Origin: Candidatus Babelota bacterium
GTDB lineage: Bacteria; Babelota; Babeliae; Babelales; Vermiphilaceae
Reading direction: 5' to 3'
Length of the DNA stretch: 64,000 nucleotides
Assembly (NCBI GenBank): GCA_029262555.1
Contig: JAJCZE010000016.1
Location: forward strand, 25,129-89,128
Within the stretch, counting starts at the first letter, position 1. The number at the start of each line of letters is the position of its first letter. The notes beneath the pieces were generated by a model. The model searched no databases and had not been told where the DNA came from. It saw only the letters and a list, made by a program, of their open reading frames with translations. Position numbers and translations under genes: made by a program. Positions 1 to 64,000 of the stretch are shown here, piece by piece.

Positions 1-1
1 T

Positions 2-1513
2 GAACCAAAAAGCAAATACGATACCGATTTTAAACAAACAAAAAAGCTCTTTACGCAGCCAGTCACCCTCTCATTACAGGCAACTGTTTCTGATCCTTCT
101 TTGCAAGATGCAACGCTTCATTTGGCAACCGTTTCACGATTGAAAAAAAATCAGCAATTTCAATTCCCACTCCATTTTAAAAACGCACTCACTTTTCAAA
201 ACAACGACTCGTTGAATGAAATAGACAACAGTCCTGCGGTATCTGATGCCATTAACACAGAATCGCAACGAACGCTCAGCTTTCAAGAGCGACTTTTATT
301 ATTATTTACAGAAACTGAATCGTGGTGGATTCGTTTGGCATTAGCGCTTCTTTTAGGATTCATTTTAAGCTTAACTCCGTGCATTTATCCTATGATCCCG
401 ATCACCGTAGGAATTTTACAATCACAAGGAAGCAAATCGATCACTCGTAACTTTTTCATAGCGCTTACCTACGTCTTTGGCATCGCCACTACATTTGCCA
501 CGCTGGGAACAGCAGCAGCATTGAGCGGTAGAATGTTTGGAAGCTTTATGCGTAATCCAATCATCATTCTTACTATCGTCGCGCTTCTTGCTTATTTAGC
601 CGGATCAATGATCGGATTGTATGATCTGTATACGCCTCGCTTTATGCAAGGTTCAAACAACCACACCGTTAAAAAGGGATCTTTCTTTTCTATCTTTTTA
701 TTTGGAGCAGCGAGTGGCACTGTCGCATCTCCCTGCATATCACCCGGTCTTGTATTGCTTCTTTCTATGGTAACCGCCCTTGGAAACACTGCCCTTGGCT
801 TTATACTTCTTTTTTTCTTTGGCATTGGACTCGGAATACCATTACTTATTATTGGTACCTTTTCCGGATCGCTTCGTGTACTACCACAAGCAGGCACATG
901 GATGGTAAGCGTTAAACAGTTTTTCGGTTTTTTTATGCTAGCGACGTGTCTCTATTTTCTTGGCACTATCGTCCCCGCATCAATCATCGGATGGCTGACA
1001 GTGCTTTTAAGCGGTAGCGTTGGATTGTTTTATCTTATCAGTGCAAATAAAAGTTCTGGCATGGGTCGTTTGATTCAAAACCTACTGGGAATTGCCGCAA
1101 TTGCTTTATCAGTATACCTTGCATTTGAAGCATACAAGAAAACAGATCTGTATCTTGCTGGATCTCAGCACACTGATATTTGGCTTTATAATTATGATGA
1201 GGCACTTGCGATCGCAACCGCTCAAAACAAAAAAATGTTTATCGATATTAGTGCACCATACTGCTCAATTTGTAAGGCAATTGATAAAAAACTATTTTCT
1301 AACGAGCGCGTGCAAGAAAAACTCTCAAATTACGTCACCGTGAAAATTGAAGATATTGAAGAAAATGAGACTACGCTTGCACTACAAAAACAATTTACAG
1401 TAATTGGAGCGCCCACTATACTTATCTACGATCCAATTGCAAAAAAAGAACTCAAACGTTGGGGTGGAGAACTTTATGAATTAAGCCCTGACGAATTTAT
1501 TGAAACACTATAA
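2..1513 (+). CDS. dsbD: Thiol:disulfide interchange protein DsbD-like (5' end lies outside the window)
   Basis: This frame is open from nt 2, with no stop before the listed TTG at 101, so the gene continues upstream of the window. The polytopic membrane core carries the two Cys-Pro motifs typical of the DsbD/CcdA electron-transfer domain (LTPCIYP, SPCISPG). The C-terminal domain is thioredoxin-like with a CxxC motif (APYCSICK). Confidence 0.85.
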   Translation, partial: EPKSKYDTDFKQTKKLFTQPVTLSLQATVSDPSLQDATLHLATVSRLKKNQQFQFPLHFKNALTFQNNDSLNEIDNSPAVSDAINTESQRTLSFQERLLLLFTETESWWIRLALALLLGFILSLTPCIYPMIPITVGILQSQGSKSITRNFFIALTYVFGIATTFATLGTAAALSGRMFGSFMRNPIIILTIVALLAYLAGSMIGLYDLYTPRFMQGSNNHTVKKGSFFSIFLFGAASGTVASPCISPGLVLLLSMVTALGNTALGFILLFFFGIGLGIPLLIIGTFSGSLRVLPQAGTWMVSVKQFFGFFMLATCLYFLGTIVPASIIGWLTVLLSGSVGLFYLISANKSSGMGRLIQNLLGIAAIALSVYLAFEAYKKTDLYLAGSQHTDIWLYNYDEALAIATAQNKKMFIDISAPYCSICKAIDKKLFSNERVQEKLSNYVTVKIEDIEENETTLALQKQFTVIGAPTILIYDPIAKKELKRWGGELYELSPDEFIETL

Positions 1514-1528
1514 CAAGAGGTTGCATAA

Positions 1529-1867
1529 ATGAAGGTTGCACTACGCATTATTTTTTTTCTTTGCCTGTTTACTCTGGGAATCTTGCAAGTTACTCACGCA
1601 TCCGAAGGCAACCCGTTGCAAACATTTATAGAAAGGTTGAGTGAAATTGGTATTGGCTATAATGAAGATCCATGCCTTCCCCTTAATCCAACCGAAGATG
1701 GATTGACAGCTGCACGTCAAAGACTTACCGCAATGCGAGGCATATTAGGACAATATGACAATCCTCATTGCTACGTTCGATCTTATATGGACGCTCTTAT
1801 TATTGGACAAATTGCAGTAATTCACTGGATTGAAGCAGCGTTGGCAGAAAATGAGTCTGATGAATAA
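1529..1867 (+). CDS. Hypothetical secreted protein
   Basis: AAGAGG RBS just upstream of the ATG. Hydrophobic signal-like N-terminus (ALRIIFFLCLFTLGILQVTHA). No family recognised. Confidence 0.6.
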   Translation: MKVALRIIFFLCLFTLGILQVTHASEGNPLQTFIERLSEIGIGYNEDPCLPLNPTEDGLTAARQRLTAMRGILGQYDNPHCYVRSYMDALIIGQIAVIHWIEAALAENESDE

Positions 1868-1873
1868 AGAGCA

Positions 1874-2224
1874 TTAGCGCTGTTTTTTAAATTCATCGTG
1901 ACGGCCTGCTTGCTTGCGATCGTCATTCATTTTTTTCTTTTGCTCTCGCAATTGCTTATACATCGTATCAATCACGCGATCAATGCAGTCATACAGATCT
2001 ACGCCCGTTTTTTCATAATTTGAAATACAATCAAAGTTCGGTGATTTTACGCGCAATTCAACAAACGGATGTTCGCGCACTTTCGAAGCTTCGAGAATCA
2101 TATCAATATAGATTGGTGTTGGTTCTGATTCGAGAAATGTTTCTATTTTTTCAAGTTGCTTATTTACGTATTTCTCCATTGGAGCTGAATGCTCCATCTT
2201 TTTGAACGTAATTCGTTTATGCAT
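1874..2224 (-). CDS. hpf: Ribosome hibernation promoting factor / ribosome-associated inhibitor (short HPF/RaiA form)
   Basis: About 116 aa with the S30AE/HPF-like pattern (MHKRITFKKMEHSAPMEKYVNKQLEKI...VELRVKSPNFDCISNYEKTGVDLYDCIDRVIDTMYKQLRE) and a basic tail. I prefer the ATG at 2224 (GGAGA RBS 6 nt upstream) over the TTG at 2236. Confidence 0.8.
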   Translation of the reverse strand: MHKRITFKKMEHSAPMEKYVNKQLEKIETFLESEPTPIYIDMILEASKVREHPFVELRVKSPNFDCISNYEKTGVDLYDCIDRVIDTMYKQLREQKKKMNDDRKQAGRHDEFKKQR

Positions 2225-2300
2225 AGCACTCTCCAATAATTATCATTTTTCATATAACTATTAGTTAGCAAGAATGGCTTTGAAATCACAAGATATGAAA

Positions 2301-3638
2301 TTATTTTTTATCAGGGCGCTTTTTGCGTAATACAAACTTAATAGGAACGCCTTTAAGATCTGCACTCTTACGTAAAATCCGCTCAAAAAAACCAAGCTGA
2401 CTCGGGCCAAACCACTTCGGCTCACCAACAGTAAGCGCAATCGTAATCGGAGCAGTTTTAACCTGTTCTGCGTGATACACAATCAGTCGCTGCTGGGCGC
2501 GATAAAGCGGCTTTGCCTGTAATGCTTCTTTAAAGAGCACAAAAAGCTCTTCGCCAGAAAATCGCTGATGATATCGATCAGAAACAGCCTCAATTTTTTT
2601 AAGCAAGCGTCCAATATTTTTCTTGGTGAGTACAGAGGTGCGTATCTCTTCTACTTTATCTAAAAAGTAACGATACTCTTCAAGGCTGAATTCAAGATCA
2701 TGCTTTGCCTGCTCATCAACTAAATCATCTTTGTTATATAAAACAATAAGCCCTTTGTAGCGCTCTTGAAAGATATAAAATGCAAGTTTGAGCTCTTGGT
2801 CTACAATCTTTCCAGCAGATGCATCCATCATTAAAAGAACGATATCGGCATCATCCAAACTGGCTAATGCACTCTTTACCATAAGCTTTTCTACCGGCTC
2901 AGTAACGCCACGCTTTCTTCTAATACCAGGCGTATCGGTTATCTCGATAGTTTCTTGAGAAAAATGCATTTCTTCTTTGATAGCTTCTCGAGTAGTCCCT
3001 GGCATATCGGCAACAATCGCACGATCTTTTTTGAGCAGTAAATTTAAAAGCGAAGATTTACCAACGTTTGGTTTACCAAGAATTACGACATTGCATTTTG
3101 GCTTTTTCTGCTCAACTATTTTTTTTGGTGCAGGAAGAAGCTCTAGAATAGAATCAAATAAATCCGCTATGCCAATACTGTGTTGCGCTGAAAGCGGAAT
3201 AATTCGCTCAAAGCCAAGTCGTTCAAATTCATACTGATGCTCTTTGGCAAGCTTAGTATCAATTTTGTTGATAGCAAGAATTGTTTTTTTACCTGCTTTA
3301 TGCAGCCAGCGAGCAAGTGAGCGATCCTCTGGCAAAATTCCAATCGTTCCATCACATACAAAAATAACAACATCCGCATCATGCACTGCAGCAATTGCAC
3401 GAGTACGTACTTGCTCTGCAATATAATCTTCAGTAATTTTTTTAATGGCAATGCCGCCAGTATCTACAAGCTCAAATGTGCGATCTTTCCATGATACTTT
3501 ATCAATAATCACATCGCGGGTTACACCAGAATAATCGTAAGTAATACTACGTGCAGACTCAGAAAGACGATTAAAAAGAGTTGATTTCCCAACATTCATT
3601 CGGCCAACAATGGCAACGATAGGTAATGTTTTCTTCAT
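2301..3638 (-). CDS. der: Ribosome-biogenesis GTPase Der (EngA)
   Basis: Two tandem GTPase domains, each with a P-loop (GRMNVGKSTLFN and GKPNVGKSSLLN), DTGG/DTPG and NKxD motifs, and a C-terminal KH-like domain. The start codon overlaps the dnaX stop by 1 nt (TAATG). Confidence 0.95.
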   Translation of the reverse strand: MKKTLPIVAIVGRMNVGKSTLFNRLSESARSITYDYSGVTRDVIIDKVSWKDRTFELVDTGGIAIKKITEDYIAEQVRTRAIAAVHDADVVIFVCDGTIGILPEDRSLARWLHKAGKKTILAINKIDTKLAKEHQYEFERLGFERIIPLSAQHSIGIADLFDSILELLPAPKKIVEQKKPKCNVVILGKPNVGKSSLLNLLLKKDRAIVADMPGTTREAIKEEMHFSQETIEITDTPGIRRKRGVTEPVEKLMVKSALASLDDADIVLLMMDASAGKIVDQELKLAFYIFQERYKGLIVLYNKDDLVDEQAKHDLEFSLEEYRYFLDKVEEIRTSVLTKKNIGRLLKKIEAVSDRYHQRFSGEELFVLFKEALQAKPLYRAQQRLIVYHAEQVKTAPITIALTVGEPKWFGPSQLGFFERILRKSADLKGVPIKFVLRKKRPDKK

Positions 3639-5398
3639 TATTTTACGCTCACAATTTCAGTAATAGTGCCAGAAAGATGTGCTTTAACCATATGCGCAAC
3701 TGGCCATGCAGTTGCATCAGACGTATCAATTGCACGCTCATTAGTAAAAATGCGCACTTGTGGGCGCGCAGAGCGTTTTGCAAATCGATTTGGTTGATAA
3801 TTATTTTTTTGTACTGGTGCAGGAGTTGGCTTTTGTGATGGTTCAGGGACCGGCTGCGATTTCATTCGTTGCGCGGTACGAACTCCTGATGGCGTAACAG
3901 CAGCGTTTTGGCCAGTAAACAATGGTTGAAATACCACTGAAGATCCAAACTGTTTTTGCAGTAGCGGCATCCATACATTTTGTGCGTTTTCAATCCACTC
4001 TTTAAAAAAGATAAGCTCTTTTGAAAATTCAACCTGCAGCGTATTGTTTTCGAACAGCTTAACCGTGCCTTGCTGAAATACAGAGGTTATCAACGGATCA
4101 TCAAGTCCAGAAACAGAGTGTACAAACTTACCCCAAAGCCCGAGCCCTTCTTCTTCAATTTCTTGATCCTCTTGCTCTTCGTCAGATGATTCATCACCAT
4201 CCTCAAATTCATCCGAAAGTGGTTCCACTGTCGCTGCTACCTGGCTAGACGCAGATCCTTCACCGTCCGGGCCTGTTTTTTTCACAAGACTACATAAAGA
4301 AAGTAATACCATTTCAAGCACATCATGCTTTGAAGTTGTTTTAGAAAAGAGCAATTCTCGATCATACATACTACGCATAAATCGAGTAAGCTGCTGCACT
4401 GATGATGCTTGAATCATTTTCTTGATAACATCAACATGTTCAATAAATTGATCCGGCGTTACGCCATACTTAATCCATAACGCAGCGCGAGTAAGCTCTA
4501 GTAATCGCTGCCAAATTAAAGGCGCTGCATACTGATGCCACTCAAGTTTTTGAATAAGTTGTAATACTGTTGCTGCATTGCCAGAAAGCGCTGCCCTCAA
4601 TAGTGCAATGATTGCCACATCATCCATGCGGCCAAGCATCTGAGATACTGCAGCATGTGTAACCTGTTTGTTAGAAAAACGAACCGTTTCAAGTAAGTTT
4701 AATGCATCTCGCACGGATCCTTCAGTCTGTGCAATGATGTGATACAATCCCGCATCATCATAATTAATCTGCTCAGACTCACAAACACGCTGAAGTTGCT
4801 TGAATAAAATATCTTTATCTACAGATCTGAAAAAAAGTTGAAAACATCGAGAGCGAACCGTTTCAATAATTTTGTGCGGATCGGTTGTTGCCAGCATAAA
4901 AATAACGGAGGCTGGCGGCTCTTCTAATATTTTTAAAAGCGCATTAAATGCCGCTTTACTCAGCATATGCGCTTCATCAATAAGATAGATTTTTTTGCTA
5001 CCCATAAGTGGAAGCAAAGATGCTGAATCAATAAGCATACGAACATTATCTACCCCAGTGTGCGATGCGGCATCAATTTCAATGAAATCCGGATGCCTGC
5101 CATGCTCCATGGCAACGCATGATGCACATGTTTGGCACGGTACAATGTGCTGTTTGGGATTTGATTGAAACTCAGATAAGCTCATGCAGTTTAATGCGGC
5201 TGCAAATACTCGAGCAGTACTTGTTTTACCACATCCACGCTGACCAGAAAATAGATACACTGGGAAAAATTGCTGCAAAAAAAGACTATTCTTAAGCATT
5301 CGAACGGAGGTCTCTTGACCAACAATCGTTTCGAATTGCTTAGAACGCCATTTGCGAGCAAGATTTAATTTGATCTCACCCATATCTTCCCCAATCAT
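3638..5398 (-). CDS. dnaX: DNA polymerase III subunit gamma/tau
   Basis: AAA+ clamp-loader motifs are present: GQRGCGKTSTAR (Walker A), a CxxC zinc module (PCQTCASC), YLIDEAHMLS (Walker B) and VRSRCF (sensor). The C-terminal tau region is long, with an acidic low-complexity stretch (DEFEDGDESSDEEQEDQEIEEEG). An alternative start (MGEIKL) lies at 5383. Confidence 0.93.
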   Translation of the reverse strand: MIGEDMGEIKLNLARKWRSKQFETIVGQETSVRMLKNSLFLQQFFPVYLFSGQRGCGKTSTARVFAAALNCMSLSEFQSNPKQHIVPCQTCASCVAMEHGRHPDFIEIDAASHTGVDNVRMLIDSASLLPLMGSKKIYLIDEAHMLSKAAFNALLKILEEPPASVIFMLATTDPHKIIETVRSRCFQLFFRSVDKDILFKQLQRVCESEQINYDDAGLYHIIAQTEGSVRDALNLLETVRFSNKQVTHAAVSQMLGRMDDVAIIALLRAALSGNAATVLQLIQKLEWHQYAAPLIWQRLLELTRAALWIKYGVTPDQFIEHVDVIKKMIQASSVQQLTRFMRSMYDRELLFSKTTSKHDVLEMVLLSLCSLVKKTGPDGEGSASSQVAATVEPLSDEFEDGDESSDEEQEDQEIEEEGLGLWGKFVHSVSGLDDPLITSVFQQGTVKLFENNTLQVEFSKELIFFKEWIENAQNVWMPLLQKQFGSSVVFQPLFTGQNAAVTPSGVRTAQRMKSQPVPEPSQKPTPAPVQKNNYQPNRFAKRSARPQVRIFTNERAIDTSDATAWPVAHMVKAHLSGTITEIVSVK

Positions 5399-5504
5399 TA
5401 CAGTAGTAAGTGATGCATTCAGATTGTGAAATGTGAATGCGCGATTATTTCTAACACGTGCGTCATAGATTCATGAAATCGATCAGAACTGTGACAATTA
5501 AAAA

Positions 5505-5590
5505 GGAAAGTAGATACAAAAATAACAATACGTCTGCTGCTTTCTTTCGAACCTGACAGGGTATGTATCGCATTCCTTATCTACTTTCCC
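5505..5590 (-). ncRNA. ffs: Small (4.5S-type) signal recognition particle RNA
   Basis: The minus strand reads GGGAAAGTAGATA...CCTGTCAGGTTCGAAAGAAAGCAGCAG...TATCTACTTTCC followed by TTTTT. The central segment matches the conserved SRP domain IV (E. coli GGUCAGGUCCGGAAGGAAGCAGCC), here with a GAAA tetraloop. The ends form a 12-bp terminal stem. It sits directly upstream of dnaX, as in Bacillus. Boundaries are approximate. Confidence 0.7.
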
Positions 5591-5709
5591 AATTTTTATT
5601 TTCCGACTTGAATCCGCGTCGACCCAATGGTCCATCTACGCCTATAGCAGCTTCGGACAATCTTGCGCAAATAATGGCAAAGCCAGACGAAGCTCGCAAG
5701 AGCGAAGAC

Positions 5710-5801
5710 TGGTGGAGAGAGAGGGATTCGAACCCTCGATGCCCCTTTCGAGACATACATGATTTCCAATCATGCTCCTTCGGCCACTCAGACACCTCTC
5801 C
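5710..5801 (-). tRNA. tRNA-Ser (anticodon GGA), CCA encoded
   Basis: The minus strand reads GGAGAGGTGTCTGAGTGGCCGAAGGAGCATGATTGGAAATCATGTATGTCTCGAAAGGGGCATCGAGGGTTCGAATCCCTCTCTCTCCACCA. I can see the acceptor stem, the anticodon loop T-T-GGA-A-A, a long variable arm (class II tRNA) and the T-arm GAGGG/TTCGAAT/CCCTC. Confidence 0.9.
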
Positions 5802-5832
5802 AAACCGATGCATATTTCAATTGAATAACAAT

Positions 5833-6759
5833 TTACTCTGCTTTTTTCTCTGCAGATTTTTCCGGTTTGGATTCAGCAGCTTTACGCGGAGCTTTCTTTG
5901 GCTTCTCTTCAGCTTTTACTTCTGGAGCTACTTCTTTTTTCGCCGCTTTTACTGCGGGCTTTGCTGATGCAGCTTCTTTTTTTACAGCAGTCTCTTTCTT
6001 TTTTGGCTCTGCTTTTACTGCTTTTTCAGGAGCAGTTTCTGCAGTCTTTTCTGCTTGTGCAGCTTCTTTTTTAACCGCTTTTAGCTCTATGCCTTTTTCA
6101 ACTGCTTTTTTAAGGTAATCAACGATAACGCCAATAGAACGAGGTGCATCATCGTTTGCAGGAATAACGTAATCAACCAAAGATGGATCTGCGTTGGTAT
6201 CTACCAATGCAACAACAGGAAGACCTACGCTTACCGCTTCTTTCAATGCTGATTGCTCTCTATTTACATCAACAATCACAACAGCTCCGAGAGGCCATTT
6301 CAATGACTTAAGACCACCAACAATAGCTTCTAAACGATCAGCGTTTTTGCGAATCGAGTTTAGTTCTTTTTTTGTATAGTTTGGGTAGCTTTCTGATTTG
6401 CTTACAACATCTTCAAAATGAAGAAGCTTTGTTACAGACTTTTTAACTTGTCCATAGTTGCTTAATGTTCCGCCAATCCAACGGTAATCAACATATGGCA
6501 TATCAAAAGAAACTGCAGCCTCTTTGATAATTGCACGTGCCGGCTTTTTAGTTCCAATCCATAGAATTTGCTTGCCTTGCGCTGCAACGTCTTGTAAAAA
6601 CTGTGACGCTTTTTCTAATTGATGTGCTGTTTTTGATACATCAATTAAATGAACTTTATTCTTAACGCCCCAAATATAGGGATCCATTTTAGGTACCCAT
6701 CGAGATGCTTGGTGGCCAAAATGAACGCCCGCTTTAACGAGCTCTTTAAAATCAATCAT
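5833..6759 (-). CDS. rpsB: 30S ribosomal protein S2 with a roughly 75-aa Lys/Ala/Glu/Pro-rich C-terminal extension
   Basis: N-terminal S2 signature (GVHFGHQASRWVPKMDPYIWG) and conserved core up to about aa 230. The rest is a low-complexity tail (KKEAAQAEKTAETAPEKAVKAEPKKKETAVKKEAASAKPAVKAAKKEVAPEVKAEEKPKKAPRKAAESKPEKSAEKKAE). Confidence 0.95.
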   Translation of the reverse strand: MIDFKELVKAGVHFGHQASRWVPKMDPYIWGVKNKVHLIDVSKTAHQLEKASQFLQDVAAQGKQILWIGTKKPARAIIKEAAVSFDMPYVDYRWIGGTLSNYGQVKKSVTKLLHFEDVVSKSESYPNYTKKELNSIRKNADRLEAIVGGLKSLKWPLGAVVIVDVNREQSALKEAVSVGLPVVALVDTNADPSLVDYVIPANDDAPRSIGVIVDYLKKAVEKGIELKAVKKEAAQAEKTAETAPEKAVKAEPKKKETAVKKEAASAKPAVKAAKKEVAPEVKAEEKPKKAPRKAAESKPEKSAEKKAE

Positions 6760-6857
6760 GAGATCCTTTCTCTAAAGCCATACGGTAACTATAGGTAAAA
6801 GTATACCGTAATACAGCAATAATTCAACGTTTTATACACTGGGAAACCTACGTGTGG

Positions 6858-8291
6858 TTATTCCCCAGAACCAACTCCATCGAGGCCAATAACCTCGTTT
6901 CGAGCCACAGCTCGATCAAATCGCCGCCCTAATAGTAGTGCGACTGCAAACCACAACGCTACCACGCCAGCAAAGAAAAATGAGTGTGCCGGCAAAGAAA
7001 GCGCAGGGCCAAGGTGTGAAACAAAAATATTAAAGGTAGATCCCCCGGCTTTTGCAAACTTACTTCCAAAGGCATCTATCCATGATTTCGACTTAAATTT
7101 AATAGCTTTAATTGTTGGAATATACAAGCTTTCTCGGACCGGCCACGCAAACGCATAGTTTACTGTTTTGAGTGCAATAAAGGCTGCAATCAGCGCTGAT
7201 GGAGTTGTTTCTACCATTAAATAGAGTAACAACACCCCACTCAATAATGGCACCAACATTAAGCACGTTCGCTCTCCAAGGCGCTTCATCAGCGTACTTG
7301 TTCCAAAAAGAGACATGAAAAAACCTGCAAGGTGTACAAAGAAAACCATTTTAAATAACGAAGCACTCACTGCTGCTATATTGTGCGAATCCGCTTGAGC
7401 TACGCCAATTCGCAAATAACTCAACACCGTAGCAATCACTTCGTAAAAATAAATCATACCAAAAATACCTAGTACGTAAGGATACTTTAGCAAAAGAACA
7501 AGCCCCTCCCACATACCAGTCTTCTCTTCTACCTCTTTGCCTTCAACTTTATCTTTGCCTTTAACTTTTTCAGCTTTGTATACCGCCTCATATCCATGCA
7601 AGAAACGACCGCCCACAGTTCGCATTAGAAAATAAACAACAACCGGAACGAGCAAAAGCATAGCAGAAGAAAAACCAAGAATCACTTGATGCACCCAAAC
7701 ATCTTCTGGCGAACCAAATGAACAACTCACATCACAAGCAACCTTTGCAAGCAAATACCATGCAAAGCCAGCACCCACCAAGCCGCCAACCTTTGAAGCC
7801 GCCACCATAAATGGATAGTTGCGACGTGCGCCTTCTGGGCTTGAAATAGAGTTAGCAAATGCCCAAAACACACTCACTACAAAGGGAGAATACCCTTCAA
7901 CAAAAAAATAAAACAGCCATCCAAATAAACGATACGGAGTAGAATGAGTATTTGAAAGCCCAACGGTAGAGCTTCCAAGGAGATAGGCAAACAGAAGCCC
8001 AACAATGCTAAATAGTGCACTATAAATCATGAGAAGCTGATAACGGCGTACCCGATCAACCACGAGCGAATATAAGAAAATTGCAGGAACAAGCACAAAC
8101 ATAGAAAGAATTTTTGCAAGCGGAATATAGTCTTTGCCAATGATACTTGCAAACACAGAATCTTTGAGCTCTTTTGCAATAGTATATCCGCCAATCACAA
8201 AGAAAAATGCGATGCTTAAAAAGACAAACTTTAATCGCTCTTGAGTAGCATCGCTCTCAATATCACCAAGATCCCTATTATCTAGCCCCAT
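6858..8291 (-). CDS. ntt: ATP/ADP (nucleotide) translocase, NTT/Tlc family, copy 1
   Basis: Polytopic membrane protein of 477 aa. The FWAFANSISSPEGARRNYPFM segment resembles the FWGFAN...AKRFY signature of Rickettsia Tlc, Chlamydia Npt and plastid AATP transporters. It is a paralogue of the adjacent gene. Confidence 0.88.
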   Translation of the reverse strand: MGLDNRDLGDIESDATQERLKFVFLSIAFFFVIGGYTIAKELKDSVFASIIGKDYIPLAKILSMFVLVPAIFLYSLVVDRVRRYQLLMIYSALFSIVGLLFAYLLGSSTVGLSNTHSTPYRLFGWLFYFFVEGYSPFVVSVFWAFANSISSPEGARRNYPFMVAASKVGGLVGAGFAWYLLAKVACDVSCSFGSPEDVWVHQVILGFSSAMLLLVPVVVYFLMRTVGGRFLHGYEAVYKAEKVKGKDKVEGKEVEEKTGMWEGLVLLLKYPYVLGIFGMIYFYEVIATVLSYLRIGVAQADSHNIAAVSASLFKMVFFVHLAGFFMSLFGTSTLMKRLGERTCLMLVPLLSGVLLLYLMVETTPSALIAAFIALKTVNYAFAWPVRESLYIPTIKAIKFKSKSWIDAFGSKFAKAGGSTFNIFVSHLGPALSLPAHSFFFAGVVALWFAVALLLGRRFDRAVARNEVIGLDGVGSGE

Positions 8292-8344
8292 AAAAGATAC
8301 CCTTGTTTATACGCCTAGCCATAACCACATATTTTTTAGACAAA

Positions 8345-8371
8345 GGGCCCTCTTTACAAAAAAGAAGGCCC
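8345..8371 (-). terminator. Possible intrinsic terminator between the two NTT genes
   Basis: Hairpin GGGCC-C-TCTTT / acaaa / AAAGA-A-GGCCC (5+5 bp with one mismatch). On the minus strand only TTTG follows it, so the U-tract is weak. Confidence 0.35.
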
Positions 8372-8402
8372 CTTAATTTCAAATTACGTTACACAATCAC
8401 AA

Positions 8403-9770
8403 CTAACAAACAACTTCGTTTTTCTCGATTGCAGCATTGTATGTTTTTGCAATGTATAATGCCGCAAACAACCAAATTGTAATCAAGCCACCCGAAACCA
8501 TCGTGCTAATAGAAAGGAAATAAGCAACCCCTTCCAATGTGCCATACTGAGCTGACAATGATCCACGGAATGTATTAATAGCTGAGCCCCCACCTTTTGA
8601 AAGACGAGACCCAAACATTTCAATCCATGCTTGAGATTTATATTTCGTTTCTTTAGTTGTTGGAATATAAAGCTGTTTTAACGTTGGCTGGTTTAATGCA
8701 TAGTTAATCGCTTTAGCAAGTACCATAATCCAAAACGCAGCTGCAAGCCATGTTGGATTAAATTTAACCATCAACACTGCACCTGTTACCAAAAGAGGTA
8801 GCAAAACCAAAGAAGCTCTTATACCAAGCCTTCTTTGAATATTGTTAATACCAAGAAGTACACACATCATTGAAACAAAACCAGTAAGATACGCATACTC
8901 AGACATATACGATGAAAGAGACGCTTCATCGAGATACACTGAAGCCGCTGTAGACTTAAAGTGAAAATCAAGAATAGTAATAATTACTTCATAAATTGTA
9001 ACAATCAAAAAGATACCAAATAGGTACGGCTGAGTCAGTAAAAGCTTTAAGCCTTCTAAGAAGCCGGGCTCTTCTGAAGCCTCTTTCTTCTCTTCTTTTT
9101 CAGACTCGTAACCTGCAAACTGAGCCGCAGGAACAATACGAACCATCAACCAGAAAAGAACCGCCATTAAAAGCATCAAGCCACCACAAATAGCTACAAT
9201 CGGAGCACTTGTTGTAAGCCCAAGACGCCTTGCATTCAGGAAAAATGGACCAACCATGTTTCCAAGTTGACCAAATAGTGCGATGAATGGGAATCCACGA
9301 CGTGCAGAGTCTGGAAGCGTTGTATCTGTTGTAAATGCCCAGAAAAGAGCAACAATCAATGACCCAAAGCTTTCAACATAAATATACCAGAACCAACCAA
9401 GCATACGCGTTGGGCTCTTAACCGTATTTGCGAGTCCATACTCTGGATTCATTAAGAAAAATGCAAATGTGAGTGCAAGTGCTGCATAGATTGAAATCAG
9501 CACATAGAACACTTTATGACGAGGGAATGTATCAATTAACTTACTGTACATGATAACCAGAGGAAAAACGACAAACATAGAAAGGATTTTAGCAGTTGGC
9601 TGCCAGCTTTCTAATCCAACGATCGCATTGAAAATACCATCCTTCATAGGACGCAATGTCCAGTACGTTCCAATAATAAGACCAAAAATAGAAGCCAAGA
9701 AACCAAATTTCTTCAGCTCATCGGTGCTATCAAATTTACCCCAAAGAGCTGTAGCAATACGCTTAAACAT
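8403..9770 (-). CDS. ntt: ATP/ADP (nucleotide) translocase, NTT/Tlc family, copy 2
   Basis: About 455 aa and polytopic. FWAFTTDTTLPDSARRGFPFI aligns with the same signature region in copy 1. The proteins are collinear throughout (KILSMFV, YIPT.K..K.KS.AWI..FGS...K.GGS). I prefer the start at MFKRIAT (9770) over the upstream ATG at 9806. Confidence 0.88.
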   Translation of the reverse strand: MFKRIATALWGKFDSTDELKKFGFLASIFGLIIGTYWTLRPMKDGIFNAIVGLESWQPTAKILSMFVVFPLVIMYSKLIDTFPRHKVFYVLISIYAALALTFAFFLMNPEYGLANTVKSPTRMLGWFWYIYVESFGSLIVALFWAFTTDTTLPDSARRGFPFIALFGQLGNMVGPFFLNARRLGLTTSAPIVAICGGLMLLMAVLFWLMVRIVPAAQFAGYESEKEEKKEASEEPGFLEGLKLLLTQPYLFGIFLIVTIYEVIITILDFHFKSTAASVYLDEASLSSYMSEYAYLTGFVSMMCVLLGINNIQRRLGIRASLVLLPLLVTGAVLMVKFNPTWLAAAFWIMVLAKAINYALNQPTLKQLYIPTTKETKYKSQAWIEMFGSRLSKGGGSAINTFRGSLSAQYGTLEGVAYFLSISTMVSGGLITIWLFAALYIAKTYNAAIEKNEVVC

Positions 9771-10127
9771 GCAGGTATTTCCTTCCTGATAATAAAAAAA
9801 GAACAATAAGAAACTGTCTAACTTCCTTTATGTTAGCAGACAACTTAATAATTGTAAAAATAATCATTGTTGAAAATTCTCATTCGAAAAAAATCATAAT
9901 GCCTGGCAATATCACATATTTAGGCCTCTCCGCACAGCGTTACAATTTGAAACGATAAATCAGGCCTCATTTCGAGACTTCAAGCAGCCTCTCCTTATAA
10001 AAAGAACCCCCATTTCATTGACAAATCGCTCAATGCCGATACCCTGATAATGTGGATTATTCTCATACTATAGGGGGATAAGTCCCCACTCAAATTGCAA
10101 TAAGAAAAATTAAAAGGGAATAAAACG

Positions 10128-12575
10128 ATGTCAGAAATACTCAAAGATATCACAATCACTGAATCGGTCGACGTAGAGCGCACAACGCTCCCTCTTTTAC
10201 CACTGAAAAATGTCGTTATTCTTCCAAAAAGCATTGTACCTATTATCGTTGGGCGATCGCTCTCTATTAAAGCGGTTGAATATGCTTTAAAAAAAGATCA
10301 CACCATTTTCATCACCTCTCAAAAAGACCAAGAGGTTGAATCTCCCGGCCAGGACGATCTTTTCGAGTATGGAACTCGAGCAACTATCTTAAAAGTAAGT
10401 CATATGCCTAATGGGGCGCTTAAAATCTTGGCTGAGGGTATCTGCCGATCGAAAATTGATGACTTTTCAGAGGCCGACGGATTTATCTCTGTTTCATATA
10501 CCGATTTACCGACTAGCAGCTTAGATAAAGAAGTAGAGATTCAAGCTATTTGGAGACAGCTAGAAGAGCTGTATCTTACCTATTCTCAACTGAACGACAA
10601 AGCTCCTGCAGATTTGGTTGAATCCGTAAAAACTCCAATCGATATTGACTATATTGCTGATACTATCGCCGTGCACATTACAAATTTAACGCTCCTTGAT
10701 CGCCAAAAACTTCTAGAAATTGCTGATCTTTCTGAGCGAATGATCGCATTGTGCCGAATGCTGCAAAAAGAAATTGAAATTTTGCAAACTGAACAGCGTA
10801 TTCGAGGCCGCATTCAAACACAGGTTGAAAAAAGCCAGCGTGAATACTATCTGACTGAGCAAATGAAAGCGATCAACAAAGAGCTTGGCCGAGAAGATCA
10901 AGCTGCTGAGATTGATCAAATGCGCTCAAAAACTAAAAAACTAAAGCTTCCTAAAGATGCGCAGGAAAAAGTGGAAAAAGAGCTCAAAAGACTTGAGCAA
11001 ATGCCTTCACTTTCTTCTGAAGCGGTAGTGAGTCGGAATTACGTGGATTGGATCACCTCTCTTCCATGGAGTGACGTAACAAAAGATACCATTAGCCTTA
11101 CGCAAGCAGAGCGTCTTTTAGATAAAAATCATTTTGGTTTGCAAAAAGCTAAAGAACGCATTGTAGAATTTTTGGCTGCTAAAAAGTTTTCTAAAAAATT
11201 AGATCGTTCTCCAATCTTATGCCTTGTAGGACCTCCGGGCGTTGGTAAAACATCACTTGCACACTCCATTGCTCAAAGCGTTGGGCGCGAGTTTGTGCGT
11301 ATTTCTTTGGGCGGCGTACGAGATGAAGCTGAAATTCGTGGACATCGTCGTACTTATATTGGTGCCCTTCCGGGAAAAATTATTCAGGCTATGAAGAAAG
11401 CTGGTGTTACTAACCCTGTAATCTTGCTTGATGAAATTGATAAAATGTCTCAAGATCTGCACGGTGATCCATCATCTGCATTGCTTGAAGTACTCGATCC
11501 AGAGCAAAACAAATCATTTGTAGATCACTTTCTTGATACAGAATATGATCTTTCAAAGGTAATGTTTATTGCTACTGCAAACGTTATGGAAAACATTCCA
11601 TACCCACTCTATGATCGCCTTGAAATAATTACACTCTCTGGGTATACCGATGAAGAAAAACGTGAAATTGCAAAACAGTTTTTACTTCCAAAAAATCTGA
11701 ATGAACTGGAATTAACAAAGCGTCAGTTCCAACTTCCAGATACTCTTATTGATATGCTTATTTCTGAATACACAAAAGAATCAGGAGTGCGCCAACTTGA
11801 GCGACTCGTTACCAAGCTCATGCGTAAAGCTATTCAAAAATTCTTAAAAGAAAAAGATACTAAGCAAATCAAGGTCACTCCTGATAGTATGAAAGAATGG
11901 CTCGGAAACATCGCATTCAAAAAAACAAGTCTTAGTCAAAACTCTGATCGCATTGGGCTTACAACTGGCCTTGCATGGACTGAAGTTGGTGGGGATGTTC
12001 TTGAAATCGAAACAACCGTACTTTCTGGAAAAGGAAGCGTTACACTTACCGGGCAACTGGGCGATGTAATGCAAGAATCTGCGCAAGCAGGAATGAGCTA
12101 TATTCGATCTCGAGCGCAAAAGCTTGGCCTTAAGAGCTCGTTTCATAATACCAAAGATATCCATATCCACATTCCAGAAGGGGCTACCCCAAAAGATGGT
12201 CCATCTGCTGGTATCACTATTGTTACCGCACTTGTTTCCGCACTTACTGGAATGCAAACAAAGTCACAGCTCGCTATGACTGGTGAAGTAACACTTCAAG
12301 GACGTGTGCTTGCAATTGGTGGATTAAAAGAAAAACTTCTTGCGGCAAAACAACACAATATGACTACCGTACTTATTCCTGAAGAAAACAAAGAAGATCT
12401 ACAGGAAATCAAACAAGAAGTAAATCTAGATGGAATGGAAGTTGTGACAGTAAACAATATGGATCAAGTGCTTGAACAAGCGTTTACTACTCCTCCATTC
12501 AAGAAAAAAGCAACTCGTAAAGCAAAACCTGCGGCCAAAAAGCCCGTAAAAAAGAAAATAACTCGTAAAAAATAG
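10128..12575 (+). CDS. lon: ATP-dependent Lon protease (LonA)
   Basis: N-terminal LON substrate-binding domain. AAA+ motifs GPPGVGKTSLA and LLDEIDK. Protease domain with catalytic Ser (PKDGPSAGIT) and Lys (GGLKEKLLAA). The C-terminal tail is Lys-rich (KKKATRKAKPAAKKPVKKKITRKK). Confidence 0.95.
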   Translation: MSEILKDITITESVDVERTTLPLLPLKNVVILPKSIVPIIVGRSLSIKAVEYALKKDHTIFITSQKDQEVESPGQDDLFEYGTRATILKVSHMPNGALKILAEGICRSKIDDFSEADGFISVSYTDLPTSSLDKEVEIQAIWRQLEELYLTYSQLNDKAPADLVESVKTPIDIDYIADTIAVHITNLTLLDRQKLLEIADLSERMIALCRMLQKEIEILQTEQRIRGRIQTQVEKSQREYYLTEQMKAINKELGREDQAAEIDQMRSKTKKLKLPKDAQEKVEKELKRLEQMPSLSSEAVVSRNYVDWITSLPWSDVTKDTISLTQAERLLDKNHFGLQKAKERIVEFLAAKKFSKKLDRSPILCLVGPPGVGKTSLAHSIAQSVGREFVRISLGGVRDEAEIRGHRRTYIGALPGKIIQAMKKAGVTNPVILLDEIDKMSQDLHGDPSSALLEVLDPEQNKSFVDHFLDTEYDLSKVMFIATANVMENIPYPLYDRLEIITLSGYTDEEKREIAKQFLLPKNLNELELTKRQFQLPDTLIDMLISEYTKESGVRQLERLVTKLMRKAIQKFLKEKDTKQIKVTPDSMKEWLGNIAFKKTSLSQNSDRIGLTTGLAWTEVGGDVLEIETTVLSGKGSVTLTGQLGDVMQESAQAGMSYIRSRAQKLGLKSSFHNTKDIHIHIPEGATPKDGPSAGITIVTALVSALTGMQTKSQLAMTGEVTLQGRVLAIGGLKEKLLAAKQHNMTTVLIPEENKEDLQEIKQEVNLDGMEVVTVNNMDQVLEQAFTTPPFKKKATRKAKPAAKKPVKKKITRKK

Positions 12576-12600
12576 TAGTTATTCAGAACTATTGCAGATA

Positions 12601-12642
12601 ATACCGCCCTCTTTGTACTATAGAGGGCGGTATTATTATTTT
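12601..12642 (+). terminator. Rho-independent terminator after lon
   Basis: 12-bp perfect stem ATACCGCCCTCT / AGAGGGCGGTAT with a 9-nt loop, followed by TATTATTTT. Confidence 0.75.
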
Positions 12643-12656
12643 ATAAAGGAGTTTCT

Positions 12657-12827
12657 ATGAAATACGGACTATTCGCACTTCTTACCCTGGGCTTATTGCC
12701 AAGCTGCTCACACAATTCTCAGCCCGAAAGCACTCAATCAACCAAGAATATGGCTCGCGAGCAAGCCCAAGAGCAACAAGAAGAAATGGAAATGGATGAT
12801 ATGAGCATGAGTGAAGAGCAAATATAA
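12657..12827 (+). CDS. Small acidic putative lipoprotein (56 aa, below the ORF-track cutoff)
   Basis: AAGGAG RBS about 5 nt upstream of the ATG. The product is MKYGLFALLTLGLLPSCSHNSQ..., a signal peptide with a lipobox-like LPSC, followed by a Glu/Met-rich tail. Hairpin terminators flank the ORF on both sides. Confidence 0.6.
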   Translation: MKYGLFALLTLGLLPSCSHNSQPESTQSTKNMAREQAQEQQEEMEMDDMSMSEEQI

Positions 12828-12844
12828 AATATATTTCAATGTGA

Positions 12845-12881
12845 CAAAAAAGGGGTGCTCGCACAAAGCCCCCTTTTTTTT
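12845..12881 (+). terminator. Possible intrinsic (bidirectional-looking) terminator
   Basis: AAAAAAGGGG...(small internal TGC/GCA hairpin)...CCCCC followed by T8. Confidence 0.5.
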
Positions 12882-12982
12882 GGCAAAAAGGCCTGAATAA
12901 GCTCCCGACACAGTAAACCCTTCCAATCTCACCCCCTAAAATATTACTATATGTATATAAAATTATAGTTTAGGGGAACACT

Positions 12983-15091
12983 ATGTTTACTCGTATCATT
13001 TTTCGTAGATTATCGCGCAACATATCCTTTATGTTAATTGGATCGCTCGTATTAAGCACGGTTGGAGCTACATATCCGCAAGATCGTCTAAAAAAAGCAT
13101 TTGGATCAGCTAAAGGGGCTGTTTTTGGTGGGGCTTCAAAACTTGCCTCTACTGCAACCAACCGTATTAAAGGCGGTCTTTCTTCTGCGTTTAATAATGT
13201 AAAACAAATGGATCGTACTGTTGTGATTGATCGATTACAAAAACAAGTCGAAAGCCTTGGGCAAAAGATTGGGTATATGGGCAATTGTATGGCAAAGGGA
13301 ACATGCAGCCAGGCTGAGCGAACCGCTTTTATCGCTACATCTGTAACGGTACTCGCGCTTACTGTTGCAGTAGTAGGAGGAACGCTTTCCGTCGCGGCAA
13401 CGTCAAAAGAGGTTGAATCCGTTACAAGAGTAACTTCGCAAGAGGTACAAGGATGGGGCCCGCAACAAGTATTTCAACGTCTTGCAAACACAACCAATAA
13501 TTTCAAACGCTCTCTTTCTGAACTTAAACAAGGAATGCTCAAAAAAGAGCTTACGCGTGGCCAAAAGAAATTTTTATATGGAGCCGCAATCAGTATTGCA
13601 GCACTCGTAACGATTGCAGTTGGAGCTGTAGTGGCATCATATCTGTATGCGGAAAAAAAAGAATCTGAACAAGAAAAAAAAGACCCTCTCGGTGAGATTC
13701 AAAAATCCGAAGGAGCATTTGGTCAATTTTTCGATCGCATTGTTCGTGTAAAAAAAGAAGGATCAAATTTCTTGCAACAAGCAACACGAGAATTAAACGA
13801 AAAGCTCGAAGAAGCAAACCGTCTTGCAAGGCACGGCTTACAAGCTCAAGCCGACGTTGTCATGAAGCAAGCTAAAACTCAGGCGCAACTCATTGCGTCG
13901 CGCATTAAACAGGGAGGGCCTATACTCATAAAACAAGCTCTTTCGTCTATTTTTGGAATCAGTTATGAGGCACTCGCTTCAGCGCGACAGACATTTGATC
14001 AATCATTGGGTCAAATGACTCCTAAACTTGATAAAATGTGGAAAATCTCAACATGGAACGATATTCAGCGCATACAAACAAAATGGGAAACAATACAAAA
14101 CATGGGATATGCACTATGGGAAAATCTTTCCGGATTTTTATCGCAAATAACTTCTCGATCATGGAATAATATACCGAACTCTCTCTCTCTAGCCGAGGAT
14201 AGAAGAAAGGGAAATCAACGAAAATACAAACCAGAAGACGCAAAAGCATTTAAAGAGAAATATCCACTTGCTTATAAATATGATGCTCTCTTTCCGATAT
14301 ATCAAGATCTTCTTGCGCTTATTGGTAGAACCGATATTCCCGCAGTAGGTGCTGCACTACAAGGCGTACTTGACTCTCTTGGTACAACCTTACAATCTCT
14401 GGCACGTATGCATACTGATGCTGGTGTATGGGGAAAAATTCTCGTCACACAACAAATGATCAATCCATTGAATGCAATCGGTGACCACCTCGAACGCGCC
14501 GCCCTTTATCTGAAACAATTTACAGATGAAAATCCACTTGCCCAACTAGCACAACAACTGCCCGAAGGCCTTGATCGAGAAGCTCTCAAAAAATGGGTAA
14601 CGAGTGTAATTGAGCAACCTATTCCAGTATCGCAAGTAAGAACAATAACCCAGGCACTACTCCCTAAAATACAACAAACCCGTATCGCACTCTTTGAATC
14701 GAAAGACAAGGCGCAAGCGCTTTCAGACACTTTCAGTCAGCACAGCTCACACTTACTTGCTCTTATTGAACAATCAATACTTACACAGTTAAATCGAAAT
14801 CCGGTTGAAAATTATCTCAATGTTGCAAAGCGCGCAGTATTAAAAGAAGCAAAAATCAGCAAAGAGCTCCTTAATGATCTACTTTTTTATATTGCTGCTG
14901 TCGTCAATAATATTGAGAAGCTCATTTCTGCTGGTATCGCAACAATAGAAAACGTCAATGATGCACTTGGAAAAGAGTTTCTTACTGCATCTCATTTAGA
15001 AAAGCTAAAAGCAGCCGCAGCAGAGTTTGATGGCATCAGAAAAAGTCTTATCGAGTTACGGCAAGCTGCAAAAGAAAGCCTTCCACAATAG
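12983..15091 (+). CDS. Hypothetical membrane-associated, helix-rich protein (702 aa), paralogue of the next gene
   Basis: Long ORF with an N-terminal hydrophobic segment and two further predicted TM helices (FIATSVTVLALTVAVVGGTLSVAAT; LYGAAISIAALVTIAVGAVVASYLY). The rest is helix-rich. The C-terminal half aligns with the 15184 protein. Confidence 0.7.
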   Translation: MFTRIIFRRLSRNISFMLIGSLVLSTVGATYPQDRLKKAFGSAKGAVFGGASKLASTATNRIKGGLSSAFNNVKQMDRTVVIDRLQKQVESLGQKIGYMGNCMAKGTCSQAERTAFIATSVTVLALTVAVVGGTLSVAATSKEVESVTRVTSQEVQGWGPQQVFQRLANTTNNFKRSLSELKQGMLKKELTRGQKKFLYGAAISIAALVTIAVGAVVASYLYAEKKESEQEKKDPLGEIQKSEGAFGQFFDRIVRVKKEGSNFLQQATRELNEKLEEANRLARHGLQAQADVVMKQAKTQAQLIASRIKQGGPILIKQALSSIFGISYEALASARQTFDQSLGQMTPKLDKMWKISTWNDIQRIQTKWETIQNMGYALWENLSGFLSQITSRSWNNIPNSLSLAEDRRKGNQRKYKPEDAKAFKEKYPLAYKYDALFPIYQDLLALIGRTDIPAVGAALQGVLDSLGTTLQSLARMHTDAGVWGKILVTQQMINPLNAIGDHLERAALYLKQFTDENPLAQLAQQLPEGLDREALKKWVTSVIEQPIPVSQVRTITQALLPKIQQTRIALFESKDKAQALSDTFSQHSSHLLALIEQSILTQLNRNPVENYLNVAKRAVLKEAKISKELLNDLLFYIAAVVNNIEKLISAGIATIENVNDALGKEFLTASHLEKLKAAAAEFDGIRKSLIELRQAAKESLPQ

Positions 15092-15102
15092 ACGAATATA
15101 AT

Positions 15103-15127
15103 AGGCCCTTGATTATACCAAGGGCCT
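15103..15127 (+). terminator. Possible intrinsic terminator
   Basis: 9-bp stem AGGCCCTTG / CAAGGGCCT with a 7-nt loop, followed by AATTCTT (weak U-tract). Confidence 0.45.
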
Positions 15128-15183
15128 AATTCTTGCGTTCATTCTGAAAAACAATTTAGCGTAAGGCAAAAAAAGGATGAACC

Positions 15184-16671
15184 ATGAAAAAACTCTTTTT
15201 AGCCGCACTATTCCTTTCGTCATCACTTTACGCTCACGATCTTCCTGATCGATTTTTGGGCCAATCAGCAACTGCAATCTGGAACACAATTCACGGAAAT
15301 ATTACCAGTTTTTTTGAACCGGAAGGGGAGGCTCATTCGCCCGCACCTCCCGAAACAATTGAACCATTGAGTGATCCATCACCATTTCAAGTGCTCTTTC
15401 GCCAAACTATCACCTTTACTAACAATGCATCCAATGCGCTCACAAATTTAGCTGCCCACGTGCTTGATGAAGCCAAAGAAAAACTCTACACCGTAGATCA
15501 AGCTGCCGATTATTTTATTCAAAAAATAGAAAATTCCGGATCGACGTTCATGAAAGTAATGCTACAAGAAACACTCGATTTTGATTTAGATCTTCTGATG
15601 CCATCATTTTCAAAAATAAAGCGCCACATACGCCACCTGAGACAAACAGTTCCACGCATGGAGCATGCAGCAGTAGTTGAACAAGTAAATCAACTCATTT
15701 CATACCTCGAGGACATACAAAAAACAGCCGTAACTTTACAAAAAGCAGGCATTGCTACCGTAAGTGCGAAATTAGCGTCCCACGCAATAACCTCAAAAGA
15801 GCACCCTCTCGTTACAGACTTTAATACGCTCTACAACGCATACCCTACAATAATTACCAAATTAAATGAGTTACACATTCCTGCGGCCGGCCATATCGCA
15901 CACCAAGCGTTCAACAGCACTTCCGAGCTCGTTGAGCAAATTGTACTTATGCATGATTCGGCAGGGAAAATTGGATCGGTATTAATTGATGATGCACTCG
16001 TGCATCCACTTGATAGCTTAAAAAACCAAGTGCGTAAATTGGGCAATGCAGCAGAATTTGTAACATCAACGCACCCTCTGATTGTAGTAGCACCCCCAAC
16101 CACCACAGATGCATTACTAGAAATACTCAAAACCTTTATCTGGCGCGATGGCTTTACGCTTAAAGAAACTGCTCAAGAAAAAATTGCTGAGCTCAATTCA
16201 CTCATCCCACCCATTAAAGCGCAAGTAAAACTGCTTAAAAAGCGCCTTCATAACTTTAAATTGGTTATGACAGAATTCCAACCACGATTACACGCTCAAT
16301 TCGTTGCACGATTAAAAGAATCACCGTTAGTCACTATTCCTATCGCACCAAAAATATTATTTGACCTACTAGAACAAGAAATTGAAATAGTAAAAAGTAA
16401 GCTGATAGTAATGATGCGTGCATCTCTTGCGCTTACGTATCGCGTCTCTCGAGTAATTGGTATCGGATCATCACTCCTTGAGTGTATGAATCATTGCATG
16501 GGTGCAACCGATGATCAACCATTTATTCACCATGATATTATTCGCGGAGTCGGCTTTATATCACAAGACACAGTAGGATTTAGCAACATTATCATTAATG
16601 TTACTGAAGCGCTAAAAGAATATAATCCGCTCCCATTTCGCAATGAATTAGAGGAAATAGAGCGTATTTAA
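15184..16671 (+). CDS. Hypothetical secreted protein (495 aa), paralogue of the previous gene
   Basis: AAGGA RBS and a signal-like N-terminus (MKKLFLAALFLSSSLYA). IPAAGHIAHQAFNSTSELVEQIVLMHDSAGKIGSVLIDDALVHPLDSL aligns with IPAVGAALQGVLDSLGTTLQSLARMHTDAGVWGKILVTQQMINPLNAI in the upstream protein. Confidence 0.7.
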   Translation: MKKLFLAALFLSSSLYAHDLPDRFLGQSATAIWNTIHGNITSFFEPEGEAHSPAPPETIEPLSDPSPFQVLFRQTITFTNNASNALTNLAAHVLDEAKEKLYTVDQAADYFIQKIENSGSTFMKVMLQETLDFDLDLLMPSFSKIKRHIRHLRQTVPRMEHAAVVEQVNQLISYLEDIQKTAVTLQKAGIATVSAKLASHAITSKEHPLVTDFNTLYNAYPTIITKLNELHIPAAGHIAHQAFNSTSELVEQIVLMHDSAGKIGSVLIDDALVHPLDSLKNQVRKLGNAAEFVTSTHPLIVVAPPTTTDALLEILKTFIWRDGFTLKETAQEKIAELNSLIPPIKAQVKLLKKRLHNFKLVMTEFQPRLHAQFVARLKESPLVTIPIAPKILFDLLEQEIEIVKSKLIVMMRASLALTYRVSRVIGIGSSLLECMNHCMGATDDQPFIHHDIIRGVGFISQDTVGFSNIIINVTEALKEYNPLPFRNELEEIERI

Positions 16672-17339
16672 AAAAGAGATTTTTTAAGGTGTTCAAGAAC
16701 CTGCACAACGTTCAAATGCGTAGCATCAATCGTTTGCGCCCCGATCGGAATCGTAAGGGGCGCAATTTCTCGAGAAGAATCTCGCGTATCTCTGCTATGA
16801 ATAAATTCTCGCGCATCTGAGATAGTCGTTTGTACGCCTCGATCAAGTTGCTGTTTGTACCAACGATATGCACGCTCATCTTCCGACGCAGTTAAAAAAA
16901 ATTTATGCTCAGCATGGGGAAACACTACTGACCCTGCATCACGCCCATCAATGACTACATCATGATCATTTGCAATTGCACGCTGGAGCTTATCAAGGCG
17001 ATTTCTTACCTGTTGATTAGTGCTCACCAAAGAAGCCCCGTGGCCAATCGTATCACCCTTCAACTGATCCGTGATATCAACACCATCATACGCAATGCGT
17101 TCACGATCACTCGGATCATAAAAATATACAAACTTTTTCGTATCAAGAATCTGATCTACCAACTGCATTTCTGGATCCGCTATGGTTGCAAGCGTGTAGC
17201 CATGATCTTTCATAAGCACATGCGCAAGCGCACGATATAAAAGACCTGTATAGAGATAATAATATTTCAATTCTTTTGCTAAAAGTCGTCCAACTGTGGA
17301 TTTTCCACTTGCTGTTGGGCCATCGATGGTGATAATCAT
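16668..17339 (-). CDS. cmk: Cytidylate kinase
   Basis: P-loop IDGPTASGKST, GRDAGSVVFP and the overall Cmk layout. The start overlaps the recJ stop by 4 nt. Confidence 0.92.
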   Translation of the reverse strand: MIITIDGPTASGKSTVGRLLAKELKYYYLYTGLLYRALAHVLMKDHGYTLATIADPEMQLVDQILDTKKFVYFYDPSDRERIAYDGVDITDQLKGDTIGHGASLVSTNQQVRNRLDKLQRAIANDHDVVIDGRDAGSVVFPHAEHKFFLTASEDERAYRWYKQQLDRGVQTTISDAREFIHSRDTRDSSREIAPLTIPIGAQTIDATHLNVVQVLEHLKKSLF

Positions 17340-19078
17340 AGGTTTGCGCCCTCAAAAGAAAGATCTATGCCTGTTAACTCAATATTAACTCGTCCATTCC
17401 AATGGTTTTCTTGTACATTTGCAGCCAAATTAAATGAATCGCCTTCACGCTCCATCAGTTGCGTATAAAGCTCTGGACGATTGAAAAAAATCACCGGTTT
17501 TATTACGCCATCCGCAAACACCGAACATTTCACATGCAACTCTTTTAAAAGCTTTGGCTTTTGTACCAATACCACATCTGAAATTAAAAAATTTGGCTGT
17601 TTATTATTGCATCCAAATGGCTCTAAGTGCCGTAGATCTTGCATGAATTTTTGAGAAAAATCACTCAGTTTACCCTCAGCGTCAACCACTAATTTTTGCT
17701 GTAAATCTTCTGCTGTTAATGTATCTGAAACAATTTTTTCTAACGATTCTTTAAGGCGTGGAAGGTTACCTTTTTTAATCGCCAAACCTGCCGCTTGAGA
17801 GTGTCCTCCAAATTGCTCAATCCACTCAGAGCTCGCTTGCAGCGCATCAAACATATTAAACTCTGGAATTGATCGGCATGAGCCTTTTAGCATTCCATCT
17901 TTGGTTTCATGAAATAAAATAGTTGGCTTTCCGTATTTACCCACGAATCGAGAAGCTACAAGTCCAATTACTCCCGGAGGCCAATTTTTACTTGAAGCGA
18001 TAATAACGTTTTCATCGATTACATTCACCACTTCAAGATCAATCATCTGCTGCACTTCAGCTATAATCGATCGTTCAATTTCTTTACGCGCTTCATTCAG
18101 TTCAAAAAGCACTTTTCCTACTTGCGTAACCTCATTCTCATCAGAGCCTATTAAAAACTTAACGCCCTGTCGCGGATCTTCAAGGCGGCCCAATGCATTA
18201 ATTTGCGGCGCAATAGAAAAGCCAATATCTAAAGAAGAAACATGCGGCCGAACCACTTTGCCATTTTGCTTTAATGTTTTAAATGCAAAACTTTCCGCAT
18301 TATTCACATATTGCAATCCATGCCGCACCCAAAATCGGTTTTCTCCGAGCAATGGCACTACGTCTGCAACTGTCCCTAATAACAATAACTCATATACTTT
18401 TTGAGGAAGCTCTTTGCCCTTTTGCTCGTATAAAAGCGAAAGTAATTTGAACGAAACACCAACACCCGCAAGCTGTTTAAATGGATAGGTGCACTCATTT
18501 TGATTTGGATTTACAATCGCAAACGCATCAGGAAGTTCAGCATGTTGACGGTGATGATCTGTAATAATTAAATCAACGCCCAACTCTTTTGCTTTCAACG
18601 CCGGATCAAATGCGGTGATTCCATTATCTACGGTAATAATAACTTTGTATCCATTACGCGCAGCGCGCTCTACAATTTTAGTAGATAAGCCATAGCCATC
18701 TTTTACGCGATGCGGAAGATAAAAGTTTACATTTGCGCCAAGCGGCAATAATGACGTCATCATCAACGCTGATGATGTAATGCCGTCAACGTCATAATCA
18801 CCAAAAATTAAAATCGGCTCTTTATTGGCAATCGCATACAAAATTCGATCAACTGATTTTTGCGCATCTTTCAGTAAAGAAGGATGAGCTACATCTTTCT
18901 CTAAAGAACTAAATAAAAAAGAGTTTATCGCATCATGATCGGTATATCCCCGAGATAATAACGTGTGAGCAATCGGCATCGAAATATTGTATGTAGACGC
19001 AATATGCGCAATATGCTGAGAATCTGTTTCTGGAAGCTTCCAGAGATATTTTGAACCAGGAATTGTTTTCATATACAC
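17336..19078 (-). CDS. recJ: Single-stranded-DNA-specific exonuclease RecJ
   Basis: DHH family motifs DYDVDGITS, TVDNGI and ITDHH, plus the DHHA1 motif GGHSQAAG. Confidence 0.92.
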   Translation of the reverse strand: MYMKTIPGSKYLWKLPETDSQHIAHIASTYNISMPIAHTLLSRGYTDHDAINSFLFSSLEKDVAHPSLLKDAQKSVDRILYAIANKEPILIFGDYDVDGITSSALMMTSLLPLGANVNFYLPHRVKDGYGLSTKIVERAARNGYKVIITVDNGITAFDPALKAKELGVDLIITDHHRQHAELPDAFAIVNPNQNECTYPFKQLAGVGVSFKLLSLLYEQKGKELPQKVYELLLLGTVADVVPLLGENRFWVRHGLQYVNNAESFAFKTLKQNGKVVRPHVSSLDIGFSIAPQINALGRLEDPRQGVKFLIGSDENEVTQVGKVLFELNEARKEIERSIIAEVQQMIDLEVVNVIDENVIIASSKNWPPGVIGLVASRFVGKYGKPTILFHETKDGMLKGSCRSIPEFNMFDALQASSEWIEQFGGHSQAAGLAIKKGNLPRLKESLEKIVSDTLTAEDLQQKLVVDAEGKLSDFSQKFMQDLRHLEPFGCNNKQPNFLISDVVLVQKPKLLKELHVKCSVFADGVIKPVIFFNRPELYTQLMEREGDSFNLAANVQENHWNGRVNIELTGIDLSFEGANL

Positions 19079-19129
19079 ACTAACAGTAAATAAGATTATG
19101 CAACTACAGTTAATGTACCCTAGTTCATT

Positions 19130-20860
19130 CTAGATTCCAAATTTACCTAGTTTTTGTTTGGCTTGTGTCGCTTTCTTTTTGCCATATTCAAATAATGAAA
19201 TAGCTTTTTCATACAAATCTGGAGTGCCCGCTTTAACAGCAACCTCTTGCCATATTTCTTGCGCATGAGCGCGCACATTACAATCCATGAGTGTTATTAT
19301 TTGATGAGCCAGCGCCACAGTATACTGCCCTGAACGAGGTGCAATCCCCTTAGTAGTGCCACAACACGTTGAAAGATCCAAAGAAAGTAACACTTTCATT
19401 TCAGGAAATTCTTTCTGTTTTTGGAACAGTAATTCCGTATCTTTTACCAACGGAATATATATCACCGTTGGCACAGATGGATCTTTTTCGTTTCTAAAAA
19501 TTGAAACTGCCCTTTCTGCTGCATTCTTGTAAGAAATAGAAGGAAATTTCAGTTTTTTAGAACGTGCATATTTTTCTACCTTTTTTAACTGATTTAAAGA
19601 AGAAACATTTCCAGACGCATCAATAAAAATAAGAATATCGGGCGAACGATCTTTTCGCATTCCACTCACTGGAGGATACGGTAAGTTAAAATCAAGTGCC
19701 GCATCTACCATCTTTAACGTATCAGCATCTTTAAAAGGAGAATGTTTCATCCCTTTCGTAAAGTTAAATACCTGTGCGGATGTAAAACGGGATGTCCCAT
19801 ATCGATTAATCATTGAATCAATAATTGAACGGGCGAGCGAATTCTCAACATCCACAAAGCGCGTATGCTTATAGAGAGTTTTTAAATCTGCTGCAAACGC
19901 AGATCCAAACGTTCCTAAATTAAATCCAAGCGACTTTTCTGGCTTGTATCCTATTGATTTTTTATTCAAAAATGCTCGCCCCAAAGCCCATGATGGAATT
20001 GAAAACCCATTCGTCCCTTTTACTGCTGGCTCAATCGCTACATCCCACGGAGTGTATGCATACCAATAATGTGGAATATTTTGATCAGCACTCACTGCAG
20101 TATAAATAGGAATAGGCATCGCACCAGTATTCATTGCAGCAACTTGCGATGAAAGCTTTTCAGTTTGATTTCCAAATAACACATTTGAAAGCATCCCGCC
20201 AAATAGATCAACCAACGTCACCGGCATATCATACGCCACATTAACCAAAAGCAATGACGATATATCTCCAGCCTCTAAGCGACTCATGCTTGTTACATAT
20301 CTATCCGCAATGCGAGATACAAAGTGCTGAGCATACTGAGTAGCTGAAAGTGATTCTTTGTGTAATGCAGATTGCACCCACGATCCAATTGCCCACGTAG
20401 ATCCAGAAAGAGTACTTTGCCATAAAACAGCATCAAGCAATCCCGATTTTTCAAGCCCAGAAAGAGCTCCCAGCGTTGCTAGAGATGCGCGAAACCCTCC
20501 GCCACTCGCCACGATAGCTATTTTTGGCGCCTTTTTCACTTCACCCAATTTTGACTGCACCGCATTAGTAACGTGTTTCATACGCTGCGCAATCGCCTGC
20601 TTTTCACCAAAAGAAACAGCATTTGAACTTTCAACATGCGCCACTGAAGCGCTATGCAAAGAACTCCACAACTTTGGAAATCGCTTTTTTACTCCATCTT
20701 TAAATGCTTCCTTCATACGAGATGGCGCGCTCTTGAGTGCTTGCCACGTTGTAGGAAACCATCCCTGCTCAGTTTGATTTAAAGGCTCAGCAAGCAAAAA
20801 GGTAACTCCAAAAATAAGCGTGAAAAAAACAAATCGGAATCGAACATTTCGATTATTCAT
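19130..20860 (-). CDS. Secreted cPLA2-like (PLA2_B / lysophospholipase catalytic domain) phospholipase
   Basis: Signal-like N-terminus (FRFVFFTLIFGVTFLLAEP). SGGGFRA oxyanion motif, nucleophile elbow LSGSTW, and an Asp motif VDAALDFNLPYPP. These closely resemble the SGGGFRAM / GLSGSTW / D-x-G-x-x-FNLPYP triad regions of eukaryotic cytosolic phospholipase A2. Confidence 0.8.
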   Translation of the reverse strand: MNNRNVRFRFVFFTLIFGVTFLLAEPLNQTEQGWFPTTWQALKSAPSRMKEAFKDGVKKRFPKLWSSLHSASVAHVESSNAVSFGEKQAIAQRMKHVTNAVQSKLGEVKKAPKIAIVASGGGFRASLATLGALSGLEKSGLLDAVLWQSTLSGSTWAIGSWVQSALHKESLSATQYAQHFVSRIADRYVTSMSRLEAGDISSLLLVNVAYDMPVTLVDLFGGMLSNVLFGNQTEKLSSQVAAMNTGAMPIPIYTAVSADQNIPHYWYAYTPWDVAIEPAVKGTNGFSIPSWALGRAFLNKKSIGYKPEKSLGFNLGTFGSAFAADLKTLYKHTRFVDVENSLARSIIDSMINRYGTSRFTSAQVFNFTKGMKHSPFKDADTLKMVDAALDFNLPYPPVSGMRKDRSPDILIFIDASGNVSSLNQLKKVEKYARSKKLKFPSISYKNAAERAVSIFRNEKDPSVPTVIYIPLVKDTELLFQKQKEFPEMKVLLSLDLSTCCGTTKGIAPRSGQYTVALAHQIITLMDCNVRAHAQEIWQEVAVKAGTPDLYEKAISLFEYGKKKATQAKQKLGKFGI

Positions 20861-20933
20861 AAAGACTCCCTTTTCATATATGGATACACGTTATACAAAA
20901 AGAACACGCACCCACAAGAGAAAAACGATAGGT

Positions 20934-22445
20934 CTATTTTTTCTTTAATGTTGGAAAGAGGATCACGTCCTTAATAGAAGTGGTATTAGTAATGAGCATC
21001 GTTAAGCGATCAATTCCCATGCCGTAGCCAACTGTTGGCGGCATTGCGTGTTCAAGTGCAGTAACATACTCTGCATCGTAATGATGCGCTTCTGCATCCC
21101 CTGCATCTTTTGCAGCAGCTTGTGCCTTGAATCGCTCAGCTTGATCAAATGGATCATTCAACTCATTAAATGCATTGGCCAATTCCATACCCGCAATAAA
21201 CATCTCAAATCGAGATACAAAATCAGGATGTTCTGGATCACGCTTTGCAAGGGGAGAAATCTCTACTGGAAAGTGGGTGATAAATGTTGGCTGAATAAGT
21301 TTTGATTCAACGAGTTGATCAAAGAGCTCAAAAAGCTTTTGCCCCCATGACGCATTATCTACTACTGAAACATCGTGCTTTTTCAATGTTGCATCAATCG
21401 CGTCATCAGCAAGATCAGCATCTGATATGCCCGCATATTTAATAACTGCATCACGCATGGAAATACGCTCAAACGGTTGTGAAAAATCGATCTGATGATC
21501 GCCAAATTGCACGGTCATATCATCATTCACTGCTTTTACAACGCGCTGAATCATCGCTTGGCTAAAATCCATCATCCACTGATAATCTTTATGCGCAATA
21601 TAAATCTCAACCATTGTAAATTCAGGATTATGCCGAGTCGAAATCCCTTCATTTCTAAAGCTTCGATTGATTTCAAATACACGCTCCATACCACCAACTA
21701 CCAATCTTTTCAGGTAGAGCTCTGGTGCAATGCGTAAATAAAAATCGCTACTTAATGCATTATGATGCGTTACAAATGGACGCGCCACAGCCCCACCCGG
21801 AATCGGATGTAGCATCGGCGTCTCCACCTCTATGCACTCATGCTCATTTAAATAATTACGAATTTCACGAATAATTGCAGATCGTTTAATAAAACGTTCA
21901 CGGCTTTCTGCATTACTAATCAGATCAAGATAGCGCTGACGATACTTTGTCTCTACGTCGGCAAGGCCATGAAATTTTTCTGGAAGCGGATGTAATGATT
22001 TTGAAAGTAACGTTACATGCGACGCCTTGAGTGTGATTTCACCCATTTTAGTTTTAAACGAATGCCCTTTTATCCACAAAACATCCCCAACATCTACAAA
22101 ACGATCAAACGTATCAAAAGCCTCATCGCCAAGCATGTCTTTACGTATATAAATTTGAAGCGTTCCTGATGGGTCTTGAATATGGCCAAACATTGTTTTG
22201 CCATGCCCACGTAATGAAACTAAACGACCCGCAATTTCATACTCACGAGACTCTTGATCATCCTTAAACTCATTCTGCACATCTTTTGTAGTCGCATTGA
22301 TTGGCTTGAATTCTGGCCATGCTTTCAGACCAGCTTCTTTCATTGCAGCTACTTTTTCAACGCGGACTTGATGTTCTTCTGATGGAGTTCGTTCCGGAGA
22401 CTGTGAATGCGGTTCGTTTTTTTTCATGGACAATGTACTTTCCAA
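20934..22445 (-). CDS. lysS: Lysine--tRNA ligase (class II)
   Basis: N-terminal OB-fold anticodon-binding domain. Class II motifs FRNEGISTRHNPEFTMVE and GMGIDRLTMLITN. Confidence 0.95.
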   Translation of the reverse strand: MESTLSMKKNEPHSQSPERTPSEEHQVRVEKVAAMKEAGLKAWPEFKPINATTKDVQNEFKDDQESREYEIAGRLVSLRGHGKTMFGHIQDPSGTLQIYIRKDMLGDEAFDTFDRFVDVGDVLWIKGHSFKTKMGEITLKASHVTLLSKSLHPLPEKFHGLADVETKYRQRYLDLISNAESRERFIKRSAIIREIRNYLNEHECIEVETPMLHPIPGGAVARPFVTHHNALSSDFYLRIAPELYLKRLVVGGMERVFEINRSFRNEGISTRHNPEFTMVEIYIAHKDYQWMMDFSQAMIQRVVKAVNDDMTVQFGDHQIDFSQPFERISMRDAVIKYAGISDADLADDAIDATLKKHDVSVVDNASWGQKLFELFDQLVESKLIQPTFITHFPVEISPLAKRDPEHPDFVSRFEMFIAGMELANAFNELNDPFDQAERFKAQAAAKDAGDAEAHHYDAEYVTALEHAMPPTVGYGMGIDRLTMLITNTTSIKDVILFPTLKKK

Positions 22446-22509
22446 AAAAGAGATTAATTTCTACTATTTGTGAGCTTTTAGCATACCTCAATAGAAGCAA
22501 TTTGTCATA

Positions 22510-23124
22510 CTACTTGCCCAGGATTCCACGATAATTCTCTTCTACTTTATCCCAATCAACCACATGCCACCATGCCTCAATATAATCAGGGCGACGATTT
22601 TCATATTGCAAGTAATACGCGTGCTCCCATACATCCAAGCCTAAAATCGGCTGCGCACCCTTCATCACCGGCGAATCTTGATTAGGTGTCGTTACTACAG
22701 CAATGTCACCACTTTTATCCATTACAAGCCACGCCCATCCGCTACCAAATACTGTTTTTGCAGCTCCTGAAAACTGTTGCTTAAATGCATCGAATGATCC
22801 AAATTTTTTAGTAATTTCATCACCAATCTGCCCGCGCGCAGACCCTCCACCATTTTTTTTCATAACTTCCCAAAAAAAGGTGTGATTAAAATCGCCGCCC
22901 GCATTATTGCGGACTGCAGTGCGAATGTTTTCTGGAAGAGTATCAAGCTCGGTGAGTAAGGTTTCGAGGGATTTTTTTTGCAGCTCAGGAAACTTTTCTA
23001 ATGCTTTATTTAAATTATTTACGTATGCCGCTTGATGCTTATCATGATGAAGTTCCATAATGCGTGCATCAATATAGGGTTCCAATGCGCCAAAATCATA
23101 GGGAAGTGGTCTCAACGTAAACAT
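22510..23124 (-). CDS. sod: Fe/Mn superoxide dismutase
   Basis: HHDKHQAAYVNNLN and the DVWEHAYYLQYENRRPDY signature. I prefer the start at MFTLRPLPYDF (23124), because the upstream 22 codons are not SOD-like. Confidence 0.93.
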   Translation of the reverse strand: MFTLRPLPYDFGALEPYIDARIMELHHDKHQAAYVNNLNKALEKFPELQKKSLETLLTELDTLPENIRTAVRNNAGGDFNHTFFWEVMKKNGGGSARGQIGDEITKKFGSFDAFKQQFSGAAKTVFGSGWAWLVMDKSGDIAVVTTPNQDSPVMKGAQPILGLDVWEHAYYLQYENRRPDYIEAWWHVVDWDKVEENYRGILGK

Positions 23125-23262
23125 GCTATTCCTTTTTGTTTCATGGTAGATAATGAAGAATAAGGTATCGAGGAACCCGTTGAAACACAAGCATTCTTTA
23201 CATTCTCAAAAACTGCTGGTACTACTTATGAAATTTCTCTTACTACTCATGAAAGGATCACT

Positions 23263-23601
23263 ATGAAAAAAACAATCCTCGCTCTTTGTGCTTTCATTGT
23301 AATGGGATATGTACACGCAGAAAGATCATCAACACCCGATGGCCTACCTGAACTTTTTATTACATTCATGACTCACGATCTCGAAATAGAAGATCATTTA
23401 AATCGCAGTGATTTCATTCAAGGATTTAACCCCTCTAATCGTACTCGCGATATGACTTTAAAAGCATTATCTATCGCAAAGCGAACAGCTGAAGGTGTCG
23501 GTATTGGCGTACTGGCATACGGCACTCTACTTATACGACTTATGCCTGAAGATGGCTTTCAACTTGATGGCGAATGCCCTGGAAATATGACTCTTCCTTA
23601 A
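23263..23601 (+). CDS. Hypothetical small secreted protein
   Basis: RBS-like AAAGGA and signal-like MKKTILALCAFIVMGYVHA. No family recognised. Confidence 0.55.
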   Translation: MKKTILALCAFIVMGYVHAERSSTPDGLPELFITFMTHDLEIEDHLNRSDFIQGFNPSNRTRDMTLKALSIAKRTAEGVGIGVLAYGTLLIRLMPEDGFQLDGECPGNMTLP

Positions 23602-23614
23602 AAGCAGGATTACA

Positions 23615-23950
23615 ATGAATAAAAGTATGTTACTCGCATTTGCACTCTGCTCATTTTCATTCATTACGCAGGCAAGCCCCTATAATAAAGAAGATCAAAT
23701 GAAAGAAGTGGGAAAATATATTGCCCAGAGTGCACGCTGGATAGCTCAAAATCCAGGGCGGTCAGCAGCAGAAGCGGGGCCTTATGTAGTTGCTCTTGCT
23801 TGCTATTGCTATCCCGATCAGGCTGGCACGGTAGCTTCATTTATCGCTGAAGAAGTTGCAACAGGAAAAGCTTGTTTTGATGCTCTCAGAATCATAGCGC
23901 CCGCATTTGAACGTTTTGCAGACCATCTTGCTCGGCGCAGGATGAATTAA
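23615..23950 (+). CDS. Hypothetical small secreted protein
   Basis: It follows the previous ORF after 13 nt. Signal-like MNKSMLLAFALCSFSFITQA. No family recognised. Confidence 0.55.
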   Translation: MNKSMLLAFALCSFSFITQASPYNKEDQMKEVGKYIAQSARWIAQNPGRSAAEAGPYVVALACYCYPDQAGTVASFIAEEVATGKACFDALRIIAPAFERFADHLARRRMN

Positions 23951-24023
23951 AACTATTTCAAAAGTCTGCTATACTGGCCTTTTAGGGATTCATTACGTAT
24001 ACACAATGGAGTAGGCCAGTATC

Positions 24024-25889
24024 ATGTCTATCTTAATGCTCAAAAACATTTCTCTTCGCTTTGGTGAACGAACCATTTTTGATGATATTTCTGTTGATTT
24101 TCAAGCTGATCAAAAAGTCGGCATTGTTGGCCGTAACGGCGCAGGTAAATCAACCCTTTTAAAAATCATTTCTGGGATGGACAAACCTGATAGCGGCGTT
24201 GTCTCAAAAGAGCGTGGAAAAACGATTGCGTATATGGCGCAAGAAATGGTCTTGGAATCGAGCAAAACTATTTATGATGAAGCATTCACCGTATTTGAAA
24301 TTTATACGGCACTCGAATTAGAGCAATCTGAGATTGAAAAACAGTTAGATACCGCTCCTTCAAACGCGGAGCAGCTTCTTGAGCGCTACATGCAGATTCA
24401 AGAAAAACTTGCACAATTTAATCGCATTCAAGCCGAAAAACAAACTGAAGAGATTTTAATTGGTCTTGGGTTTAAAAAAGAGCAATTCACTCAACCGGTT
24501 CAAGAATTGAGTGTTGGGTGGAAAATGAGGCTTGTACTTGCAAAACTCTTATTGCAAAATGCTGACTTTTATCTTTTTGACGAGCCTACTAACCACTTAG
24601 ATATCACCGCAAAAGAATGGTTTTTTGAATTTTTACGAAATGCTTCATTTGGCTATTTACTTGTTACGCACGATCGCTACTTTTTACAAAAAGCGTGTGA
24701 TATTATTTTTGAACTTTCTCACGGGAAAGGCACGCTCTATCACGGCAGCTACAATTACTACATTGAGCAAAAAGAAGAACGCAATCGCGTACAGCAATCA
24801 GCATACGAGCGCCAACAGCGTGAAATTGCAAAAAAGAAAGAAACAATCGATCGATTCCGAGCAAGTGCAAGTAAAGCTAAAATGGCCCAAAGTATGATCA
24901 AGCAACTTGATCGTATTGAGCTGATTGAAGTTGAGCCACCCGAGCCAAGCATTCATATTTCATTTCCAGAGCTCAGCCGTCCGGGCAAAGTAGTCCTTTC
25001 CGTAGATGGCGTATCGCATGCATTTGATGATAAAAAACTATTTAATAATGCAACATGCGAAATTGGCCGCGGCCAAAAGGTCGCACTTTTAGCTCCGAAC
25101 GGGACTGGTAAAACAACGCTCTTTAATCTTATTTCTGGAAAACTGCCCCTTCAAAATGGAACTGTTGAATTTGGGCACAACGTACAGCATGCGCTTTTTG
25201 AGCAAGATCAAACCCGTGCACTCGATGCAAATAGTACCATTTTTGACGAAGTTCAAAATAATACACGCAATGTCTCTGATGGCATGATTCGAAGCTTCTT
25301 AGGATCGTTTCTCTTTTCTGGAAAAGATGTTGAGAAAAAAACAAAAGTATTAAGTGGTGGCGAAAAAAACCGCGTAGCAATGGTAAAAGCATTACTCCAA
25401 AATGCTAACTTTTTACTTCTCGATGAGCCTACCAACCACCTTGATCTTTTTGCAAAGTCGGTACTGCTTCAAGCGCTCAAAAAATATCCTGGTACAATTT
25501 TATTCGTTTCTCACGATCATGACTTTATTCAAGAATTGGCTACCGATATTTTAGAGCTTTCTCCAAATGGCCTCTATCATTATCCAGGAAAATACGAAGA
25601 TTTCTTGCAGGATACCAAACAGCATGAATCTACTGCGCAAGAAGCTCCTGCAAAAGAATCTCAACCCAAAGAAAAACCTGCCGAGCTTTCTACACAAAAA
25701 CGACGTGATATCAGAAAAACTGAGCAAAAAATTGCCAAACTTGAAAAGCAATTAGAAAAGCTCAATCTAGAAATCAGCTCCCATACGTATGGCACCCCGG
25801 AGTTTACCGAGCTCTCTCAAAAAATCGATTCCGCTCAAAAGCAACTCATTGAGGCTGAAGCCAAATGGGAAAAGCTGCAAGGCAATTAA
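24024..25889 (+). CDS. ABC-F family ATPase (tandem ABC domains, no TM domain)
   Basis: Two ABC cassettes: Walker A GRNGAGKST and APNGTGKTT, signatures LSVGWKMR and LSGGEKNR, Walker B LFDEPTNHLD and LLDEPTNHLD. There is an inter-domain linker and a C-terminal coiled-coil tail. Confidence 0.9.
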   Translation: MSILMLKNISLRFGERTIFDDISVDFQADQKVGIVGRNGAGKSTLLKIISGMDKPDSGVVSKERGKTIAYMAQEMVLESSKTIYDEAFTVFEIYTALELEQSEIEKQLDTAPSNAEQLLERYMQIQEKLAQFNRIQAEKQTEEILIGLGFKKEQFTQPVQELSVGWKMRLVLAKLLLQNADFYLFDEPTNHLDITAKEWFFEFLRNASFGYLLVTHDRYFLQKACDIIFELSHGKGTLYHGSYNYYIEQKEERNRVQQSAYERQQREIAKKKETIDRFRASASKAKMAQSMIKQLDRIELIEVEPPEPSIHISFPELSRPGKVVLSVDGVSHAFDDKKLFNNATCEIGRGQKVALLAPNGTGKTTLFNLISGKLPLQNGTVEFGHNVQHALFEQDQTRALDANSTIFDEVQNNTRNVSDGMIRSFLGSFLFSGKDVEKKTKVLSGGEKNRVAMVKALLQNANFLLLDEPTNHLDLFAKSVLLQALKKYPGTILFVSHDHDFIQELATDILELSPNGLYHYPGKYEDFLQDTKQHESTAQEAPAKESQPKEKPAELSTQKRRDIRKTEQKIAKLEKQLEKLNLEISSHTYGTPEFTELSQKIDSAQKQLIEAEAKWEKLQGN

Positions 25890-26007
25890 GCGCCTCTCTT
25901 TAAGCACCATAAATCCTTTTCATTTCATATAGAGCAAAACTATATATCCACCCCCACGCCCAATCATTCCAAACTGAATTAAGTTACAATAAAAGCTTAT
26001 ATTTCGC

Positions 26008-26035
26008 TTGCTTTTTAAAAAAATAAGAGGATAAT
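26008..26035 (+). promoter_or_regulatory. Candidate sigma70-type promoter for the AAA+ cassette
   Basis: TTGCTT, 16 nt, GATAAT, about 50 nt upstream of the ATG at 26088. This is a sequence match only. Confidence 0.35.
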
Positions 26036-26087
26036 CCAAAAGTAGAAGTAAGTATTTCTTTTACATTTTTTCCTAAAGGGTTTTATC

Positions 26088-27302
26088 ATGATGCTCAAGC
26101 AGGTATCATGGAGACGTAGTAATCGAGCCCTGTTTCTTTTCTCTCTTCTATTAGTTCCAACCTATTTATTTTCTGGTGATCCCGATGCCTCTGGATGCGC
26201 TACAAAAGCCGCAGAGCAAGCAGCAGACGCAACTGCAAAAGCCGAAGCAGCAGCCAGATCTAAAGCCGGTGCCGGCGCTGGTGTTGGTGGCGAACCTGCG
26301 CCACCACGTAGAGGTATTTCTGAAGCAGACTTTTTTCCCTGTTCAGAAAAAGAAATCGCCATTCAAGAGCGAATTTTAAGAACTCAGGGAGAAGAAGTTA
26401 ATAGCCTTCATAAAACATTGGCTAGGCAAAATCGTGTAAATAGAGTTGTCCTCTTTCATGGCGAACCTGGGGTAGGAAAATCAGATGGCGCAATAGGGCT
26501 TTGTAGGCGTATGAATCTTCGCTTAATGCGTATAGATCGTCATCAAATTAGCTCAGGCTCCTATGGTACATCTGGCAAAAAGCTTGTCAAAAGATTGAAC
26601 AGCGCCGTAGCTGAGTCAGATTGTTGTGGAATATTTATTGATGAATGCGATAAGATTTTTGATCATCCAGAACAGCAAAATAGAGACACCGCACAAACCG
26701 CAAATGATTTTTGGGTATGGACTGACGACTTTAATAAGCTACCGTCAAATAAGCGCATAGTTATTCTTGCCGCTAATGATATTACACATTTCCCGCAACC
26801 ACTTTTATCACGACTATCAGGTATGATATATGAATTCCATGGGCCAACAAGCCCAAAGGATAAAGCTGATGCGCTTGCTTCTTACTTTCCTATGTATCCA
26901 GATTTACCTCTCGCCTATATACAAAAAGCACAATGGCTTTTTACGAAGTATCCTAAACTTACGGGGCGAGATTTTCAGCTTATTTACCAAAAAGCCTTAG
27001 ACTATGCTGGCGATGATGATGTAACCATGGATCATGCTCAACGAGCAATCGAAAAAATTCATCAAGAGCGGCTGGATAGCAAGTATTATGATGAAGACGA
27101 AACGCCTCAAGATCAAGCAGAGCGCCATTTCAATTGGAATAGTAGATTTCAGCTTGCAAATAGCGCACTAAATGCGGGCTGGACCATATTTAAAATAGGA
27201 AAAGCAATACATAAGTGGCATCAGGGAGACACTGATGGGGCCTCTCAAGACGCACAAGACGTTGCAGGGGCTGCTGTTGATGCCTTACGAGGTGAACAAT
27301 GA
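26088..27302 (+). CDS. Membrane-anchored classical AAA+ ATPase (single AAA module)
   Basis: N-terminal hydrophobic anchor (ALFLFSLLLVPTYLF) and an Ala/Gly-rich linker. The AAA module has Walker A GEPGVGKSDG, Walker B GIFIDECDKIF, sensor-1-like ILAANDITHFPQPLLSRL and a helical lid. The stop overlaps the next start (ATGA). Confidence 0.85.
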   Translation: MMLKQVSWRRSNRALFLFSLLLVPTYLFSGDPDASGCATKAAEQAADATAKAEAAARSKAGAGAGVGGEPAPPRRGISEADFFPCSEKEIAIQERILRTQGEEVNSLHKTLARQNRVNRVVLFHGEPGVGKSDGAIGLCRRMNLRLMRIDRHQISSGSYGTSGKKLVKRLNSAVAESDCCGIFIDECDKIFDHPEQQNRDTAQTANDFWVWTDDFNKLPSNKRIVILAANDITHFPQPLLSRLSGMIYEFHGPTSPKDKADALASYFPMYPDLPLAYIQKAQWLFTKYPKLTGRDFQLIYQKALDYAGDDDVTMDHAQRAIEKIHQERLDSKYYDEDETPQDQAERHFNWNSRFQLANSALNAGWTIFKIGKAIHKWHQGDTDGASQDAQDVAGAAVDALRGEQ

Positions 27303-29494
27303 TGAAACGCATACTACTGACGCTACTCACTTTCCCCTTTTTACGTGGGTCAGAAATAACAAAAAAAATCCGTGTCGATGCCAAGCAAGAACTCGTAGAC
27401 TATTTTTACTTAAATATGGGACCTTTGTTTGATTCGTCCACTCAAATGTTTCGTATAAAAAATATATTGAATCAACGATCAACTAGCACCGAGAATATAC
27501 ACTTTGTTGGTATAGCGGATGTTAAAATGTGTTTACGGCCTGCTATACGCGCATACAATAACAAACTCGAAGAAGCCGTTAGATCATTTAACTTAACAGC
27601 CTTAAAAGCTTCAAGGCGATTTTTAACAGACAAATTAAGCGAACGAACTCTTTCCGACAATGAGCGCATTATATATTCCAAACAAATGCAATTACTCATA
27701 TATCATTATAATTCACAAAACATGCAAAATTTTATAGCCATTGTAGAGTCGGACTCACATGAAGAAGCTGCGGTATCGCTCTCTAGCTTACAATCTCAAT
27801 ATCATATGGGCGGATTAAATCAAGATGCCCTAAAAATTGCAGAAGAAGCTTTTCTTTCTCGGTCAGAAGCAGAAGGACTGCGGCAGTTTCACTATCCACT
27901 AGGTACAAATCTAGCTCCTTGGGTAAAATACTACCAGGATTGTGATAAAGAACGATTAGAAGGAGATTGGCTTTCTCTTAATGCAAAAGAAGGCAAATTG
28001 GAATCGCGCTTAAAGGATCCAGATCTCTCCCCCGAGGTCCGATTACATTTGCAACGGGAAAAAGACATTGTAAGTAGCATGCTTCGTCACCACTCAACGA
28101 CACCACTTATGGCAGTACGTCAAGGAAATCCTCGCTCAGCTTTGATTGCATGGAGAAATTTAGAGCAGTGGTGTAAAGATGGGCAAATTGATAGTAAAAC
28201 GTTTCAAGCGGCAAAAACTTTTTATTTACAGCGAAAAGATGTGCATGAATTGGAAGATTCTGCTGCAATAAGTGTTGAAAAACCTACTGAAACAGTTAGC
28301 TCTACAGTCGATGCAAAAATAGACTCTTCGTCCCAACTTGCAAGCGAATTTCTTAATACCGAGTTTGGTATCACACCTGATCGATATTTTAATTTCTCTG
28401 GCACGGCTGAACAGCTTAAAAATGATGCCGTTATCAAGCAAGCTCTTAATAACAATGTCAGTTATTTGCATCAGGCAAAAACGATTGAAGAGCAAGGAAT
28501 GTGGGCTGTAGCGATTCAAGCTAATGTGGAAGCATTTAAGCAAAATGAATCGGGAGCGCTCCAAGGGGCTACGTTTAGTGCGCAATCATTAGATCAGTCT
28601 GAATTGGTCGAAATTGCGTCTCAAGTGGTATCTCGGATAGGCGATAATGCGCAACACCCAATCAGCTTCATTCAAGAAAAAGTTGCCGAAGTTGCCAACA
28701 TTGGATGTGCAATAGCGGATCTTACTATTGGCCAAGCATTCCGAACTCCTGAACAGCAAGTACAGCGCATTCAAGAATTTGCTGCAACAATAGATTCTTA
28801 TGCCGGCTTGCCGTGGGCAGAAAAAAAGACAATCTTTGTAAATGCAATTGCGGATATTATTACTGTAACTGGATTTGCGACTGCAGGGAAAATGGTTACA
28901 AGCCTTGCTGCAAATATTCCCCAATATCTTCCCGCAATTACTGCCGCATTTTCGGAAGGAACCAGTGAACTATTAAGCGCATTAAGCGAGACGCTTTATG
29001 GTGCAAGCTTTAGTGGTGGTGGCGCAGCCGCTGCGCAAACATCTGCATCGCAGGAAGTGATTGCAAACTCAATTGCGCAAGTCGCGAGTGGATTTGCAGT
29101 GGCTATAGCTGCTGATGGATCAGCCACAGTAAGCATGCCCGATCCCTCTTCTGTATTACGGCAGGATAGTGAGAAAACAACTGGCGGTAGCGCTCCTGAT
29201 GTAGTAAAATCTAAGCCAGCGAAAACGGTTGATGATTTGATAAGTGAAGCAACGTTTAGAAAGCAAAAAAGAAGGGCTAAAATCTATGATAAATGTGGAA
29301 CATATCAAGACATGTTAAAAGATTTTGAAAATATGAATCTTACAGAAGTTAGAGATATTTCTTCGGGCAAACTTGGTAAACTTCCTGATGGAAAAGCTGT
29401 AACAGCCCGAATGAAAAGCTCTGACGGGGCTCCCACATTGGAAATTTTTAATCCTATCAAAAACAAAAGTGTTAAATTTAGATATGGAGATTGA
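27299..29494 (+). CDS. Large hypothetical protein (731 aa) with a short C-terminal toxin-like module
   Basis: Uninterrupted ORF coupled at both ends by 4-nt overlaps. The body is long and helix-rich, followed by a Gly/Ala/Ser-rich linker (GASFSGGGAAAAQTSAS...). The terminal module of about 90 aa reads KIYDKCGTYQDMLKDF...GKLGKLPDGKAVTARMKSSDGAPTLEIFNPIKNKSVKFRYGD. Its size, position and pattern are typical of the C-terminal domains of polymorphic toxins (inference). Confidence 0.7.
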   Translation: MMKRILLTLLTFPFLRGSEITKKIRVDAKQELVDYFYLNMGPLFDSSTQMFRIKNILNQRSTSTENIHFVGIADVKMCLRPAIRAYNNKLEEAVRSFNLTALKASRRFLTDKLSERTLSDNERIIYSKQMQLLIYHYNSQNMQNFIAIVESDSHEEAAVSLSSLQSQYHMGGLNQDALKIAEEAFLSRSEAEGLRQFHYPLGTNLAPWVKYYQDCDKERLEGDWLSLNAKEGKLESRLKDPDLSPEVRLHLQREKDIVSSMLRHHSTTPLMAVRQGNPRSALIAWRNLEQWCKDGQIDSKTFQAAKTFYLQRKDVHELEDSAAISVEKPTETVSSTVDAKIDSSSQLASEFLNTEFGITPDRYFNFSGTAEQLKNDAVIKQALNNNVSYLHQAKTIEEQGMWAVAIQANVEAFKQNESGALQGATFSAQSLDQSELVEIASQVVSRIGDNAQHPISFIQEKVAEVANIGCAIADLTIGQAFRTPEQQVQRIQEFAATIDSYAGLPWAEKKTIFVNAIADIITVTGFATAGKMVTSLAANIPQYLPAITAAFSEGTSELLSALSETLYGASFSGGGAAAAQTSASQEVIANSIAQVASGFAVAIAADGSATVSMPDPSSVLRQDSEKTTGGSAPDVVKSKPAKTVDDLISEATFRKQKRRAKIYDKCGTYQDMLKDFENMNLTEVRDISSGKLGKLPDGKAVTARMKSSDGAPTLEIFNPIKNKSVKFRYGD

Positions 29495-29496
29495 GT

Positions 29497-29907
29497 ATGC
29501 CAGAAAACTGGATGACATGGGAAGCTGCAAAAGGCCTAAATGCTAAATATTACATCGATACTATTTTAGATTCAGATGATGATGGGTTTATTATTGAGTT
29601 ATCTGAACAAAATAATAACAAAAAGAAGGTGCGAATTACATTTAAAGATTGGGTATGGTCTTATAAATACGTCCAAGAGATCTTTGCTACTAATAGACTT
29701 GATGAGGTAAGAGGCAAACATGAAAAAGATTTTTTCAAAGGACGCACTTTTTTTAAAATTTCTGAATCAAACTATTTACGCCAGTTATCTCAAGAATCCT
29801 CTGACATTTTGAATTATTATGGAGGAGCAATTCATTTTTGTTTTGTATCTGCTGAATCTATATTAGATGTAATTGCTAATTATGAGCCCACTATTGAATT
29901 TATTTAA
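29497..29907 (+). CDS. Immunity-like small cytoplasmic protein, paralogue A
   Basis: GGAGA RBS 7 nt upstream of the ATG at 29497, which lies 2 nt after the stop of the 731-aa gene. It is about 136 aa with no signal peptide, and is paralogous to the next ORF. Confidence 0.7.
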   Translation: MPENWMTWEAAKGLNAKYYIDTILDSDDDGFIIELSEQNNNKKKVRITFKDWVWSYKYVQEIFATNRLDEVRGKHEKDFFKGRTFFKISESNYLRQLSQESSDILNYYGGAIHFCFVSAESILDVIANYEPTIEFI

Positions 29908-29917
29908 GAAAAACAAT

Positions 29918-30349
29918 ATGACGAATAAAATGGAAAAATGGAAAAAGTGGGTGCCGACTAAAAACATTCCGGGTACATTATATTATGAAGAAATTGTCAG
30001 CAATAAAAAAGGTTTAACGTTATTATTTTCAGATGAATCAAATACCAAAACAATAAAAATTACGTTTAACGGACTAGTTTACTCATATAGGTTTACAGAA
30101 GAAGGATGCTTATTAAAAACATTGGACTATCTAGTAGATACACATAAGAAAAAAGACTTTCATGGTTGGTGTATGTTTGAAGTACAAAATTCAAACTACT
30201 TAACCTGGTTTAAAGAAGAATCCTATGATGCGTATGATACAGAAACATTTGCCCATTATGCCATTTATACCGAAGATGGATTAATCGAAGTGCTTTCTCC
30301 CTATCCTCCCGAAATTGAAGTCAAAGACCTTGTTAAGAGCTCAAAATGA
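29918..30349 (+). CDS. Immunity-like small cytoplasmic protein, paralogue B
   Basis: Three blocks align between the two paralogues: KTIKITFNGLVYSYRFTEE with KKVRITFKDWVWSYKYVQE, FEVQNSNYLTWFKEES with FKISESNYLRQLSQES, and HYAIYTEDGLIEVLSPYPPEIEV with HFCFVSAESILDVIANYEPTIEFI. The start is uncertain (29918 or 29930). The stop overlaps the next start. Confidence 0.7.
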   Translation: MTNKMEKWKKWVPTKNIPGTLYYEEIVSNKKGLTLLFSDESNTKTIKITFNGLVYSYRFTEEGCLLKTLDYLVDTHKKKDFHGWCMFEVQNSNYLTWFKEESYDAYDTETFAHYAIYTEDGLIEVLSPYPPEIEVKDLVKSSK

Positions 30350-30933
30350 AACTCCATCTTTTTTTATTGCCGCTATTACTACTTACTCAAACTACATTCC
30401 CCCATCAGCCCGCCAAAAAAGAGCTGAAAATTTACCGCGCCCCTATTGATTATAGCGCTGCTTTATGTTTGATCTTTGGAACAATCTCTTCAATGGGATC
30501 TGCTGCATTTTTTACACTATCCAGATATGAGCCCAGGCCTCCAAGCCACAAATCTTCTTTTTTGTTCGGTGTATTGCCGGCAGGTATCGCTGTCGGATTA
30601 TTTGCAATAGGATGGAAAGCGCAAGAACAATGGAATGTGCTCATGCATAAACCCATTCTCATTTTTGATGAAGAAGGGTTTACCTACGAACACTCAATGG
30701 GAGCCTTTAAAGATCGTAAGGATGTTCGCTATCTATGGAAAAATGTAATATCTCATTGGGTATCAAAAGTTATAAATGAATATGGCATCACCGAAAAAGA
30801 ACATTGGAATTATCACGTAAAAGGCATTGAGCGCGTAGTGAAAATTAATGCTTTAGAGCTTAATATTCCTAAAAATTTACGTGCACAAGTTCACTCTCTC
30901 AGGCAAGGCCAGATTCGAGCATTATCAATATAA
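30346..30933 (+). CDS. Two-TM membrane protein with a soluble C-terminal (possibly PH-like) domain
   Basis: Signal-like N-terminus, then two hydrophobic helices (ALCLIFGTISSMGSAAFFTL; FLFGVLPAGIAVGLFAIGW). The next segment (PILIFDEEGFTYEH...VRYLWKNVISHW) is reminiscent of bacterial PH-like membrane proteins, but that domain call is weak. It is the last gene of the coupled cassette. Confidence 0.65.
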   Translation: MKLHLFLLPLLLLTQTTFPHQPAKKELKIYRAPIDYSAALCLIFGTISSMGSAAFFTLSRYEPRPPSHKSSFLFGVLPAGIAVGLFAIGWKAQEQWNVLMHKPILIFDEEGFTYEHSMGAFKDRKDVRYLWKNVISHWVSKVINEYGITEKEHWNYHVKGIERVVKINALELNIPKNLRAQVHSLRQGQIRALSI

Positions 30934-31209
30934 TCAATCAATCATATAGATTTCATCACCTGCATGTGCCATGTGAAGCTCTTCGCGGGCAATTTTTTCG
31001 GCAAAAAACGGATCGTTGTGCCACGCGACAATTTGATGATCTAAAAGCAGTAGCTCTTTTTGCGTGTTTTCGATCTGCGCCACAATAAGATCATTTTCTT
31101 GCTTTAATTCATGAACGGCCAATATGCCTCGTGCTCCGGAATAATAAAACCATCCAAAAAGCATAATTTCTACTCCCAAAAAAAAGCGCAACAGTGTCTT
31201 TTTTTGCAT
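30934..31209 (-). CDS. ftsB: Septum formation initiator FtsB/DivIC family protein
   Basis: Single N-terminal TM helix, a coiled coil, and the conserved C-terminal pattern NDPFFAEKIAREELHMAHAGDEIY. I prefer the start at MQKKTLL (31209), because the upstream 11 codons are derived from the palindromic repeat. Confidence 0.78.
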   Translation of the reverse strand: MQKKTLLRFFLGVEIMLFGWFYYSGARGILAVHELKQENDLIVAQIENTQKELLLLDHQIVAWHNDPFFAEKIAREELHMAHAGDEIYMID

Positions 31210-31232
31210 TACAACTCCCTTACCATTCGCTC

Positions 31233-31364
31233 CCTTCGACAAGCTCAGGGCGAACGGTAGATTTATTAAACTATATCTTTTCTTCCTTCCTCTTCATGTC
31301 CTTCATACTCACCAATATGCCCACACAGAGATTTCATAGCCGTTCGTCCTGAGCTTGTCGAAGG
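31233..31364. repeat. Palindromic MITE/REP-like element (25-bp terminal inverted repeats)
   Basis: The left arm is CCTTCGACAAGCTCAGGGCGAACGG (31233-31257). The right arm is CCGTTCGTCCTGAGCTTGTCGAAGG (31340-31364). They are reverse complements with one mismatch, separated by about 82 bp. The element lies between the rapZ stop and the ftsB start. Confidence 0.75.
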
Positions 31365-31374
31365 ATACGAACAG

Positions 31375-32298
31375 CTAATATTCCTGATACGTATCACGTT
31401 CAATATCTCTATAACGTGCCACAAAATTTACCTGCTTTATTACTTGCTGGCAAAAACGATGTACCAGTGCTACTGATCGATGGCGTCCGCCCGTGCAGCC
31501 AATTGCAACGTTCATTGAAAAACGCCCTTCCTTATGAGACTGCTCAATTACATACGATGCAAAAGATACTAATCGTTCCCAATACTCTTTTACTGCAGAC
31601 TGCTCAAACAGATAGTTTTGAATTTCCGCATCAGTGCCATTCAGTTTTTTCAATTCGGGGACAAAATAGGGATTTGGCAAAAAGCGCGCATCAAACACCA
31701 CATTACTTTCTGACGGCACGCCATATTTATATCCAAATGCGGTAACTGTTACTACCATGTGCTGCTGCCCATCCGGCGCAAATGAACTGATCACGCAGTT
31801 ACGCAATTGATGAATAGTAAATTGATCGGTATCTACGATAATGTCTGCCATTTGTGAAAGTGGTTGCAATACATGCTGCTCTTGCTTGATCGCTTCTGAT
31901 ACATCTCGTGATTGCGTGGCCAGCGGATGGCGACGACGCGTTTCTTGAAATCGTTTTACCAAGACAGGATAGGAAGAAGTAACAAATACAATTTTAAGAG
32001 AAAATGGCCAAACTGTTTTAAGCCGAAAAAGCTGCTGCATAATAACACCAATATCGCCCCGAATATCCAAACCAAGTGCAATCCGAGAGGATGGTATTTT
32101 ATCTTGTGTTACGGAATCGAAAAATGGCTGCAAAAGTGCACCGGGTAAATTGTTGATACAAAAAAAACCAATATCTTCTAATGAATGCAATACGGTATTT
32201 TTACCCGCTCCTGAATGCCCGGTAACAATTACTACCTGCGTTACGCCTTCTTTGGGAGCAATATGCGATGCGGCTAATTGGCCTCTCTGCTTTTCCAT
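31375..32298 (-). CDS. rapZ: RNase adapter / nucleotide-binding protein RapZ (YvcJ family)
   Basis: P-loop VTGHSGAGKNT, the FFCINNLP motif, and the C-terminal GCTGGRHRSV motif. Confidence 0.9.
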   Translation of the reverse strand: MEKQRGQLAASHIAPKEGVTQVVIVTGHSGAGKNTVLHSLEDIGFFCINNLPGALLQPFFDSVTQDKIPSSRIALGLDIRGDIGVIMQQLFRLKTVWPFSLKIVFVTSSYPVLVKRFQETRRRHPLATQSRDVSEAIKQEQHVLQPLSQMADIIVDTDQFTIHQLRNCVISSFAPDGQQHMVVTVTAFGYKYGVPSESNVVFDARFLPNPYFVPELKKLNGTDAEIQNYLFEQSAVKEYWERLVSFASYVIEQSHKEGRFSMNVAIGCTGGRHRSVALVHRFCQQVIKQVNFVARYRDIERDTYQEY

Positions 32299-32415
32299 TC
32301 CATAGCCCCTTTTTATTAAAACACTAGCATTAGTTCAATGCAGTTTCGTATAGTTCAAAGCATGCAACTACTATACAGCAACACACTATCCGGCGACAGT
32401 AAAAAGGAGCAAATA

Positions 32416-33882
32416 ATGAAAAAATCGATACTTATAATTCTTCTTGCATTCACTACTCAAACTACAATTCCAGCAAACAACACTTCCGATTCTTCATATG
32501 CAGATGCATTTGATCAACTTGCATATAATTGGTCTCGCACGTTTGCGGAAGTGATCCAACTTGCAAAAAAGAAACATTATAAAGTTGCTGACCTTGAGCA
32601 ATCCATGGTAAAAGCAATTGATGCTTTTTTAACCAACCTCGATCCCCACTCCAGCTTTCTTGATCCTAAAACATATAAATCCATGCTTGAATCAACCAGT
32701 GGTCAATTTTATGGTATTGGAATCGTCATTGATAATACGCGTAAACCAAAAGATAAATACTTAACTATCGTAGATACTATTCCAGGCGGCCCCAGCGATA
32801 AAGTCGGCATAAAAGCACTTGATAAAATCATTGAAATCGAAGGCGCATCTCTTGAAGGCATGTCCACAGAGGAAGCTACTACCAAACTTAAAGGTCCAAA
32901 AAATAGCACCGTACACATCAAAGTATTACGAGAAAATCATCCTGATTTAATTTCATTTGATATTGAACGAGACGTAGTTAAAGAGCAAAACTCAATGAGT
33001 TTTTTAATTAAAGATTATGATATCTACTACATCTCGTTAAATATGTTTACCGAAAACGCGGTACAACAAATTGAAAACCTACTCAAAAAATCAACTGAAA
33101 AACCCCACAAGGGACTCATTCTTGATTTAAGAAACAACTCTGGAGGTCTCTTGCAATCGGCAATTGCTATCGCAGGTCTTTTCCTTGAGAAAGGCAGCCT
33201 CGTAGTGGTGACTAAAGATAAAACTGGCAAAGTAACCGAACAATACGTAACGCGCAGAGATCCTATTGCAAATGCCAAAATGCCGATCTTCATTCTCACC
33301 AATAACTATACCGCTTCCGCTGCAGAAATTTTGGCAAGTGCTTTAAAATCACATGCTCAAGAACAAGCCAAAAAAACAGGCAAAAAGCCACTCGTATTTG
33401 TTGTTGGAACACAAAGCTTTGGAAAAGGATCAGTGCAAGAAGTGATTCCAGTCGGTAATAATTGCGCGGCAAAAATCACCACGACGCTCTACTTTCCTAA
33501 TAATAGAAATATTCAAGGAGAAGGTATTGCTCCAGACTTTGTAGTAGAGCGCTGCATGCCGCCCACAGAACAAATGCAATGGTTTACCAAGCATTATGGC
33601 CGAGAAAGCGCTCTGAATAATTCTATTAAAACAGGCGATCACAAAGATGAAAAAAAGGCAGAAGCTCCCGCCAAAAAGGGCCCAACGCGTTGGACTGAAC
33701 GAGCAAAAGAAATGCTCAAAACAGATAACCAACTTCGAGAAACTATCAGCTTGATCAACCTGCTTCATACCTTTTTAACGCTCTGCCCAGAGAAGGTGTG
33801 TGATACCGATAAAGCGGTCGAGCAATTGCGTAATTCCCATATTGGAAACAACTCCCTGGACATTGAGGAAATCAAGCTCTAG
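32416..33882 (+). CDS. ctp: Carboxy-terminal processing protease (S41 family)
   Basis: AAGGAG RBS and a signal peptide (MKKSILIILLAFTTQT). PDZ domain (GIGIVIDN...PGGPSDKVGIKALDKIIEIEG). S41 catalytic region GLILDLRNNSGG, TASAAEILASAL and FGKGSVQ. Confidence 0.9.
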   Translation: MKKSILIILLAFTTQTTIPANNTSDSSYADAFDQLAYNWSRTFAEVIQLAKKKHYKVADLEQSMVKAIDAFLTNLDPHSSFLDPKTYKSMLESTSGQFYGIGIVIDNTRKPKDKYLTIVDTIPGGPSDKVGIKALDKIIEIEGASLEGMSTEEATTKLKGPKNSTVHIKVLRENHPDLISFDIERDVVKEQNSMSFLIKDYDIYYISLNMFTENAVQQIENLLKKSTEKPHKGLILDLRNNSGGLLQSAIAIAGLFLEKGSLVVVTKDKTGKVTEQYVTRRDPIANAKMPIFILTNNYTASAAEILASALKSHAQEQAKKTGKKPLVFVVGTQSFGKGSVQEVIPVGNNCAAKITTTLYFPNNRNIQGEGIAPDFVVERCMPPTEQMQWFTKHYGRESALNNSIKTGDHKDEKKAEAPAKKGPTRWTERAKEMLKTDNQLRETISLINLLHTFLTLCPEKVCDTDKAVEQLRNSHIGNNSLDIEEIKL

Positions 33883-33946
33883 CAGCTAAAATCAATGAAA
33901 AGCGGCTTCCAATGGCAATCTTTATTTACAAAAAATACCCGTAATT

Positions 33947-33968
33947 TAGGGGGCTTTCGAGCCCCCTA
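33947..33968 (+). terminator. Possible intrinsic terminator after ctp
   Basis: Hairpin TAGGGGGCT-ttcg-AGCCCCCTA followed by TTT (short U-tract). Confidence 0.5.
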
Positions 33969-33969
33969 T

Positions 33970-33997
33970 TTGACAAATGGTAAGGATGGAGTAAGAT
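33970..33997 (+). promoter_or_regulatory. Candidate sigma70-type promoter upstream of ogt
   Basis: TTGACA (33970-33975), 16 nt, TAAGAT (33992-33997). This is a sequence match only. Confidence 0.4.
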
Positions 33998-34209
33998 GAT
34001 GGTGAATGTACAAATAATTCGTAATGGGAATGGGGAATTATGTGTCGTAAAAATCGCTATCGTATGTTGATGACTGTGTATTCAAGTGTTTTCTTTTTGT
34101 TTCTCTTTGCTCTCGTGCATCACTCGGGGCCGAATAAGGCTACCTTAGGATGCTCTCTCGTTAATACTAGTAATTAATCATTTTTCACATGCATATAGAT
34201 TGATGATAA

Positions 34210-34818
34210 ATGATTAAACCCTTTCAAAAAATTTCTCGGTTATTCAAAAAAACAATACAAACCCCTCTTGGGCCAATGCTTGCCATTGCCGATACTGATG
34301 CATTGTATCTCTTGGAATTTACGGACAACCCAACTCTCAATCAGAAAACAACACGCTTACAACCGCTGACTGACGTTCCTATTCTTTCTACTGATATGCA
34401 AGTCGCACCCCTTGTTTCTATTCAAAATGAACTCATCGACTATTTCAATGGGACACTCAAATCCTTTCAAACTCCACTTCATCTGACTGGAACACCATTT
34501 CAAAAATCTGTCTGGAAAAGCCTTCTAAATATTCCTTTTGGACATACTGCTTCTTACGCAAACCTTGCTATTGCGATACACAAACCGACTGCCTTTCGAG
34601 CTGTAGCAAATGCCAATAAAGCAAACCAGTTCGCCATTATTATTCCGTGTCATCGAATAATCAAAAGCAATGGAGATCTGTGTGGGTATGGCGGAGGAGT
34701 TGAGCGTAAAAAATGGTTAATTGAACATGAATCAAACTACTTAGTAGCGATAAATCGCACCATAAGCAACTCTTTTGCTTCAAACGCACGAACTACTGAT
34801 GCATACCCTTCTAAATAG
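34210..34818 (+). CDS. ogt: Methylated-DNA--protein-cysteine methyltransferase (Ogt/MGMT)
   Basis: Active-site IIIPCHRII with the flanking DNA-binding helix (ASYANLAIAIHKPTAFRAVANANKAN). The conserved domain ends near KKWLIEHE. About 30 extra codons then overlap the convergent gene. Confidence 0.88.
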   Translation: MIKPFQKISRLFKKTIQTPLGPMLAIADTDALYLLEFTDNPTLNQKTTRLQPLTDVPILSTDMQVAPLVSIQNELIDYFNGTLKSFQTPLHLTGTPFQKSVWKSLLNIPFGHTASYANLAIAIHKPTAFRAVANANKANQFAIIIPCHRIIKSNGDLCGYGGGVERKKWLIEHESNYLVAINRTISNSFASNARTTDAYPSK

Positions 34819-35579
34819 TATTCAAATCCTTGCACACCTAAATTATGTATCAATTTTTCTTTATTCTGCTTATTAATGCGATCGCATACTTCTACATTAT
34901 ATGCATGATAACGCTCGGAAACATTTTCATACTCAATACTCGAAAATCCTGATTTTTGTAATAACAATTCATAACTTGCAATAGACTCTGCAAACATAGG
35001 AAATGAGTCAATATTACTCAAAGCAATCACAGAAGGCCCCCATGCATGCTCTATGGGACTCAACCAATCAATAATTACCAACTGCCCACCCGGCTTGAGC
35101 ATTCTATAAAATTCTTGAAAAAGATTCTTTTTATCAGGAACATGAAGAAGTACAGCCTTGCTGTATACAATATCAAATGAAGCATCTACAAAAGAAAGAT
35201 AATCATTAGAATCATTTACAGCATATTGCAATTGAGTAGACAGCCCGTTAGAAATTCGTTGCTGAGCAACGCGAATTGCTTCAGCGTTAATATCTAAACC
35301 AGTAATATGCATTCCATATTTTTGTGCAAGATAAACAGAAACACCACCCGTTCCACATCCAAAATCTAATGCTTTTTTGCTGAAAAGATTTACTCCTAAA
35401 AACATTTTTTCAATTTCAGAAAATCCTCCTTCAGACATCAATCCATCGCCATAATCGCCTTCAAGGGCAGAGCAATAATCTTGAGAATAAAGCGTATTTA
35501 TTTTTTCACTCAAATTATTTGACGCAATCACAACAAGAGAACTAAATAAAATAAAAATGGCTGAAAAAATTTTTCTCAT
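34737..35579 (-). CDS. Class I SAM-dependent methyltransferase (phosphoethanolamine/phospholipid N-methyltransferase-like) with a signal-like N-terminus
   Basis: Motif I ALDFGCGTGGVSVYLA and post-I ITGLDIN. FDIVYSKAVLLHV and LKPGGQLVIIDW are also present. The upstream YGDGLMSEGG resembles the YG.GF.S.GG block of PEAMT-type enzymes. The N-terminus is hydrophobic (MRKIFSAIFILFSSLVVIASN). Confidence 0.78.
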   Translation of the reverse strand: MRKIFSAIFILFSSLVVIASNNLSEKINTLYSQDYCSALEGDYGDGLMSEGGFSEIEKMFLGVNLFSKKALDFGCGTGGVSVYLAQKYGMHITGLDINAEAIRVAQQRISNGLSTQLQYAVNDSNDYLSFVDASFDIVYSKAVLLHVPDKKNLFQEFYRMLKPGGQLVIIDWLSPIEHAWGPSVIALSNIDSFPMFAESIASYELLLQKSGFSSIEYENVSERYHAYNVEVCDRINKQNKEKLIHNLGVQGFEYYLEGYASVVRAFEAKELLMVRFIATK

Positions 35580-35598
35580 ACTATTCTTTCAATTTTGA

Positions 35599-36858
35599 TT
35601 AAACTGCTTCAAATCTAAAGGGCAAAAGCTCTTTACTTTCTGCATATTTTTTTTCTAATTCATCGCGATCTTGCGCGCCTAAATGGATCCAGCAATAAAC
35701 ATAGCTCGTACCATCTTGCAATACGTCAGACAGTTTATTTCCTGTGCCAATCCATGGATAGTATTTCAACTCTGGAAATCGACATTGTGCTTTTTGCAAA
35801 TCCCATTCAGTGGGTACATGCAATACACGTTGATCTTCTTTTTGACGGCATACTAAACTTGCCGCCACATCAAATGATCCCCCCGTATATGCATTCGGTT
35901 TTTTACCACGCACAATGTCATAGAGCACGTCATAATTGCTCGCACCATTTACCATTGCAAATAGGTCGCAAAATTGTGCGGCCATACGAGGATTTATTTC
36001 AATAATATATATATCGCCCGTATCATCATCATACATAAATTCAATATTAAAAAGACTCATATCAAGCCCGATGCCTTTTACGAATCGCGCCGATATATCA
36101 AACATTTTTTCTTGCACTTCTTGCGGCAGCGATGAAGGGTATACAAATCGCTCAAAAGAAATCGTGCCCGGAAGCATCACCGAATCTACAATTCCAATCA
36201 ATCCAACTTCACCATCAAATACATACCCCTCAAGCGTTACTTGGCGCCCTTTGAGCATCTGTTCTGCAATAAAGTAACTGCCGTCATATTCAAAGTCGGA
36301 ATAGTTTTTTACTGCCCAATCAAATGAGATTAAAAACTCTTTAGGAATATGCACGTTTTCAAGATACTGCTGTAATTCTTGCATGCTATAAACTGGCCGC
36401 GCAAATGCAGAAAGATATGATTTAACCGGTTTCACAAATAGTGGAAACGATAATTTTTTCACATCATCGAGATGCTCTTTTGAAACGATAGCAAAGTGAG
36501 GCGTAGCTTCTGGTACATATTTTTGCTGCGCTTTACGAGAATAATATTTGTGTTGGCAGGTTAAAATTGCATCCAATGGCGGCGCTGAAAGATTTCGTTC
36601 TTGCGCAAGAACGCTCGTATAAATGCATCCCGGATAATCATATGCATTAAATAAAAACGTAACTCCATGCTGATCGGCAAGCCTATGCAATGTTTTGAGA
36701 TATTGTTTCGGCCTATATTGAAACGGTAACTCTGATTGAATACCAGATAAAACTCTCTTAAATACCGAATTATCCAAGTCAGTAAAAATAAAAGTATCGT
36801 CTTTCAAAGAAAGCTCTTGTCTGTCTTTTTTCTCTGAGCACACTACCAAAATAGCCAT
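35599..36858 (-). CDS. ATP-grasp domain protein (substrate unknown)
   Basis: ATP-grasp hallmarks: FPLFVKPVKSY, FIAEQMLKGRQVTLEGYVFDG and IYIIEINPRMAAQF. It ends 19 nt before the methyltransferase start, so the two are probably co-transcribed. Confidence 0.8.
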   Translation of the reverse strand: MAILVVCSEKKDRQELSLKDDTFIFTDLDNSVFKRVLSGIQSELPFQYRPKQYLKTLHRLADQHGVTFLFNAYDYPGCIYTSVLAQERNLSAPPLDAILTCQHKYYSRKAQQKYVPEATPHFAIVSKEHLDDVKKLSFPLFVKPVKSYLSAFARPVYSMQELQQYLENVHIPKEFLISFDWAVKNYSDFEYDGSYFIAEQMLKGRQVTLEGYVFDGEVGLIGIVDSVMLPGTISFERFVYPSSLPQEVQEKMFDISARFVKGIGLDMSLFNIEFMYDDDTGDIYIIEINPRMAAQFCDLFAMVNGASNYDVLYDIVRGKKPNAYTGGSFDVAASLVCRQKEDQRVLHVPTEWDLQKAQCRFPELKYYPWIGTGNKLSDVLQDGTSYVYCWIHLGAQDRDELEKKYAESKELLPFRFEAV

Positions 36859-36931
36859 TCCCTTCCGCTCCGCTTTTTGATTTTGAGCATAACGGAAGGT
36901 ATAAAAAAATAGCTACCACGCAATGCTCTTT

Positions 36932-37492
36932 TTAACTTTCAGCAATAATTAAAGATAGTTTTGCCATCACTCCATCAATAATCGCAATCTGCCGATCTTT
37001 CTCGCTTTGTAATCTTTGTGAATTTTCAATCATACGTTTGAGACCTTCAAACTCATTTCGAATACTGAAACGCACTTTTTCTCGAACTGCATTTTGCTCA
37101 GAAATACTCAATGGATGCTGCTGTACTACTCGTTGATATTTTTCTAATGGCTGCATATCAAATTGCACCACCGGCTGATCACCTTTAATAAATTCAACAA
37201 TGACTTGTGCTCGAAATTGCGCAATCAACGTTTCAATACCATCCCAACTCAGGCGCATTTTTTCTTCATACCACTGATATCCAAGTGCACCTCCCAAAAC
37301 TGCCGCAAAGCCAATAAGCGTTGCTACCACCTTTGAAAGATTTTTTGATTCTTGTGGGCTGCATTTTCGCTCACGCAACATACAGCTTTTATAACTTGAA
37401 AGCGTAGATTGAAACTCTTTCCACCCCGCATTCGCAGGAGCTATACATGATATCGCGCATGCGATAGTAAGAAATAAATTAGCTTTTTTCAT
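36932..37492 (-). CDS. Hypothetical secreted/membrane protein
   Basis: AGGAGG RBS upstream of the ATG at 37492. Signal-like MKKANLFLTIACAISCIAPANA, plus one internal hydrophobic helix. No family recognised. Confidence 0.6.
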   Translation of the reverse strand: MKKANLFLTIACAISCIAPANAGWKEFQSTLSSYKSCMLRERKCSPQESKNLSKVVATLIGFAAVLGGALGYQWYEEKMRLSWDGIETLIAQFRAQVIVEFIKGDQPVVQFDMQPLEKYQRVVQQHPLSISEQNAVREKVRFSIRNEFEGLKRMIENSQRLQSEKDRQIAIIDGVMAKLSLIIAES

Positions 37493-37590
37493 ACTTCCTC
37501 CTTCATACACCGTTACTCATTCCTATTTCTTTAAGTATAGGTGATTGAAAGAAGGAAAAACAAGAGATGAGCGCTTAAAACCAGGCTTTT

Positions 37591-39435
37591 TTACTCGACT
37601 GTAACTGATTTTGCCAAATTACGTGGTTTATCAATTGCCCGACCCAGCTCTTTGGCAATCGCATAAAAGAAAAATTGCATCAAGCCAGTCATCGCCAATG
37701 GGCCTAAAAGTGGCTTTACTCGTGGTATTTCAAATACCACGTCCGCCAGCTCGATCAGCTCACTTTGCCCATCAAAAGCAAATGCTATAATGTGGCCGCC
37801 ACGCGCTTTTACTTCTTGAGCGTTTACTAATAATTTTTGATAAATAAGTGAATCTTGATGAGAAAAAATAATAACGGGAATATCGGTATCAATTAAAGCG
37901 AGTGGCCCATGCTTGAGCTCCCCTGCCGGATACGCGGTTGCAAAAATATAGGCAATCTCTTTGAGCTTCAGTGCCGCCTCCATCGCAAATGGATAACTAC
38001 TATGCCGTCCTAAAAAAAGCATTTTGCGGTATCGTGCATACCGAGGAGCAAGCTCTTTAATAATCAACAGCTTATAATTCTCAATCGCGTTTTCAAGCAC
38101 CTCAGCTGCAACCAGAAGATCTTCTTGAGACCGCTCTAACTGCTCCAAAGAAATCATTTTCTTTTCATGCGCAATACGATGTGCAAGCCAATAGAGCGCA
38201 GTCAGCTGAGTAGAGAATGCTTTAGTGGATGCTACGGCAATTTCTCGCCCGGCTTGCGTTAATAAAAAACCATCCGCTTCTCGCACCATCGTACTCGATG
38301 ATATATTCGTAAGCGCAACGGTAGGCATTTTACAATCATGTACCATTCGCACGGCTTCAAGCGTATCGGCCGTTTCTCCCGATTGAGAAATGGCAACAAA
38401 CATACTTTTTTGTGAGGGGAAAAAAGGAAGATATCGAAACTCAGACCCCAAATGCAATTGCGTTGGAAGCATACAAATCGTTTCGAAAAAAAACTTTGCT
38501 ATATATCCCGCATGCCACGACGTGCCACACCCGATCAGATTAATCGAATCCAGATCGCGAATTTGCTGAGCGGTCATACCCAGATCATCCCACACGCGAT
38601 CTTTTACGGAATGCAAAAAATCAACAGTATCGTGTATTGCTGTTTTTTGCTCGTAAATTTCTTTCAGCATATAATGTTCATGGCCCTGCTTTTCATAGAG
38701 ATCCCATGTTACATCAATTTCTTGCACCGTAAACGGTAACGAAGTGCCATCAAAAGAATAAAGCTCAACGCCATCTTTTTTTACCAGAGCAAAACTCTCA
38801 TCTGGCATAAAAAGTACATTTTGAGCTTTTCCGGCAAACGCCAACATATCAGAGGCAACAAACATCTGCCCCTCGCCAATGCCAATACACAGTGGGGAAC
38901 GCTTACGAACGGCTATAATGGTATCTGGATAATCTTGCAACAATGACACAAATGCATACGCACCCTGCAAACGGCCTACGAGCTGCTTGAGTGCATCTGG
39001 TAGTGCGCGAGCGCCGGTAAGAGCCGCTTCAAAAAGGTGCGCTATTGTCTCTGAATCAGTTTGGGAATGAAAGCTATGTCCGGCAGCCTCAAGCTGCCGC
39101 TTTAGCTCATGATGATTTTCAATAATTCCATTATGCACTACTGAAATTTGCTTATGGCAATCAAAGTGCGGATGCGCATTCTGCTCTGAAGATGCTCCAT
39201 GGGTAGACCATCGAGTATGCCCAATTCCAGCAAAGCCATCGATCGGATCGTCTTGCAATCGCGAGACCAGCTGTGAAAGCTTTCCTTCGGACTTTGCATA
39301 CATCAATCGATTATCATCGGGATCGATACACGCAAATCCAGCAGAATCATAGCCACGATATTCAAGACGAGAGAGCCCTTCAAGCACAATCGCCCTGCTT
39401 TCTTTCATGCCAATATAGCCAACTACGCTACACAC
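37591..39435 (-). CDS. glmS: Glutamine--fructose-6-phosphate aminotransferase
   Basis: N-terminal nucleophile MCSVVGYIG (class II amidotransferase), two SIS domains and the conserved C-terminus ...NLAKSVTVE. Confidence 0.96.
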   Translation of the reverse strand: MCSVVGYIGMKESRAIVLEGLSRLEYRGYDSAGFACIDPDDNRLMYAKSEGKLSQLVSRLQDDPIDGFAGIGHTRWSTHGASSEQNAHPHFDCHKQISVVHNGIIENHHELKRQLEAAGHSFHSQTDSETIAHLFEAALTGARALPDALKQLVGRLQGAYAFVSLLQDYPDTIIAVRKRSPLCIGIGEGQMFVASDMLAFAGKAQNVLFMPDESFALVKKDGVELYSFDGTSLPFTVQEIDVTWDLYEKQGHEHYMLKEIYEQKTAIHDTVDFLHSVKDRVWDDLGMTAQQIRDLDSINLIGCGTSWHAGYIAKFFFETICMLPTQLHLGSEFRYLPFFPSQKSMFVAISQSGETADTLEAVRMVHDCKMPTVALTNISSSTMVREADGFLLTQAGREIAVASTKAFSTQLTALYWLAHRIAHEKKMISLEQLERSQEDLLVAAEVLENAIENYKLLIIKELAPRYARYRKMLFLGRHSSYPFAMEAALKLKEIAYIFATAYPAGELKHGPLALIDTDIPVIIFSHQDSLIYQKLLVNAQEVKARGGHIIAFAFDGQSELIELADVVFEIPRVKPLLGPLAMTGLMQFFFYAIAKELGRAIDKPRNLAKSVTVE

Positions 39436-39508
39436 TCTTTATACCTTTTTTAGTTAAGAGTACATTATGTGGCTATCACCACAAGGAAATCGAAAATGTA
39501 ATGGAAAA

Positions 39509-39931
39509 TTACCGTTTGGTAAACTGGAATTTACGACGAGCAGCTTTTTGACCCGGTTTTTTACGCTCTTTTTTACGAGCATCAACCGTTAAAAGCCCCT
39601 TGCCTCTTAATTCAGACTTAGTCGCTTCATCGAGCTGTACAAAGCATCGAGCGATCGCTAGTTTCACAGCATCCGCCTGAGCAGCTTTACCACCGCCAGT
39701 TACTGTTACTTTCATGTCGAACTTTTCAGACATCGGTAAAAGACGAAGTGGCGTTGCAGCGTTTTCTACGTCAATTTTGGTATCAAAGTATTGAGAAATA
39801 TCGAGATTGTTTACTCGAACATCACCCTTACCAGAGCGACACCATACACGAGCAACCGACTTTTTGCGGCGACCAACACCGTGTGCAAGAGACGTATTTT
39901 TTACTGAAGCTGACGCTTTTTCTTGTGCCAT
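39509..39931 (-). CDS. rpsI: 30S ribosomal protein S9
   Basis: GGGKAAQADAVKLAIARC and the C-terminal PGQKAARRKFQFTKR. No rplM lies upstream of it in this window. Confidence 0.95.
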   Translation of the reverse strand: MAQEKASASVKNTSLAHGVGRRKKSVARVWCRSGKGDVRVNNLDISQYFDTKIDVENAATPLRLLPMSEKFDMKVTVTGGGKAAQADAVKLAIARCFVQLDEATKSELRGKGLLTVDARKKERKKPGQKAARRKFQFTKR

Positions 39932-40081
39932 ACCGTTTAAAACCTTTCAATAGAATGGAATATGCCTGAATTTTATGGATAAAACCATACTCTTATCGTA
40001 GAGAATCTGGGGTAAAATGTCAAAAAAGAGTGCTGAAAGACCTCTCTTTCTTTGCTCAAACACCCAAAGAGGCCCCCACAG

Positions 40082-40133
40082 GCCCTATCCCTTATCCTCA
40101 AAGGTCTCTTGGCAACCCAAACAGCGAGCCGCA
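40082..40133. repeat. Direct repeat copy A, a non-functional duplicate of the dksA 3' end
   Basis: This 52-bp segment is identical, apart from one synonymous-position mismatch, to 42949-43000. On the minus strand it reads AARCLGCQETFEDKG-stop, but an in-frame TAG lies just upstream and there is no start codon. Confidence 0.9.
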
Positions 40134-40275
40134 CCTGCCTATTCATCTCTCAACAGATAAATATCTAATATGTATATCTAGCAAAAGAGAGAACTATTGC
40201 CTTTTTGAAAATAAAAATGGCACATTGAGAATAATAAAAAAAAGAGGGCCTTGTTTTAGCAAAGGAAAAATCAAA

Positions 40276-42936
40276 ATGAATAAGATCTCAATGCTGCTTA
40301 TAGTAACTATTTTTACTTGTAGCTTACATAGTCAAGCCGCTCAGGCACCTAAAACAAACGCCAGCTTCATCAATGCTGTAAAAATCCTCCGCGGAGAGCG
40401 ATCTGTACTAAAAAGCAAGGCAATCCTTGCTGGTGCAGGCGCTGCAGCTGCTACCGGATTAGCTGTAACCTCACCTCAAATTATAGATCCTGAAATGGAA
40501 ATCCAGCTTTATCGCGAAGCTCGTGGTGGAATTCCCGAGGGCCAAGAATGGAGCGAAGACTATAAAACTGAACATATGCGCAATATCGGAGAAAAAGCTA
40601 TCATCGTTGCGGCTGGATCAGCAGCTATCGGAGCTGGGGTGGGTGCTCTTTATAGTAAGGGAAAAAAGCACTATATCCTTTCAAAGCTGAATTCGCTACT
40701 TCGAGCGTACACCGATTATTCCTCATTTCAAAGCCTCACATTTGCCCAAAGTGCTCTATTATATGCTGCCTATATGCAAGATCTCGATCAGCTCAAGCAA
40801 CTTGCACAAAAAAATTCTGATTTTCTCAATGAAAAAGGAATATTTAACGTCATCACCTCACTGTTTTATAATAAGCATGCAACTCATGATTTAATGGCCG
40901 CGCTCAAAGAGCATTTAAAAATAGATACGATACAAATTCACTATTTGCCAGACATTTTAGCGCGCCAGTCTTTACGGCAAAAAGCTCGAGAAGCAAGGGA
41001 CACAGGAATTGCAACAATAAAATCTGGGGGCGCTGCAATTGGATCTAGTATCCGAACAGGAAGAGATGCTATTGGATCTAGAGTCTCACGCGCAACAAAA
41101 GCAGCAACCTCTCCCTTTAGGCTCAACTATATGTCTGAGAAAGCCATTGCCCCCTATATGAATGACCCTTCGCAATATGATGCTTTTTTGCAAAGCTACA
41201 ACCCCAACATTTTGGTCGGGACATTTGGAGGATATTTAACTGGCGCAAATGCCACACCCATACTCGGATATGCATTATGGAATGGAAAAGGTGAATTTGC
41301 TAGCTTTTTAATCGAACATGGCGCAAAAACAAGTGATAATCGCATGCAAAATCGCGCACTGTATAATAAAAAGGGATATAATAGCTACTTAGATTTGGCA
41401 ATCGACAAAAAACAATTAAATGTTGTAAAAAAGCTGATAAAACTTGGATTGAAAATAGGAGACAAAGAGCTTCGCCGTGCCTTTACAACTCCTGATCAAT
41501 CCATTCAATCCTATATTGAAAGCATAATCTCAAATCCAGAACACTTACAGCCTGGCGTTGCCCCTCTTAATATCGCCGTCTCAATCGGCAATAAAGACCT
41601 TGTAAAAAGATTATTCAATACAAAAAATATCAACAATGCTGATTTAAATGGCAACACCCCATTACATATAGCAGTAAATCAATCTAATACAGATTTAATA
41701 AAATTATTGCTAGAAAGTGACGCATCTGTTGAAGCTAAAAACAAGAAAGGAAACACTCCTTTACACCTCGCAAAAAAGGCTGCGATTGCAAACTTATTGA
41801 TTCAGCAAGGAGCCTCAACAAATAGTAAAAACAATGAAGGCAAAATCCCACTCTTTATCGCCCTAGAAGGAAATGATCCGTTATTAATTAAAGCCCTTGC
41901 GCAAGGAGTAGATCTTGCTATCGCAAATCAAGCTGGTAATAGCTTGCTTCACCAAGCAATTAGACACAATAAAAATGATTTTGCGAAAATGATTTTGCAA
42001 AAAAATCCTTCTTTAATTGATCAAATAAATCAACAAAAAGAAACACCTCTTGCCCTGGCTGCCAAACTTGAAAATAATCAAATGATTAATTTTTTGATTG
42101 CCAACAATGCAAATATAGAGTCTCGCAATAGCGATAATGCTACACCACTGATAATTGCCATTTCGAACAACAATATAGACGGTGCTAAACAGCTACTATC
42201 TTATAATGCAGACCCAAACGCTACAGATAAGCATAGTGATAGCTCTTTGCATAAAGCTGTCGGCTTTAAGCGGATCACAATTATCGATGATTTACTTAAA
42301 AACGGGGCTTCGATAGACAAGCAAGACCTTCTAGGAAATTATCCGCTTCATATTGCACTTACTAAAGACCTTCCGGGTCATATCATCATAAAGCTCATTT
42401 CTCCTACTAATATCAATGCATCTAACAACGCTGGGAACACCCCGCTGAGCCTCACAAAAAACAAACAATCAATGCTCGCATTACTTCGAGCAGGAGCTGA
42501 TCCTAATATTGCGCTTAACAATAACGATACGGCTCTTCAAATTGCTGCAAAAAATCTCGACTCTGATAGCGTGTCAACCCTTTTGCAGCATGGAGCTCGA
42601 ACTAACTTTATAAACAATCAAGGAAACTTACCTCTTCACACGGCGCTACTTGCCATGCAAACTAATTTCTTCACACCAAATGCGACCAAAACAATTGGCA
42701 TTATTCAAAGCTTAATAAGCCCACAAATAATAAATAGCCCCAATAACGATGGGCGGACCCCTATAAGCATTGCCGCAAGTATACCTAATGCTCAACTCAG
42801 CAAACAAATAATTCAATTATTATATCAACATGGAGCCCGGAACGATATTCCCGACTTAAAAGGAAAATTCCCTCATGAATACTCGCTCTATACCGACGTT
42901 CGTAAATTGCTCGGCTATATACCGCCAACACACTAA
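40276..42936 (+). CDS. Ankyrin-repeat protein with signal peptide and N-terminal hydrophobic segments
   Basis: I prefer the start at MNKISMLLIVTIFTCSLHSQA (AAAGGA RBS) over the GTG at 40030, because the GTG extension reads through the dksA remnant. The C-terminal two-thirds holds many 33-aa ANK units (GNTPLHIAVNQSNTDLIKLLLESDASVEAKNKK...). Confidence 0.9.
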   Translation: MNKISMLLIVTIFTCSLHSQAAQAPKTNASFINAVKILRGERSVLKSKAILAGAGAAAATGLAVTSPQIIDPEMEIQLYREARGGIPEGQEWSEDYKTEHMRNIGEKAIIVAAGSAAIGAGVGALYSKGKKHYILSKLNSLLRAYTDYSSFQSLTFAQSALLYAAYMQDLDQLKQLAQKNSDFLNEKGIFNVITSLFYNKHATHDLMAALKEHLKIDTIQIHYLPDILARQSLRQKAREARDTGIATIKSGGAAIGSSIRTGRDAIGSRVSRATKAATSPFRLNYMSEKAIAPYMNDPSQYDAFLQSYNPNILVGTFGGYLTGANATPILGYALWNGKGEFASFLIEHGAKTSDNRMQNRALYNKKGYNSYLDLAIDKKQLNVVKKLIKLGLKIGDKELRRAFTTPDQSIQSYIESIISNPEHLQPGVAPLNIAVSIGNKDLVKRLFNTKNINNADLNGNTPLHIAVNQSNTDLIKLLLESDASVEAKNKKGNTPLHLAKKAAIANLLIQQGASTNSKNNEGKIPLFIALEGNDPLLIKALAQGVDLAIANQAGNSLLHQAIRHNKNDFAKMILQKNPSLIDQINQQKETPLALAAKLENNQMINFLIANNANIESRNSDNATPLIIAISNNNIDGAKQLLSYNADPNATDKHSDSSLHKAVGFKRITIIDDLLKNGASIDKQDLLGNYPLHIALTKDLPGHIIIKLISPTNINASNNAGNTPLSLTKNKQSMLALLRAGADPNIALNNNDTALQIAAKNLDSDSVSTLLQHGARTNFINNQGNLPLHTALLAMQTNFFTPNATKTIGIIQSLISPQIINSPNNDGRTPISIAASIPNAQLSKQIIQLLYQHGARNDIPDLKGKFPHEYSLYTDVRKLLGYIPPTH

Positions 42937-42948
42937 TAGAGCAAGTAA

Positions 42949-43000
42949 GCCCTATCCCTTGTCCTCAAAGGTCTCTTGGCAACCCAAACAGCGAGCCGCA
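42949..43000. repeat. Direct repeat copy B (the functional 3' end of dksA)
   Basis: It matches 40082-40133 at 51 of 52 positions and lies 2867 bp downstream of copy A. Confidence 0.9.
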
Positions 43001-43299
43001 TTGGGATACCATTTCAGGCGTTTTTCTGAAATATCGCTATCGCAATCGATACAGATGCCATATGTGCCATCTTCGATTTTAGAAAGGGCCTGTTTGATAC
43101 GCTTATATTCTTGAAGCTCGGTATCTTGCAAAGAAGATCGAAGGCTTTCCATCGTCGCAGTTAGTGCCTGATCGCCCGGATCTTGCACTTGATCGTCACT
43201 TACCTTCTCGGTTGATAGCTTATGAAGATGCTCTTCAAGCTCATTCCGGCGCTCAGTAAGCTGCGCTTTAATTTTTTTGAGATCCTGATTTGTACTCAC
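42952..43299 (-). CDS. dksA: DksA/TraR family C4-type zinc-finger protein
   Basis: N-terminal coiled coil and a C4 finger (CIDCDSDISEKRLKWYPNAARCLGC). Confidence 0.85.
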   Translation of the reverse strand: MSTNQDLKKIKAQLTERRNELEEHLHKLSTEKVSDDQVQDPGDQALTATMESLRSSLQDTELQEYKRIKQALSKIEDGTYGICIDCDSDISEKRLKWYPNAARCLGCQETFEDKG

Positions 43300-43771
43300 C
43301 TTTTTTTATCCTTTGCATTTGAAAGAATCGCTTCAATAGATGCTCGGCTTGCGCCGCGCAGACACCGCTTACTACTCGCACGTCATTTTTGTATACCGAA
43401 GAGGTCGCAACGTTGTCAAGCTGATATCCAAAGCGCGGTGAGGAAGCTCCAAAGATGAGTGTTTGAATTCTGGAGAGTCGGATCAAGCTATAGCACATAC
43501 TGCACGGCTCAAGCGTTACATATAAGGTACAATCATCCAGGCGCCAATCTCCCCTCTGATCATTTGCCTGCATAATAGCTGTTATTTCTGCATGAGCGCA
43601 CTGCGTATTGCGCCCTTCCACTTGATTATATCCGCGACCAATAATCACACCATTAGCATCTACCACAACTGCGCCAATTGGCACTTCGTTACAATCGAAT
43701 GCCTCTTTCGCCAATGCCAGCGCTTCTTGCATATGTGTAGTATCACGCGTTGAGTCTTTTTTGTCAGACAT
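43268..43771 (-). CDS. tadA: tRNA-specific adenosine deaminase
   Basis: CDA-fold zinc motifs CAHAEITAI and PCSMC. The 3' end overlaps the dksA start by 32 nt. Confidence 0.9.
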   Translation of the reverse strand: MSDKKDSTRDTTHMQEALALAKEAFDCNEVPIGAVVVDANGVIIGRGYNQVEGRNTQCAHAEITAIMQANDQRGDWRLDDCTLYVTLEPCSMCYSLIRLSRIQTLIFGASSPRFGYQLDNVATSSVYKNDVRVVSGVCAAQAEHLLKRFFQMQRIKKGEYKSGSQKN

Positions 43772-43901
43772 CCCAAACCCCTATACAATCATCCCTCGAT
43801 GAGAAAAGTGGAAAAAAAACGGATTATGCTTTACACTTAAGATACAGTCATTTTAGTATACTACGGTGTCTGATTTTTACTATTCAATTGAGCCATGATG
43901 A

Positions 43902-46334
<2,433 letters not shown>

Positions 46335-46469
46335 AAGCTACATTTTATACTTGTATCTTCACAGTTTGATTACATGTTCTTTAGGCTTTTTGCTCTTTCG
46401 AGCAACTCTAAAATCATGAGTCGCTTTGAGTAGTACTATCATTCTATATTTTACAAGTAGAGGTTTTTT

Positions 46470-46730
46470 ATGAATATTCGCCAACTGTTGGTGGTTGGAT
46501 TGCTGTCTTTTGGGATTGTCTCGATTGAGGCTGGATACAATCGGCGTCAATTATTAAGTCCTAGAGAACAACAAGCATTGCTCAGAAAGTTAACAAAAGA
46601 AGAAGGCAATGGGAGGCTATCACCGCAAAGTAGTCGTCGTCTTGCTTTCCTTCGATCTGCTATGAGTAAAGGCCAAGTACCGGTAGCTGCCCAGCAGCAT
46701 AATTATGACGAATTACCACCACAAGACTAA
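46470..46730 (+). CDS. Hypothetical small secreted protein
   Basis: Signal-like MNIRQLLVVGLLSFGIVSIEA followed by a basic/polar sequence. No family recognised. Confidence 0.5.
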   Translation: MNIRQLLVVGLLSFGIVSIEAGYNRRQLLSPREQQALLRKLTKEEGNGRLSPQSSRRLAFLRSAMSKGQVPVAAQQHNYDELPPQD

Positions 46731-46769
46731 TTAAATAAATACATACCTACTTTCTAATCGAGGTTATAC

Positions 46770-47018
46770 ATGAATTTTTATAAAACGTTATTCTCATTGG
46801 TATTAATACTCAGCATGAGCACTATCTGCCATGGAGTTGCAAAAAAAGGCAACGGTAATCGTAGTAGAAAACTGCAAAGTAAAGTAGTGCGTGATAAAAA
46901 AAGGCACGAAAGAATACATGGCAAAAAACACACTGCTCAAGGAGCAGATATGAGCGCCTTATATCTCTTTACAGAAAGCCCTACTCACGGTAGACGCGTT
47001 CCTCGCGCTCAACAATAA
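46770..47018 (+). CDS. Hypothetical small secreted, highly basic protein
   Basis: Signal-like MNFYKTLFSLVLILSMSTICHG followed by a Lys/Arg/His-rich sequence. No family recognised. Confidence 0.5.
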   Translation: MNFYKTLFSLVLILSMSTICHGVAKKGNGNRSRKLQSKVVRDKKRHERIHGKKHTAQGADMSALYLFTESPTHGRRVPRAQQ

Positions 47019-47045
47019 GAGCATCTCGTACATCAAACGAAGGTT

Positions 47046-48017
47046 ATGAATATTCACACTTCAATCTTCACATTTATTGATCAAGAAAATCTGATTCCTG
47101 AAGGCTCAACTATTGTGTTGGGCCTTTCGGGCGGCCCTGATTCTGTTTATTTGCTACACCTTCTTTTGACGCTCAAAAAAGAAGGCCGTATCCAGCAAAT
47201 TATCGTAGCTCATTTGGATCATGAGTGGCGTACCAATTCTCAAAACGATACCGATTTTTGCAAGGCACTTGCGCAATCGAATGAACTACCATTTGAAACG
47301 GCAAAAATGTCAGAGCTTTCAATTGATCTTAAGTGGGACGGCTCTAAAGAGCAAATAGCTCGAACTGCTCGTCGATTCTTTTTAGAATCAGTGGCGCAGC
47401 AGTATTCTGCAGATGCAATCGCATTAGGGCAACATGCGCAAGATCAACAAGAAACATTTTTCATTCGCCTACTACGCGGTACAAGCTTAAGTGGTCTCTG
47501 CGGAATATGGCCAAAGCGAGGATTATATATTCGCCCGCTTTTGCACACTAATAAAGCAGACATTCATGCCTACTTGGAACGCAATGGCATTGCGTATCTT
47601 GAAGATCCAAGCAATCAAGAACAATCATTTTTACGTAATCGCATTCGTGCGCACGTTATTCCTGCGTTAAAGCAGGCTGACGATCGATTTGATAGTTCAT
47701 TTGAACAAACAATTGATCGGCTCCAACAAACAGAAGCGTACCTCGATCAGCATGCAAAGCAGCTCCTCGAAGCAATGAGCAATCAACGCGATTCGATTTA
47801 CCACGTAGACGTGAAACAACTCCTTGCCCAACCACTCATCATGCAATCGCGATTAATTATCCTTTGGCTCACGCAATCAAACGTACAGTTTCCCGTTACG
47901 CAAACCTTTATTAATGAAATTCTGCGATTCTTGCAATCCCCTCAGGGAGGATCTCATGCTCTGCATGAAACATGGAAAATCATAAAAAAGCAGGGTATCG
48001 CATCCATTCAAAAATAA
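47046..48017 (+). CDS. tilS: tRNA(Ile)-lysidine synthase
   Basis: PP-loop GLSGGPDSVYL, HLDHEWR, and the overall N-type ATP-pyrophosphatase layout. Confidence 0.9.
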   Translation: MNIHTSIFTFIDQENLIPEGSTIVLGLSGGPDSVYLLHLLLTLKKEGRIQQIIVAHLDHEWRTNSQNDTDFCKALAQSNELPFETAKMSELSIDLKWDGSKEQIARTARRFFLESVAQQYSADAIALGQHAQDQQETFFIRLLRGTSLSGLCGIWPKRGLYIRPLLHTNKADIHAYLERNGIAYLEDPSNQEQSFLRNRIRAHVIPALKQADDRFDSSFEQTIDRLQQTEAYLDQHAKQLLEAMSNQRDSIYHVDVKQLLAQPLIMQSRLIILWLTQSNVQFPVTQTFINEILRFLQSPQGGSHALHETWKIIKKQGIASIQK

Positions 48018-48085
48018 TGTTTCACCCGCATCATTAAATACGTTACTCTATGGGGCAGCAAAGCATAACTCAAGGAGAGAGAGTA

Positions 48086-49030
48086 ATGAAAAGCACCCTG
48101 CGCCCCTACCATCAACTGATTATTATTGCCATCATTCTGCTTATTCACGGCAGCATGCTGATGACGTTTGTGCTCATTCAGTTTCAATCTCATTCTATGA
48201 ATATGCCTGCCCAAGAAGCACTTGTGACTATTGAGCAAGAAGCGCCCCCTGAGGATCATAATTGGGTGGCTATGAATAATGCACTGCCTAACTCGCAGCA
48301 CATTGCACAAGAGGTGCAAGAACAGCCAGCGCAGCCACAAGAAAAGCAAGAAGAAATGGCACAAGATGAGACAGCTTCAGAACAAGAGCAATCTCATTCA
48401 GAAAAAAATGAAAAAGAATCGGAAATAGATATCACCGAACATTCTCTTGATGATGCAATTGCCGTTGCATCTAGAATGCTCAAAGCTGTCCAGGAAAAAA
48501 AATCAGAAACACCCGAAGAGCAAAAGCCTGCTGAACCTACACAAGCAACGCAACACACAAAAAGCCCCTCTGAATCAAAACAAATACCAACGCTTGCACA
48601 AATAACTCAAGGATTTGTGGAGCATTTACAACAAGCAGACATGGCAGTAAAAAGCAATCAAGACGGCGTTGCAAGCATTGATCAAATCAAGCATTTAAAT
48701 TATTGCCAAAAAATTCTGGGGTGTGTCGTAAATGCGTATCAAATATCGAATCATACCGCTCCAAATAAATCTATGCTGGCAAAACGAGCACGTATCAAAC
48801 TCGCATTAAATAGAAACGGCTCTATTGCAAACTTATACCTTCAAGCATCATCCGGAGATTCTGCTGTAGATAAATTTTTAATTGATATGTTTCGAGAAGC
48901 CAGTAGCTCATTCCCACCCGTTCCTGCAGCACTCACAGAGAGCCCCTATCAACTCCCATCATTCTCTATTGATACGCTCGAAGTATTTCGTTCAACGCGA
49001 GGATGGCATATCGATAATACATCGATTTAA
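48086..49030 (+). CDS. TonB/TolA-like membrane protein
   Basis: AAGGAGAGAGAG RBS. One N-terminal TM helix (LIIIAIILLIHGSMLMTFVLI) and a Glu/Gln/Pro/Lys-rich linker. The C-terminal domain resembles TonB_C (ARIKLALNRNGSIANLYLQASSGDSAVDKFLIDMFREASSSFPPVP). Confidence 0.6.
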   Translation: MKSTLRPYHQLIIIAIILLIHGSMLMTFVLIQFQSHSMNMPAQEALVTIEQEAPPEDHNWVAMNNALPNSQHIAQEVQEQPAQPQEKQEEMAQDETASEQEQSHSEKNEKESEIDITEHSLDDAIAVASRMLKAVQEKKSETPEEQKPAEPTQATQHTKSPSESKQIPTLAQITQGFVEHLQQADMAVKSNQDGVASIDQIKHLNYCQKILGCVVNAYQISNHTAPNKSMLAKRARIKLALNRNGSIANLYLQASSGDSAVDKFLIDMFREASSSFPPVPAALTESPYQLPSFSIDTLEVFRSTRGWHIDNTSI

Positions 49031-49105
49031 CACAAACAGTTCACACGCTCATCATGCCTATGCTAGCGTAATGCTATCACCAGTTTCTGATTACGGAGAT
49101 ATACT

Positions 49106-49669
49106 ATGAAACTGCAGCTAGTATTGATTCTTTTTGCCACCAGTTCACTCCAAGGAGTTGTCCCAACCGATTGCCTTATTTCAGTAGCGCCTCATTGGCA
49201 AAGCGTAGAAAGTAGCTGTAAATATGAAGATGAATTTTGCAGCAAATTAATGCTCGTCGGCAGCGTTACGTTTCGCAAAAAATCAAAAGAGCCGATGAAA
49301 TTACAAACAATGCGCGTGGCATGGCATGGCAAGCGCATTGAGCATCTTGATGGATCACTCTATACAAAAATTCCCGGCAAAAAATTTCTTCCTATTGAAA
49401 AAAATCTTGTATCCGATAGTAATTGGAATAAAGCACGCCAAGAACTGATTTTTAACTTTCAAAACAACCCGCAAACACTGGGGCCTACAAGTATATTTTA
49501 TTTGGTTTTAACCGTGCCTGATTCAGTCGCTCAGACTCTTAAGGGCGGCCATTTTTCTGTGGTAAAACAAACGTTACCTCAATCATTTCAGCGCAAAGCT
49601 GGATCTTTGAGAATCGATCTTGCGCAGCTTTGCTCTGTACAAGATCGCAATCTTTCTGCCGCTGCATAA
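49106..49669 (+). CDS. Hypothetical secreted protein
   Basis: Signal-like MKLQLVLILFATSSLQG. No family recognised. Confidence 0.55.
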   Translation: MKLQLVLILFATSSLQGVVPTDCLISVAPHWQSVESSCKYEDEFCSKLMLVGSVTFRKKSKEPMKLQTMRVAWHGKRIEHLDGSLYTKIPGKKFLPIEKNLVSDSNWNKARQELIFNFQNNPQTLGPTSIFYLVLTVPDSVAQTLKGGHFSVVKQTLPQSFQRKAGSLRIDLAQLCSVQDRNLSAAA

Positions 49670-49785
49670 AATAAACTCTACAAATAAGTAATTAATTATT
49701 GCATTCAACGTATGCATCAATCAATCAGTTGCAAGCAAGTGTTCAGCTATGTATAATAAAAATCAGAACATGAATAATTTTTATC

Positions 49786-50145
49786 GTGAAAAAACTAATG
49801 AATTTTAAAGTCATACAAGAAGTAGCTAATATATTTTTCTTCACCAATATTTGCAATCCAGTTACTTGGTTTTTGGTGGGGGACATAGCGATTCTTTTAT
49901 TTAAAAAATCTATTTCTTCCGATGAAAAAGGTGCTCTTGTTTTTTTATATCGATTAAATATCGTAGTCGCATCTCTAGCAACTATTCTTATTGGAGGACT
50001 ACTTGCTCTTCTTGGCGGATCAGGTGGGGCCCCAATGCATGATTGGAAATATTTTGTATCGGGATTAAGTGCTGTATTTATCATATGGATGGTTGTACTA
50101 AGAAAAGCTTATTTATATCTATTATCAAAAGACTCTAAAAATTAG
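49786..50145 (+). CDS. Hypothetical small membrane protein
   Basis: Three hydrophobic helices. I prefer it over the overlapping minus-strand ORF 49743..50084, whose translation is low-complexity and Pro/Arg-rich. It starts at GTG. Confidence 0.5.
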   Translation: MKKLMNFKVIQEVANIFFFTNICNPVTWFLVGDIAILLFKKSISSDEKGALVFLYRLNIVVASLATILIGGLLALLGGSGGAPMHDWKYFVSGLSAVFIIWMVVLRKAYLYLLSKDSKN

Positions 50146-51005
50146 TCTCCCCTAGCCGTTCGCCCTGCCTGCCAGGCGTAGCCTTGGCGTAGACTGGAGC
50201 GTGTCGAAGGGTTCTGAGCGGAAAAAATTATTTTTCTAAATAACTGATCACCAACAACTCGATCTGAGTCTAAAATTTCTTTTGAAAAAGATGATATTTT
50301 ATACGCAAGCACAGACTCTATAAACGTATCTATTTTTTCATTTCGTGGAATGATATCGCTTTCTTGTGCAGTCGATTTTAAAGCAATCAGCTTCCCAATA
50401 TCTTGATCAAAATCTATATATGGAGCAAGCCCTGTTCGTAAGGATTTCATATCCATGGGGGGCAACGTGCCATGCACTTCAATCCATTTAAAAGCAAATG
50501 CCGGACGAATCGCATAGCAATACAATTTCACTTTCACGCTCTGCTCATCGCATTCTATTTGTTTCCAAATTGCCTGGAACAACTTATAATAATGCGTTTT
50601 TATATGCTCAAGATCGGCAGTTTTTTGAACATACTGCCAGAGCTCATCGACGATCGTTTTTTCTGTTTTATAAACAATGGGCGATTGCAACCATTCAATC
50701 AATATTGAATTTGATTTCAGCGCTAAATAAAGTGCTTTTCGAATATCCCACCCGTTTAAATCTAACGGCACTCCGAGCTGAGGATCGTGCAAAATATCAG
50801 TTTCTAATACATCTCTCTGCTGAATAATAGAAAAATAATCATCATAGGGCCGTACATATAAAAATCGCACATCATAATCGCTATCAACTGAGGGAAAGCC
50901 CCACGCACGACTGCCAGACTCTATTGCAAAAATAATAGTAACTTTATGCGTACTTTCAAACTCGGTCAGTTTTTGCGCGATATGATTGTTTATAGCGGTG
51001 GTCAT
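50142..51005 (-). CDS. COG3541 / pfam10127-type nucleotidyltransferase (Pol-beta superfamily), copy 1
   Basis: The NTase motif AIESGSRAWGFPSVDSDYDVRFLYV and LNGWDIRKALYLALKSNSILIEWLQSPIVY are typical of this family. The last 25 or so codons (...NPSTRSSLRQGYAWQAGRTARGD) come from a dispersed repeat. The start overlaps the stop of copy 2 (ATGA). Confidence 0.85.
   Translation of the reverse strand: MTTAINNHIAQKLTEFESTHKVTIIFAIESGSRAWGFPSVDSDYDVRFLYVRPYDDYFSIIQQRDVLETDILHDPQLGVPLDLNGWDIRKALYLALKSNSILIEWLQSPIVYKTEKTIVDELWQYVQKTADLEHIKTHYYKLFQAIWKQIECDEQSVKVKLYCYAIRPAFAFKWIEVHGTLPPMDMKSLRTGLAPYIDFDQDIGKLIALKSTAQESDIIPRNEKIDTFIESVLAYKISSFSKEILDSDRVVGDQLFRKIIFSAQNPSTRSSLRQGYAWQAGRTARGD
50146..50222. 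repeat. Solo arm of the palindromic element, with an internal insertion, embedded in a gene's 3' end
   Basis: The minus strand reads CCCTTCGACACGCTCCAG, then an insert of about 26 nt, then CAGGGCGAACGG. Compare the left arm of the 31233 element, CCCTTCGACAAGCTCAGGGCGAACGG. Confidence 0.5.
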
Positions 51006-52009
51006 GATAATTCTGCTTTTTGTATTTGTTGTAAATATGTCTTTTCAATAAAATCATCAATTAAATGTGGATCACTGGCCTCGGGTAACGTTGATTTCAA
51101 GGCAAGCGCTTCCACCTTGCCTACTAACTGTTCAATTTCTTGCAACACCTCATCATATGAGATGGTTCCTAATTTGATGGCAAATAAGCGCTCTCGCTCT
51201 GGACGTGGAAAAGTAAGGCGATGATCGGTAAGAAATTCCAATGCTTGATGCCCAATGCGAACTGCATGCGATAGCGCCTTCCAATCAGCCCCTGAGTTTT
51301 GTTCAGCCTGTTTTGCCCGGTCGCCATATTGATGAATAACGTTTTGCACAATTTGACGTGCATTTTTAATAGATGCATGAAATGCAATTTTTTTTCCGCA
51401 AACTTGCAGATGCTTCTCTGTAATACCATTTGGCTGCATAAACGAAGTTATTGAAAGATCTGAATGAGCAGAAACAACTGGCATCACTGTATCTATAGTT
51501 TTTACAAGCGGGGCCATTGTTCCATATGTTTGTTCTGCCGATAACAGCACTTCCAATACAGCTCGTGCTGCACTCAATTTTGATCCCTTTTTGCCATACT
51601 TATATGCCTGCTGCTTGCAATACGCCACAAACGATGCCGCTTGTTTAGTTAATAATTGCATCGATAATTTCTTCATCTCATTCCACAGATGATCTGGTGG
51701 CTCTAAAAAAGATGATTCGGGAGCAAAAAGCATTTCTAATGCAAAAGATTGCCCTTTGGCAACAGAACGCAAAAATTTTTCTGGGCTATACAACTCAAAA
51801 TCAGTATCGGTAGAATCATTTTTCTCTCCCAGCCCTTTACTTCGAGTGGCAACAATAACTGGCTCTACTCGCTGCAAAAGGATGTCACGAGCCGAAGGAA
51901 GATAAACGCCCTTGATGTCCAAATCTGATTGAGGGGTATTGGTGCCGTAAAGATGCGATCCATATCGTATCAGCACTATGGATTTATATTTTTTTTTATT
52001 TTGCATCAT
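51002..52009 (-). CDS. COG3541 / pfam10127-type nucleotidyltransferase, copy 2 (long form)
   Basis: The NTase motif YGSHLYGTNTPQSDLDIKGVY, ALEMLFAPES and the C-terminal helical region (YGDRAKQAEQNSGADWKALSHAVRIGHQALEFL) are typical of the family. I prefer an ATG at 52009 or 52006 over the TTG at 52018. Confidence 0.85.
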   Translation of the reverse strand: MMQNKKKYKSIVLIRYGSHLYGTNTPQSDLDIKGVYLPSARDILLQRVEPVIVATRSKGLGEKNDSTDTDFELYSPEKFLRSVAKGQSFALEMLFAPESSFLEPPDHLWNEMKKLSMQLLTKQAASFVAYCKQQAYKYGKKGSKLSAARAVLEVLLSAEQTYGTMAPLVKTIDTVMPVVSAHSDLSITSFMQPNGITEKHLQVCGKKIAFHASIKNARQIVQNVIHQYGDRAKQAEQNSGADWKALSHAVRIGHQALEFLTDHRLTFPRPERERLFAIKLGTISYDEVLQEIEQLVGKVEALALKSTLPEASDPHLIDDFIEKTYLQQIQKAELS

Positions 52010-52021
52010 ATATATCAATTA
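51854..52021. repeat. 168-bp direct repeat, copy 1 (5' end and start region of NTase copy 2)
   Basis: It aligns base for base with 52654-52821, an offset of exactly 800 bp, with about 11 mismatches by eye. The distal 90 bp or so has a single mismatch. Confidence 0.9.
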
Positions 52022-52143
52022 TTGAAAAAGTTTGTATCAATTCATCTGCCATGATTGAAATCGTCTCACAATGCCATTAATTACACTATCCAGTCGCCAG
52101 TATTAGCATTAAGTGGACCAAAAATATAGAAATGCTTTTTTAT

Positions 52144-52614
52144 TTATTTATCTTTTAAAATTCCTTGGTGCTGCTTTTCTTCATCAAAATATTTAATTAA
52201 AAAAGTTTTACTTAAAAAAGGATTTTTCTTATTGATTCTAACAAACTCTACCTCAAAACCGCATTTCTTATAAAAACCTGGAGCTTGAAAATGAGAGGTG
52301 ACAAGATTTATGTTGTTATATCCTTTGCCTTTGAAAAAACTCTCTAATTCTGTCAGCAATTTGCGCCCTAAATTTCTACGTCGATATGAAGGATGTACCC
52401 ATATATCATCAATATAAATTTCTGAAAACGCTGTATAGGCCTGCAAAGCTCCTATTACAATACCGCTTTTATCCTTCATTACAAAAATAATCTTTTTATA
52501 ATTGCAAACAATTCCCTTTTTAGTCTCATCATTTACATGTCCTTGATAAATCAAATCTTCTATACTCGAAGGAAGTTTATCAAGTTTTTCTATTATATAA
52601 CCCTGATTATTCAT
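52144..52614 (-). CDS. GNAT family N-acetyltransferase
   Basis: 156 aa with acetyl-CoA motif A (VHPSYRRRNLGRKLLTELESF) and the C-terminal FYKKCGFE. Confidence 0.88.
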   Translation of the reverse strand: MNNQGYIIEKLDKLPSSIEDLIYQGHVNDETKKGIVCNYKKIIFVMKDKSGIVIGALQAYTAFSEIYIDDIWVHPSYRRRNLGRKLLTELESFFKGKGYNNINLVTSHFQAPGFYKKCGFEVEFVRINKKNPFLSKTFLIKYFDEEKQHQGILKDK

Positions 52615-52647
52615 TATGCATTTCTTTTTTTACAATGTTTTGTTCAA

Positions 52648-52809
52648 TTAAAAAATAACCGGCTCTACTCGCTGCAAAAGAATGTCGCGAGACGAAGGAA
52701 GGTAGATGCCCTTAATGTCCAAATCTGATTGAGGAGTATTGGTACCGTAAAGATGCGATCCATATCGTATCAGCACTATGGATTTATATTTTTTTTTGTT
52801 TTGCATCAT
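52648..52809 (-). pseudogene. Truncated N-terminal fragment (53 codons) of a COG3541 nucleotidyltransferase
   Basis: It translates to MMQNKKKYKSIVLIRYGSHLYGTNTPQSDLDIKGIYLPSSRDILLQRVEPVIF-stop. This nearly matches the first 51 or so residues of the 51002..52009 product, then ends where the repeat ends. Confidence 0.8.
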
Positions 52810-52821
52810 ATATATCAATTA
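52654..52821. repeat. 168-bp direct repeat, copy 2
   Basis: See copy 1. This copy contains the stop codon of the 245-aa ORF and the NTase fragment. Confidence 0.9.
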
Positions 52822-53521
52822 CCTTTTGAGCGCATGCTTGTAATTCTTGAGCTAATAATTCATTGAATTTTGTTTTCTCGTCATTTTCATAAAGAATATT
52901 TGATAAACAATAAAGGCGTTTTAACTGAAGAAAAAGCGTATAGGATATTCCAGAGTAAACATCTGGATTTTCTAATATACAGCTACTTCGTGCTAAAAAA
53001 TTCTCTACGTTATTTGAAATGAAAAAACCTTCATTATGCTTACTCATTTTTTTTAAATAACCAATAAACGGCTCCACATGCTTTTCAATTAGTTCATTAG
53101 TATACTCAAGGCTATATTCACGCTCTGCTCCAATGATCGAAGGGATCTTGTTATTTTTTTTATGCAATTTTATCGATTTTTTAATATGTATGCTTAACCT
53201 TTTTGCAAGCTCACTAACTTCTTTCCATTGTTCTGTCTTTGAAAAATTATCAAGCATCTCATAGCCTATGATCAAAAAACTAAACATTTGAAATCTTTGG
53301 AATAACTCTAGACCGGTGATTCCGATGATTTGTTGAAAATCAGGAGCATGGCCTTCTAGGATATCAAAGCTCATTGAGCTCGGAAGCCCATGACAATCAA
53401 AACCACACCAAAAATCCATTTCCTGGATATTTTTCTCGATATTGGGATCTGCGATAAAATCAAGAGTGGAACACCATTCGTTTATAAGTATGCTATATAA
53501 GCGCTCATTAGAAAGATTCAC
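52784..53521 (-). CDS. Hypothetical protein (245 aa), AT-rich
   Basis: Uninterrupted ORF with a GTG start that overlaps (GTGA) the stop of a 37-codon upstream ORF. Its last 8 or so codons and its stop lie inside repeat copy 2. No family recognised. Confidence 0.6.
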   Translation of the reverse strand: MNLSNERLYSILINEWCSTLDFIADPNIEKNIQEMDFWCGFDCHGLPSSMSFDILEGHAPDFQQIIGITGLELFQRFQMFSFLIIGYEMLDNFSKTEQWKEVSELAKRLSIHIKKSIKLHKKNNKIPSIIGAEREYSLEYTNELIEKHVEPFIGYLKKMSKHNEGFFISNNVENFLARSSCILENPDVYSGISYTLFLQLKRLYCLSNILYENDEKTKFNELLAQELQACAQKVIDIYDAKQKKI

Positions 53522-53631
53522 TGAATGTATCGCCTTTGTAATAAAAGAAATTCAAGAATTCCTTTTGCCTCTTGAGTGGATTTATCTACGATAAGAAGTG
53601 CAAGATGAATCTTAATTACGTCGATATTCAT
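53518..53631 (-). CDS. Possible 37-aa leader or small protein coupled to the 245-aa ORF
   Basis: AAGAGG RBS 6 nt upstream of the ATG. The product is MNIDVIKIHLALLIVDKSTQEAKGILEFLLLQRRYIQ. Its stop overlaps the GTG start of the next ORF. It is below the ORF-track cutoff, and no homology is recognised. Confidence 0.4.
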   Translation of the reverse strand: MNIDVIKIHLALLIVDKSTQEAKGILEFLLLQRRYIQ

Positions 53632-53746
53632 ATATGGCCTCTTATATGCTATTTTTGAATTATGAGACTCACCTTTATAATATTATATAAGCCCATTTAT
53701 GACAATCTACTAAAACAGATGGTTTTTGTGGTTTAAAAAGGCAAAC

Positions 53747-54511
53747 ATGCATAATTTTCTTGATCTTATAAAAAGGCAAAAGGTTGCTGACGTAAAAAGG
53801 CTTCTTAAAGACGGCATTGATCCAAATATTCCAAAAATCATCTCAACTGATCCGTATGTGGTCGAACTATTCCCCTTAATCGTGGCTGTTAAAACTGGAA
53901 ATTTGGAGATCGTAAAACTCCTTATTGCACATGGAGCAAAGGTTGATGTAAGTACCATTTCTGATGGCCAAACGCCACTACACACTGCATTTTTTATTAA
54001 TGGCGACTATCCACAAGCCTTTACTCAAAAAGAGGGTGCGCAAAAAATAACTGAAATGGTCCATTATTTAGTTTCGCTCGGCGCAGATATAAATGCCGAA
54101 GGTGGATTTTGCCTTACCCCCTTTTTATTGGCAATAGACGCAGTAAAGAAGAAATGCGTCGATGTGAGCTTGCTGCAATATTTAATTGATCATGGTGCAG
54201 ATGTAAATAAAGTGCTTACGTGCGTTGATGAAAATAAATCTCGAACCACTGCGCTTGGCGCGGCAATAGAAGTGCATAGTTTAGATACAGGAGGACACCC
54301 CAAGTTCATAAACTTGGAGATTTTTGCATTGCTCATCAAAAACGGAGCTGACCCATCAATTAACCCAAAGGGATTTACTCCACTTCAAGAAGCGTTCGAT
54401 ATACAAGAACAATTGCAAAACAACTTAACCAACTTGAAACAACAAATTAATAACGCTGAGAAAATTGTTGAATATTTAAAATCCGCAACGCAAATCAATA
54501 ACAATGAATAA
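53747..54511 (+). CDS. Ankyrin-repeat protein
   Basis: ANK units such as FPLIVAVKTGNLEIVKLLIAHGAKVD and QTPLHTAFF. I prefer the ATG at 53747 over the TTG at 53726. The stop overlaps the next start. Confidence 0.88.
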   Translation: MHNFLDLIKRQKVADVKRLLKDGIDPNIPKIISTDPYVVELFPLIVAVKTGNLEIVKLLIAHGAKVDVSTISDGQTPLHTAFFINGDYPQAFTQKEGAQKITEMVHYLVSLGADINAEGGFCLTPFLLAIDAVKKKCVDVSLLQYLIDHGADVNKVLTCVDENKSRTTALGAAIEVHSLDTGGHPKFINLEIFALLIKNGADPSINPKGFTPLQEAFDIQEQLQNNLTNLKQQINNAEKIVEYLKSATQINNNE

Positions 54512-55223
54512 AGTTACCGAACTCATCCAAACAATTAAGTCAAATGACGAAGTACTGGTCGAAAAACTTCTCACGCAGGGTGCAGATCCAAATGGGTATA
54601 TGCCTGAAGCAGATACACGTATCTTTACAGGAGCAACTACTCCTTTAATGGCTGCATCCCGTCAAAAAAATACCGCAATTTTAAAACTTCTCGTTCGATT
54701 TGGCCTTACAATACAAGGAGCTGAACCATTGCGTGCTGCAATCGCTCCAAACTATTTATTGCAAGCTCGAATTTCACAAGACGAGGTTCGCATGCGTACG
54801 ATGGAAACAATAAAATATTTAGTCTATCACGGTGCTGATTTGAATGCCCCTGATGAGCTCTTCGAACTAACACCATTCTTGATGGCGATCTATGAAAATG
54901 ACCTAGAATTAGTAGCATTTTTTATTGATCAGGGTGCAATTATAAATCAAATCTCAAAAAAACGAAATACAAAACTGGTTACTCCCCTTTTAGCTGCCAT
55001 TGAAACACATTCAGCTCCAATAGTTAAGCTGCTCTTGAAACATGGAGGAAACGCGAATCAAATCGTTGAACATAAAGAGCCGCTTCAATACTCTCGAGAT
55101 ACGCTTACATTACTTAAAACTAATGCCAATAAAATACAAAAACTATCTACCAACAACGATAAAATTATCGATCTATTGGTTCGTAACGGCGCCAAGACTG
55201 ATTATCCATGGATAGATAAATAA
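54504..55223 (+). CDS. Ankyrin-repeat protein
   Basis: ANK units: TTPLMAASRQKNTAILKLLVRFG, TPFLMAIYENDLELVAFFIDQGA and VTPLLAAIETHSAPIVKLLLKHGGNAN. Confidence 0.88.
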   Translation: MNKVTELIQTIKSNDEVLVEKLLTQGADPNGYMPEADTRIFTGATTPLMAASRQKNTAILKLLVRFGLTIQGAEPLRAAIAPNYLLQARISQDEVRMRTMETIKYLVYHGADLNAPDELFELTPFLMAIYENDLELVAFFIDQGAIINQISKKRNTKLVTPLLAAIETHSAPIVKLLLKHGGNANQIVEHKEPLQYSRDTLTLLKTNANKIQKLSTNNDKIIDLLVRNGAKTDYPWIDK

Positions 55224-55373
55224 CAATTGATATAAACTTTCAAATAGTCGGCTTCTGAACTTAAAAAGTACCAATACCACCTCTCACAGAGCTCATCAAA
55301 GCCCCTTTTTACTAAAATGTCCCTATTTGATATATTATTCATAAGAATATAATTGTTATTTTCCTTAGGGGTT

Positions 55374-56198
55374 ATGATGAATAAACAGTTTTTAGTATTT
55401 CCTATGATCATTGCAGTGCTAATAGGTGCTCTTTCTGGGTGTATTTCTCAGCAGCATAATAAACAACTACCCACAAGCACGTTCGAAACACCGCGAGAAA
55501 CTCCAAAAATCGTGCGTTCAGAAAAAAATAACATTATTGATTTTTCAATAAAACCACGAGCTGTGCCTGAAATAAAAATAGGTGAATGCGCCTATTGTGG
55601 TAAAGAAACCGAGAATGCATGTGAACGCTGTAAACTTACCTGCTACTGCTCTCAGGAATGCCTAAAATTAAATAAGTGGAAGCACTCAGCAGAATGTGAC
55701 GAAATTAGACAAGCGTATTTTGGCGACTTAGAATGCATGAAAAAGGCTTGCTATGCTTACTTTCGAAAAGCAGCGCTCTCGCCAAATGACTCTTTCTTTT
55801 TGAAACGAGGAATGTCCTGGTTTCAGAGAACTCTTATTAGGTTAAGTCAAGATATCGAATGCTCTAAAGATCCCTCTACCATGGCGGCTATAGAGCAGTT
55901 TTGCATGGAAGTAGGTTCGTTTACTCAGCCACTAGTTAAAAATAATATTTGCACGGAAGAAGATTTGAAAAATCTTGGCAAAGAAGTTTTTTCAGAGAGC
56001 ATTGAATGGGTAGCTCGCATAACTAAAGCAAATATGCTTGTACCGCCTTACGACATAAGAATATATGGGCTTAAAGTATTTAAAAATCCTGAACTTAATA
56101 TTGAAAACGAATTTATACCTAAAAATGAGTGGTATGCTAAGCGCATGAGTGTATTACAAGAATATGAAAAAAGACTGAATGACATCGTGTCTTCATAA
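55374..56198 (+). CDS. Putative lipoprotein with a MYND-type zinc finger
   Basis: Signal peptide with a lipobox (MMNKQFLVFPMIIAVLIGALSGC). CAYCGKETENACERCKLTCYCSQECLKLNKWKHSAEC fits the MYND pattern C-x2-C-x7-C-x2-C-x4-YCS-x2-C-x5-W-x2-H-x3-C. Confidence 0.85.
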   Translation: MMNKQFLVFPMIIAVLIGALSGCISQQHNKQLPTSTFETPRETPKIVRSEKNNIIDFSIKPRAVPEIKIGECAYCGKETENACERCKLTCYCSQECLKLNKWKHSAECDEIRQAYFGDLECMKKACYAYFRKAALSPNDSFFLKRGMSWFQRTLIRLSQDIECSKDPSTMAAIEQFCMEVGSFTQPLVKNNICTEEDLKNLGKEVFSESIEWVARITKANMLVPPYDIRIYGLKVFKNPELNIENEFIPKNEWYAKRMSVLQEYEKRLNDIVSS

Positions 56199-56234
56199 AA
56201 ATGGGTAGATGAATAATAATTGGAAAGGAGTTCC

Positions 56235-56834
56235 GTGAAATGTAAATGGATTATGCTATCACAGCTGCTACTATTCATCATGTCTTTCCCTTTTCTTTTT
56301 CGATATCTCTCATCAAATAAACCAACCCACGACAAGCAGCTTATTGAAAGCATTTCAAAAAAAGAAATTTCCGGCCTTTTGCAAGAAAGCCCCTATGAAC
56401 CAATGGTTGATCTGACGCATAAAACGCGATTGATTCGTTTTTTAATGGAAAATGGGCACACAGATTTTGTATTTGAAAGCCATGATGCAGAGGAAGCTGA
56501 GAAGCTTCGTGATAACCTCAGTCCGGCTCGCCTAGCCTTTGATATGGATGTAATAGATGACGAATATCCCTTAGTAGTCGCATGCTTTTATCGAGAGCAA
56601 TCTCAATATAAGCCATTTTTGACTCAATTGCAGGAACTTGCAAGGCAAAAAGAAGATATTAAGTTTGTCCTTGTTGATGGAGATAAGCTCTTTTCCCTCG
56701 TTGAATGGGCCGCAATTCAGACTTTTCCAACGCTCTTATTCGTCAAAGATGGCGAAATCGTTGATCATTTGGACGATGCTACTATAGAGCAGGTCAGGCC
56801 CAAAATAAACAACCTCGAAGCTAAACAGCCATAA
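56235..56834 (+). CDS. Thioredoxin-fold-like protein lacking the CxxC motif
   Basis: The C-terminal half resembles a thioredoxin fold (PLVVACFYREQSQYKPFLTQLQELARQKEDIKFVLVDGDKLFSLVEWAAIQTFPTLLFVKDGEIV), but REQSQY sits where CxxC would be. The N-terminus is hydrophobic. The start is uncertain (TTG 56220, GTG 56235 or ATG 56253). Confidence 0.55.
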   Translation: MKCKWIMLSQLLLFIMSFPFLFRYLSSNKPTHDKQLIESISKKEISGLLQESPYEPMVDLTHKTRLIRFLMENGHTDFVFESHDAEEAEKLRDNLSPARLAFDMDVIDDEYPLVVACFYREQSQYKPFLTQLQELARQKEDIKFVLVDGDKLFSLVEWAAIQTFPTLLFVKDGEIVDHLDDATIEQVRPKINNLEAKQP

Positions 56835-56925
56835 ATAGACGATTTTATTGCGGTTTTAATCAAACATGATACCATGAAAACTATGGAAAAACCGCCACTG
56901 AAATCGTTTTTGATTGGATATCATT

Positions 56926-58581
56926 ATGAAAGAAATTAAAAACTTATCACAAGAACAAATGCTCCGTGCAGAAAATGCACGGAAAAAAATTCTTTCTCTT
57001 TTTATGCATCGGCATGGTGAGTTGAGTGAGTTTAGTACCCTCACGCGCATTAAGGAGTTGCTAAAAACGCCAGGCCTTGACTTGCAAACTGATCTTCATG
57101 GTACCCTGGCTTCCGCTCTCGAGTCGGCTATGGTGTTTTTTTCAGAAGCTGTGAAACTCATTCTTCCTTATCTTTCTTCCCAACAAATACTTTCTTACTC
57201 AAACATACATGGACGCACACTGTTAATGAGTGCAGCACAATTTGACCGAAACGGTGAGGTGACTCAGTTAATTCTAGATGCTGGAGCAACGGCTGAGTAT
57301 GTTAATGCAAAAACTGAACTTGGCACAACAGCGCTTCATTTTGCCTGTCGAGAAGGAAATTTTGATGCAGTGAAACTTTTGGCTCCGCATATATCGGCTG
57401 GAGAAATTGTTGCGAAAGACAAAACAGCTTTTTCGCCCCTGATGATTGCCGCAGCACAAGGGTATGAACACATTGTGCAGTTTTTGGTTCAGGCCGGAAT
57501 TAGCGGGAAAATCGCATCCGATTTTGATGATGACCTTGCAATCGAAAGCGCATTAGGTATGGCCGCGGTACATGGAAACTTCGAATGTACTCGGGTGCTA
57601 TTGCAAGATGGAATAAACGGGATAACTCCCGAGCTTATTTGCAAAAAAGACTCATTGGGAAGAACGATCTTTTCAGAAACCGCACTTTATGGGCACGTTG
57701 ATGTTGTGTCTCTTCTTATTGATCGAGGCTTAACGGGCGATCAGATAAATATTCAAAACAATGAGGGTTTCACGCCACTTATGAGTGCTGCTTATGATGG
57801 CAATCTCGACATGGTTGAGCGATTGCTACCTCATTTGCACGCAACACATCTTCAGGCGAAAAATGATGATGATAAGACGGCGTTAGATTTGGCGGTAGAT
57901 CAAGGACATGCTGATGTTGCAAGCATGCTGGTAACTGCGCTGCACAAAAAAACATGCGAAGAGACTGTTTTTCCAATCTTGCGAACTGTCGCTAAATCAA
58001 ACAATGCGGATATGCTTTTAAATCTGTGGAGTACTGGATTTGTTCAAGATCATCTTGAGTATCAAGACAAAGAGGGATTGAACCTACTCATGATAGCGGC
58101 AGCTCATGGAGCTACAGATGTAATGAAGATTCTGATTGAATATCACAATGATTTCAGCTTAAAAAAAACCACGATAGACGGAAAAACAGCACTCATGTAT
58201 GCAATTCAAACCGGCATACATGATTCAGTTAAGATGTTGCTGGATGCGGGGGCCTCTTTAGATTGTCATGATGTTACAGGAGAAACACCCTTAATGATGG
58301 CAGCGCGATGGGACAAAGAAATGGTGCAGCTTTTACTTGATAGCGGGCTGACGTACGAAGATATTTCGTGGCACGATAATTATGGACACACTGCGCTTAT
58401 GAATGCAGCTGAATCGGGAGATGCGCAAACAATACGCCTTCTTCTCGATTCCGGATTGACTCTCAAAGATATCAATCGGACAGATGGTACCTCTGGTATG
58501 GCAGCTATCGACTATGCAGAAACAGATGAAATTAAGCGCCTTATTCAAGATCGATTAGATGAATTAACAGAAAAAGCATAA
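56926..58581 (+). CDS. Ankyrin-repeat protein (array member 1)
   Basis: More than 10 ANK units (for example GTTALHFACREGNFDAVKLL and FTPLMSAAYDGNLDMVERLL). C-terminal motif AIDYAETDEIKRLIQDRL. ATG at 56926. The stop overlaps the next start (TAATG). Confidence 0.9.
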   Translation: MKEIKNLSQEQMLRAENARKKILSLFMHRHGELSEFSTLTRIKELLKTPGLDLQTDLHGTLASALESAMVFFSEAVKLILPYLSSQQILSYSNIHGRTLLMSAAQFDRNGEVTQLILDAGATAEYVNAKTELGTTALHFACREGNFDAVKLLAPHISAGEIVAKDKTAFSPLMIAAAQGYEHIVQFLVQAGISGKIASDFDDDLAIESALGMAAVHGNFECTRVLLQDGINGITPELICKKDSLGRTIFSETALYGHVDVVSLLIDRGLTGDQINIQNNEGFTPLMSAAYDGNLDMVERLLPHLHATHLQAKNDDDKTALDLAVDQGHADVASMLVTALHKKTCEETVFPILRTVAKSNNADMLLNLWSTGFVQDHLEYQDKEGLNLLMIAAAHGATDVMKILIEYHNDFSLKKTTIDGKTALMYAIQTGIHDSVKMLLDAGASLDCHDVTGETPLMMAARWDKEMVQLLLDSGLTYEDISWHDNYGHTALMNAAESGDAQTIRLLLDSGLTLKDINRTDGTSGMAAIDYAETDEIKRLIQDRLDELTEKA

Positions 58582-60263
58582 TGTCCAAACACCCTGTAAA
58601 CCACTCACAATTACATCCTGATAAAGCAAGTAAAGCACTCTTGCGTGCAAGTCAAAGCGGGGATCTGCAAAAAGTTAAAGCCCTTTTGAACGTTCCTGGT
58701 ATTGATTTCAATGCTCAAGATGAAGATGGTGATACTCCGTTGATGCTTGCATGCCTAGAAGGCCATGTTGAAATCGTTTCGCTATTATTGAAACATGGAC
58801 CACAATCACAACTAAATCTGCGCGATCACGAACAGGAAACCGCTTTGTTTTTAGCGGCAGGACAAGGACATTTAGACGTTATTAAAATAATATTAGATTG
58901 CAACCTTTCGCCTGAACAACTCAATGCGCAATGCGATATAGGAATGACGCCCTTGATTATCAGCATTACAGAAGGTCATTCTGCCATTGCATCCCTTTTA
59001 ATTTCTCGATTATCACCAGCACAGCTCTCGATTCAAGACAATACAGGAATGACGTCGCTGATGTATGCACTAAGTAAAGGCAATACCGAAATTGCAAAAA
59101 TGATTTTAGCTGCTGTGATGGATGCCAAACAGCTATCAATTCAATGTGAAGAGGGATGGACTGCATTGATGTGGGCAAGTATGCAAAAAGAAGATGACAT
59201 CATCAACCTTCTTCTGGATGCGGGCTTATCACCAGAGCAAGTCAACTTAGAAAATAAGCGTAGTCGAACCGCTTTGATGATAGCAACGCATGCGGGACAT
59301 CTAAAAATAGTAGAATCTTTTTTAAAAAAAATTGATTCAAGCGAAATCATTCGTGCCAATAAATATGGCGAAACGGCACTTTTAATGTCTGCGCGAATGG
59401 GTAACGCAAAATGTATTACATTGCTTCTTGAATATCTTGATGAAGATCAGGTGCGTGATCATGGAATACGGCCATTAATTGATGCTATATGGTATCAATA
59501 TATCGATATTGTAAAATTACTCGTTGATGCAGGGATTGATCAAAAAGATATTTTAACGCCCTATAAAAAAAGTAAGCCCGACCCATCACCCTTGCTCTAT
59601 TCAATTGCTAAAGGAAATGAACAAATTATTCAAACGTTACTTTCAAAAATATCCTCTATAAAAAAAATCGACGAAGCTATCGTGAAAACTCATCTACTCA
59701 AAGCAATTGAAGTTGGAAGTATGGATGCATTTGAGTATTTTTTGCCACACATATCCAAATCTGAATTGTGCGCCTCGTCGAGACTCCAAAACGATAGAAA
59801 CCCCTATCTAATGGCTGCTATTAATCATAATCAAGTGGTAATGGTAGAACGACTTTTAAAAGAAGGGGTCCCTGCGGGAGGCTGGCACTATCATTATTAT
59901 CACGAATGGCTTGATGAAAATTCTGAATCTTCTCCAGCGCTATTTACTGCTACGCAAAAAGGGTATGTCGAAATAGTAAAACTTCTTCTTGAAAAAGTAT
60001 CATTAGCGCAGGTAGGACATCATATATGGGATAGTTATCACAATCCCGGTGATGATCAATGCTGTAGCGAATATTTGGATGGCACTACGGCTCTTATGGC
60101 CGCCGCTCAAAATGGACACTTTGAAGTTGTAGCATTACTTCTCGATGCAGGGTTAAATCAAGAGCATATTCTTTATGAGGATAATAACTTTAAAACTGCT
60201 TTAGATTTAGCTGCAACAGATGAAATAAAAAAGTTGATTGAAGAGAGACTAAAAGAACAATAG
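58581..60263 (+). CDS. Ankyrin-repeat protein (array member 2)
   Basis: Multiple ANK units (DGDTPLMLACLEGHVEIVSLLLKHG and others). C-terminal motif ALDLAATDEIKKLIEERL. Confidence 0.9.
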   Translation: MSKHPVNHSQLHPDKASKALLRASQSGDLQKVKALLNVPGIDFNAQDEDGDTPLMLACLEGHVEIVSLLLKHGPQSQLNLRDHEQETALFLAAGQGHLDVIKIILDCNLSPEQLNAQCDIGMTPLIISITEGHSAIASLLISRLSPAQLSIQDNTGMTSLMYALSKGNTEIAKMILAAVMDAKQLSIQCEEGWTALMWASMQKEDDIINLLLDAGLSPEQVNLENKRSRTALMIATHAGHLKIVESFLKKIDSSEIIRANKYGETALLMSARMGNAKCITLLLEYLDEDQVRDHGIRPLIDAIWYQYIDIVKLLVDAGIDQKDILTPYKKSKPDPSPLLYSIAKGNEQIIQTLLSKISSIKKIDEAIVKTHLLKAIEVGSMDAFEYFLPHISKSELCASSRLQNDRNPYLMAAINHNQVVMVERLLKEGVPAGGWHYHYYHEWLDENSESSPALFTATQKGYVEIVKLLLEKVSLAQVGHHIWDSYHNPGDDQCCSEYLDGTTALMAAAQNGHFEVVALLLDAGLNQEHILYEDNNFKTALDLAATDEIKKLIEERLKEQ

Positions 60264-60273
60264 TGAGACTTGA

Positions 60274-61665
60274 ATGGGACTAGGTGTACAAGATTCAATA
60301 AAGCGATATTTTAAAGCTATTGCGGATGTAGATAGCAAAAAATGCCTTTTTTTATTAAAGGTGTCCGCATTACAACAAAAGCCATTTTGGGAAGGAGTTA
60401 AGGGGGAGTGTAACACGACAGTTTTGATGGCGGCAGCAAGAAAGGGTTTTTTTAACATTGTAAAGTTGATAGTGGAATCGGGGGCAAATGTTAATGCTAA
60501 AAGCAGTTCTGGCTGGACAGCTTTAATGTCTGCTGCATGCAATCTAGAGGTTTTAAAATATTTAGTAGATGCCGGAGCCGAAGTCAATGCACAAAATGAT
60601 TGTGGCGAGACGGCGTTGATCATTGCGGCAGGATGTGGGCAACTTGAAATTGTAAAGTATTTACTCCAAGTTGGAGCCGATCTTGACGCACAAACTGATT
60701 GTGGCGAAACGGCTTTGATCTGTGCGGCAGAGTATGGGCATCTTGAAACTATAAAATATTTATTGCATGTGGGAGCCAATCTTGATGCTAAAGATAAAGG
60801 TGGCAAGACAGCTTTAGATCGAGCATTGGCGAAAAAAGAGCAAGAGGCTGCAGAATTACTAATCCAGGCATCGTCAGGTGCCGACTCTAGAAAGAATGGT
60901 TGTAGCAATGCCTTATTGGATGCATTGTGCCGGGAAAGACTTGTAGATGATATTGAGGACCTAGGGGCATTATTCAAGAAAATTAAATATCTCTTGAAAT
61001 CAGGAGCCGATGTTGATGCTAAAGATGGGGATGACAAAACAGTTTTAATCCGGCTTGCATCGATAAAAGATTCATTGATTGGAGAAGGGGATTTACAAGA
61101 GATTGTAGAGTTTCTATTACAGGCGGGTGCCGATATTAACGCTAAAGACAGGAATGGGGATTCAGCTTTAAAGCTGGCTATGCTGAACAGATATTGGAAT
61201 ATTGCAAAACTTTTCATTCAGGCTGGTGCAAATGCCTACTCGAAAGACGCCCAGGAGGATACCATTATGAAGTGGGCTATATTGCATGAGAGTTATTTGG
61301 TGGAGGATATGTTTCAATCTGGAGCTGATATTAATTATAAAGATGATTATGGAATGACCCCGCTGATGTATGCTGCACGATCAAAGGATCATTATTGCGC
61401 TTTAACTGTTACATTTTTATTGGAGAACGGTGCGCATATAAATGAAAAAGACAATAATGGATGGACTGCGTTGATGCATAATGCTGCAACTCATTCAGTT
61501 GCTGTGCCGGATAAATTTCCTGCGCCTTGGGGGGATAAATTAGAGGTTGCAAAACGTTTTTTGCGGGCTGAAGCAGATCCCAACGTTAAAGACCATAAAG
61601 GACAGAGTGCACTTGATTTAGCTGCGACAGATGAAATAAAGAAGTTGATTGAAGATAAGTTGTAA
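60274..61665 (+). CDS. Ankyrin-repeat protein (array member 3)
   Basis: Multiple ANK units, including two adjacent 99-bp units that are highly similar at the DNA level. C-terminal motif ALDLAATDEIKKLIEDKL. Confidence 0.9.
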   Translation: MGLGVQDSIKRYFKAIADVDSKKCLFLLKVSALQQKPFWEGVKGECNTTVLMAAARKGFFNIVKLIVESGANVNAKSSSGWTALMSAACNLEVLKYLVDAGAEVNAQNDCGETALIIAAGCGQLEIVKYLLQVGADLDAQTDCGETALICAAEYGHLETIKYLLHVGANLDAKDKGGKTALDRALAKKEQEAAELLIQASSGADSRKNGCSNALLDALCRERLVDDIEDLGALFKKIKYLLKSGADVDAKDGDDKTVLIRLASIKDSLIGEGDLQEIVEFLLQAGADINAKDRNGDSALKLAMLNRYWNIAKLFIQAGANAYSKDAQEDTIMKWAILHESYLVEDMFQSGADINYKDDYGMTPLMYAARSKDHYCALTVTFLLENGAHINEKDNNGWTALMHNAATHSVAVPDKFPAPWGDKLEVAKRFLRAEADPNVKDHKGQSALDLAATDEIKKLIEDKL

Positions 61666-61684
61666 GAACAGCAGGGGAGATTGA

Positions 61685-64000
61685 ATGGGACCAAGTATGA
61701 ACGATAAAATCAATGATATGCTCCTTGCGATACAGGCGGGTGACATTAGAACCGCTTTAAATTTATTGCAAGCATCAAATCTGGATGTAAATGTAGCGAA
61801 TGCGATTGGCTATACTCCTTTATTGATAGCGGCTGAAAATGGTCATTGTGAAATTGTAGAACTGTTACTACAAAAGGGCGCTGAAGTTAACCATCAAGAT
61901 AGAAACGGCTACAGTGCTTTGATGTTTGCTGCCTTTCTTGGTCACGAAAAAATGGTTGAGGTGCTTTTGAATGCGGGAGCGCAAGTAAATGATAAAAACA
62001 ATCGCAACTTAACTCCTTTGTTATTAGCAATGGAAGGACACAAGGCGGAGATTTCCGAAGGCAAAACTAATTGCTATCACTTGAACGTTTTTGAGTTATT
62101 ATTGCGAAAAGGTGCGGATGCAAATTCACAATACTCAAAAAAGCATGCATCTCGAACAGAATACATACTTGAAGTAGCTATTGAGTTTGGAGACAATGAA
62201 ATCACATCTTTGCTTTTACAATATGGCGCCAATCCAACGTATGCCTTGCACGAAGTTGTGAGGCGAGGGGATATAAAGAAGGTGAGATTGCTATTGGGCT
62301 GGGGTGCCGATATAAATGATAACCGAATGAGATCAGTTCTTGCATCAGCGATTGACAATGATCGTGAAGAGATCATTGAAATTTTGCTACAAGAAGGAGT
62401 CCGCTGTGAACTTGGAACATTAATATCTACAATAAAAGTTGGAAAAATATCTCTCCTAGGGAGACTTGTCGAAACAATGGGGCTGTCTGCACAGGAACGA
62501 TTAGAGTTAATTACTTTTTGTATTACACATAATTATCATGACATAGCAAAAAATCTTCTGACAAGGTTGAGCGATGAGGAATTGCAAGCTCAGGGTAAAA
62601 ATGGTGAATCACTATTAATTAGGGCGATAAAAGATGGAAACTCATCACTTGCAGAACAGATTATTTCGCGCGTTTCAGTTACACATTGCTCACTGAAAGA
62701 CCATACAGGAAAAACGGCGCTTATGTGGGCAGCGATAAGAGGCCTTATTACAGTAGTAAAGCAACTTTTTCTTATTTTGGAATCAAATGATACTGTATCA
62801 ACAGATGAAGATGGAAAAACAGCTCTAATGTTTGCACTTTGTGCGGGGCACGTTGAAGTATTTGAACTGCTGAATAATTGTAAGGATGAAAAAATTGAAG
62901 GTACTCTTGAAGTGCTGAAAGATGTTATTCAAAAATCAAACTACGACCTCCTTTCATTTTATGACAATTCATTTTTTGAAAATATTGAATCATTTAACAA
63001 GGCAAAAAACGAATTTATTGCTGCGGAAAAAGGTCGGAAAGAACTTGTTCGAAAATTGTTGGAAGATAAATTTCCAGAAAAAAATTGGCATTGGAATGAT
63101 CTAGCATCTTTATGTGTGCAAGCGGGCTTGCAGCAAGAAGATATTTGGGCAAAGCAGGAAGAGCAGCTTGTCAGAAGCGCCCTGTTTGGTGCAACCGAAA
63201 ATGGGGACTTAGAGTTGTTTACTTCTCTTTTAAGGAGGCTTAGTCCGCAACAATTACACTTGCAAGATGGTATTGGAAAGTCAATCCTTATGAGACTAAT
63301 TGATTGGGTTGCTTATGAAGAAGAGGCGGAAAAAATGTTGGAGCAGCTTTTTCAGCATCTGGAAAAACATGCTCCACAGGTATTGATTATTCAAGACGAA
63401 GTGGGGCGTACCGCATTGCATTATGCCGCATGGTTACGTCACTATGACATTGTAAGATACTTAATTTCGCGTTTACCTCGCGAGCAACTATGCATACAAG
63501 ATAAATTTGGCATCACACCAATTCAAGCTTCTGTTTGCTATATGGATAGAAATAATATCGAAGATATAGAGGTGCGAATAGTCGAATTATTTTTTAATGC
63601 CGGCTTATCTCGTGATCAGCTAAATAGTAAAGATAGCTATGGATGGTCTCCTTTCATGTGGGCGCTCATTGTACCTGAGGAGGAAGGAGTTGAAAAACTA
63701 AAAGAATTGTTTTTCAACGCAGGGTTTACCTGGGAGGATGTTTCAGCTGCATCACAGGACAAAGAGAATTTCACAGTACTTGGGTGCCTTATGGAGTCTG
63801 GAAAATTAGAGTGGGTACAAGCACTAGTTGAAAAAACTTCTTCGGAAGTCGTTTCAATCTCGGCATATATTGGAGAGGCGCTAATAAAGGCTACTAAACG
63901 AAAAGATTTCGATAAAATTTTTGAAATTGTTGCACATAAAGATCCCCACTCTGATTGGGCATCAATTCGAAATAAATATGGTGAGACAGTGTTAATGCAT
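61685..64000 (+). CDS. Large ankyrin-repeat protein (array member 4), 3' end outside the window
   Basis: It is absent from the ORF track because no stop occurs. I translated 61685-64000 codon by codon and found 772 sense codons with no stop (MGPSMNDKINDMLLAIQAGD...YGETVLMH). ANK units include GYTPLLIAAENGHCEIVELLLQKGAEVN. Its start context (GAGATTGAATGGGAC) mirrors that of the preceding gene (GAGACTTGAATGGGAC). Confidence 0.88.
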   Translation, partial: MGPSMNDKINDMLLAIQAGDIRTALNLLQASNLDVNVANAIGYTPLLIAAENGHCEIVELLLQKGAEVNHQDRNGYSALMFAAFLGHEKMVEVLLNAGAQVNDKNNRNLTPLLLAMEGHKAEISEGKTNCYHLNVFELLLRKGADANSQYSKKHASRTEYILEVAIEFGDNEITSLLLQYGANPTYALHEVVRRGDIKKVRLLLGWGADINDNRMRSVLASAIDNDREEIIEILLQEGVRCELGTLISTIKVGKISLLGRLVETMGLSAQERLELITFCITHNYHDIAKNLLTRLSDEELQAQGKNGESLLIRAIKDGNSSLAEQIISRVSVTHCSLKDHTGKTALMWAAIRGLITVVKQLFLILESNDTVSTDEDGKTALMFALCAGHVEVFELLNNCKDEKIEGTLEVLKDVIQKSNYDLLSFYDNSFFENIESFNKAKNEFIAAEKGRKELVRKLLEDKFPEKNWHWNDLASLCVQAGLQQEDIWAKQEEQLVRSALFGATENGDLELFTSLLRRLSPQQLHLQDGIGKSILMRLIDWVAYEEEAEKMLEQLFQHLEKHAPQVLIIQDEVGRTALHYAAWLRHYDIVRYLISRLPREQLCIQDKFGITPIQASVCYMDRNNIEDIEVRIVELFFNAGLSRDQLNSKDSYGWSPFMWALIVPEEEGVEKLKELFFNAGFTWEDVSAASQDKENFTVLGCLMESGKLEWVQALVEKTSSEVVSISAYIGEALIKATKRKDFDKIFEIVAHKDPHSDWASIRNKYGETVLMH

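Follow-up and report, generated by a model that had tools for sequence, protein, structure and literature searches.

Several groups of phospholipases have to be considered as relatives of the lipase described here. Intracellular or invasive bacteria attack the membranes of their hosts with patatin-like phospholipases (PF01734), for example VipD in Legionella and PlpD and ExoU in Pseudomonas. Another family, PF01735 (PLA2_B), includes the cytosolic phospholipases A2 (cPLA2) of animals and the secreted phospholipase B of fungi, and the latter has an N-terminal secretion signal and no C2 domain, a layout that is also predicted for the present lipase. In addition, the main activity of some members of the cPLA2 family is that of a transacylase or N-acyltransferase.

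The Dependentiae (TM6) are widespread obligate protist parasites. They are reported to have neither fatty-acid synthesis nor fatty-acid degradation, and the way in which they gain access to lipids of the host is described as unknown; the type II secretion system is a conserved feature among them (PMC4776705). In Chromulinavorax, signal peptides are found on 44% of CDS, degradation of the host by exported hydrolases has been proposed, and phospholipid import systems have been reported (PMC6561590). A literature search covering Dependentiae/TM6 phospholipases, bacterial PF01735, cPLA2-like effectors and endosymbiont PLA2_B gave no description of the family discussed below.

The window, that is, the whole stretch of 64,000 nucleotides analysed from a Candidatus Babelota bacterium, contains a gene encoding a PF01735 cPLA2/lysophospholipase-family protein of 576 amino acids (aa). 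Its coding sequence, which an earlier note on this DNA had claimed, was confirmed from the ORF list and the translation at 19130..20860 on the minus strand, stop codon included, and a Shine-Dalgarno-like GGGAG, read from the sequence, is located 5 nt before the ATG (20866..20870, minus strand). The gene order is sod-lysS-lipase-recJ-cmk. The conserved upstream neighbour is lysS (20934..22445, minus strand; tblastn and Pfam of the neighbours in relatives) and the conserved downstream neighbour is recJ (17336..19078, minus strand; basis including the neighbours in relatives), the end of which is overlapped by cmk (16668-17339) by 4 nt. The lipase gene is placed among housekeeping genes, co-directional with lysS and recJ/cmk and separated by short gaps (73 bp to lysS and 51 bp to recJ), and a scan around it found no terminator and no consensus promoter. 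Its GC content is similar to that of the surroundings (0.37-0.44), no paralogue was detected within the window by tblastn, and sequence matches in the run search came from DNA metagenome runs only (biofilm).

The assignment to PF01735 is based on a Pfam match of 58.4 bits (gathering cut-off, 23) with an E value of 6e-16, which covers the catalytic core at aa 114-436 (19553..20521, minus strand); the same profile is matched by all 36 aligned homologues. Human cPLA2-alpha (1cjy) is matched by phmmer with an E value of 1.1e-23 in two collinear stretches, which place the motifs of the lipase on the catalytic blocks of cPLA2, and cPLA2-delta is matched by sequence with an E value of 3e-19; the identity to vertebrate cPLA2 is 22-26%. 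The AF2 model (pLDDT 88, pTM 0.86) retrieved cPLA2-delta and cPLA2-alpha (5iz5 and 1cjy) in Foldseek with an E value of 1e-24 and TM scores of 0.66-0.69, and the next matches were patatins with E values of at least 6e-4 and TM scores of about 0.3. Foldseek comparison to PlpD, VipD, CapE and patatin gave TM scores of 0.2-0.3, Pfam gave no match to PF01734 (patatin) at E <= 1, and NCBIfam gave no match for the lipase. The profile search which the earlier note had proposed therefore gave a match above the cut-off, and its view that the fold is that of cPLA2/PLA2_B, distinct from the patatin-like lipases, is borne out by the agreement of sequence, profile and predicted fold.

The three motif blocks which had been named as catalytic, SGGGFRA, LSGSTW and VDAALDFNLPYPP, are all present at the places claimed for them. 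SGGGFRA (aa 119-125; 20486..20506, minus strand) aligns to GSGGGFRA of 1cjy and contains the predicted oxyanion-hole glycines, corresponding to G197/G198 of cPLA2-alpha, and Arg124, corresponding to the phosphate-binding Arg200; S119, G120, G121, G122 and R124 are invariant in the 36 homologues, while F123 and A125 vary. In LSGSTW (aa 151-156; 20393-20410, minus strand), the predicted nucleophile is Ser152 (T-L-S-G-S; codon at 20405..20407, minus strand), which aligns with the serine of GLSGS in 1cjy and is equivalent to Ser228 of cPLA2-alpha. The nucleophile, which had been assigned to this motif without saying which serine, is conserved and is now specified as the first one: L151, S152 and G153 are invariant in the 36 homologues, but Ser154 varies. 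The Asp block VDAALDFNLPYPP (aa 385-397; 19670-19708, minus strand) contains Asp386 (codon at 19703..19705, minus strand), the second member of the predicted dyad; query residues 381-386 align with 1cjy chain residues 544-549, so that D386 corresponds to D549, and it is invariant in the 36 homologues, in a D-A-A context which is the same as in cPLA2-delta. The predicted catalytic residues are therefore conserved, and the Ser/Asp dyad keeps its position throughout the alignment.

Between the two stretches aligned to 1cjy lies a shortened cap (aa 325-380; 19721..19888, minus strand) of 56 residues versus about 144 in cPLA2-alpha (query 324/381 versus chain 399/544), that is, about 90 shorter. 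The same region shows large alignment gaps against mouse cPLA2-zeta, and the blocks at 321-360 have the lowest pLDDT within the core of the AF2 model (66-85). Furthermore, the C2 domain is absent, no match to PF00168 or PF18695 being found in the lipase by Pfam, while the vertebrate relatives carry both; instead, aa 1-85 are modelled as a signal helix and short helices. Because of the missing C2 domain and the much shorter cap, independence from Ca2+-driven membrane translocation is expected. Near the C-terminus, Cys499-Cys500 (19361..19366, minus strand; column counts on alignment A1) stand where most relatives have C-x5/6-C; Cys499 is 97% conserved, which fits an extracytoplasmic protein. 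The protein ends with a helix (547-574 in the model) and a Lys-rich tail (GKKKATQAKQKLGKFGI; aa 547-576; 19133..19222, minus strand), and this tail is not family-conserved, as no residue reaches a majority in the last part of the A1 consensus.

The only strongly hydrophobic segment of the lipase is N-terminal (aa 5-28, MNNRNVRFRFVFFTLIFGVTFLLA/EP), and its signal-peptide-like part, codons 1-24 (20789..20860, minus strand), is the only stretch with a Kyte-Doolittle value above 1.5. It has a basic n-region (R4/R7/R9) and a 15-residue hydrophobic core (F10-A24) followed by LLA/EP, which agrees with a type I signal peptide; as Cys is absent, a lipobox is not present. By a hydrophobicity rule, which is not a trained predictor, a signal-like N-terminus is also present in 33/36 and 62/75 relatives, so a segment resembling the export signal which the earlier note had claimed is found in this lipase and in most of its relatives. 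The sequence suggests that the lipase is exported by Sec through a signal which is probably cleaved, but the segment may alternatively be an uncleaved membrane anchor. A Sec signal alone takes a protein only to the periplasm; passage across the outer membrane would presumably follow, possibly via type II secretion, a system which has been reported from this phylum.

Relatives of the lipase form a large family, in which clustering at 50% identity gave about 526 clusters (E <= 1e-30). A prokaryote-wide scan of genome contigs used peptide patterns specific to this family and may miss relatives outside Dependentiae. The block sod-lysS-[1-3 lipases]-recJ-cmk was found in 32/55 Dependentiae loci, deep lineages included, and the two closest orthologues, with 92% and 75% identity, have the identical gene order. 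A large lipase family of the Dependentiae has its ancestral location in the lysS-recJ gap, and the lipase is an old, conserved gene with an ancient fixed position in the phylum. The earlier description of the gene as standing alone between recJ and lysS is true for this genome but not for the phylum, in which the gap often houses tandem arrays. In the tree, the window copy is sister to a pair of copies at locus L001 (support 100), and these two copies have 52% identity to each other. The lipase is under purifying selection, with dN/dS of 0.11-0.13 against the orthologues L056 and L057, while lysS and recJ have 0.04-0.05 and cmk 0.14. In addition, 39/77 family copies have an extra all-beta module (beta-sandwich) of about 100 aa after the signal, for which no Pfam match was found even at E <= 10. 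The Dependentiae family, with its long forms (e.g. P0047, strain Noda2021), shares with the window lipase the catalytic domain (33-49% identity), the lysS-recJ locus and the signal-like N-terminus, but the window lipase has no such module and has CC instead of the usual C-x5/6-C. It is thus an ordinary family member, a short form in single copy in the window. A scan of IMG/VR with the family patterns gave no viral relative, and a BFVD fold search gave only weak patatin-like giant-virus proteins, with no sign of a giant-virus link.

From these features, the lipase is rather likely to be an acyl hydrolase with a Ser/Asp dyad which is exported by Sec and acts on host phospholipids as a phospholipase A and/or a lysophospholipase. 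Sec would export the protein from the bacterial cytoplasm via the cleavable N-terminal signal peptide, and the Ser152/Asp386 dyad would attack an ester bond of a glycerophospholipid, with the backbone of Gly121/Gly122 forming the oxyanion hole and Arg124 holding the phosphate head group. The released fatty acids and lysolipids would be taken up by the bacterium, and vacuolar or cellular membranes of the host would be weakened meanwhile. Enzymatic activity is predicted from the conserved residues and the purifying selection, and host phospholipids are the most probable substrates because the organism belongs to the Dependentiae, obligate protist parasites reported to have no fatty-acid synthesis. 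The role of a host-targeting effector is plausible. The family was already fixed in the lysS-recJ gap when the sampled Dependentiae began to radiate, and it has been duplicated there repeatedly. A wider proposal, that it is the missing host-lipid harvesting system of the phylum, is tentative and rather unlikely.

An unlikely alternative is a periplasmic housekeeping enzyme for the remodelling or recycling of phospholipids which the bacterium itself contains (after import) in the envelope, for example by trimming host-type acyl chains or clearing mislocalised outer-membrane phospholipid, with no attack on host membranes. The surroundings of the gene, co-directional housekeeping genes with short gaps and no terminator-like site or promoter, would also suit such a function, as would the core, syntenic position across the phylum, the limit of a Sec signal to the periplasm and the phospholipid import systems of Chromulinavorax (PMC6561590). 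However, the repeated tandem duplication with fast divergence, as in the L001 copies, a dN/dS which is 2-3 times that of the neighbours and the extra beta-sandwich module in half of the copies would be expected of proteins interacting with a host rather than of one housekeeping enzyme. Hydrolysis itself is not guaranteed, in view of the transacylase and N-acyltransferase relatives in the cPLA2 family: cPLA2-gamma has transacylase and cPLA2-epsilon N-acyltransferase activity. The lipase would then mainly build bacterial lipids, with host phospholipid as the acyl donor and a lysolipid or an amine head group as the acceptor. The same Ser/Asp chemistry, the closest vertebrate matches of a deep-branching Dependentiae member, which are the zeta, epsilon and beta cPLA2 forms, and the inability of these organisms to make fatty acids (PMC4776705) agree with such transfer, but the sequence does not tell transfer from hydrolysis and the exported location and the family expansion lend it no specific support, so that it is considered quite unlikely. 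An inactive relic or lipid-binding pseudo-enzyme is very improbable: in the window lipase, Thr replaces the Gly which precedes the nucleophile of GLSGS by two residues, and the cap is truncated, but this position has no majority residue in the consensus of the 36 homologues either, the catalytic residues are all invariant, selection on the gene is purifying and the AF2 model has high confidence. An anti-phage defence phospholipase akin to the CBASS effectors CapV and CapE, to which Foldseek gave weak matches (E 2e-3 and weaker, TM about 0.3), has next to no probability; this reading was dropped since PADLOC gave no match, and the predicted signal peptide, a fold far closer to cPLA2 and the neighbours lysS and recJ, with no cyclase or other defence gene adjacent, also argue against it.

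The origin of the gene bears on one more alternative, the recent horizontal capture of a host cPLA2 as a one-off effector. The best solved-structure matches are human and PF01735 is known as an overwhelmingly eukaryotic family, but the low identity to vertebrate cPLA2 given above, the native-like GC content and the syntenic orthologues led to its rejection as extremely improbable, and the presence of the family at the same site, the Dependentiae lysS-recJ gap, therefore excludes a recent eukaryote-to-bacterium transfer. The phylogeny which the earlier note had proposed for testing such a transfer is compatible with an ancient event in either direction. In the tree, where the eukaryotic sequences are vertebrates and one fungal genus (Trametes), three deep-branching Dependentiae sequences form a group with those of the vertebrates (SH-aLRT 93), and Dependentiae monophyly is not rejected by the AU test (p 0.318, 46-row subset of the 89-row set). 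The fungal branch has 1.6 changes per column, which places the fungal proteins farther away than vertebrate cPLA2; the deep-branching Dependentiae member matches Trametes proteins with an E value of 1e-20. An ancient transfer may link the catalytic domain of animal cPLA2 to the enzymes of the Dependentiae, and its direction could be bacterium-to-eukaryote. The cPLA2-type catalytic domain is commonly regarded as eukaryotic, yet it has a bacterial branch that is both deep and diverse, which bears on the origin of animal cPLA2. Moreover, a large, conserved lipase family, predicted to be exported and encoded in the core genome, is a testable candidate for host-lipid acquisition, and also for vacuole escape or host lysis; if the harvesting reading is true, acyl chains of host phospholipids feed bacteria which are unable to make fatty acids.

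Compared with known systems, the window lipase has the same catalytic-domain fold as human cPLA2-alpha (1CJY, group IVA) and cPLA2-delta (5IZ5/5IXC, group IVD), and shares with them an oxyanion loop containing GGG and Arg, a nucleophilic Ser within L-S-G-S and an Asp within V-D-x-x-x-x-F-N-L-P-Y-P. However, the C2 domain of the human enzymes is replaced by a predicted signal peptide and about 60 helical residues, the lid and regulatory loop are mostly missing, and cPLA2 is cytosolic whereas the lipase is predicted to be exported. Lacking a C2 domain, it falls outside the strict animal group IV class, which is defined by a C2 domain together with the catalytic domain and by Ca2+-dependent translocation. 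The fungal secreted phospholipase B/lysophospholipases (e.g. the Trametes "FabD/lysophospholipase-like" proteins) belong to the same PF01735 family, but these proteins are glycosylated and eukaryotic, and the lipase matched none of their solved structures. The patatin-like phospholipases use the same chemistry of a Ser/Asp dyad and, more widely, belong to the same FabD/lysophospholipase-like class of folds, but they are set apart by the lack of a PF01734 match, by TM scores of 0.2-0.3 and E values of at least 6e-4, and by delivery through type III, IV or V systems, while the window lipase has a predicted Sec-type signal.

The lipase gene is an open reading frame of 576 codons without interruption on the minus strand (19130-20860), with GGGAG five bases upstream of its ATG at 20860 and a GC content (0.37-0.44) the same as that of its flanks, and no second copy is found in the window. 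A profile search with PF01735 (PLA2_B, the catalytic domain of group IV cPLA2 and fungal PLB), proposed in an earlier note on this DNA, gives the sole Pfam match of the protein, aa 114-436, with 58.4 bits where the gathering threshold is 23 (E 6e-16), and every testable defining feature of that family is present; NCBIfam and PADLOC searches gave no match. The three motifs read in that note, SGGGFRA, LSGSTW and VDAALDFNLPYPP, are located at aa 119-125, 151-156 and 385-397. In phmmer comparison with solved structures the lipase matches human cPLA2-alpha (1cjy) along two collinear stretches at E 1.1e-23 and cPLA2-delta at E 2.7e-19, the remaining matches being noise. On 1cjy, SGGGFRA is aligned with the SGGGFRA which holds the oxyanion glycines and Arg200, Ser152 with the serine of GLSGS (Ser228), and aa 381-386 with chain residues 544-549, so that Asp386 corresponds to Asp549.

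Among 36 homologues of 32-92% identity, S119, G120, G121, G122, R124, L151, S152, G153, W156, D386 and L393-Y395 are invariant, and the Ser/Asp dyad thus holds its position, as the reading in the earlier note requires. Because Ser152 is invariant and Ser154 varies, the nucleophile is taken to be Ser152; two positions before it the lipase has Thr instead of Gly, at a site where the consensus has no majority residue. The lipase is predicted, with fair confidence, to be an acyl hydrolase of phospholipids that works through Ser152/Asp386 and binds the head-group phosphate by Arg124. Its C-terminus is a Lys-rich tail, GKKKATQAKQKLGKFGI (aa 559-576, window 19133-19186), which is not conserved in the family.

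An AlphaFold2 model built from the 36-homologue alignment is confident (pLDDT 88, pTM 0.86), and in Foldseek comparison with the PDB its top matches are solely cPLA2-delta and cPLA2-alpha (E 1e-24, TM 0.66-0.69 on the query), whereas the next ones, the patatin-type proteins PlpD, VipD, CapE/CapV, ExoU and patatin, reach only E >= 6e-4 and TM 0.2-0.3. Since cPLA2 is ranked so far above the patatins, the lipase has the cPLA2 version of the fold and not the patatin version usual in bacteria, and the note was correct on this point.

By a rule of thumb, the N-terminus resembles the export signal claimed for it: the one strongly hydrophobic segment of the protein, MNNRNVRFRFVFFTLIFGVTFLLA/EP, is N-terminal, begins with basic residues, has a core of 15 residues and lacks a lipobox Cys. 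Signal-like N-termini are shared by 33 of the 36 homologues from databases and by 62 of the 75 copies that are full-length at genome loci, and among those lacking one several seem to have mis-called starts. In addition, the family alignment has a Cys column conserved at 97% (Cys499) and a second at 72%, a pair that would fit a disulfide-bonded protein outside the cytoplasm; the window lipase has CC instead.

All named homologues come from Dependentiae, TM6 or Babeliales. Searched exhaustively with HMMER, 1.84 billion representatives gave 1525 clusters at E <= 1e-3 and, at the stricter E <= 1e-30, 526. A scan that took a single genome for each prokaryote species gave 55 loci titled Dependentiae, Babeliales, TM6 or generic "uncultured", although its patterns were family-specific and these loci carry no information on other phyla. 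When the window neighbours were mapped onto the 55 loci, a conserved single-strand block emerged, sod-lysS-[1 to 3 lipase genes]-recJ-cmk, with lysS upstream of the lipase in 30 and recJ downstream in two further loci. Many MAG records that bear this block of Dependentiae type (L001, L005, L016, L017, L022, L026-L029, L032, L036, L037, L044, L049, L050 and L053) are titled "uncultured Pseudomonadota bacterium", with lysS 57-73% identical to that of the window; the titles are probably placeholders or wrong taxonomy. The two nearest orthologues (92% and 75% identity) keep the single-copy order of the window, including two large exported proteins past cmk. The latter (window 12983-16671, 495 aa and 702 aa) have no Pfam match on record, and keep position and size in the 75%-identity relative (L057:7528-11069, 495 aa and 736 aa, the second overrunning the locus end). 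Against these orthologues the dN/dS of the lipase is 0.11 and 0.13, which indicates a functional gene; the values are 0.05 for lysS, 0.04 for recJ and 0.14 for cmk, and the lipase evolves two to three times quicker than its housekeeping neighbours.

When 77 Dependentiae copies are placed in a maximum likelihood tree with pieces of human cPLA2 as the root, those at lysS-recJ are scattered through the crown, and one deep branch (L052) is likewise at lysS-recJ. The window lipase is sister to both tandem copies of L001, its closest multi-copy relative (support 100), so the duplication in L001 came after the split from the window lineage. That duplication (L001:1698-2294 and 4380-4981), with a period near 2.68 kb, took the final ~545 bp of lysS with it; the fragment retains 90-92% DNA identity to the intact lysS end, while the lipase copies share about 71% at the DNA and 52% at the protein level, so that either the latter diverged very fast or gene conversion preserves the likeness of the fragment. 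Synteny, tree and family size together indicate an old, vertically inherited and expanding Dependentiae family and not a one-off capture. Searching with the deep-branching member L055 brings up the zeta, epsilon and beta forms of vertebrate cPLA2 (E 1e-31 to 1e-20) as well as Trametes lysophospholipase-like proteins, and in a fungi-rooted tree with these included the vertebrate sequences form a group with the deep trio L050/L053/L055 (SH-aLRT 93). On eukaryote-to-bacterium transfer, for which the earlier note suggested a phylogeny, a recent transfer is excluded, and among transfer scenarios that one alone; a single Dependentiae clade was not rejected by the AU test on a 46-row subset (p 0.318), the eukaryotes in these trees being vertebrates and Trametes only.

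Dependentiae are reported to be without fatty-acid synthesis and degradation and to retain type II secretion, and how they gain host lipids is described as unknown (PMC4776705). For Chromulinavorax, signal peptides are reported on 44% of CDS, with exported hydrolases proposed to dismantle the host (PMC6561590); neither paper mentions a lipase. Because of this combination of missing fatty-acid synthesis, secretion and many exported proteins, the reading favoured from context is an exported enzyme on host phospholipids, whose action would release fatty acids and lysolipids and weaken host membranes. The protein might instead remodel the bacterium's own envelope from the periplasm, or act as a transacylase, and both alternatives are compatible with the sequence.

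The kind of enzyme is already well known, and some automatic annotations of relatives read "phospholipase A2"; in the literature searched, the bacterial family as a whole appears not to have been described. Members differ in architecture. In 39 of the 77 copies the signal is followed by an additional module of some 100 aa with the motif ITVHNxTxxDLYVAxYY, while the window lipase is a short form and none of the window ORFs has the module. Even with the threshold at E <= 10 nothing in Pfam matched the module, and it is all-beta and confident (residues 19-119) in the model of the long form from strain Noda2021 (P0047, L004:4656-6557). Its weak fold matches are membrane-binding beta-sandwiches (cytolysin domain 4, equinatoxin, PUD-1), and it also occurs in a non-lipase 492-aa ORF adjoining a lipase gene (L009:6579-8057). 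Further members of 884-1021 aa (L053:4158-6905, L055:4380-7445, L019:3876-6530) have several hundred additional residues without Pfam match; of these, L053 and L055 branch deepest and reach the highest scores with the Pfam profile, which was built on eukaryotes (108 bits vs 58 for the window lipase).

With the Noda2021 long form the Foldseek alignment to 1cjy, of 524 columns for the window lipase, extends over 678 columns with an E of 7e-34, alignment ranges not being reported; this lengthening is compatible with a beta-sandwich plus catalytic layout collinear with C2 plus catalytic domain, homology to C2 not being implied. The vertebrate relatives have PF00168 and PF18695, whereas the window lipase is without both and so has no C2 domain. 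Moreover, its catalytic halves are separated by 56 residues, the segment of lowest model confidence within the core, against about 144 in cPLA2-alpha, and the lid and regulatory loop of the human enzyme are mostly missing from it.

Follow-up and report, generated by a model that had tools for sequence, protein, structure and literature searches.

A probable Sec-dependent polymorphic toxin-immunity system adjoining a Cdc48-like AAA+ ATPase gene in a probable Dependentiae genome

Organization of the cassette

The window, that is the whole stretch of 64,000 nucleotides analysed here, contains between positions 26088 and 30933 five open reading frames on the + strand. They are co-directional, tightly joined and lie exactly where the original prediction had placed them:

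25901-26182, + strand: intergenic DNA upstream of the AAA+ gene and the gene's opening ~95 nt, which encode the leader; similar DNA is found in the syntenic locus L001
26088-27302, + strand: AAA+ ATPase of 404 aa, Cdc48/NVL-like, classical clade
27299-29494, + strand: putative mosaic polymorphic toxin of 731 aa
29153-29254, + strand: pre-toxin junction, from SVLRQD..K.TGG to KTVDDLISEAT
29207-29491, + strand: C-terminal toxin domain (CT), aa 637-731 of the toxin
29497-29907, + strand: first small gene, putative cognate immunity protein of 136 aa, without signal peptide
29918-30349, + strand: second small gene, putative orphan immunity paralogue, 143 aa as called
30346-30933, + strand: conserved 2-TM membrane protein of 195 aa

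The junctions that had been described were all confirmed in the sequence. ATGA overlaps join the AAA+ and toxin genes (27299-27302) and the second small gene and the 2-TM gene (30346-30349); the first small gene starts with ATG 29497, 2 nt after the TGA stop of the toxin gene (29492-29494), and is preceded by its own RBS, GGAGA at 29486-29490. The window also encodes a TLC ATP/ADP translocase (8403-9806) and large ankyrin proteins, and its one named relative is a Candidatus Dependentiae MAG, which fits with the suggestion that the DNA comes from an intracellular bacterium.

The toxin ends with a widespread C-terminal domain

A compact toxin module had been predicted at the end of the 731-aa protein. 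Indeed, its last 95 aa correspond to a CT domain, lacking a Pfam or NCBIfam model, that also ends CdiA, Rhs, TcB/TcC-like, PT-HINT and MafB-CT proteins. A profile search retrieved 1,726 cluster representatives at E<=1e-3, including 905 at E<=1e-10, and among the best 150 matches the domain is nearly always at the extreme C-terminus of carrier proteins of 91-3279 aa. The architectures of the carriers include CdiA, PT-VENN, Rhs, SpvB/TcdB (TcB/TcC-like), PT-HINT and DUF4347, and the domain is likewise found at the end of an orphan MafB-CT of N. gonorrhoeae and of a CdiA-like protein of Duffyella. All the residues conserved across the family (160 sequences) are intact in the window copy: D697, G698, R704, S707, P712-T713-L714-E715, K726, R728 and Y729.

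A BECR/RNase-like fold had been named as one of the folds to look for in this module. It was not confirmed: the AF2 model of the CT, although of high confidence (pLDDT 93.5), gave no significant neighbour in a structure search against PDB and BFVD (best E=0.016). The most likely activity of the CT would be that of a metal-independent nuclease, and our best guess is an RNase using D697, R704, T713, E715, K726, R728 and Y729; as no significant structural neighbour was found, this assignment draws only on the type of the conserved residues and on what is usual for such toxins.

The toxin body is a mosaic with a conserved junction

Searches of Pfam, NCBIfam, PADLOC and PDB sequences with the 731-aa toxin gave no match. 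Its N-terminus consists of a weak leader, and no relatives were found for aa 1-193. Residues 194-350 (window 27878-28348) form a block common to toxin P0005 and are followed by a conserved helical, Ala/Gly-rich body (aa 343-636, window 28325-29206) and then by the CT. The homologues P0002-P0005 each match the window toxin over parts only, and the protein reads as a mosaic polymorphic toxin. The junction motif is found in seven of the eight toxins or orphan fragments with the same body type, and a VLRSQ variant is present in both L004 toxins. Among the relatives of this body type, the 70 aa preceding the CT are 58-97% identical and the CT itself only 41-59%, and at the DNA level the resemblance to L001, L008 and L017 breaks off at 29235-29254. 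From these alignments, the region 29153-29254 appears to be a conserved recombination boundary beyond which the sequences diverge.

Joint replacement of the CT and the first small gene

An immunity-like role had been proposed for the two small paralogous proteins. Their alignment (E=6e-19) spans 132 aa with 30% identity, and the distribution of the family across phyla agrees with the proposed role. The nearest relatives of the first small protein follow the most similar CTs in L020 (44% identity) and L008 (40% identity). In addition, hhalign related its family to the genes located after the same CT in the Duffyella CdiA locus (probability 98.6%, E=1.3e-15) and in a Neisseria maf island (probability 95%, E=4e-8). 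The second small protein is 47-53% identical to the immunity genes behind long-loop CT variants in L001, L006 and L008. Because five of its homologues begin at ME.W, its true start is probably ATG 29930 (139 aa) and not 29918.

The idea that the C-terminal domain is swapped with the downstream small genes was checked by comparison with syntenic L001. At the CT boundary the two DNAs cease to be similar, and similarity returns at 30078, inside the second small gene, indicating that a single module made up of the CT and the first small gene has been replaced. The second small gene would then be an orphan immunity gene left behind after its corresponding CT was displaced. The CT is joined to this small-protein family in eight non-redundant Dependentiae pairs and in two pairs from other phyla; the P0004-type CT precedes a 215/216-aa protein in L003 and L017 (73% identical), and three more CT types found in related loci each have other small genes behind them. 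Across these loci, CT type and downstream small gene co-vary categorically. Within the family, the correlation between CT and immunity identities is only modest for the 10 pairs (Mantel r=0.39, reached by 232/20000 permutations); it is r=0.34 for the eight Dependentiae pairs (874/20000 permutations), and the first seven pairs gave r=0.22 (868/5040), which is not significant. Orphan CT and immunity cassettes were observed in L003, L008 and L017.

The AAA+ ATPase has a Sec-type leader

The first gene had been assigned to the classical clade of AAA+ ATPases. Its product contains a PF00004 core at residues 121-245 (window 26448-26822, E=2.9e-18), with best PDB sequence matches to NVL (1.9e-12), then Cdc48, Rix7, spastin and Msp1, in full agreement with this assignment. 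Judged by sequence, the core motifs look active (Walker A GEPGVGKS, Walker B IFIDECD, the sensor-1 Asn and a single Arg in LLSRL). Outside the core, the protein consists of a leader (aa 1-30), an Ala/Gly linker of low complexity and an amphipathic tail at the C-terminus.

In the leader, an n-region with a charge of +4 precedes an h-region of ~15 aa, which is followed by acidic residues. All nine AAA+ homologues begin with a leader whose n-region is positively charged; their h-regions are ~12-15 aa long, and the charge is +1 to +4 before the hydrophobic segment and -3 to +1 after it (negative in 8/9). A near-identical leader to that of an AAA+ is borne by toxin P0003. We read the N-terminus of the AAA+ as a Sec-type leader with a predicted N-in, C-out orientation.

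The C-termini of some homologues carry a different kind of signal. Three of the nine end with a CaaX box, in L001 (CVVM), L003 (CSIV) and L020 (CVLM), and a fourth has a tail-anchor-like end. With a strict CaaX pattern, which excludes CSIV, two AAA+ homologues match versus 0/119 of the other ORFs of at least 150 aa. Prenylation of CaaX effectors by the host is established in Legionella (PMC2916131, PMC13081727), and the boxes of the homologues suggest that the AAA+ acts in the host cytosol. The window AAA+ does not have a CaaX box. Comparing the window with L001, we observed 81% identity by blastn between 25901-26182 and 4838-5111 of L001, after which similarity is absent until 28331; the two AAA+ proteins share 90.6% identity over their first 32 aa, beyond which they are not alignable by BLASTP. 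Since the window AAA+ has only the leader in common with the L001 protein and no CaaX box, the traits of the homologues may not apply to the window copy.

The original prediction described the AAA+ as membrane-anchored. The N-terminal hydrophobic stretch is present, but an anchor facing the cytoplasm is probably wrong: the leader charges, according to the positive-inside rule, and the CaaX boxes in three homologues make export more likely. This Cdc48-like ATPase seems designed for work beyond the bacterial cytoplasm, where an exported AAA+ would depend on ATP; only the host cytosol or a periplasm supplied by the host would provide it.

It would nevertheless be possible to imagine an AAA+ anchored in the inner membrane with a cytoplasmic ATPase domain, which would unfold the toxin or strip off the immunity protein and pass the toxin to an export machinery. 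The conserved gene order and translational coupling would suit such a role, as would the active-looking core motifs, and unfoldases load toxins in other systems, such as Pvc15 in contractile injection systems (PMC11495950). We consider it quite unlikely, as the charges round the hydrophobic segment predict the opposite orientation, the h-region has the length of a typical leader and not of a transmembrane helix, the P0003 toxin bears a near-identical leader, and the CaaX and tail-anchor-like ends would be useless in the bacterial cytoplasm. Pvc15/Afp15 of extracellular contractile injection systems resemble the window AAA+ in being encoded with toxins, for whose loading they are needed (PMC11495950), but they are double-AAA proteins encoded within sheath/tube/baseplate operons, and the N-terminal signals that they recognise are non-hydrophobic. 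No injection genes of the sheath/tube/baseplate type were found among the window proteins scanned.

A periplasmic or periplasm-facing AAA+, in which host-derived ATP would drive the toxin over the outer membrane, appears very unlikely to us. Such a location fits with the leader topology and the tight pairing with toxin genes; the TLC translocase implies ATP outside the inner membrane during infection, and L024, which has an orphan CT of the same family, encodes a GspD secretin, although L024 may belong to another organism. However, the CaaX and tail-anchor-like ends of the homologues point to the eukaryotic cytosol, the cassette encodes no outer-membrane partner and, to our knowledge, no periplasmic AAA+ motor is known.

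Conservation of the AAA+ and 2-TM genes

We also examined whether the AAA+ gene is syntenic with the toxin in related loci, as had been suggested. A toxin gene follows it directly in six loci: the window, L001, L003, L006, L020 (twice) and L004 (as a remnant). The gaps are of 18-26 nt, or an ATGA overlap as in one of the two L020 pairs, and 141 nt after the L004 remnant. The AAA+ also precedes toxins with unrelated bodies, for example a 646-aa protein in L020.

The 2-TM protein combines an N-terminus resembling a leader with two hydrophobic segments and, at the C-terminus, a soluble domain of ~100 aa. A PDB sequence search gave no match, and its sole family match was to NCBIfam STM3941_fam, with recurrent sub-threshold values (E=0.12, 0.0047 and 0.042). 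In L001, L008/L009, L017 and L022, homologues (44-64% identical) are the last genes of cassettes at their 3' end; in L006 and L020 they are found nearby, and in L018 another stands away from toxins.

Another reading is that the cassette is not one machine. The toxin-immunity pair could be self-sufficient, and the AAA+ and 2-TM proteins unrelated secreted effectors or membrane proteins whose genes lie in the same island, prone to recombination, between the ABC-F gene and the DivIC gene. The island content differs between syntenic loci (an ankyrin gene in L001, TPR genes in L008), the L008 AAA+ gene follows the 2-TM gene instead of preceding the toxin, L002 has no AAA+ upstream, the L018 homologue stands without toxins, and AAA+ bodies are replaced independently of toxin bodies. 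Yet the association of the AAA+ with leader-bearing toxins in six loci, unrelated bodies included, is hard to explain without co-function, and we regard independent genes as unlikely.

Discussion

We propose that the cassette is probably a Sec-dependent polymorphic toxin-immunity system of a probable Dependentiae genome, built like Neisseria Maf from different parts. The Maf loci comprise mafA-mafB-mafI plus orphan mafB-CT/mafI cassettes (PMC4287609, PMC7738311, PMC3482391). Both systems have a toxin with a Sec leader, a lineage-restricted N-terminal body and a swappable CT, an immunity gene directly downstream, orphan CT/immunity cassettes and a conserved accessory gene directly upstream; one gonococcal orphan MafB-CT and the next gene even belong to the CT and immunity families of the window. 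Unlike MafB, the window toxin has no DUF1020/MafB-N domain, the upstream gene encodes a Cdc48-like AAA+ and not a MafA lipoprotein, the last gene encodes a conserved 2-TM protein, and the bacterium is an obligate intracellular parasite. Of the leaders compared, that of the window toxin is the weakest, with a Kyte-Doolittle hydrophobicity of 1.8 and an Arg at position -3 relative to the most probable cleavage site, which counts against export by Sec.

Other systems have parts of this design. CDI (CdiA-CT/CdiI, type V) and Rhs/TcB-TcC proteins have the same CT domain; CdiA has a similarly sharp pre-toxin junction (VENN, versus VLRQD...KTVDDL in the window), and the Duffyella CdiA-like locus has the same immunity family downstream. 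In contrast to them, neither the window toxin nor the neighbours examined contain a TPS domain, haemagglutinin repeats, CdiB, an Rhs/YD shell or PAAR/VgrG. Amoebophilus APD1/APD2 and Microscilla N-domain toxins also have a lineage-specific domain after the signal peptide and polymorphic C-termini, in symbionts or parasites of amoebae (PMC3482391), but they have a lipobox and usually no immunity genes, whereas the window has immunity genes, orphan cassettes and an AAA+ partner. The AAA core, by its best sequence matches, is of the classical-clade type of Cdc48/p97, NVL/Rix7 and Msp1/ATAD1, and like Msp1 the protein has a single AAA domain and a membrane-targeting element. It differs from these segregases in that its N-terminal element looks like a cleavable leader of opposite orientation, membrane targeting in the homologues is C-terminal (CaaX or hydrophobic tail), and the bacterial gene stands beside a toxin gene. 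The three homologues with a CaaX box resemble Legionella AnkB and PelC/PelE, bacterial proteins whose C-terminal prenylation box attaches them to membranes of the host (PMC2916131, PMC13081727); the Legionella effectors use type IV secretion, none is an AAA+, and the window copy has no box.

The toxin might be aimed at the eukaryotic host and not at rival bacteria, the small proteins shielding the producer from unexported toxin. This is possible although doubtful. An obligate intracellular parasite with many leader-bearing effectors (PMC6561590), a partner AAA+ family with eukaryotic lipidation signals and the presence of the CT on TcB/TcC-like proteins are in its favour. However, arrays of orphan CT/immunity cassettes and retained orphan immunity genes are the hallmark of bacteria competing with their relatives, intracellular bacteria usually have no immunity genes for toxins directed at the host according to Zhang et al. 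2012 (PMC3482391), and the same CT/immunity pair is used between bacteria in CDI and Maf loci. The question of the host as target concerns the target only and not the architecture.

In the Sec-dependent toxin-immunity system that we propose, the leader would take the 731-aa protein through Sec, and type II secretion or vesicles might then carry the toxin out of the cell. Such a route has been proposed for other Dependentiae effectors. The hydrophobic Ala/Gly-rich body may help the CT to cross the target membrane, and the 136-aa protein, a predicted cytoplasmic immunity protein, would bind and block the CT. By recombination at the junction, a new CT and immunity module would have replaced an earlier one, the second paralogue staying as an orphan. 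The AAA+ and the 2-TM protein would be conserved accessory proteins. Because of the Sec-type leader, and of the prenylation box in some homologues, we suppose that the AAA+ may be exported and work as an unfoldase/segregase on the host membrane, acting on the toxin, for example by pulling it off or across the membrane, or on host targets. Signal peptides are common on Dependentiae effectors (PMC6561590).

The toxin tip and antidote families are also present in weapons of Neisseria, Enterobacterales and Firmicutes. Here, these known families are coupled to an unusual Cdc48-like ATPase, and we hypothesize that the cassette may be a new effector-delivery module.

Organization of the cassette and of its genomic surroundings

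Five joined genes running in the same direction had been proposed for this locus, and we observed that all the corresponding open reading frames are present:

26088-27302, + strand, AAA+ ATPase (404 aa)
27299-29494, + strand, 731-aa toxin
29497-29907, + strand, first small protein (136 aa)
29918-30349, + strand (start as called), second small protein (143 aa)
30346-30933, + strand, protein with two transmembrane segments, 2-TM protein (195 aa)

Stop and start codons overlap in ATGA at 27299-27302 and at 30346-30349, as expected, and the 29497 gene starts 2 nt past the toxin stop with GGAGA ahead of it at 29486-29490. Judging from its homologues, the true start of the second small gene is probably at 29930.

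On the 5' side lies an ABC-F gene (24024-25889) and on the 3' side convergent DivIC and RapZ genes, then a Ctp protease gene; SOD and LysRS genes are further neighbours. In syntenic metagenome loci the flanks are the same as in the window, with about 83% DNA identity, and the content between them differs; the cassette site is thus a variable island within a housekeeping backbone. In the cassette (26001-30000), GC skew takes positive values of +0.01 and +0.10, against negative ones in both flanks, with an unchanged GC content of about 0.40. Upstream of the ABC-F gene, two small leader-bearing proteins are encoded (23263-23601 and 23615-23950), of which divergent counterparts (27-29% identity) occupy the same place in the syntenic relative L001.

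Elsewhere in the window are genes for a TLC ATP/ADP translocase (8403-9806, - strand) and four large ankyrin-repeat proteins (at sites including 40030-42936 and 56914-61665), an equipment typical of an energy-parasitic intracellular bacterium. The sole named relative of the toxin in the genome scan comes from a Candidatus Dependentiae MAG; a first metagenome scan with the toxin body as query gave no matches. Looked up exactly, neither the window proteins nor P0027 matched a contig. The ten large window proteins that were scanned are Lon, ankyrin proteins, GyrB, GlmS, TLC or unassigned. In agreement with the original observation that no delivery genes are visible nearby, no type V or type VI secretion or contractile-injection genes were found among the proteins examined. 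Pfam gave nothing at E<=1e-5 for the products of 12983-15091 (702 aa) and 15184-16671 (495 aa), and the only RNA genes in the window are a small SRP RNA (5498-5593, - strand) and a tRNA-Ser (GGA) (5710-5801, - strand).

The 731-aa protein has the layout of a polymorphic toxin

The 731-aa protein appears to be a mosaic polymorphic toxin whose relatives match it in parts only. Residues 194-350 are common to the homologue P0005 (60% identity) and residues 343-640 to P0002-P0004 (55-66% identity), and residues 1-193 have no relative among the homologues found. Pfam gave no match on this protein, MafB-N/DUF1020, the TPS domain and haemagglutinin repeats being absent, and a comparison with the PDB by sequence returned no real match. 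For P0005, a DUF4258-like tip was not confirmed by Pfam and a precomputed CdiI-like label on its neighbour could not be reproduced; a DUF2247 label in the same check was reproduced (E=1e-26).

A conserved junction, SVLRQD..K.TGG...KTVDDL, lies ahead of the last 95 aa (residues 637-731), the C-terminal toxin domain or CT. Among relatives, identity is 58-97% in the 70 aa preceding the CT versus 41-59% in the CT itself; DNA similarity to three loci breaks off at 29235-29254, and related toxin bodies bear at least five CT types. The identity drop and the DNA breakpoints agree with the layout of polymorphic toxins (sensu Zhang/Aravind 2012), in which a conserved body meets a variable CT at a sharp junction.

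By a heuristic based on hydrophobicity and charge, all seven full-length toxins examined have a leader-like N-terminus, that of the window toxin being the weakest of the seven (Kyte-Doolittle hydrophobicity 1.8). In the toxin P0003 (903-3341 in locus L002), the N-terminal leader (MVHKQVLWRGSNKACFLSSLLF...) is closely similar to that of the AAA+ family and no AAA+ gene lies upstream, which suggests that recombination transferred an AAA+-type leader onto this toxin.

The C-terminal domain belongs to a large family

At E<=1e-3, a profile search with the CT recovered 1,726 cluster representatives; at E<=1e-10 there were 905. In almost all of the 150 best matches, from proteins of 91-3,279 aa, the domain sits at the extreme C-terminus. 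The carriers include CdiA-type proteins with TPS, ESPR and haemagglutinin repeats, one haemagglutinin-repeat protein with PT-VENN, SpvB+TcdB+RHS and RHS/YD-shell proteins, PT-HINT and DUF4347 proteins, an orphan MafB-CT cassette of an N. gonorrhoeae maf island, a CdiA-like protein on a Duffyella plasmid and a Firmicute protein from Faecalispora. By these matches, the CT domain is also found on toxins of other delivery systems. Neither Pfam nor NCBIfam has a model that fits it, and a PDB search by sequence gave no real match; designed TPR/PPR repeats in the PDB search were discarded as low-complexity artefacts. Searches of Pfam, NCBIfam and PADLOC with the toxin, CT, small and 2-TM proteins returned only generic AAA matches and a sub-threshold one to STM3941.

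The gonococcal match lies within a maf island that has a full MafB (3215-4744), followed by orphan CT/immunity cassettes; the two records concerned, L013 (NZ_CP119142.1) and NZ_CP119140.1, are about 2.17 Mb long and are filed as plasmids, although they are evidently chromosomes. Another orphan CT (134 aa), with a 135-aa downstream gene and a GspD-type secretin on the same contig (L024, 3132-3954 and 12431-13536), lies in a housekeeping context.

Conserved in 160 CT members are G, F, G.L.DG, R, S, PTLE and K.RY. The window CT keeps every conserved residue (D697, G698, R704, S707, P712-E715, K726, R728 and Y729) and is a member of a subgroup with an altered N-terminal PGR.TKG...Q motif. In the AlphaFold2 model (pLDDT 93.5), a helix, a hairpin, a helix and five strands follow one another. 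Foldseek searches of the PDB and BFVD with this model gave nothing significant (best E 0.016); the weak matches, to the teneurin C-terminal region, Pol-beta-type nucleotidyltransferases and glyoxalase-type proteins, were rejected as having no common fold. Since no fold match was significant, we infer the activity from the conserved residues: Arg, Lys, Tyr, Glu and Asp are among them, His and Cys are not, and this set favours a metal-independent nuclease, probably an RNase, a reading with a roughly even chance of being right.

Ntox7 was described by Zhang et al. (2012) as a predicted BECR fold with a "DGx + xhR, N motif", and Imm8 by "WEa at C-terminus" (PMC3482391). The window CT has the motif DG(R/K)xVxxR, and the carriers (MafB, type V, TcdB/TcaC, HINT, FilH, RHS) match the published Ntox7 table when compared by description only. 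At this level of description, the CT family may be Ntox7 (PMC3482391). The C-terminal WE-aromatic motif is absent from both small proteins, which are thus not Imm8 by that criterion.

The small proteins are paralogues and the first one is exchanged together with the CT

The two small proteins had been taken for paralogues in the position of cognate and orphan immunity genes. Indeed, they are 30% identical (E=6e-19). Their family is rare in a word-indexed search, which gave 12 clusters, none of them named and several on toxin-locus contigs. The gene directly after the CT is homologous to this family in Duffyella (hhalign probability 98.6%, E=1.3e-15) and in N. gonorrhoeae (probability 95%, E=4e-8). 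In the eight non-redundant Dependentiae pairs (the window, L001, L002, the orphan of L003, L006, L008 twice and L020), the window-type CT is always followed by a member of the family. The P0004-type CT of L003 and L017 is followed by a 215/216-aa protein (73% identical between the two loci), and behind each of three further CT types lie other small genes, so that CT type and downstream gene are paired categorically across Dependentiae-type loci.

Within the family, CT and immunity identities correlate modestly. With 10 non-redundant pairs, a Mantel r of 0.39 was reached in 232 of 20,000 permutations and, with the eight Dependentiae pairs only, r=0.34 was reached in 874 of 20,000; a test within the family on seven pairs was not significant. 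Locus L022, in which both CT and immunity protein are identical to those of L001, was left out of these statistics because the duplicate inflated an 11-pair test.

When the window is compared with L001, DNA similarity spans the toxin body, ends at 29254, just past KTVDDLISEAT, and restarts at 30078, within the second small gene. This gap indicates that the variable CT and the first small gene were exchanged as one block. In L001, the sole immunity gene corresponds to the second small gene of the window (47% identity), which appears to be a retained orphan immunity gene; comparative evidence supports the first small protein as the putative cognate immunity protein of the CT. Their assignment to immunity positions is supported both by the cross-phylum homology of the genes found after the same CT and by the swap relative to L001. 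In the window the only orphan is this immunity gene (29918-30349); complete orphan CT and immunity cassettes are found in L003, L008 and L017. The immunity model (pLDDT 81.7) had no neighbour in the PDB by Foldseek, with TM-scores below 0.25, and a PDB sequence search with the immunity profile gave no real match.

Between hrpA and ydcF, E. coli strain 7/2 encodes a 125-aa "hypothetical protein" (L023, 3863-4240) with homology to the immunity proteins of the window. The genes around it form a small island and are likewise hypothetical; a match to the protein is present in 587 of 5,426 complete E. coli genomes, and it looks like an orphan immunity gene. At L006 14967-16824 and L004 4568-4795, two small proteins of a Cys-rich, zinc-ribbon-like type come after a further AAA+ paralogue; they are homologous to the gene directly after P0005 and hence possibly immunity genes kept without a toxin.

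The AAA+ ATPase is a neighbour of the toxin and bears a probable leader

The first gene product matches PF00004 at residues 121-245 (E=2.9e-18, above the gathering score). Walker A (GEPGVGKS), Walker B (IFIDECD) and the sensor-1 Asn (in AAND) are intact, and the arginine finger is a single Arg, in LLSRL. With these motifs and the second region of homology, the protein is of the classical clade, as proposed. Among solved structures, those closest to it are NVL, Cdc48, Rix7, spastin and Msp1; none of the 60 PDB matches listed is FtsH.

AAA+ genes directly upstream of leader-bearing toxins, and C-terminal CaaX boxes of AAA+ homologues
Window: AAA+ directly upstream, 4-nt overlap
L001: AAA+ directly upstream, 26 nt gap; CaaX box CVVM (AAA+ at 5017-6861)
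L003: AAA+ directly upstream, 24 nt gap; CaaX box CSIV (AAA+ at 247-1764)
L006: AAA+ directly upstream, 19 nt gap
L020: AAA+ directly upstream, twice, in one case overlapping (ATGA) the gene of a 646-aa toxin-like protein; CaaX box CVLM
L004: AAA+ remnant upstream of the toxin

The predicted synteny of the AAA+ gene with the large-protein gene therefore extends to several related loci; in L008 the AAA+ gene sits after the 2-TM gene and in L002 none lies upstream of the toxin. L020 holds a second cassette type (5534-9993), made of an AAA+ gene, the gene of the 646-aa protein, two small genes and then a 2-TM gene; the body of this leader-bearing 646-aa protein is unrelated and its C-terminal module is another one. 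The AAA+ bodies are only 15-25% identical to the window copy, and the window and L001 genes are alike only in the region upstream and in their first 32 codons.

The protein had been seen as an ATPase with an N-terminal membrane anchor. All nine full-length AAA+ homologues begin with a positive n-region, then a hydrophobic stretch 12-15 aa long; in eight of them, the net charge of the next 15 residues is negative. By these charges and its leader-like length, the stretch is probably not an anchor that leaves the ATPase in the cytoplasm: the N-terminus has the features of a Sec-type leader oriented N-in, and by the positive-inside rule the AAA domain would lie outside the bacterial cytoplasm.

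A strict CaaX pattern occurs in 2 of the 121 open reading frames of at least 150 aa in the window and loci, both of them AAA+ homologues. Besides the three homologues with CaaX boxes in L001, L003 and L020, a fourth has a tail-anchor-like hydrophobic C-terminus, and the CaaX and tail-anchor-like proteins all bear Sec-type leaders (L020 coordinates 11245-12747 and 12766-13917). The window copy ends in ...ALRGEQ, without a CaaX box. Such boxes are used by eukaryotic prenyltransferases only, as in Legionella AnkB and PelC/PelE (PMC2916131, PMC13081727), and in Chromulinavorax, a member of the Dependentiae, 44% of proteins have signal peptides, including most ankyrin proteins (PMC6561590). From the leaders, the CaaX boxes and the Chromulinavorax precedent, we infer that the AAA+ family may be exported and act on host membranes; the case is weaker for the window copy, which has no CaaX box.

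A bolder proposal, which we consider improbable, is that the ATPase is a Sec-exported Cdc48-like motor, prenylated by the host or tail-anchored, which pulls the toxin through a membrane of host origin or extracts it from one. If so, it would be a retrotranslocation engine supplied by the pathogen and a new delivery route for polymorphic toxins. In a variant reading the motor would work in the periplasm on host-derived ATP, and would be the first ATP-driven periplasmic AAA+.

The 2-TM protein

Homologues of the 2-TM protein are 44-64% identical. The gene closes the cassette in L001, L008/L009, L017 and L022, lies near it in L006 and L020, and also occurs without toxins, in L018. The only family signal was a recurrent sub-threshold match to NCBIfam STM3941_fam, and a PDB search by sequence with the profile gave no real match. 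The C-terminal domain is predicted to lie outside the cytoplasm.

Discussion

Taken on its sequence, the window cassette is a genuine polymorphic toxin-immunity cassette. Comparative evidence supports a toxin of modular build whose CT can be swapped, a translationally linked gene for its cognate immunity protein, an orphan immunity gene left by a cassette swap, and AAA+ and 2-TM genes as conserved neighbours.

The cassette resembles the Maf system of Neisseria in its putative Sec leader, lineage-specific body, swappable CT, immunity gene, orphans and upstream accessory gene (PMC4287609, PMC7738311), and its CT/immunity pair also occurs in one maf island. However, the toxin has no MafB-N/DUF1020 and the upstream gene encodes an AAA+ protein instead of the MafA lipoprotein, so that the cassette is Maf-like in its working but not a member. 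Lineage-specific N-domains behind a signal peptide are a general principle of Zhang et al. 2012 (PMC3482391). Unlike CDI and two-partner secretion systems, the toxin, its neighbours and the ten large proteins scanned contain no TPS domain, haemagglutinin repeats or CdiB, and unlike contractile-injection systems with an AAA+ loader, no sheath, tube, baseplate or spike genes lie by the AAA+ and toxin genes; the cassette is not a CDI, Rhs or contractile-injection system. The ATPase differs from anchored Msp1/ATAD1-type proteins in the predicted place of its AAA domain, outside the bacterial cytoplasm, and in its leader-length hydrophobic stretch. As for host-prenylated CaaX effectors, the window copy has no box, whereas its L001, L003 and L020 homologues have one.

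In the mechanism that we propose, Sec would export the toxin and the AAA+ protein, and a type II or vesicle route would release the toxin, whose Ala/Gly-rich hydrophobic body helices may aid membrane entry. The CT would then act as a nuclease, the immunity protein would block it in the producer and its kin, and the exported AAA+ protein may serve as a segregase that works either on the toxin or on targets in the host. The orphan arrays favour rival bacteria as the target; the lifestyle and the CaaX-tagged AAA+ partner favour a connection with the host.

As far as could be found, there is no record of such a cassette with immunity and orphan genes in an obligate intracellular lineage, of this large unnamed CT/immunity family pair, or of a toxin conservedly coupled to a leader-bearing, sometimes CaaX-tagged Cdc48-like AAA+ protein; a full-text literature search found no paper holding both "Dependentiae" and "polymorphic toxin". 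The analysis exposes a very large CT family and a matching immunity family, with neither a Pfam/NCBIfam model nor a solved structure, which span Neisseria maf islands, enterobacterial CDI loci and Firmicutes. The conserved pairing of a toxin with a leader-bearing, sometimes CaaX-tagged ATPase is a candidate accessory for delivering toxins or manipulating the host. Where polymorphic toxins come with immunity and orphan cassettes, they mark warfare between related bacteria. Obligate intracellular bacteria usually have no immunity side (Zhang et al., PMC3482391); the presence of all three, toxin, immunity and orphan genes, in one genome of the Dependentiae type would imply competition among these protist parasites in or around their hosts.

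Follow-up and report, generated by a model that had tools for sequence, protein, structure and literature searches.

Two diverged immunity-like genes behind a putative polymorphic toxin in a strain-variable island of a Candidatus Babelota genome

The window analyzed here, a stretch of 64,000 nucleotides from a Candidatus Babelota bacterium, contains two small tandem genes that directly follow a gene with a toxin-like 3′ end, and the question raised by this locus is what the two genes do and why two such different copies are found behind a single putative toxin. A preliminary description, made from the letters alone, had taken them for tandem duplicates forming an immunity gene array. The ORF list of the window gives five co-directional, tightly packed ORFs in this region, all on the + strand: the gene of a 404-aa AAA+ ATPase with a hydrophobic N-terminal leader (26088..27302; PF00004 AAA in Pfam, E = 2.9e−18), whose stop overlaps the start of the gene for a 731-aa putative toxin precursor (27299..29494), the two small genes, here called immA (29497..29907) and immB (29930..30349), and the gene of a 195-aa protein (30346..30933) for which hydropathy indicates a signal-like N-terminus and two TM segments. 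When all five cassette proteins were scanned against Pfam, NCBIfam, and PADLOC, the AAA domain was the sole match. The run from the AAA+ gene to the 2-TM gene occupies ~ 5 kb on the + strand (25890..30933) between an ABC-F gene and ftsB. In three genomes of the same genus (G001, G002, and G003) the ABC-F gene directly abuts ftsB, and we therefore consider this segment a strain-variable island, which is absent from these genomes and present as a mosaic version at the same site of a syntenic metagenome relative (L064). Direct repeats flanking the island were looked for, and none were found.

Both small ORFs were present where they had been reported. The first, immA, runs from the ATG at 29497, 2 nt past the stop of the 731-aa gene and with a GGAG ~ 9 nt on its 5′ side, to a stop at 29905–29907, and encodes 136 aa. 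For immB, a start at ATG 29918 would give 143 aa, while 139 aa from ATG 29930 (MEKW...) is more likely, as the corresponding position is used by all of its three closest orthologues. The three peptide pairs quoted in the preliminary description as signs of full-length paralogy despite strong divergence were found in the translations, and a pairwise BLASTP alignment confirmed the relationship, with 39 of 132 residues identical over the full length (30%; 51% positives, 3 gaps, E = 6e−19), which is well above what chance would give. The invariant or near-invariant residues W8, W11, F50, E62, S92, Y94, H113, and P131 (immB numbering) are kept in both proteins, and at the DNA level a residual stretch of 38 nt is 71% identical. 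The dN/dS ratio between the two genes, which had been suggested as a check, is uninformative because their synonymous sites are saturated (pS = 0.69); measured against near-relative orthologues, it indicates purifying selection on both immA (omega 0.14) and immB (omega 0.22, with a dS of 1.6 that is near saturation), and the C-terminal domain of the upstream protein is likewise under purifying selection (omega 0.14–0.22 for the three). Hydropathy revealed no signal peptide in either small protein. The AlphaFold2 monomer model of immB (pLDDT 92.2, pTM 0.86) has nine strands and three helices, and its Foldseek comparison with the PDB returned PCNA-type noise (best E = 0.14, TM ~ 0.2). A catalytic triad made of the Ser, His, and Glu of the family was considered and rejected, as S92 and E62 lie at helix N-termini in this model, where they are more simply explained as structural caps.

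The two proteins belong to a large family without a name. Word-index homologue searches with single proteins gave only 1–2 matches, and an exhaustive search of representatives was needed: phmmer with immB against a library of 1.84 billion proteins, clustered at 50% identity, matched 899 representative clusters at E < 1e−3 and 232 at E < 1e−10. Where the sources name these proteins, they call them hypothetical. Nearly all of the matches are 125–150 aa long, and a few are two-domain fusions, comprising at least three different, independent proteins (P0005, P0013, and P0018, i.e., the G152 locus) in which two full immunity domains are joined by a linker of 8–10 residues. The preliminary description had not recognized the family, and neither did any library used here: immA and immB gave no Pfam family at E ≤ 1, nothing below E = 0.1 in NCBIfam, and nothing in PADLOC, 86 members of the family compared with the Pfam immunity families (Imm* and SUKH/SMI1-KNR4 included) produced no match at E ≤ 0.1, and a profile search of the PDB with the family alignment retrieved nothing but designed PPR/TPR repeats, whose summed matches are spurious. 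A housekeeping family, named in the preliminary description as evidence against an immunity function, was not found, nor did the small proteins match any DNA-binding or antitoxin family of Pfam. In the family tree, whose deep support is weak, local duplications, whole-cassette duplications, and mixed pairs are all present; the idea that first and second copies represent two positional subfamilies of ancient origin was discarded, as the tree gives no such split.

In the upstream 731-aa protein, a signal-like N-terminus is followed by a long body, by two Ala/Gly-rich segments that hydropathy marks as hydrophobic (residues 511–530 and 586–605), by a linker, and by a C-terminal domain (CTD) of ~ 93 aa (29213..29491, + strand; residues 639–731). 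The protein as a whole matched nothing in Pfam, NCBIfam, or PADLOC, and no known outer-membrane export or target-entry module was detected in it with Pfam. Its body is 67% identical to an 816-aa protein of L064 (over residues 343–729) and 23% identical to a 630-aa protein of L060 (over residues 258–731). The CTD was first traced in 12 relative loci as the tail of the ORF directly 5′ of the small genes, and it was found at the extreme C-terminus, 0–7 residues before the stop, in 34 of 34 ORFs (33 loci). These ORFs are 140–2127 aa long and differ in their N-terminal parts, which BLAST divides into at least 12 unrelated clusters. The CTD-bearing toxins have signal-like N-termini; the largest carrier cluster of the phylum consists of a signal peptide, PT-HINT (PF07591), a linker, and the CTD, followed by immunity genes. 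The variable, toxin-like C-terminus noticed in the preliminary description is thus a discrete, conserved domain carried by many unrelated exported proteins. A further carrier comes from an unrelated metagenome contig with 46% G+C (L059), where the CTD (E = 3e−35) ends a 771-aa CdiA/FHA-type protein with Fil_haemagg_2 haemagglutinin repeats (PF13332, E = 2e−36), a member of the immunity family follows 17 nt downstream (E = 9e−56), and several FHA-type fragments give the locus a layout like that of contact-dependent inhibition loci.

In the phylum, 261 genomes were surveyed (all of those listed being 0.8–2.4 Mb). The CTD occurs 46 times in 33 of them, and the immunity family is represented by 111 copies in 46. 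Behind every one of the 46 CTDs, on the same strand and within 5–280 nt, there are between one and six immunity-family members, with a single copy at 23 loci, two copies at 20, and three, four, and six copies at one locus each. The remaining 36 copies without a detected CTD are orphans, lie at contig ends, or stand inside arrays behind other toxins. The linkage recurs in independent metagenome contigs (L030, L051, L056–58, L059, L060, L062, L064, and L066), and the pairwise divergence of the CTD correlates with that of the first downstream immunity copy (Mantel r = 0.56, p < 5e−4); at the two-copy loci, the correlation with the CTD is r = 0.38 for the first copy and r = 0.24 for the second. 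The complete linkage and the co-variation exclude a housekeeping role for the small-protein family. A type II toxin-antitoxin module was also rejected, as the putative toxin is here the tail of exported proteins of 140–2127 aa and the small proteins have no antitoxin or DNA-binding match. What the loci have in common corresponds to polymorphic toxin-immunity systems: a C-terminal tip on exported proteins, unrelated carriers, and a co-varying immunity family downstream, together with orphan tip/immunity cassettes and tip replacement (the 36 unlinked copies, the modules of L066 and C13, and the mosaic of L064). The earlier reading of an immunity gene array is supported by the presence of the family behind all 46 CTDs as well as behind the CdiA/FHA-type protein of L059.

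Why two copies are present became clearer from close relatives, which carry two alleles of the CTD and two types of immunity gene. In L051, a CTD 75–78% identical to that of the window, which we call type 1, is followed by an immA-type (type-A) gene that is 77% identical and an immB-type (type-B) gene that is 51% identical to the window copies; an unrelated gene comes next, so that the CTD and the two immunity genes represent a conserved module. The sister of immA in the family tree is the single immunity gene of G003 (47% identity), while immB groups with other copies and shares 48% identity with the only immunity gene of L060. The relative L064 is syntenic with the window, with 84% DNA identity across rapZ–ctpA, and has at the same site an AAA+ gene, the 816-aa toxin, one immB-type gene (47%), a homologue of the 195-aa protein, and ftsB. 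The core of its CTD is of a second type (type 2) and is 37% identical to the CTD of the window. DNA similarity between the two loci extends up to 29254 (~ residue 652), just past the motif KTVDDL..EAT, and resumes at 30078, inside immB, which indicates that the CTD core and immA form a replaced or inserted segment. Nucleotide similarity between L066 and the window likewise stops at 29254. In L066 both types are present in two modules: the toxin end bears a type-1 CTD (52% identical to that of the window) and is followed by a type-A gene (39% to immA), and then an orphan ORF of 205 aa, consisting of pre-CTD body and linker (58% identical to residues 536–731 of the 731-aa protein) and a type-2 CTD, is followed by a type-B gene (52.5% to immB) and a homologue of the 195-aa protein. 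In these relatives a type-1 CTD is thus paired with a type-A gene and a type-2 CTD with a type-B gene; in the window and in L051, a type-B gene is present without a type-2 CTD.

The point at which similarity to the relatives ends lies at the edge of a pre-CTD homology block (28911..29254, + strand), which comprises a hydrophobic segment, the linker (..SVLRQDSEK.TGG..), and the CTD start (KTVDDL..EAT). This block occurs twice in L066, in the main toxin gene and at the head of the orphan 205-aa module, and it is probably a recombination arm. A second cassette of the same genome (contig C13) follows the same logic. It begins with a paralogue of the AAA+ gene, a toxin of 727 aa whose C-terminus differs, and three tandem paralogues of ~ 100 aa, followed by an orphan fragment of 182 aa, in which the pre-CTD linker (..LLRQDNQSTPGGGD) is repeated before yet another C-terminus, and by two more small genes. 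None of these had a match in Pfam, and BLASTP found no significant similarity between the two toxin bodies, aligning only the LRQD..T.GG junction (E = 0.18). The accessory genes of the island recur to different extents: AAA+ genes are located directly upstream of such toxins in C13, L019, L023, L056–58, L060, and L064, with the AAA+ proteins of the window and L064 sharing only their first 28 residues, and homologues of the 195-aa protein are found 3′ of the type-B gene in L064 (47% identity) and L066 (66%) and at none of the 32 further CTD loci examined.

Taken as a whole, we consider it likely (with a probability of roughly 85%) that the locus is a polymorphic toxin-immunity cassette in which immA is the cognate immunity gene and immB the legacy of a displaced tip. 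As the relatives pair type 1 with A and type 2 with B, we infer that immA protects against the resident type-1 CTD and that immB has been retained as an orphan immunity gene for the type-2 allele that sister strains still carry. The 731-aa precursor would be exported through Sec, and the immunity proteins would stay in the cytoplasm, where they would bind and neutralize the CTD and so protect the producer, as well as its kin when neighbors deliver the toxin. A type-2 CTD would have stood at the locus first, until a module of type-1 CTD plus immA displaced this tip by recombination, with a crossover in the conserved pre-CTD block ending at KTVDDL..EAT; the orphaned type-2 tip would later have been lost, and immB kept as a guard against sister strains with the type-2 tip. 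This direction of displacement is presumed by parsimony from three relatives rather than from a rooted phylogeny, and a loss of immA in L064 is the alternative to a displacement of the type-2 tip.

Other explanations for the pair were weighed against this reading. If immA and immB were subunits of one heteromeric immunity protein, both needed against the resident CTD, the presence of exactly two copies at 20 of the 46 loci would be expected, as would the correlation between the sequence distances of first and second copies (r = 0.47), and two copies could indeed cooperate, given that three independent proteins fuse two immunity domains. We nevertheless regard such a heteromer as improbable: there is a single immunity gene behind 23 of the 46 CTDs, for each type there are CTDs that it follows alone (those of L064 and L060 for type B, that of G003 for the sister of type A), the orphan CTD module of L066 lies between the two types, each of which stands behind its own CTD, and between the window and L051 immA follows the divergence of the CTD (77% vs. 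75–78%) while immB does not (51%). A role as export chaperones or adaptors that keep the CTD secretion-competent, with no part in immunity, receives even less credence from us. Small cytoplasmic proteins encoded next to the gene of an exported protein and tightly coupled to its 3′ end would fit this role, but the chaperones and adaptors known for toxins follow the carrier or its N-terminal region, whereas the immunity family follows the CTD over at least 12 unrelated carriers, PT-HINT and FHA types included; moreover, its copy number varies from 1 to 6, many orphan copies occur without a toxin, and its sequence changes more rapidly than that of the CTD (mean identity 29% vs. 38%), all of which are immunity-like traits.

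The preliminary description had spoken of tandem duplicated genes, and it is right in that the two are adjacent paralogues; duplication in place is, however, not the best explanation for two types that have their own CTD alleles. If one gene had simply been duplicated in tandem in the recent past and the copies had then diverged in a relaxed manner, so that one of them is now redundant or in decay, this would account for two neighboring paralogues that are equally long and still share a similar stretch of 38 nt, and truly local duplications do exist in the family (e.g., the G202 pair, with 55% identity and a sister position in the tree). Here, though, immA and immB lie on different deep branches of the tree, both have closer relatives in other genomes (47–77%) than in the neighboring copy (30%), both are under purifying selection with all invariant residues kept, and the relatives tie the two types to two CTD alleles, so that of all explanations considered this one appears to us the least credible.

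The system itself is of a known kind, whereas the families of the toxin tip and of the immunity protein are unnamed in family libraries. A literature search combining Dependentiae with polymorphic toxin or immunity found no paper. Polymorphic toxin-immunity systems and PT-HINT toxins were reportedly treated by Zhang et al. in Biol Direct in 2012. Comparison with Sec-dependent polymorphic toxins that carry a pre-toxin HINT domain (PT-HINT, PF07591; Zhang, Iyer & Aravind 2011, PMC3113570) reveals a shared syntax of C-terminal toxin, downstream immunity, and orphan modules. The 731-aa carrier of the window differs from them in having no HINT or any other Pfam domain and in being preceded by an AAA+ ATPase, and its CTD and immunity family are not among the named Ntox, Tox, or Imm families of Pfam. 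Modules of CdiA-CT and CdiI, orphan cdiA-CT/cdiI arrays, and the displacement of toxin tips are said to have been described by Aoki et al. in 2010 and Poole et al. in 2011. The resemblance to these systems lies in the CTD and immunity pair of L059, which ends a Fil_haemagg_2 protein with FHA-type fragments nearby, in the pre-CTD block, which acts like the VENN junction in that homology to relatives stops just past KTVDDL..EAT, in the orphan CTD fragments that repeat this block, and in the apparent retention of immunity genes of displaced tips. Unlike in contact-dependent inhibition (CDI; background in PMC5435912), the 731-aa protein of the window has no FHA repeats or TPS domain, the island contains no CdiB gene, the junction motif differs from VENN, and no CDI machinery was seen at this reduced-genome locus, the carrier repeats being confined to the unrelated L059. 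The MafB/MafI toxin-immunity islands of Neisseria (PMC7738311, PMC9263626) offer a further parallel, with Sec-signal toxins, variable C-terminal tips, downstream immunity, spare tip/immunity cassettes, a location on genomic islands, and a conserved accessory gene adjoining the toxin; there is, however, no sequence relation, the accessory gene is here an AAA+ ATPase instead of the MafA lipoprotein, and a DUF1020 body is lacking.

What the CTD does as a toxin is a guess, since no structure matches its model significantly. In a set of 31 diverse CTDs, R66, S69, T75, R90, and Y91 (CTD numbering) are invariant, K27, G29, D37, F38, G55, G60, L76, E77, and K88 are at least 90% conserved, and no histidine is conserved. 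The AlphaFold2 model (pLDDT 93.8, pTM 0.83) has the order alpha-beta-beta-alpha-beta-beta-beta-beta-beta and places the polar invariants on the three C-terminal strands and their connecting loop. Eleven CTDs compared with Pfam at E ≤ 10 gave nothing relevant (Ntox*, Tox-*, BECR/colicin RNases, HNH, deaminases, and ARTs were sought), and two CTD alignments used as profiles against the PDB retrieved only spurious PPR/TPR repeats. Foldseek against the PDB and BFVD yielded nothing at E ≤ 1e−3 (best E = 0.014); its weak matches (E = 0.014–0.2, TM ≤ 0.54) are RNA nucleotidyltransferases, the teneurin C-terminal region, and VOC-fold enzymes. An active nucleotidyltransferase of the Pol-beta type was considered, the top E-values belonging to RNA uridylyltransferases, and rejected, as conservation is lacking at the acidic residues of the strand that follows the G-G/helix. 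The highest TM scores (TMq 0.46–0.54) were obtained with teneurins (6FB3 and 8R54, prob 0.90–0.99) and VOC enzymes (BphC, FosX), at E = 0.07–0.2, which is not significant, and at sequence identities of 14–17%. The C-terminal region of teneurins goes back to a polymorphic toxin of bacteria. Foldseek does not say which part of teneurin was aligned, and the match was tentatively placed in the antibiotic-binding-like domain because VOC hits co-occur. This domain belongs to the bleomycin-resistance/VOC type (PMC6425310) and is no toxin in its own right, and the model-based match suggests a weak fold resemblance and no assignment. With an immunity protein that is predicted to be cytoplasmic and an invariant constellation of R/S/T/E/K/R/Y without histidine, the substrate of the CTD might be cytoplasmic and perhaps phosphate-containing (a nucleic acid or nucleotide), a tentative suggestion to which we would give somewhat less than even odds.

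A more far-reaching proposal would combine three elements, namely that the CTD is a new toxin class with a fold and chemistry outside solved structures, that it is delivered with the help of Sec, the hydrophobic segment, and the AAA+ protein, and that it serves in warfare between strains. We consider the conjunction of the three unlikely. Such a class would have as its signature the invariant R-S-T-R-Y, to which K, D, E, and K are added as near-invariant residues, and the lack of a histidine. If the proposal were true, the route, an undescribed one, would make use of Sec for export, of the hydrophobic segment ahead of the toxin, and of an AAA+ partner dedicated to it, co-infecting strains of protist-associated bacteria with reduced genomes would fight in or around the host cell, and legacy immunity genes such as immB would record past toxin alleles.

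The pair of toxin tip and immunity protein described here is widespread and named by no current family library, annotation calling all 899 clusters hypothetical. Given their small size and high-confidence models, both proteins are easy targets for structural and activity studies. The relatives provide what may be read as a natural series of toxin-tip replacement with retention of the old immunity gene, leading from L064 (old tip and old immunity) over L066 (both tips and both immunities) to the window and L051 (new tip and both immunities). A recurrent AAA+ partner accompanies the predicted toxins of these reduced-genome bacteria, and for obligately host-associated organisms with genomes of ~ 1.1 Mb (here 1.11 Mb) such cassettes are evidence of investment in predicted inter-bacterial weapons.

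The N-terminal part of the C-terminal toxin domain (CTD) in the window (29213-29300, + strand; KTVDDLISEATFRKQKRRA.IY) is very similar to the corresponding part of a single toxin from the same genus, G003:C48 (locus L020; KTVDDLVGEATFKEQKRRAILY). Its C-terminal part resembles other alleles, namely those of L051, a relative whose CTD is 75-78% identical, and of L021, and this split affinity hints at recombination within the domain. The immunity genes encoded behind the CTD vary in arrangement. Three proteins of this family (P0005, P0013, and P0018, the last encoded at G152:C6:33642-34460 in L037) are single chains of 274-280 aa, each containing two full immunity domains joined by a linker of 8-10 residues, and fusion of tandem immunity genes has given rise to at least three distinct proteins. 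On G174:C37 (L040:1-5741), one CTD is followed by an array of six immunity copies; three of these are identical in sequence, which suggests a recent segmental amplification.

A second toxin cassette is located outside the window on another contig of the same genome (C13:50381-56482, minus strand), where an AAA+ paralogue of 482 aa is accompanied by a toxin of 727 aa with a C-terminus unlike that of the window toxin, and by three paralogues of ca. 100 aa in tandem. The linker preceding the CTD (..LLRQDNQSTPGGGD) recurs there in an orphan fragment of 182 aa, ahead of a third type of C-terminus and followed by genes for 113 and 142 aa. No protein of this cassette had a match in Pfam. In another locus, L062, two CTD/immunity arrays of the window's family flank a gene pair (3860-4575) encoding a nucleotidyltransferase (PF01909/PF18765) and an NTase_sub_bind protein (PF08780), which looks like a toxin-antitoxin module of the MNT-HEPN type. 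Within the window, an inverted repeat (31226-31371; 32-nt arms, 88% complementary, 82 nt apart) lies between ftsB and rapZ.

The N-terminus of the window AAA+ protein (26088-26180; MMLKQVSWRRSNRALFLFSLLLVP...) is itself recurrent, as its first 30-80 residues head several other ORFs of the same genome with 51-81% identity (C1:30168-30365, C7:362-1105, C11:98692-98784, and C13:56264-56482). In the syntenic relative L064, an otherwise different AAA+ gene at the same site shares 28 leader residues at 93% identity. The segment is a shared leader or a recombination arm. It begins with basic residues and continues into a hydrophobic stretch, an arrangement that would place an ATPase domain outside the cytoplasm, an odd location for such a domain.
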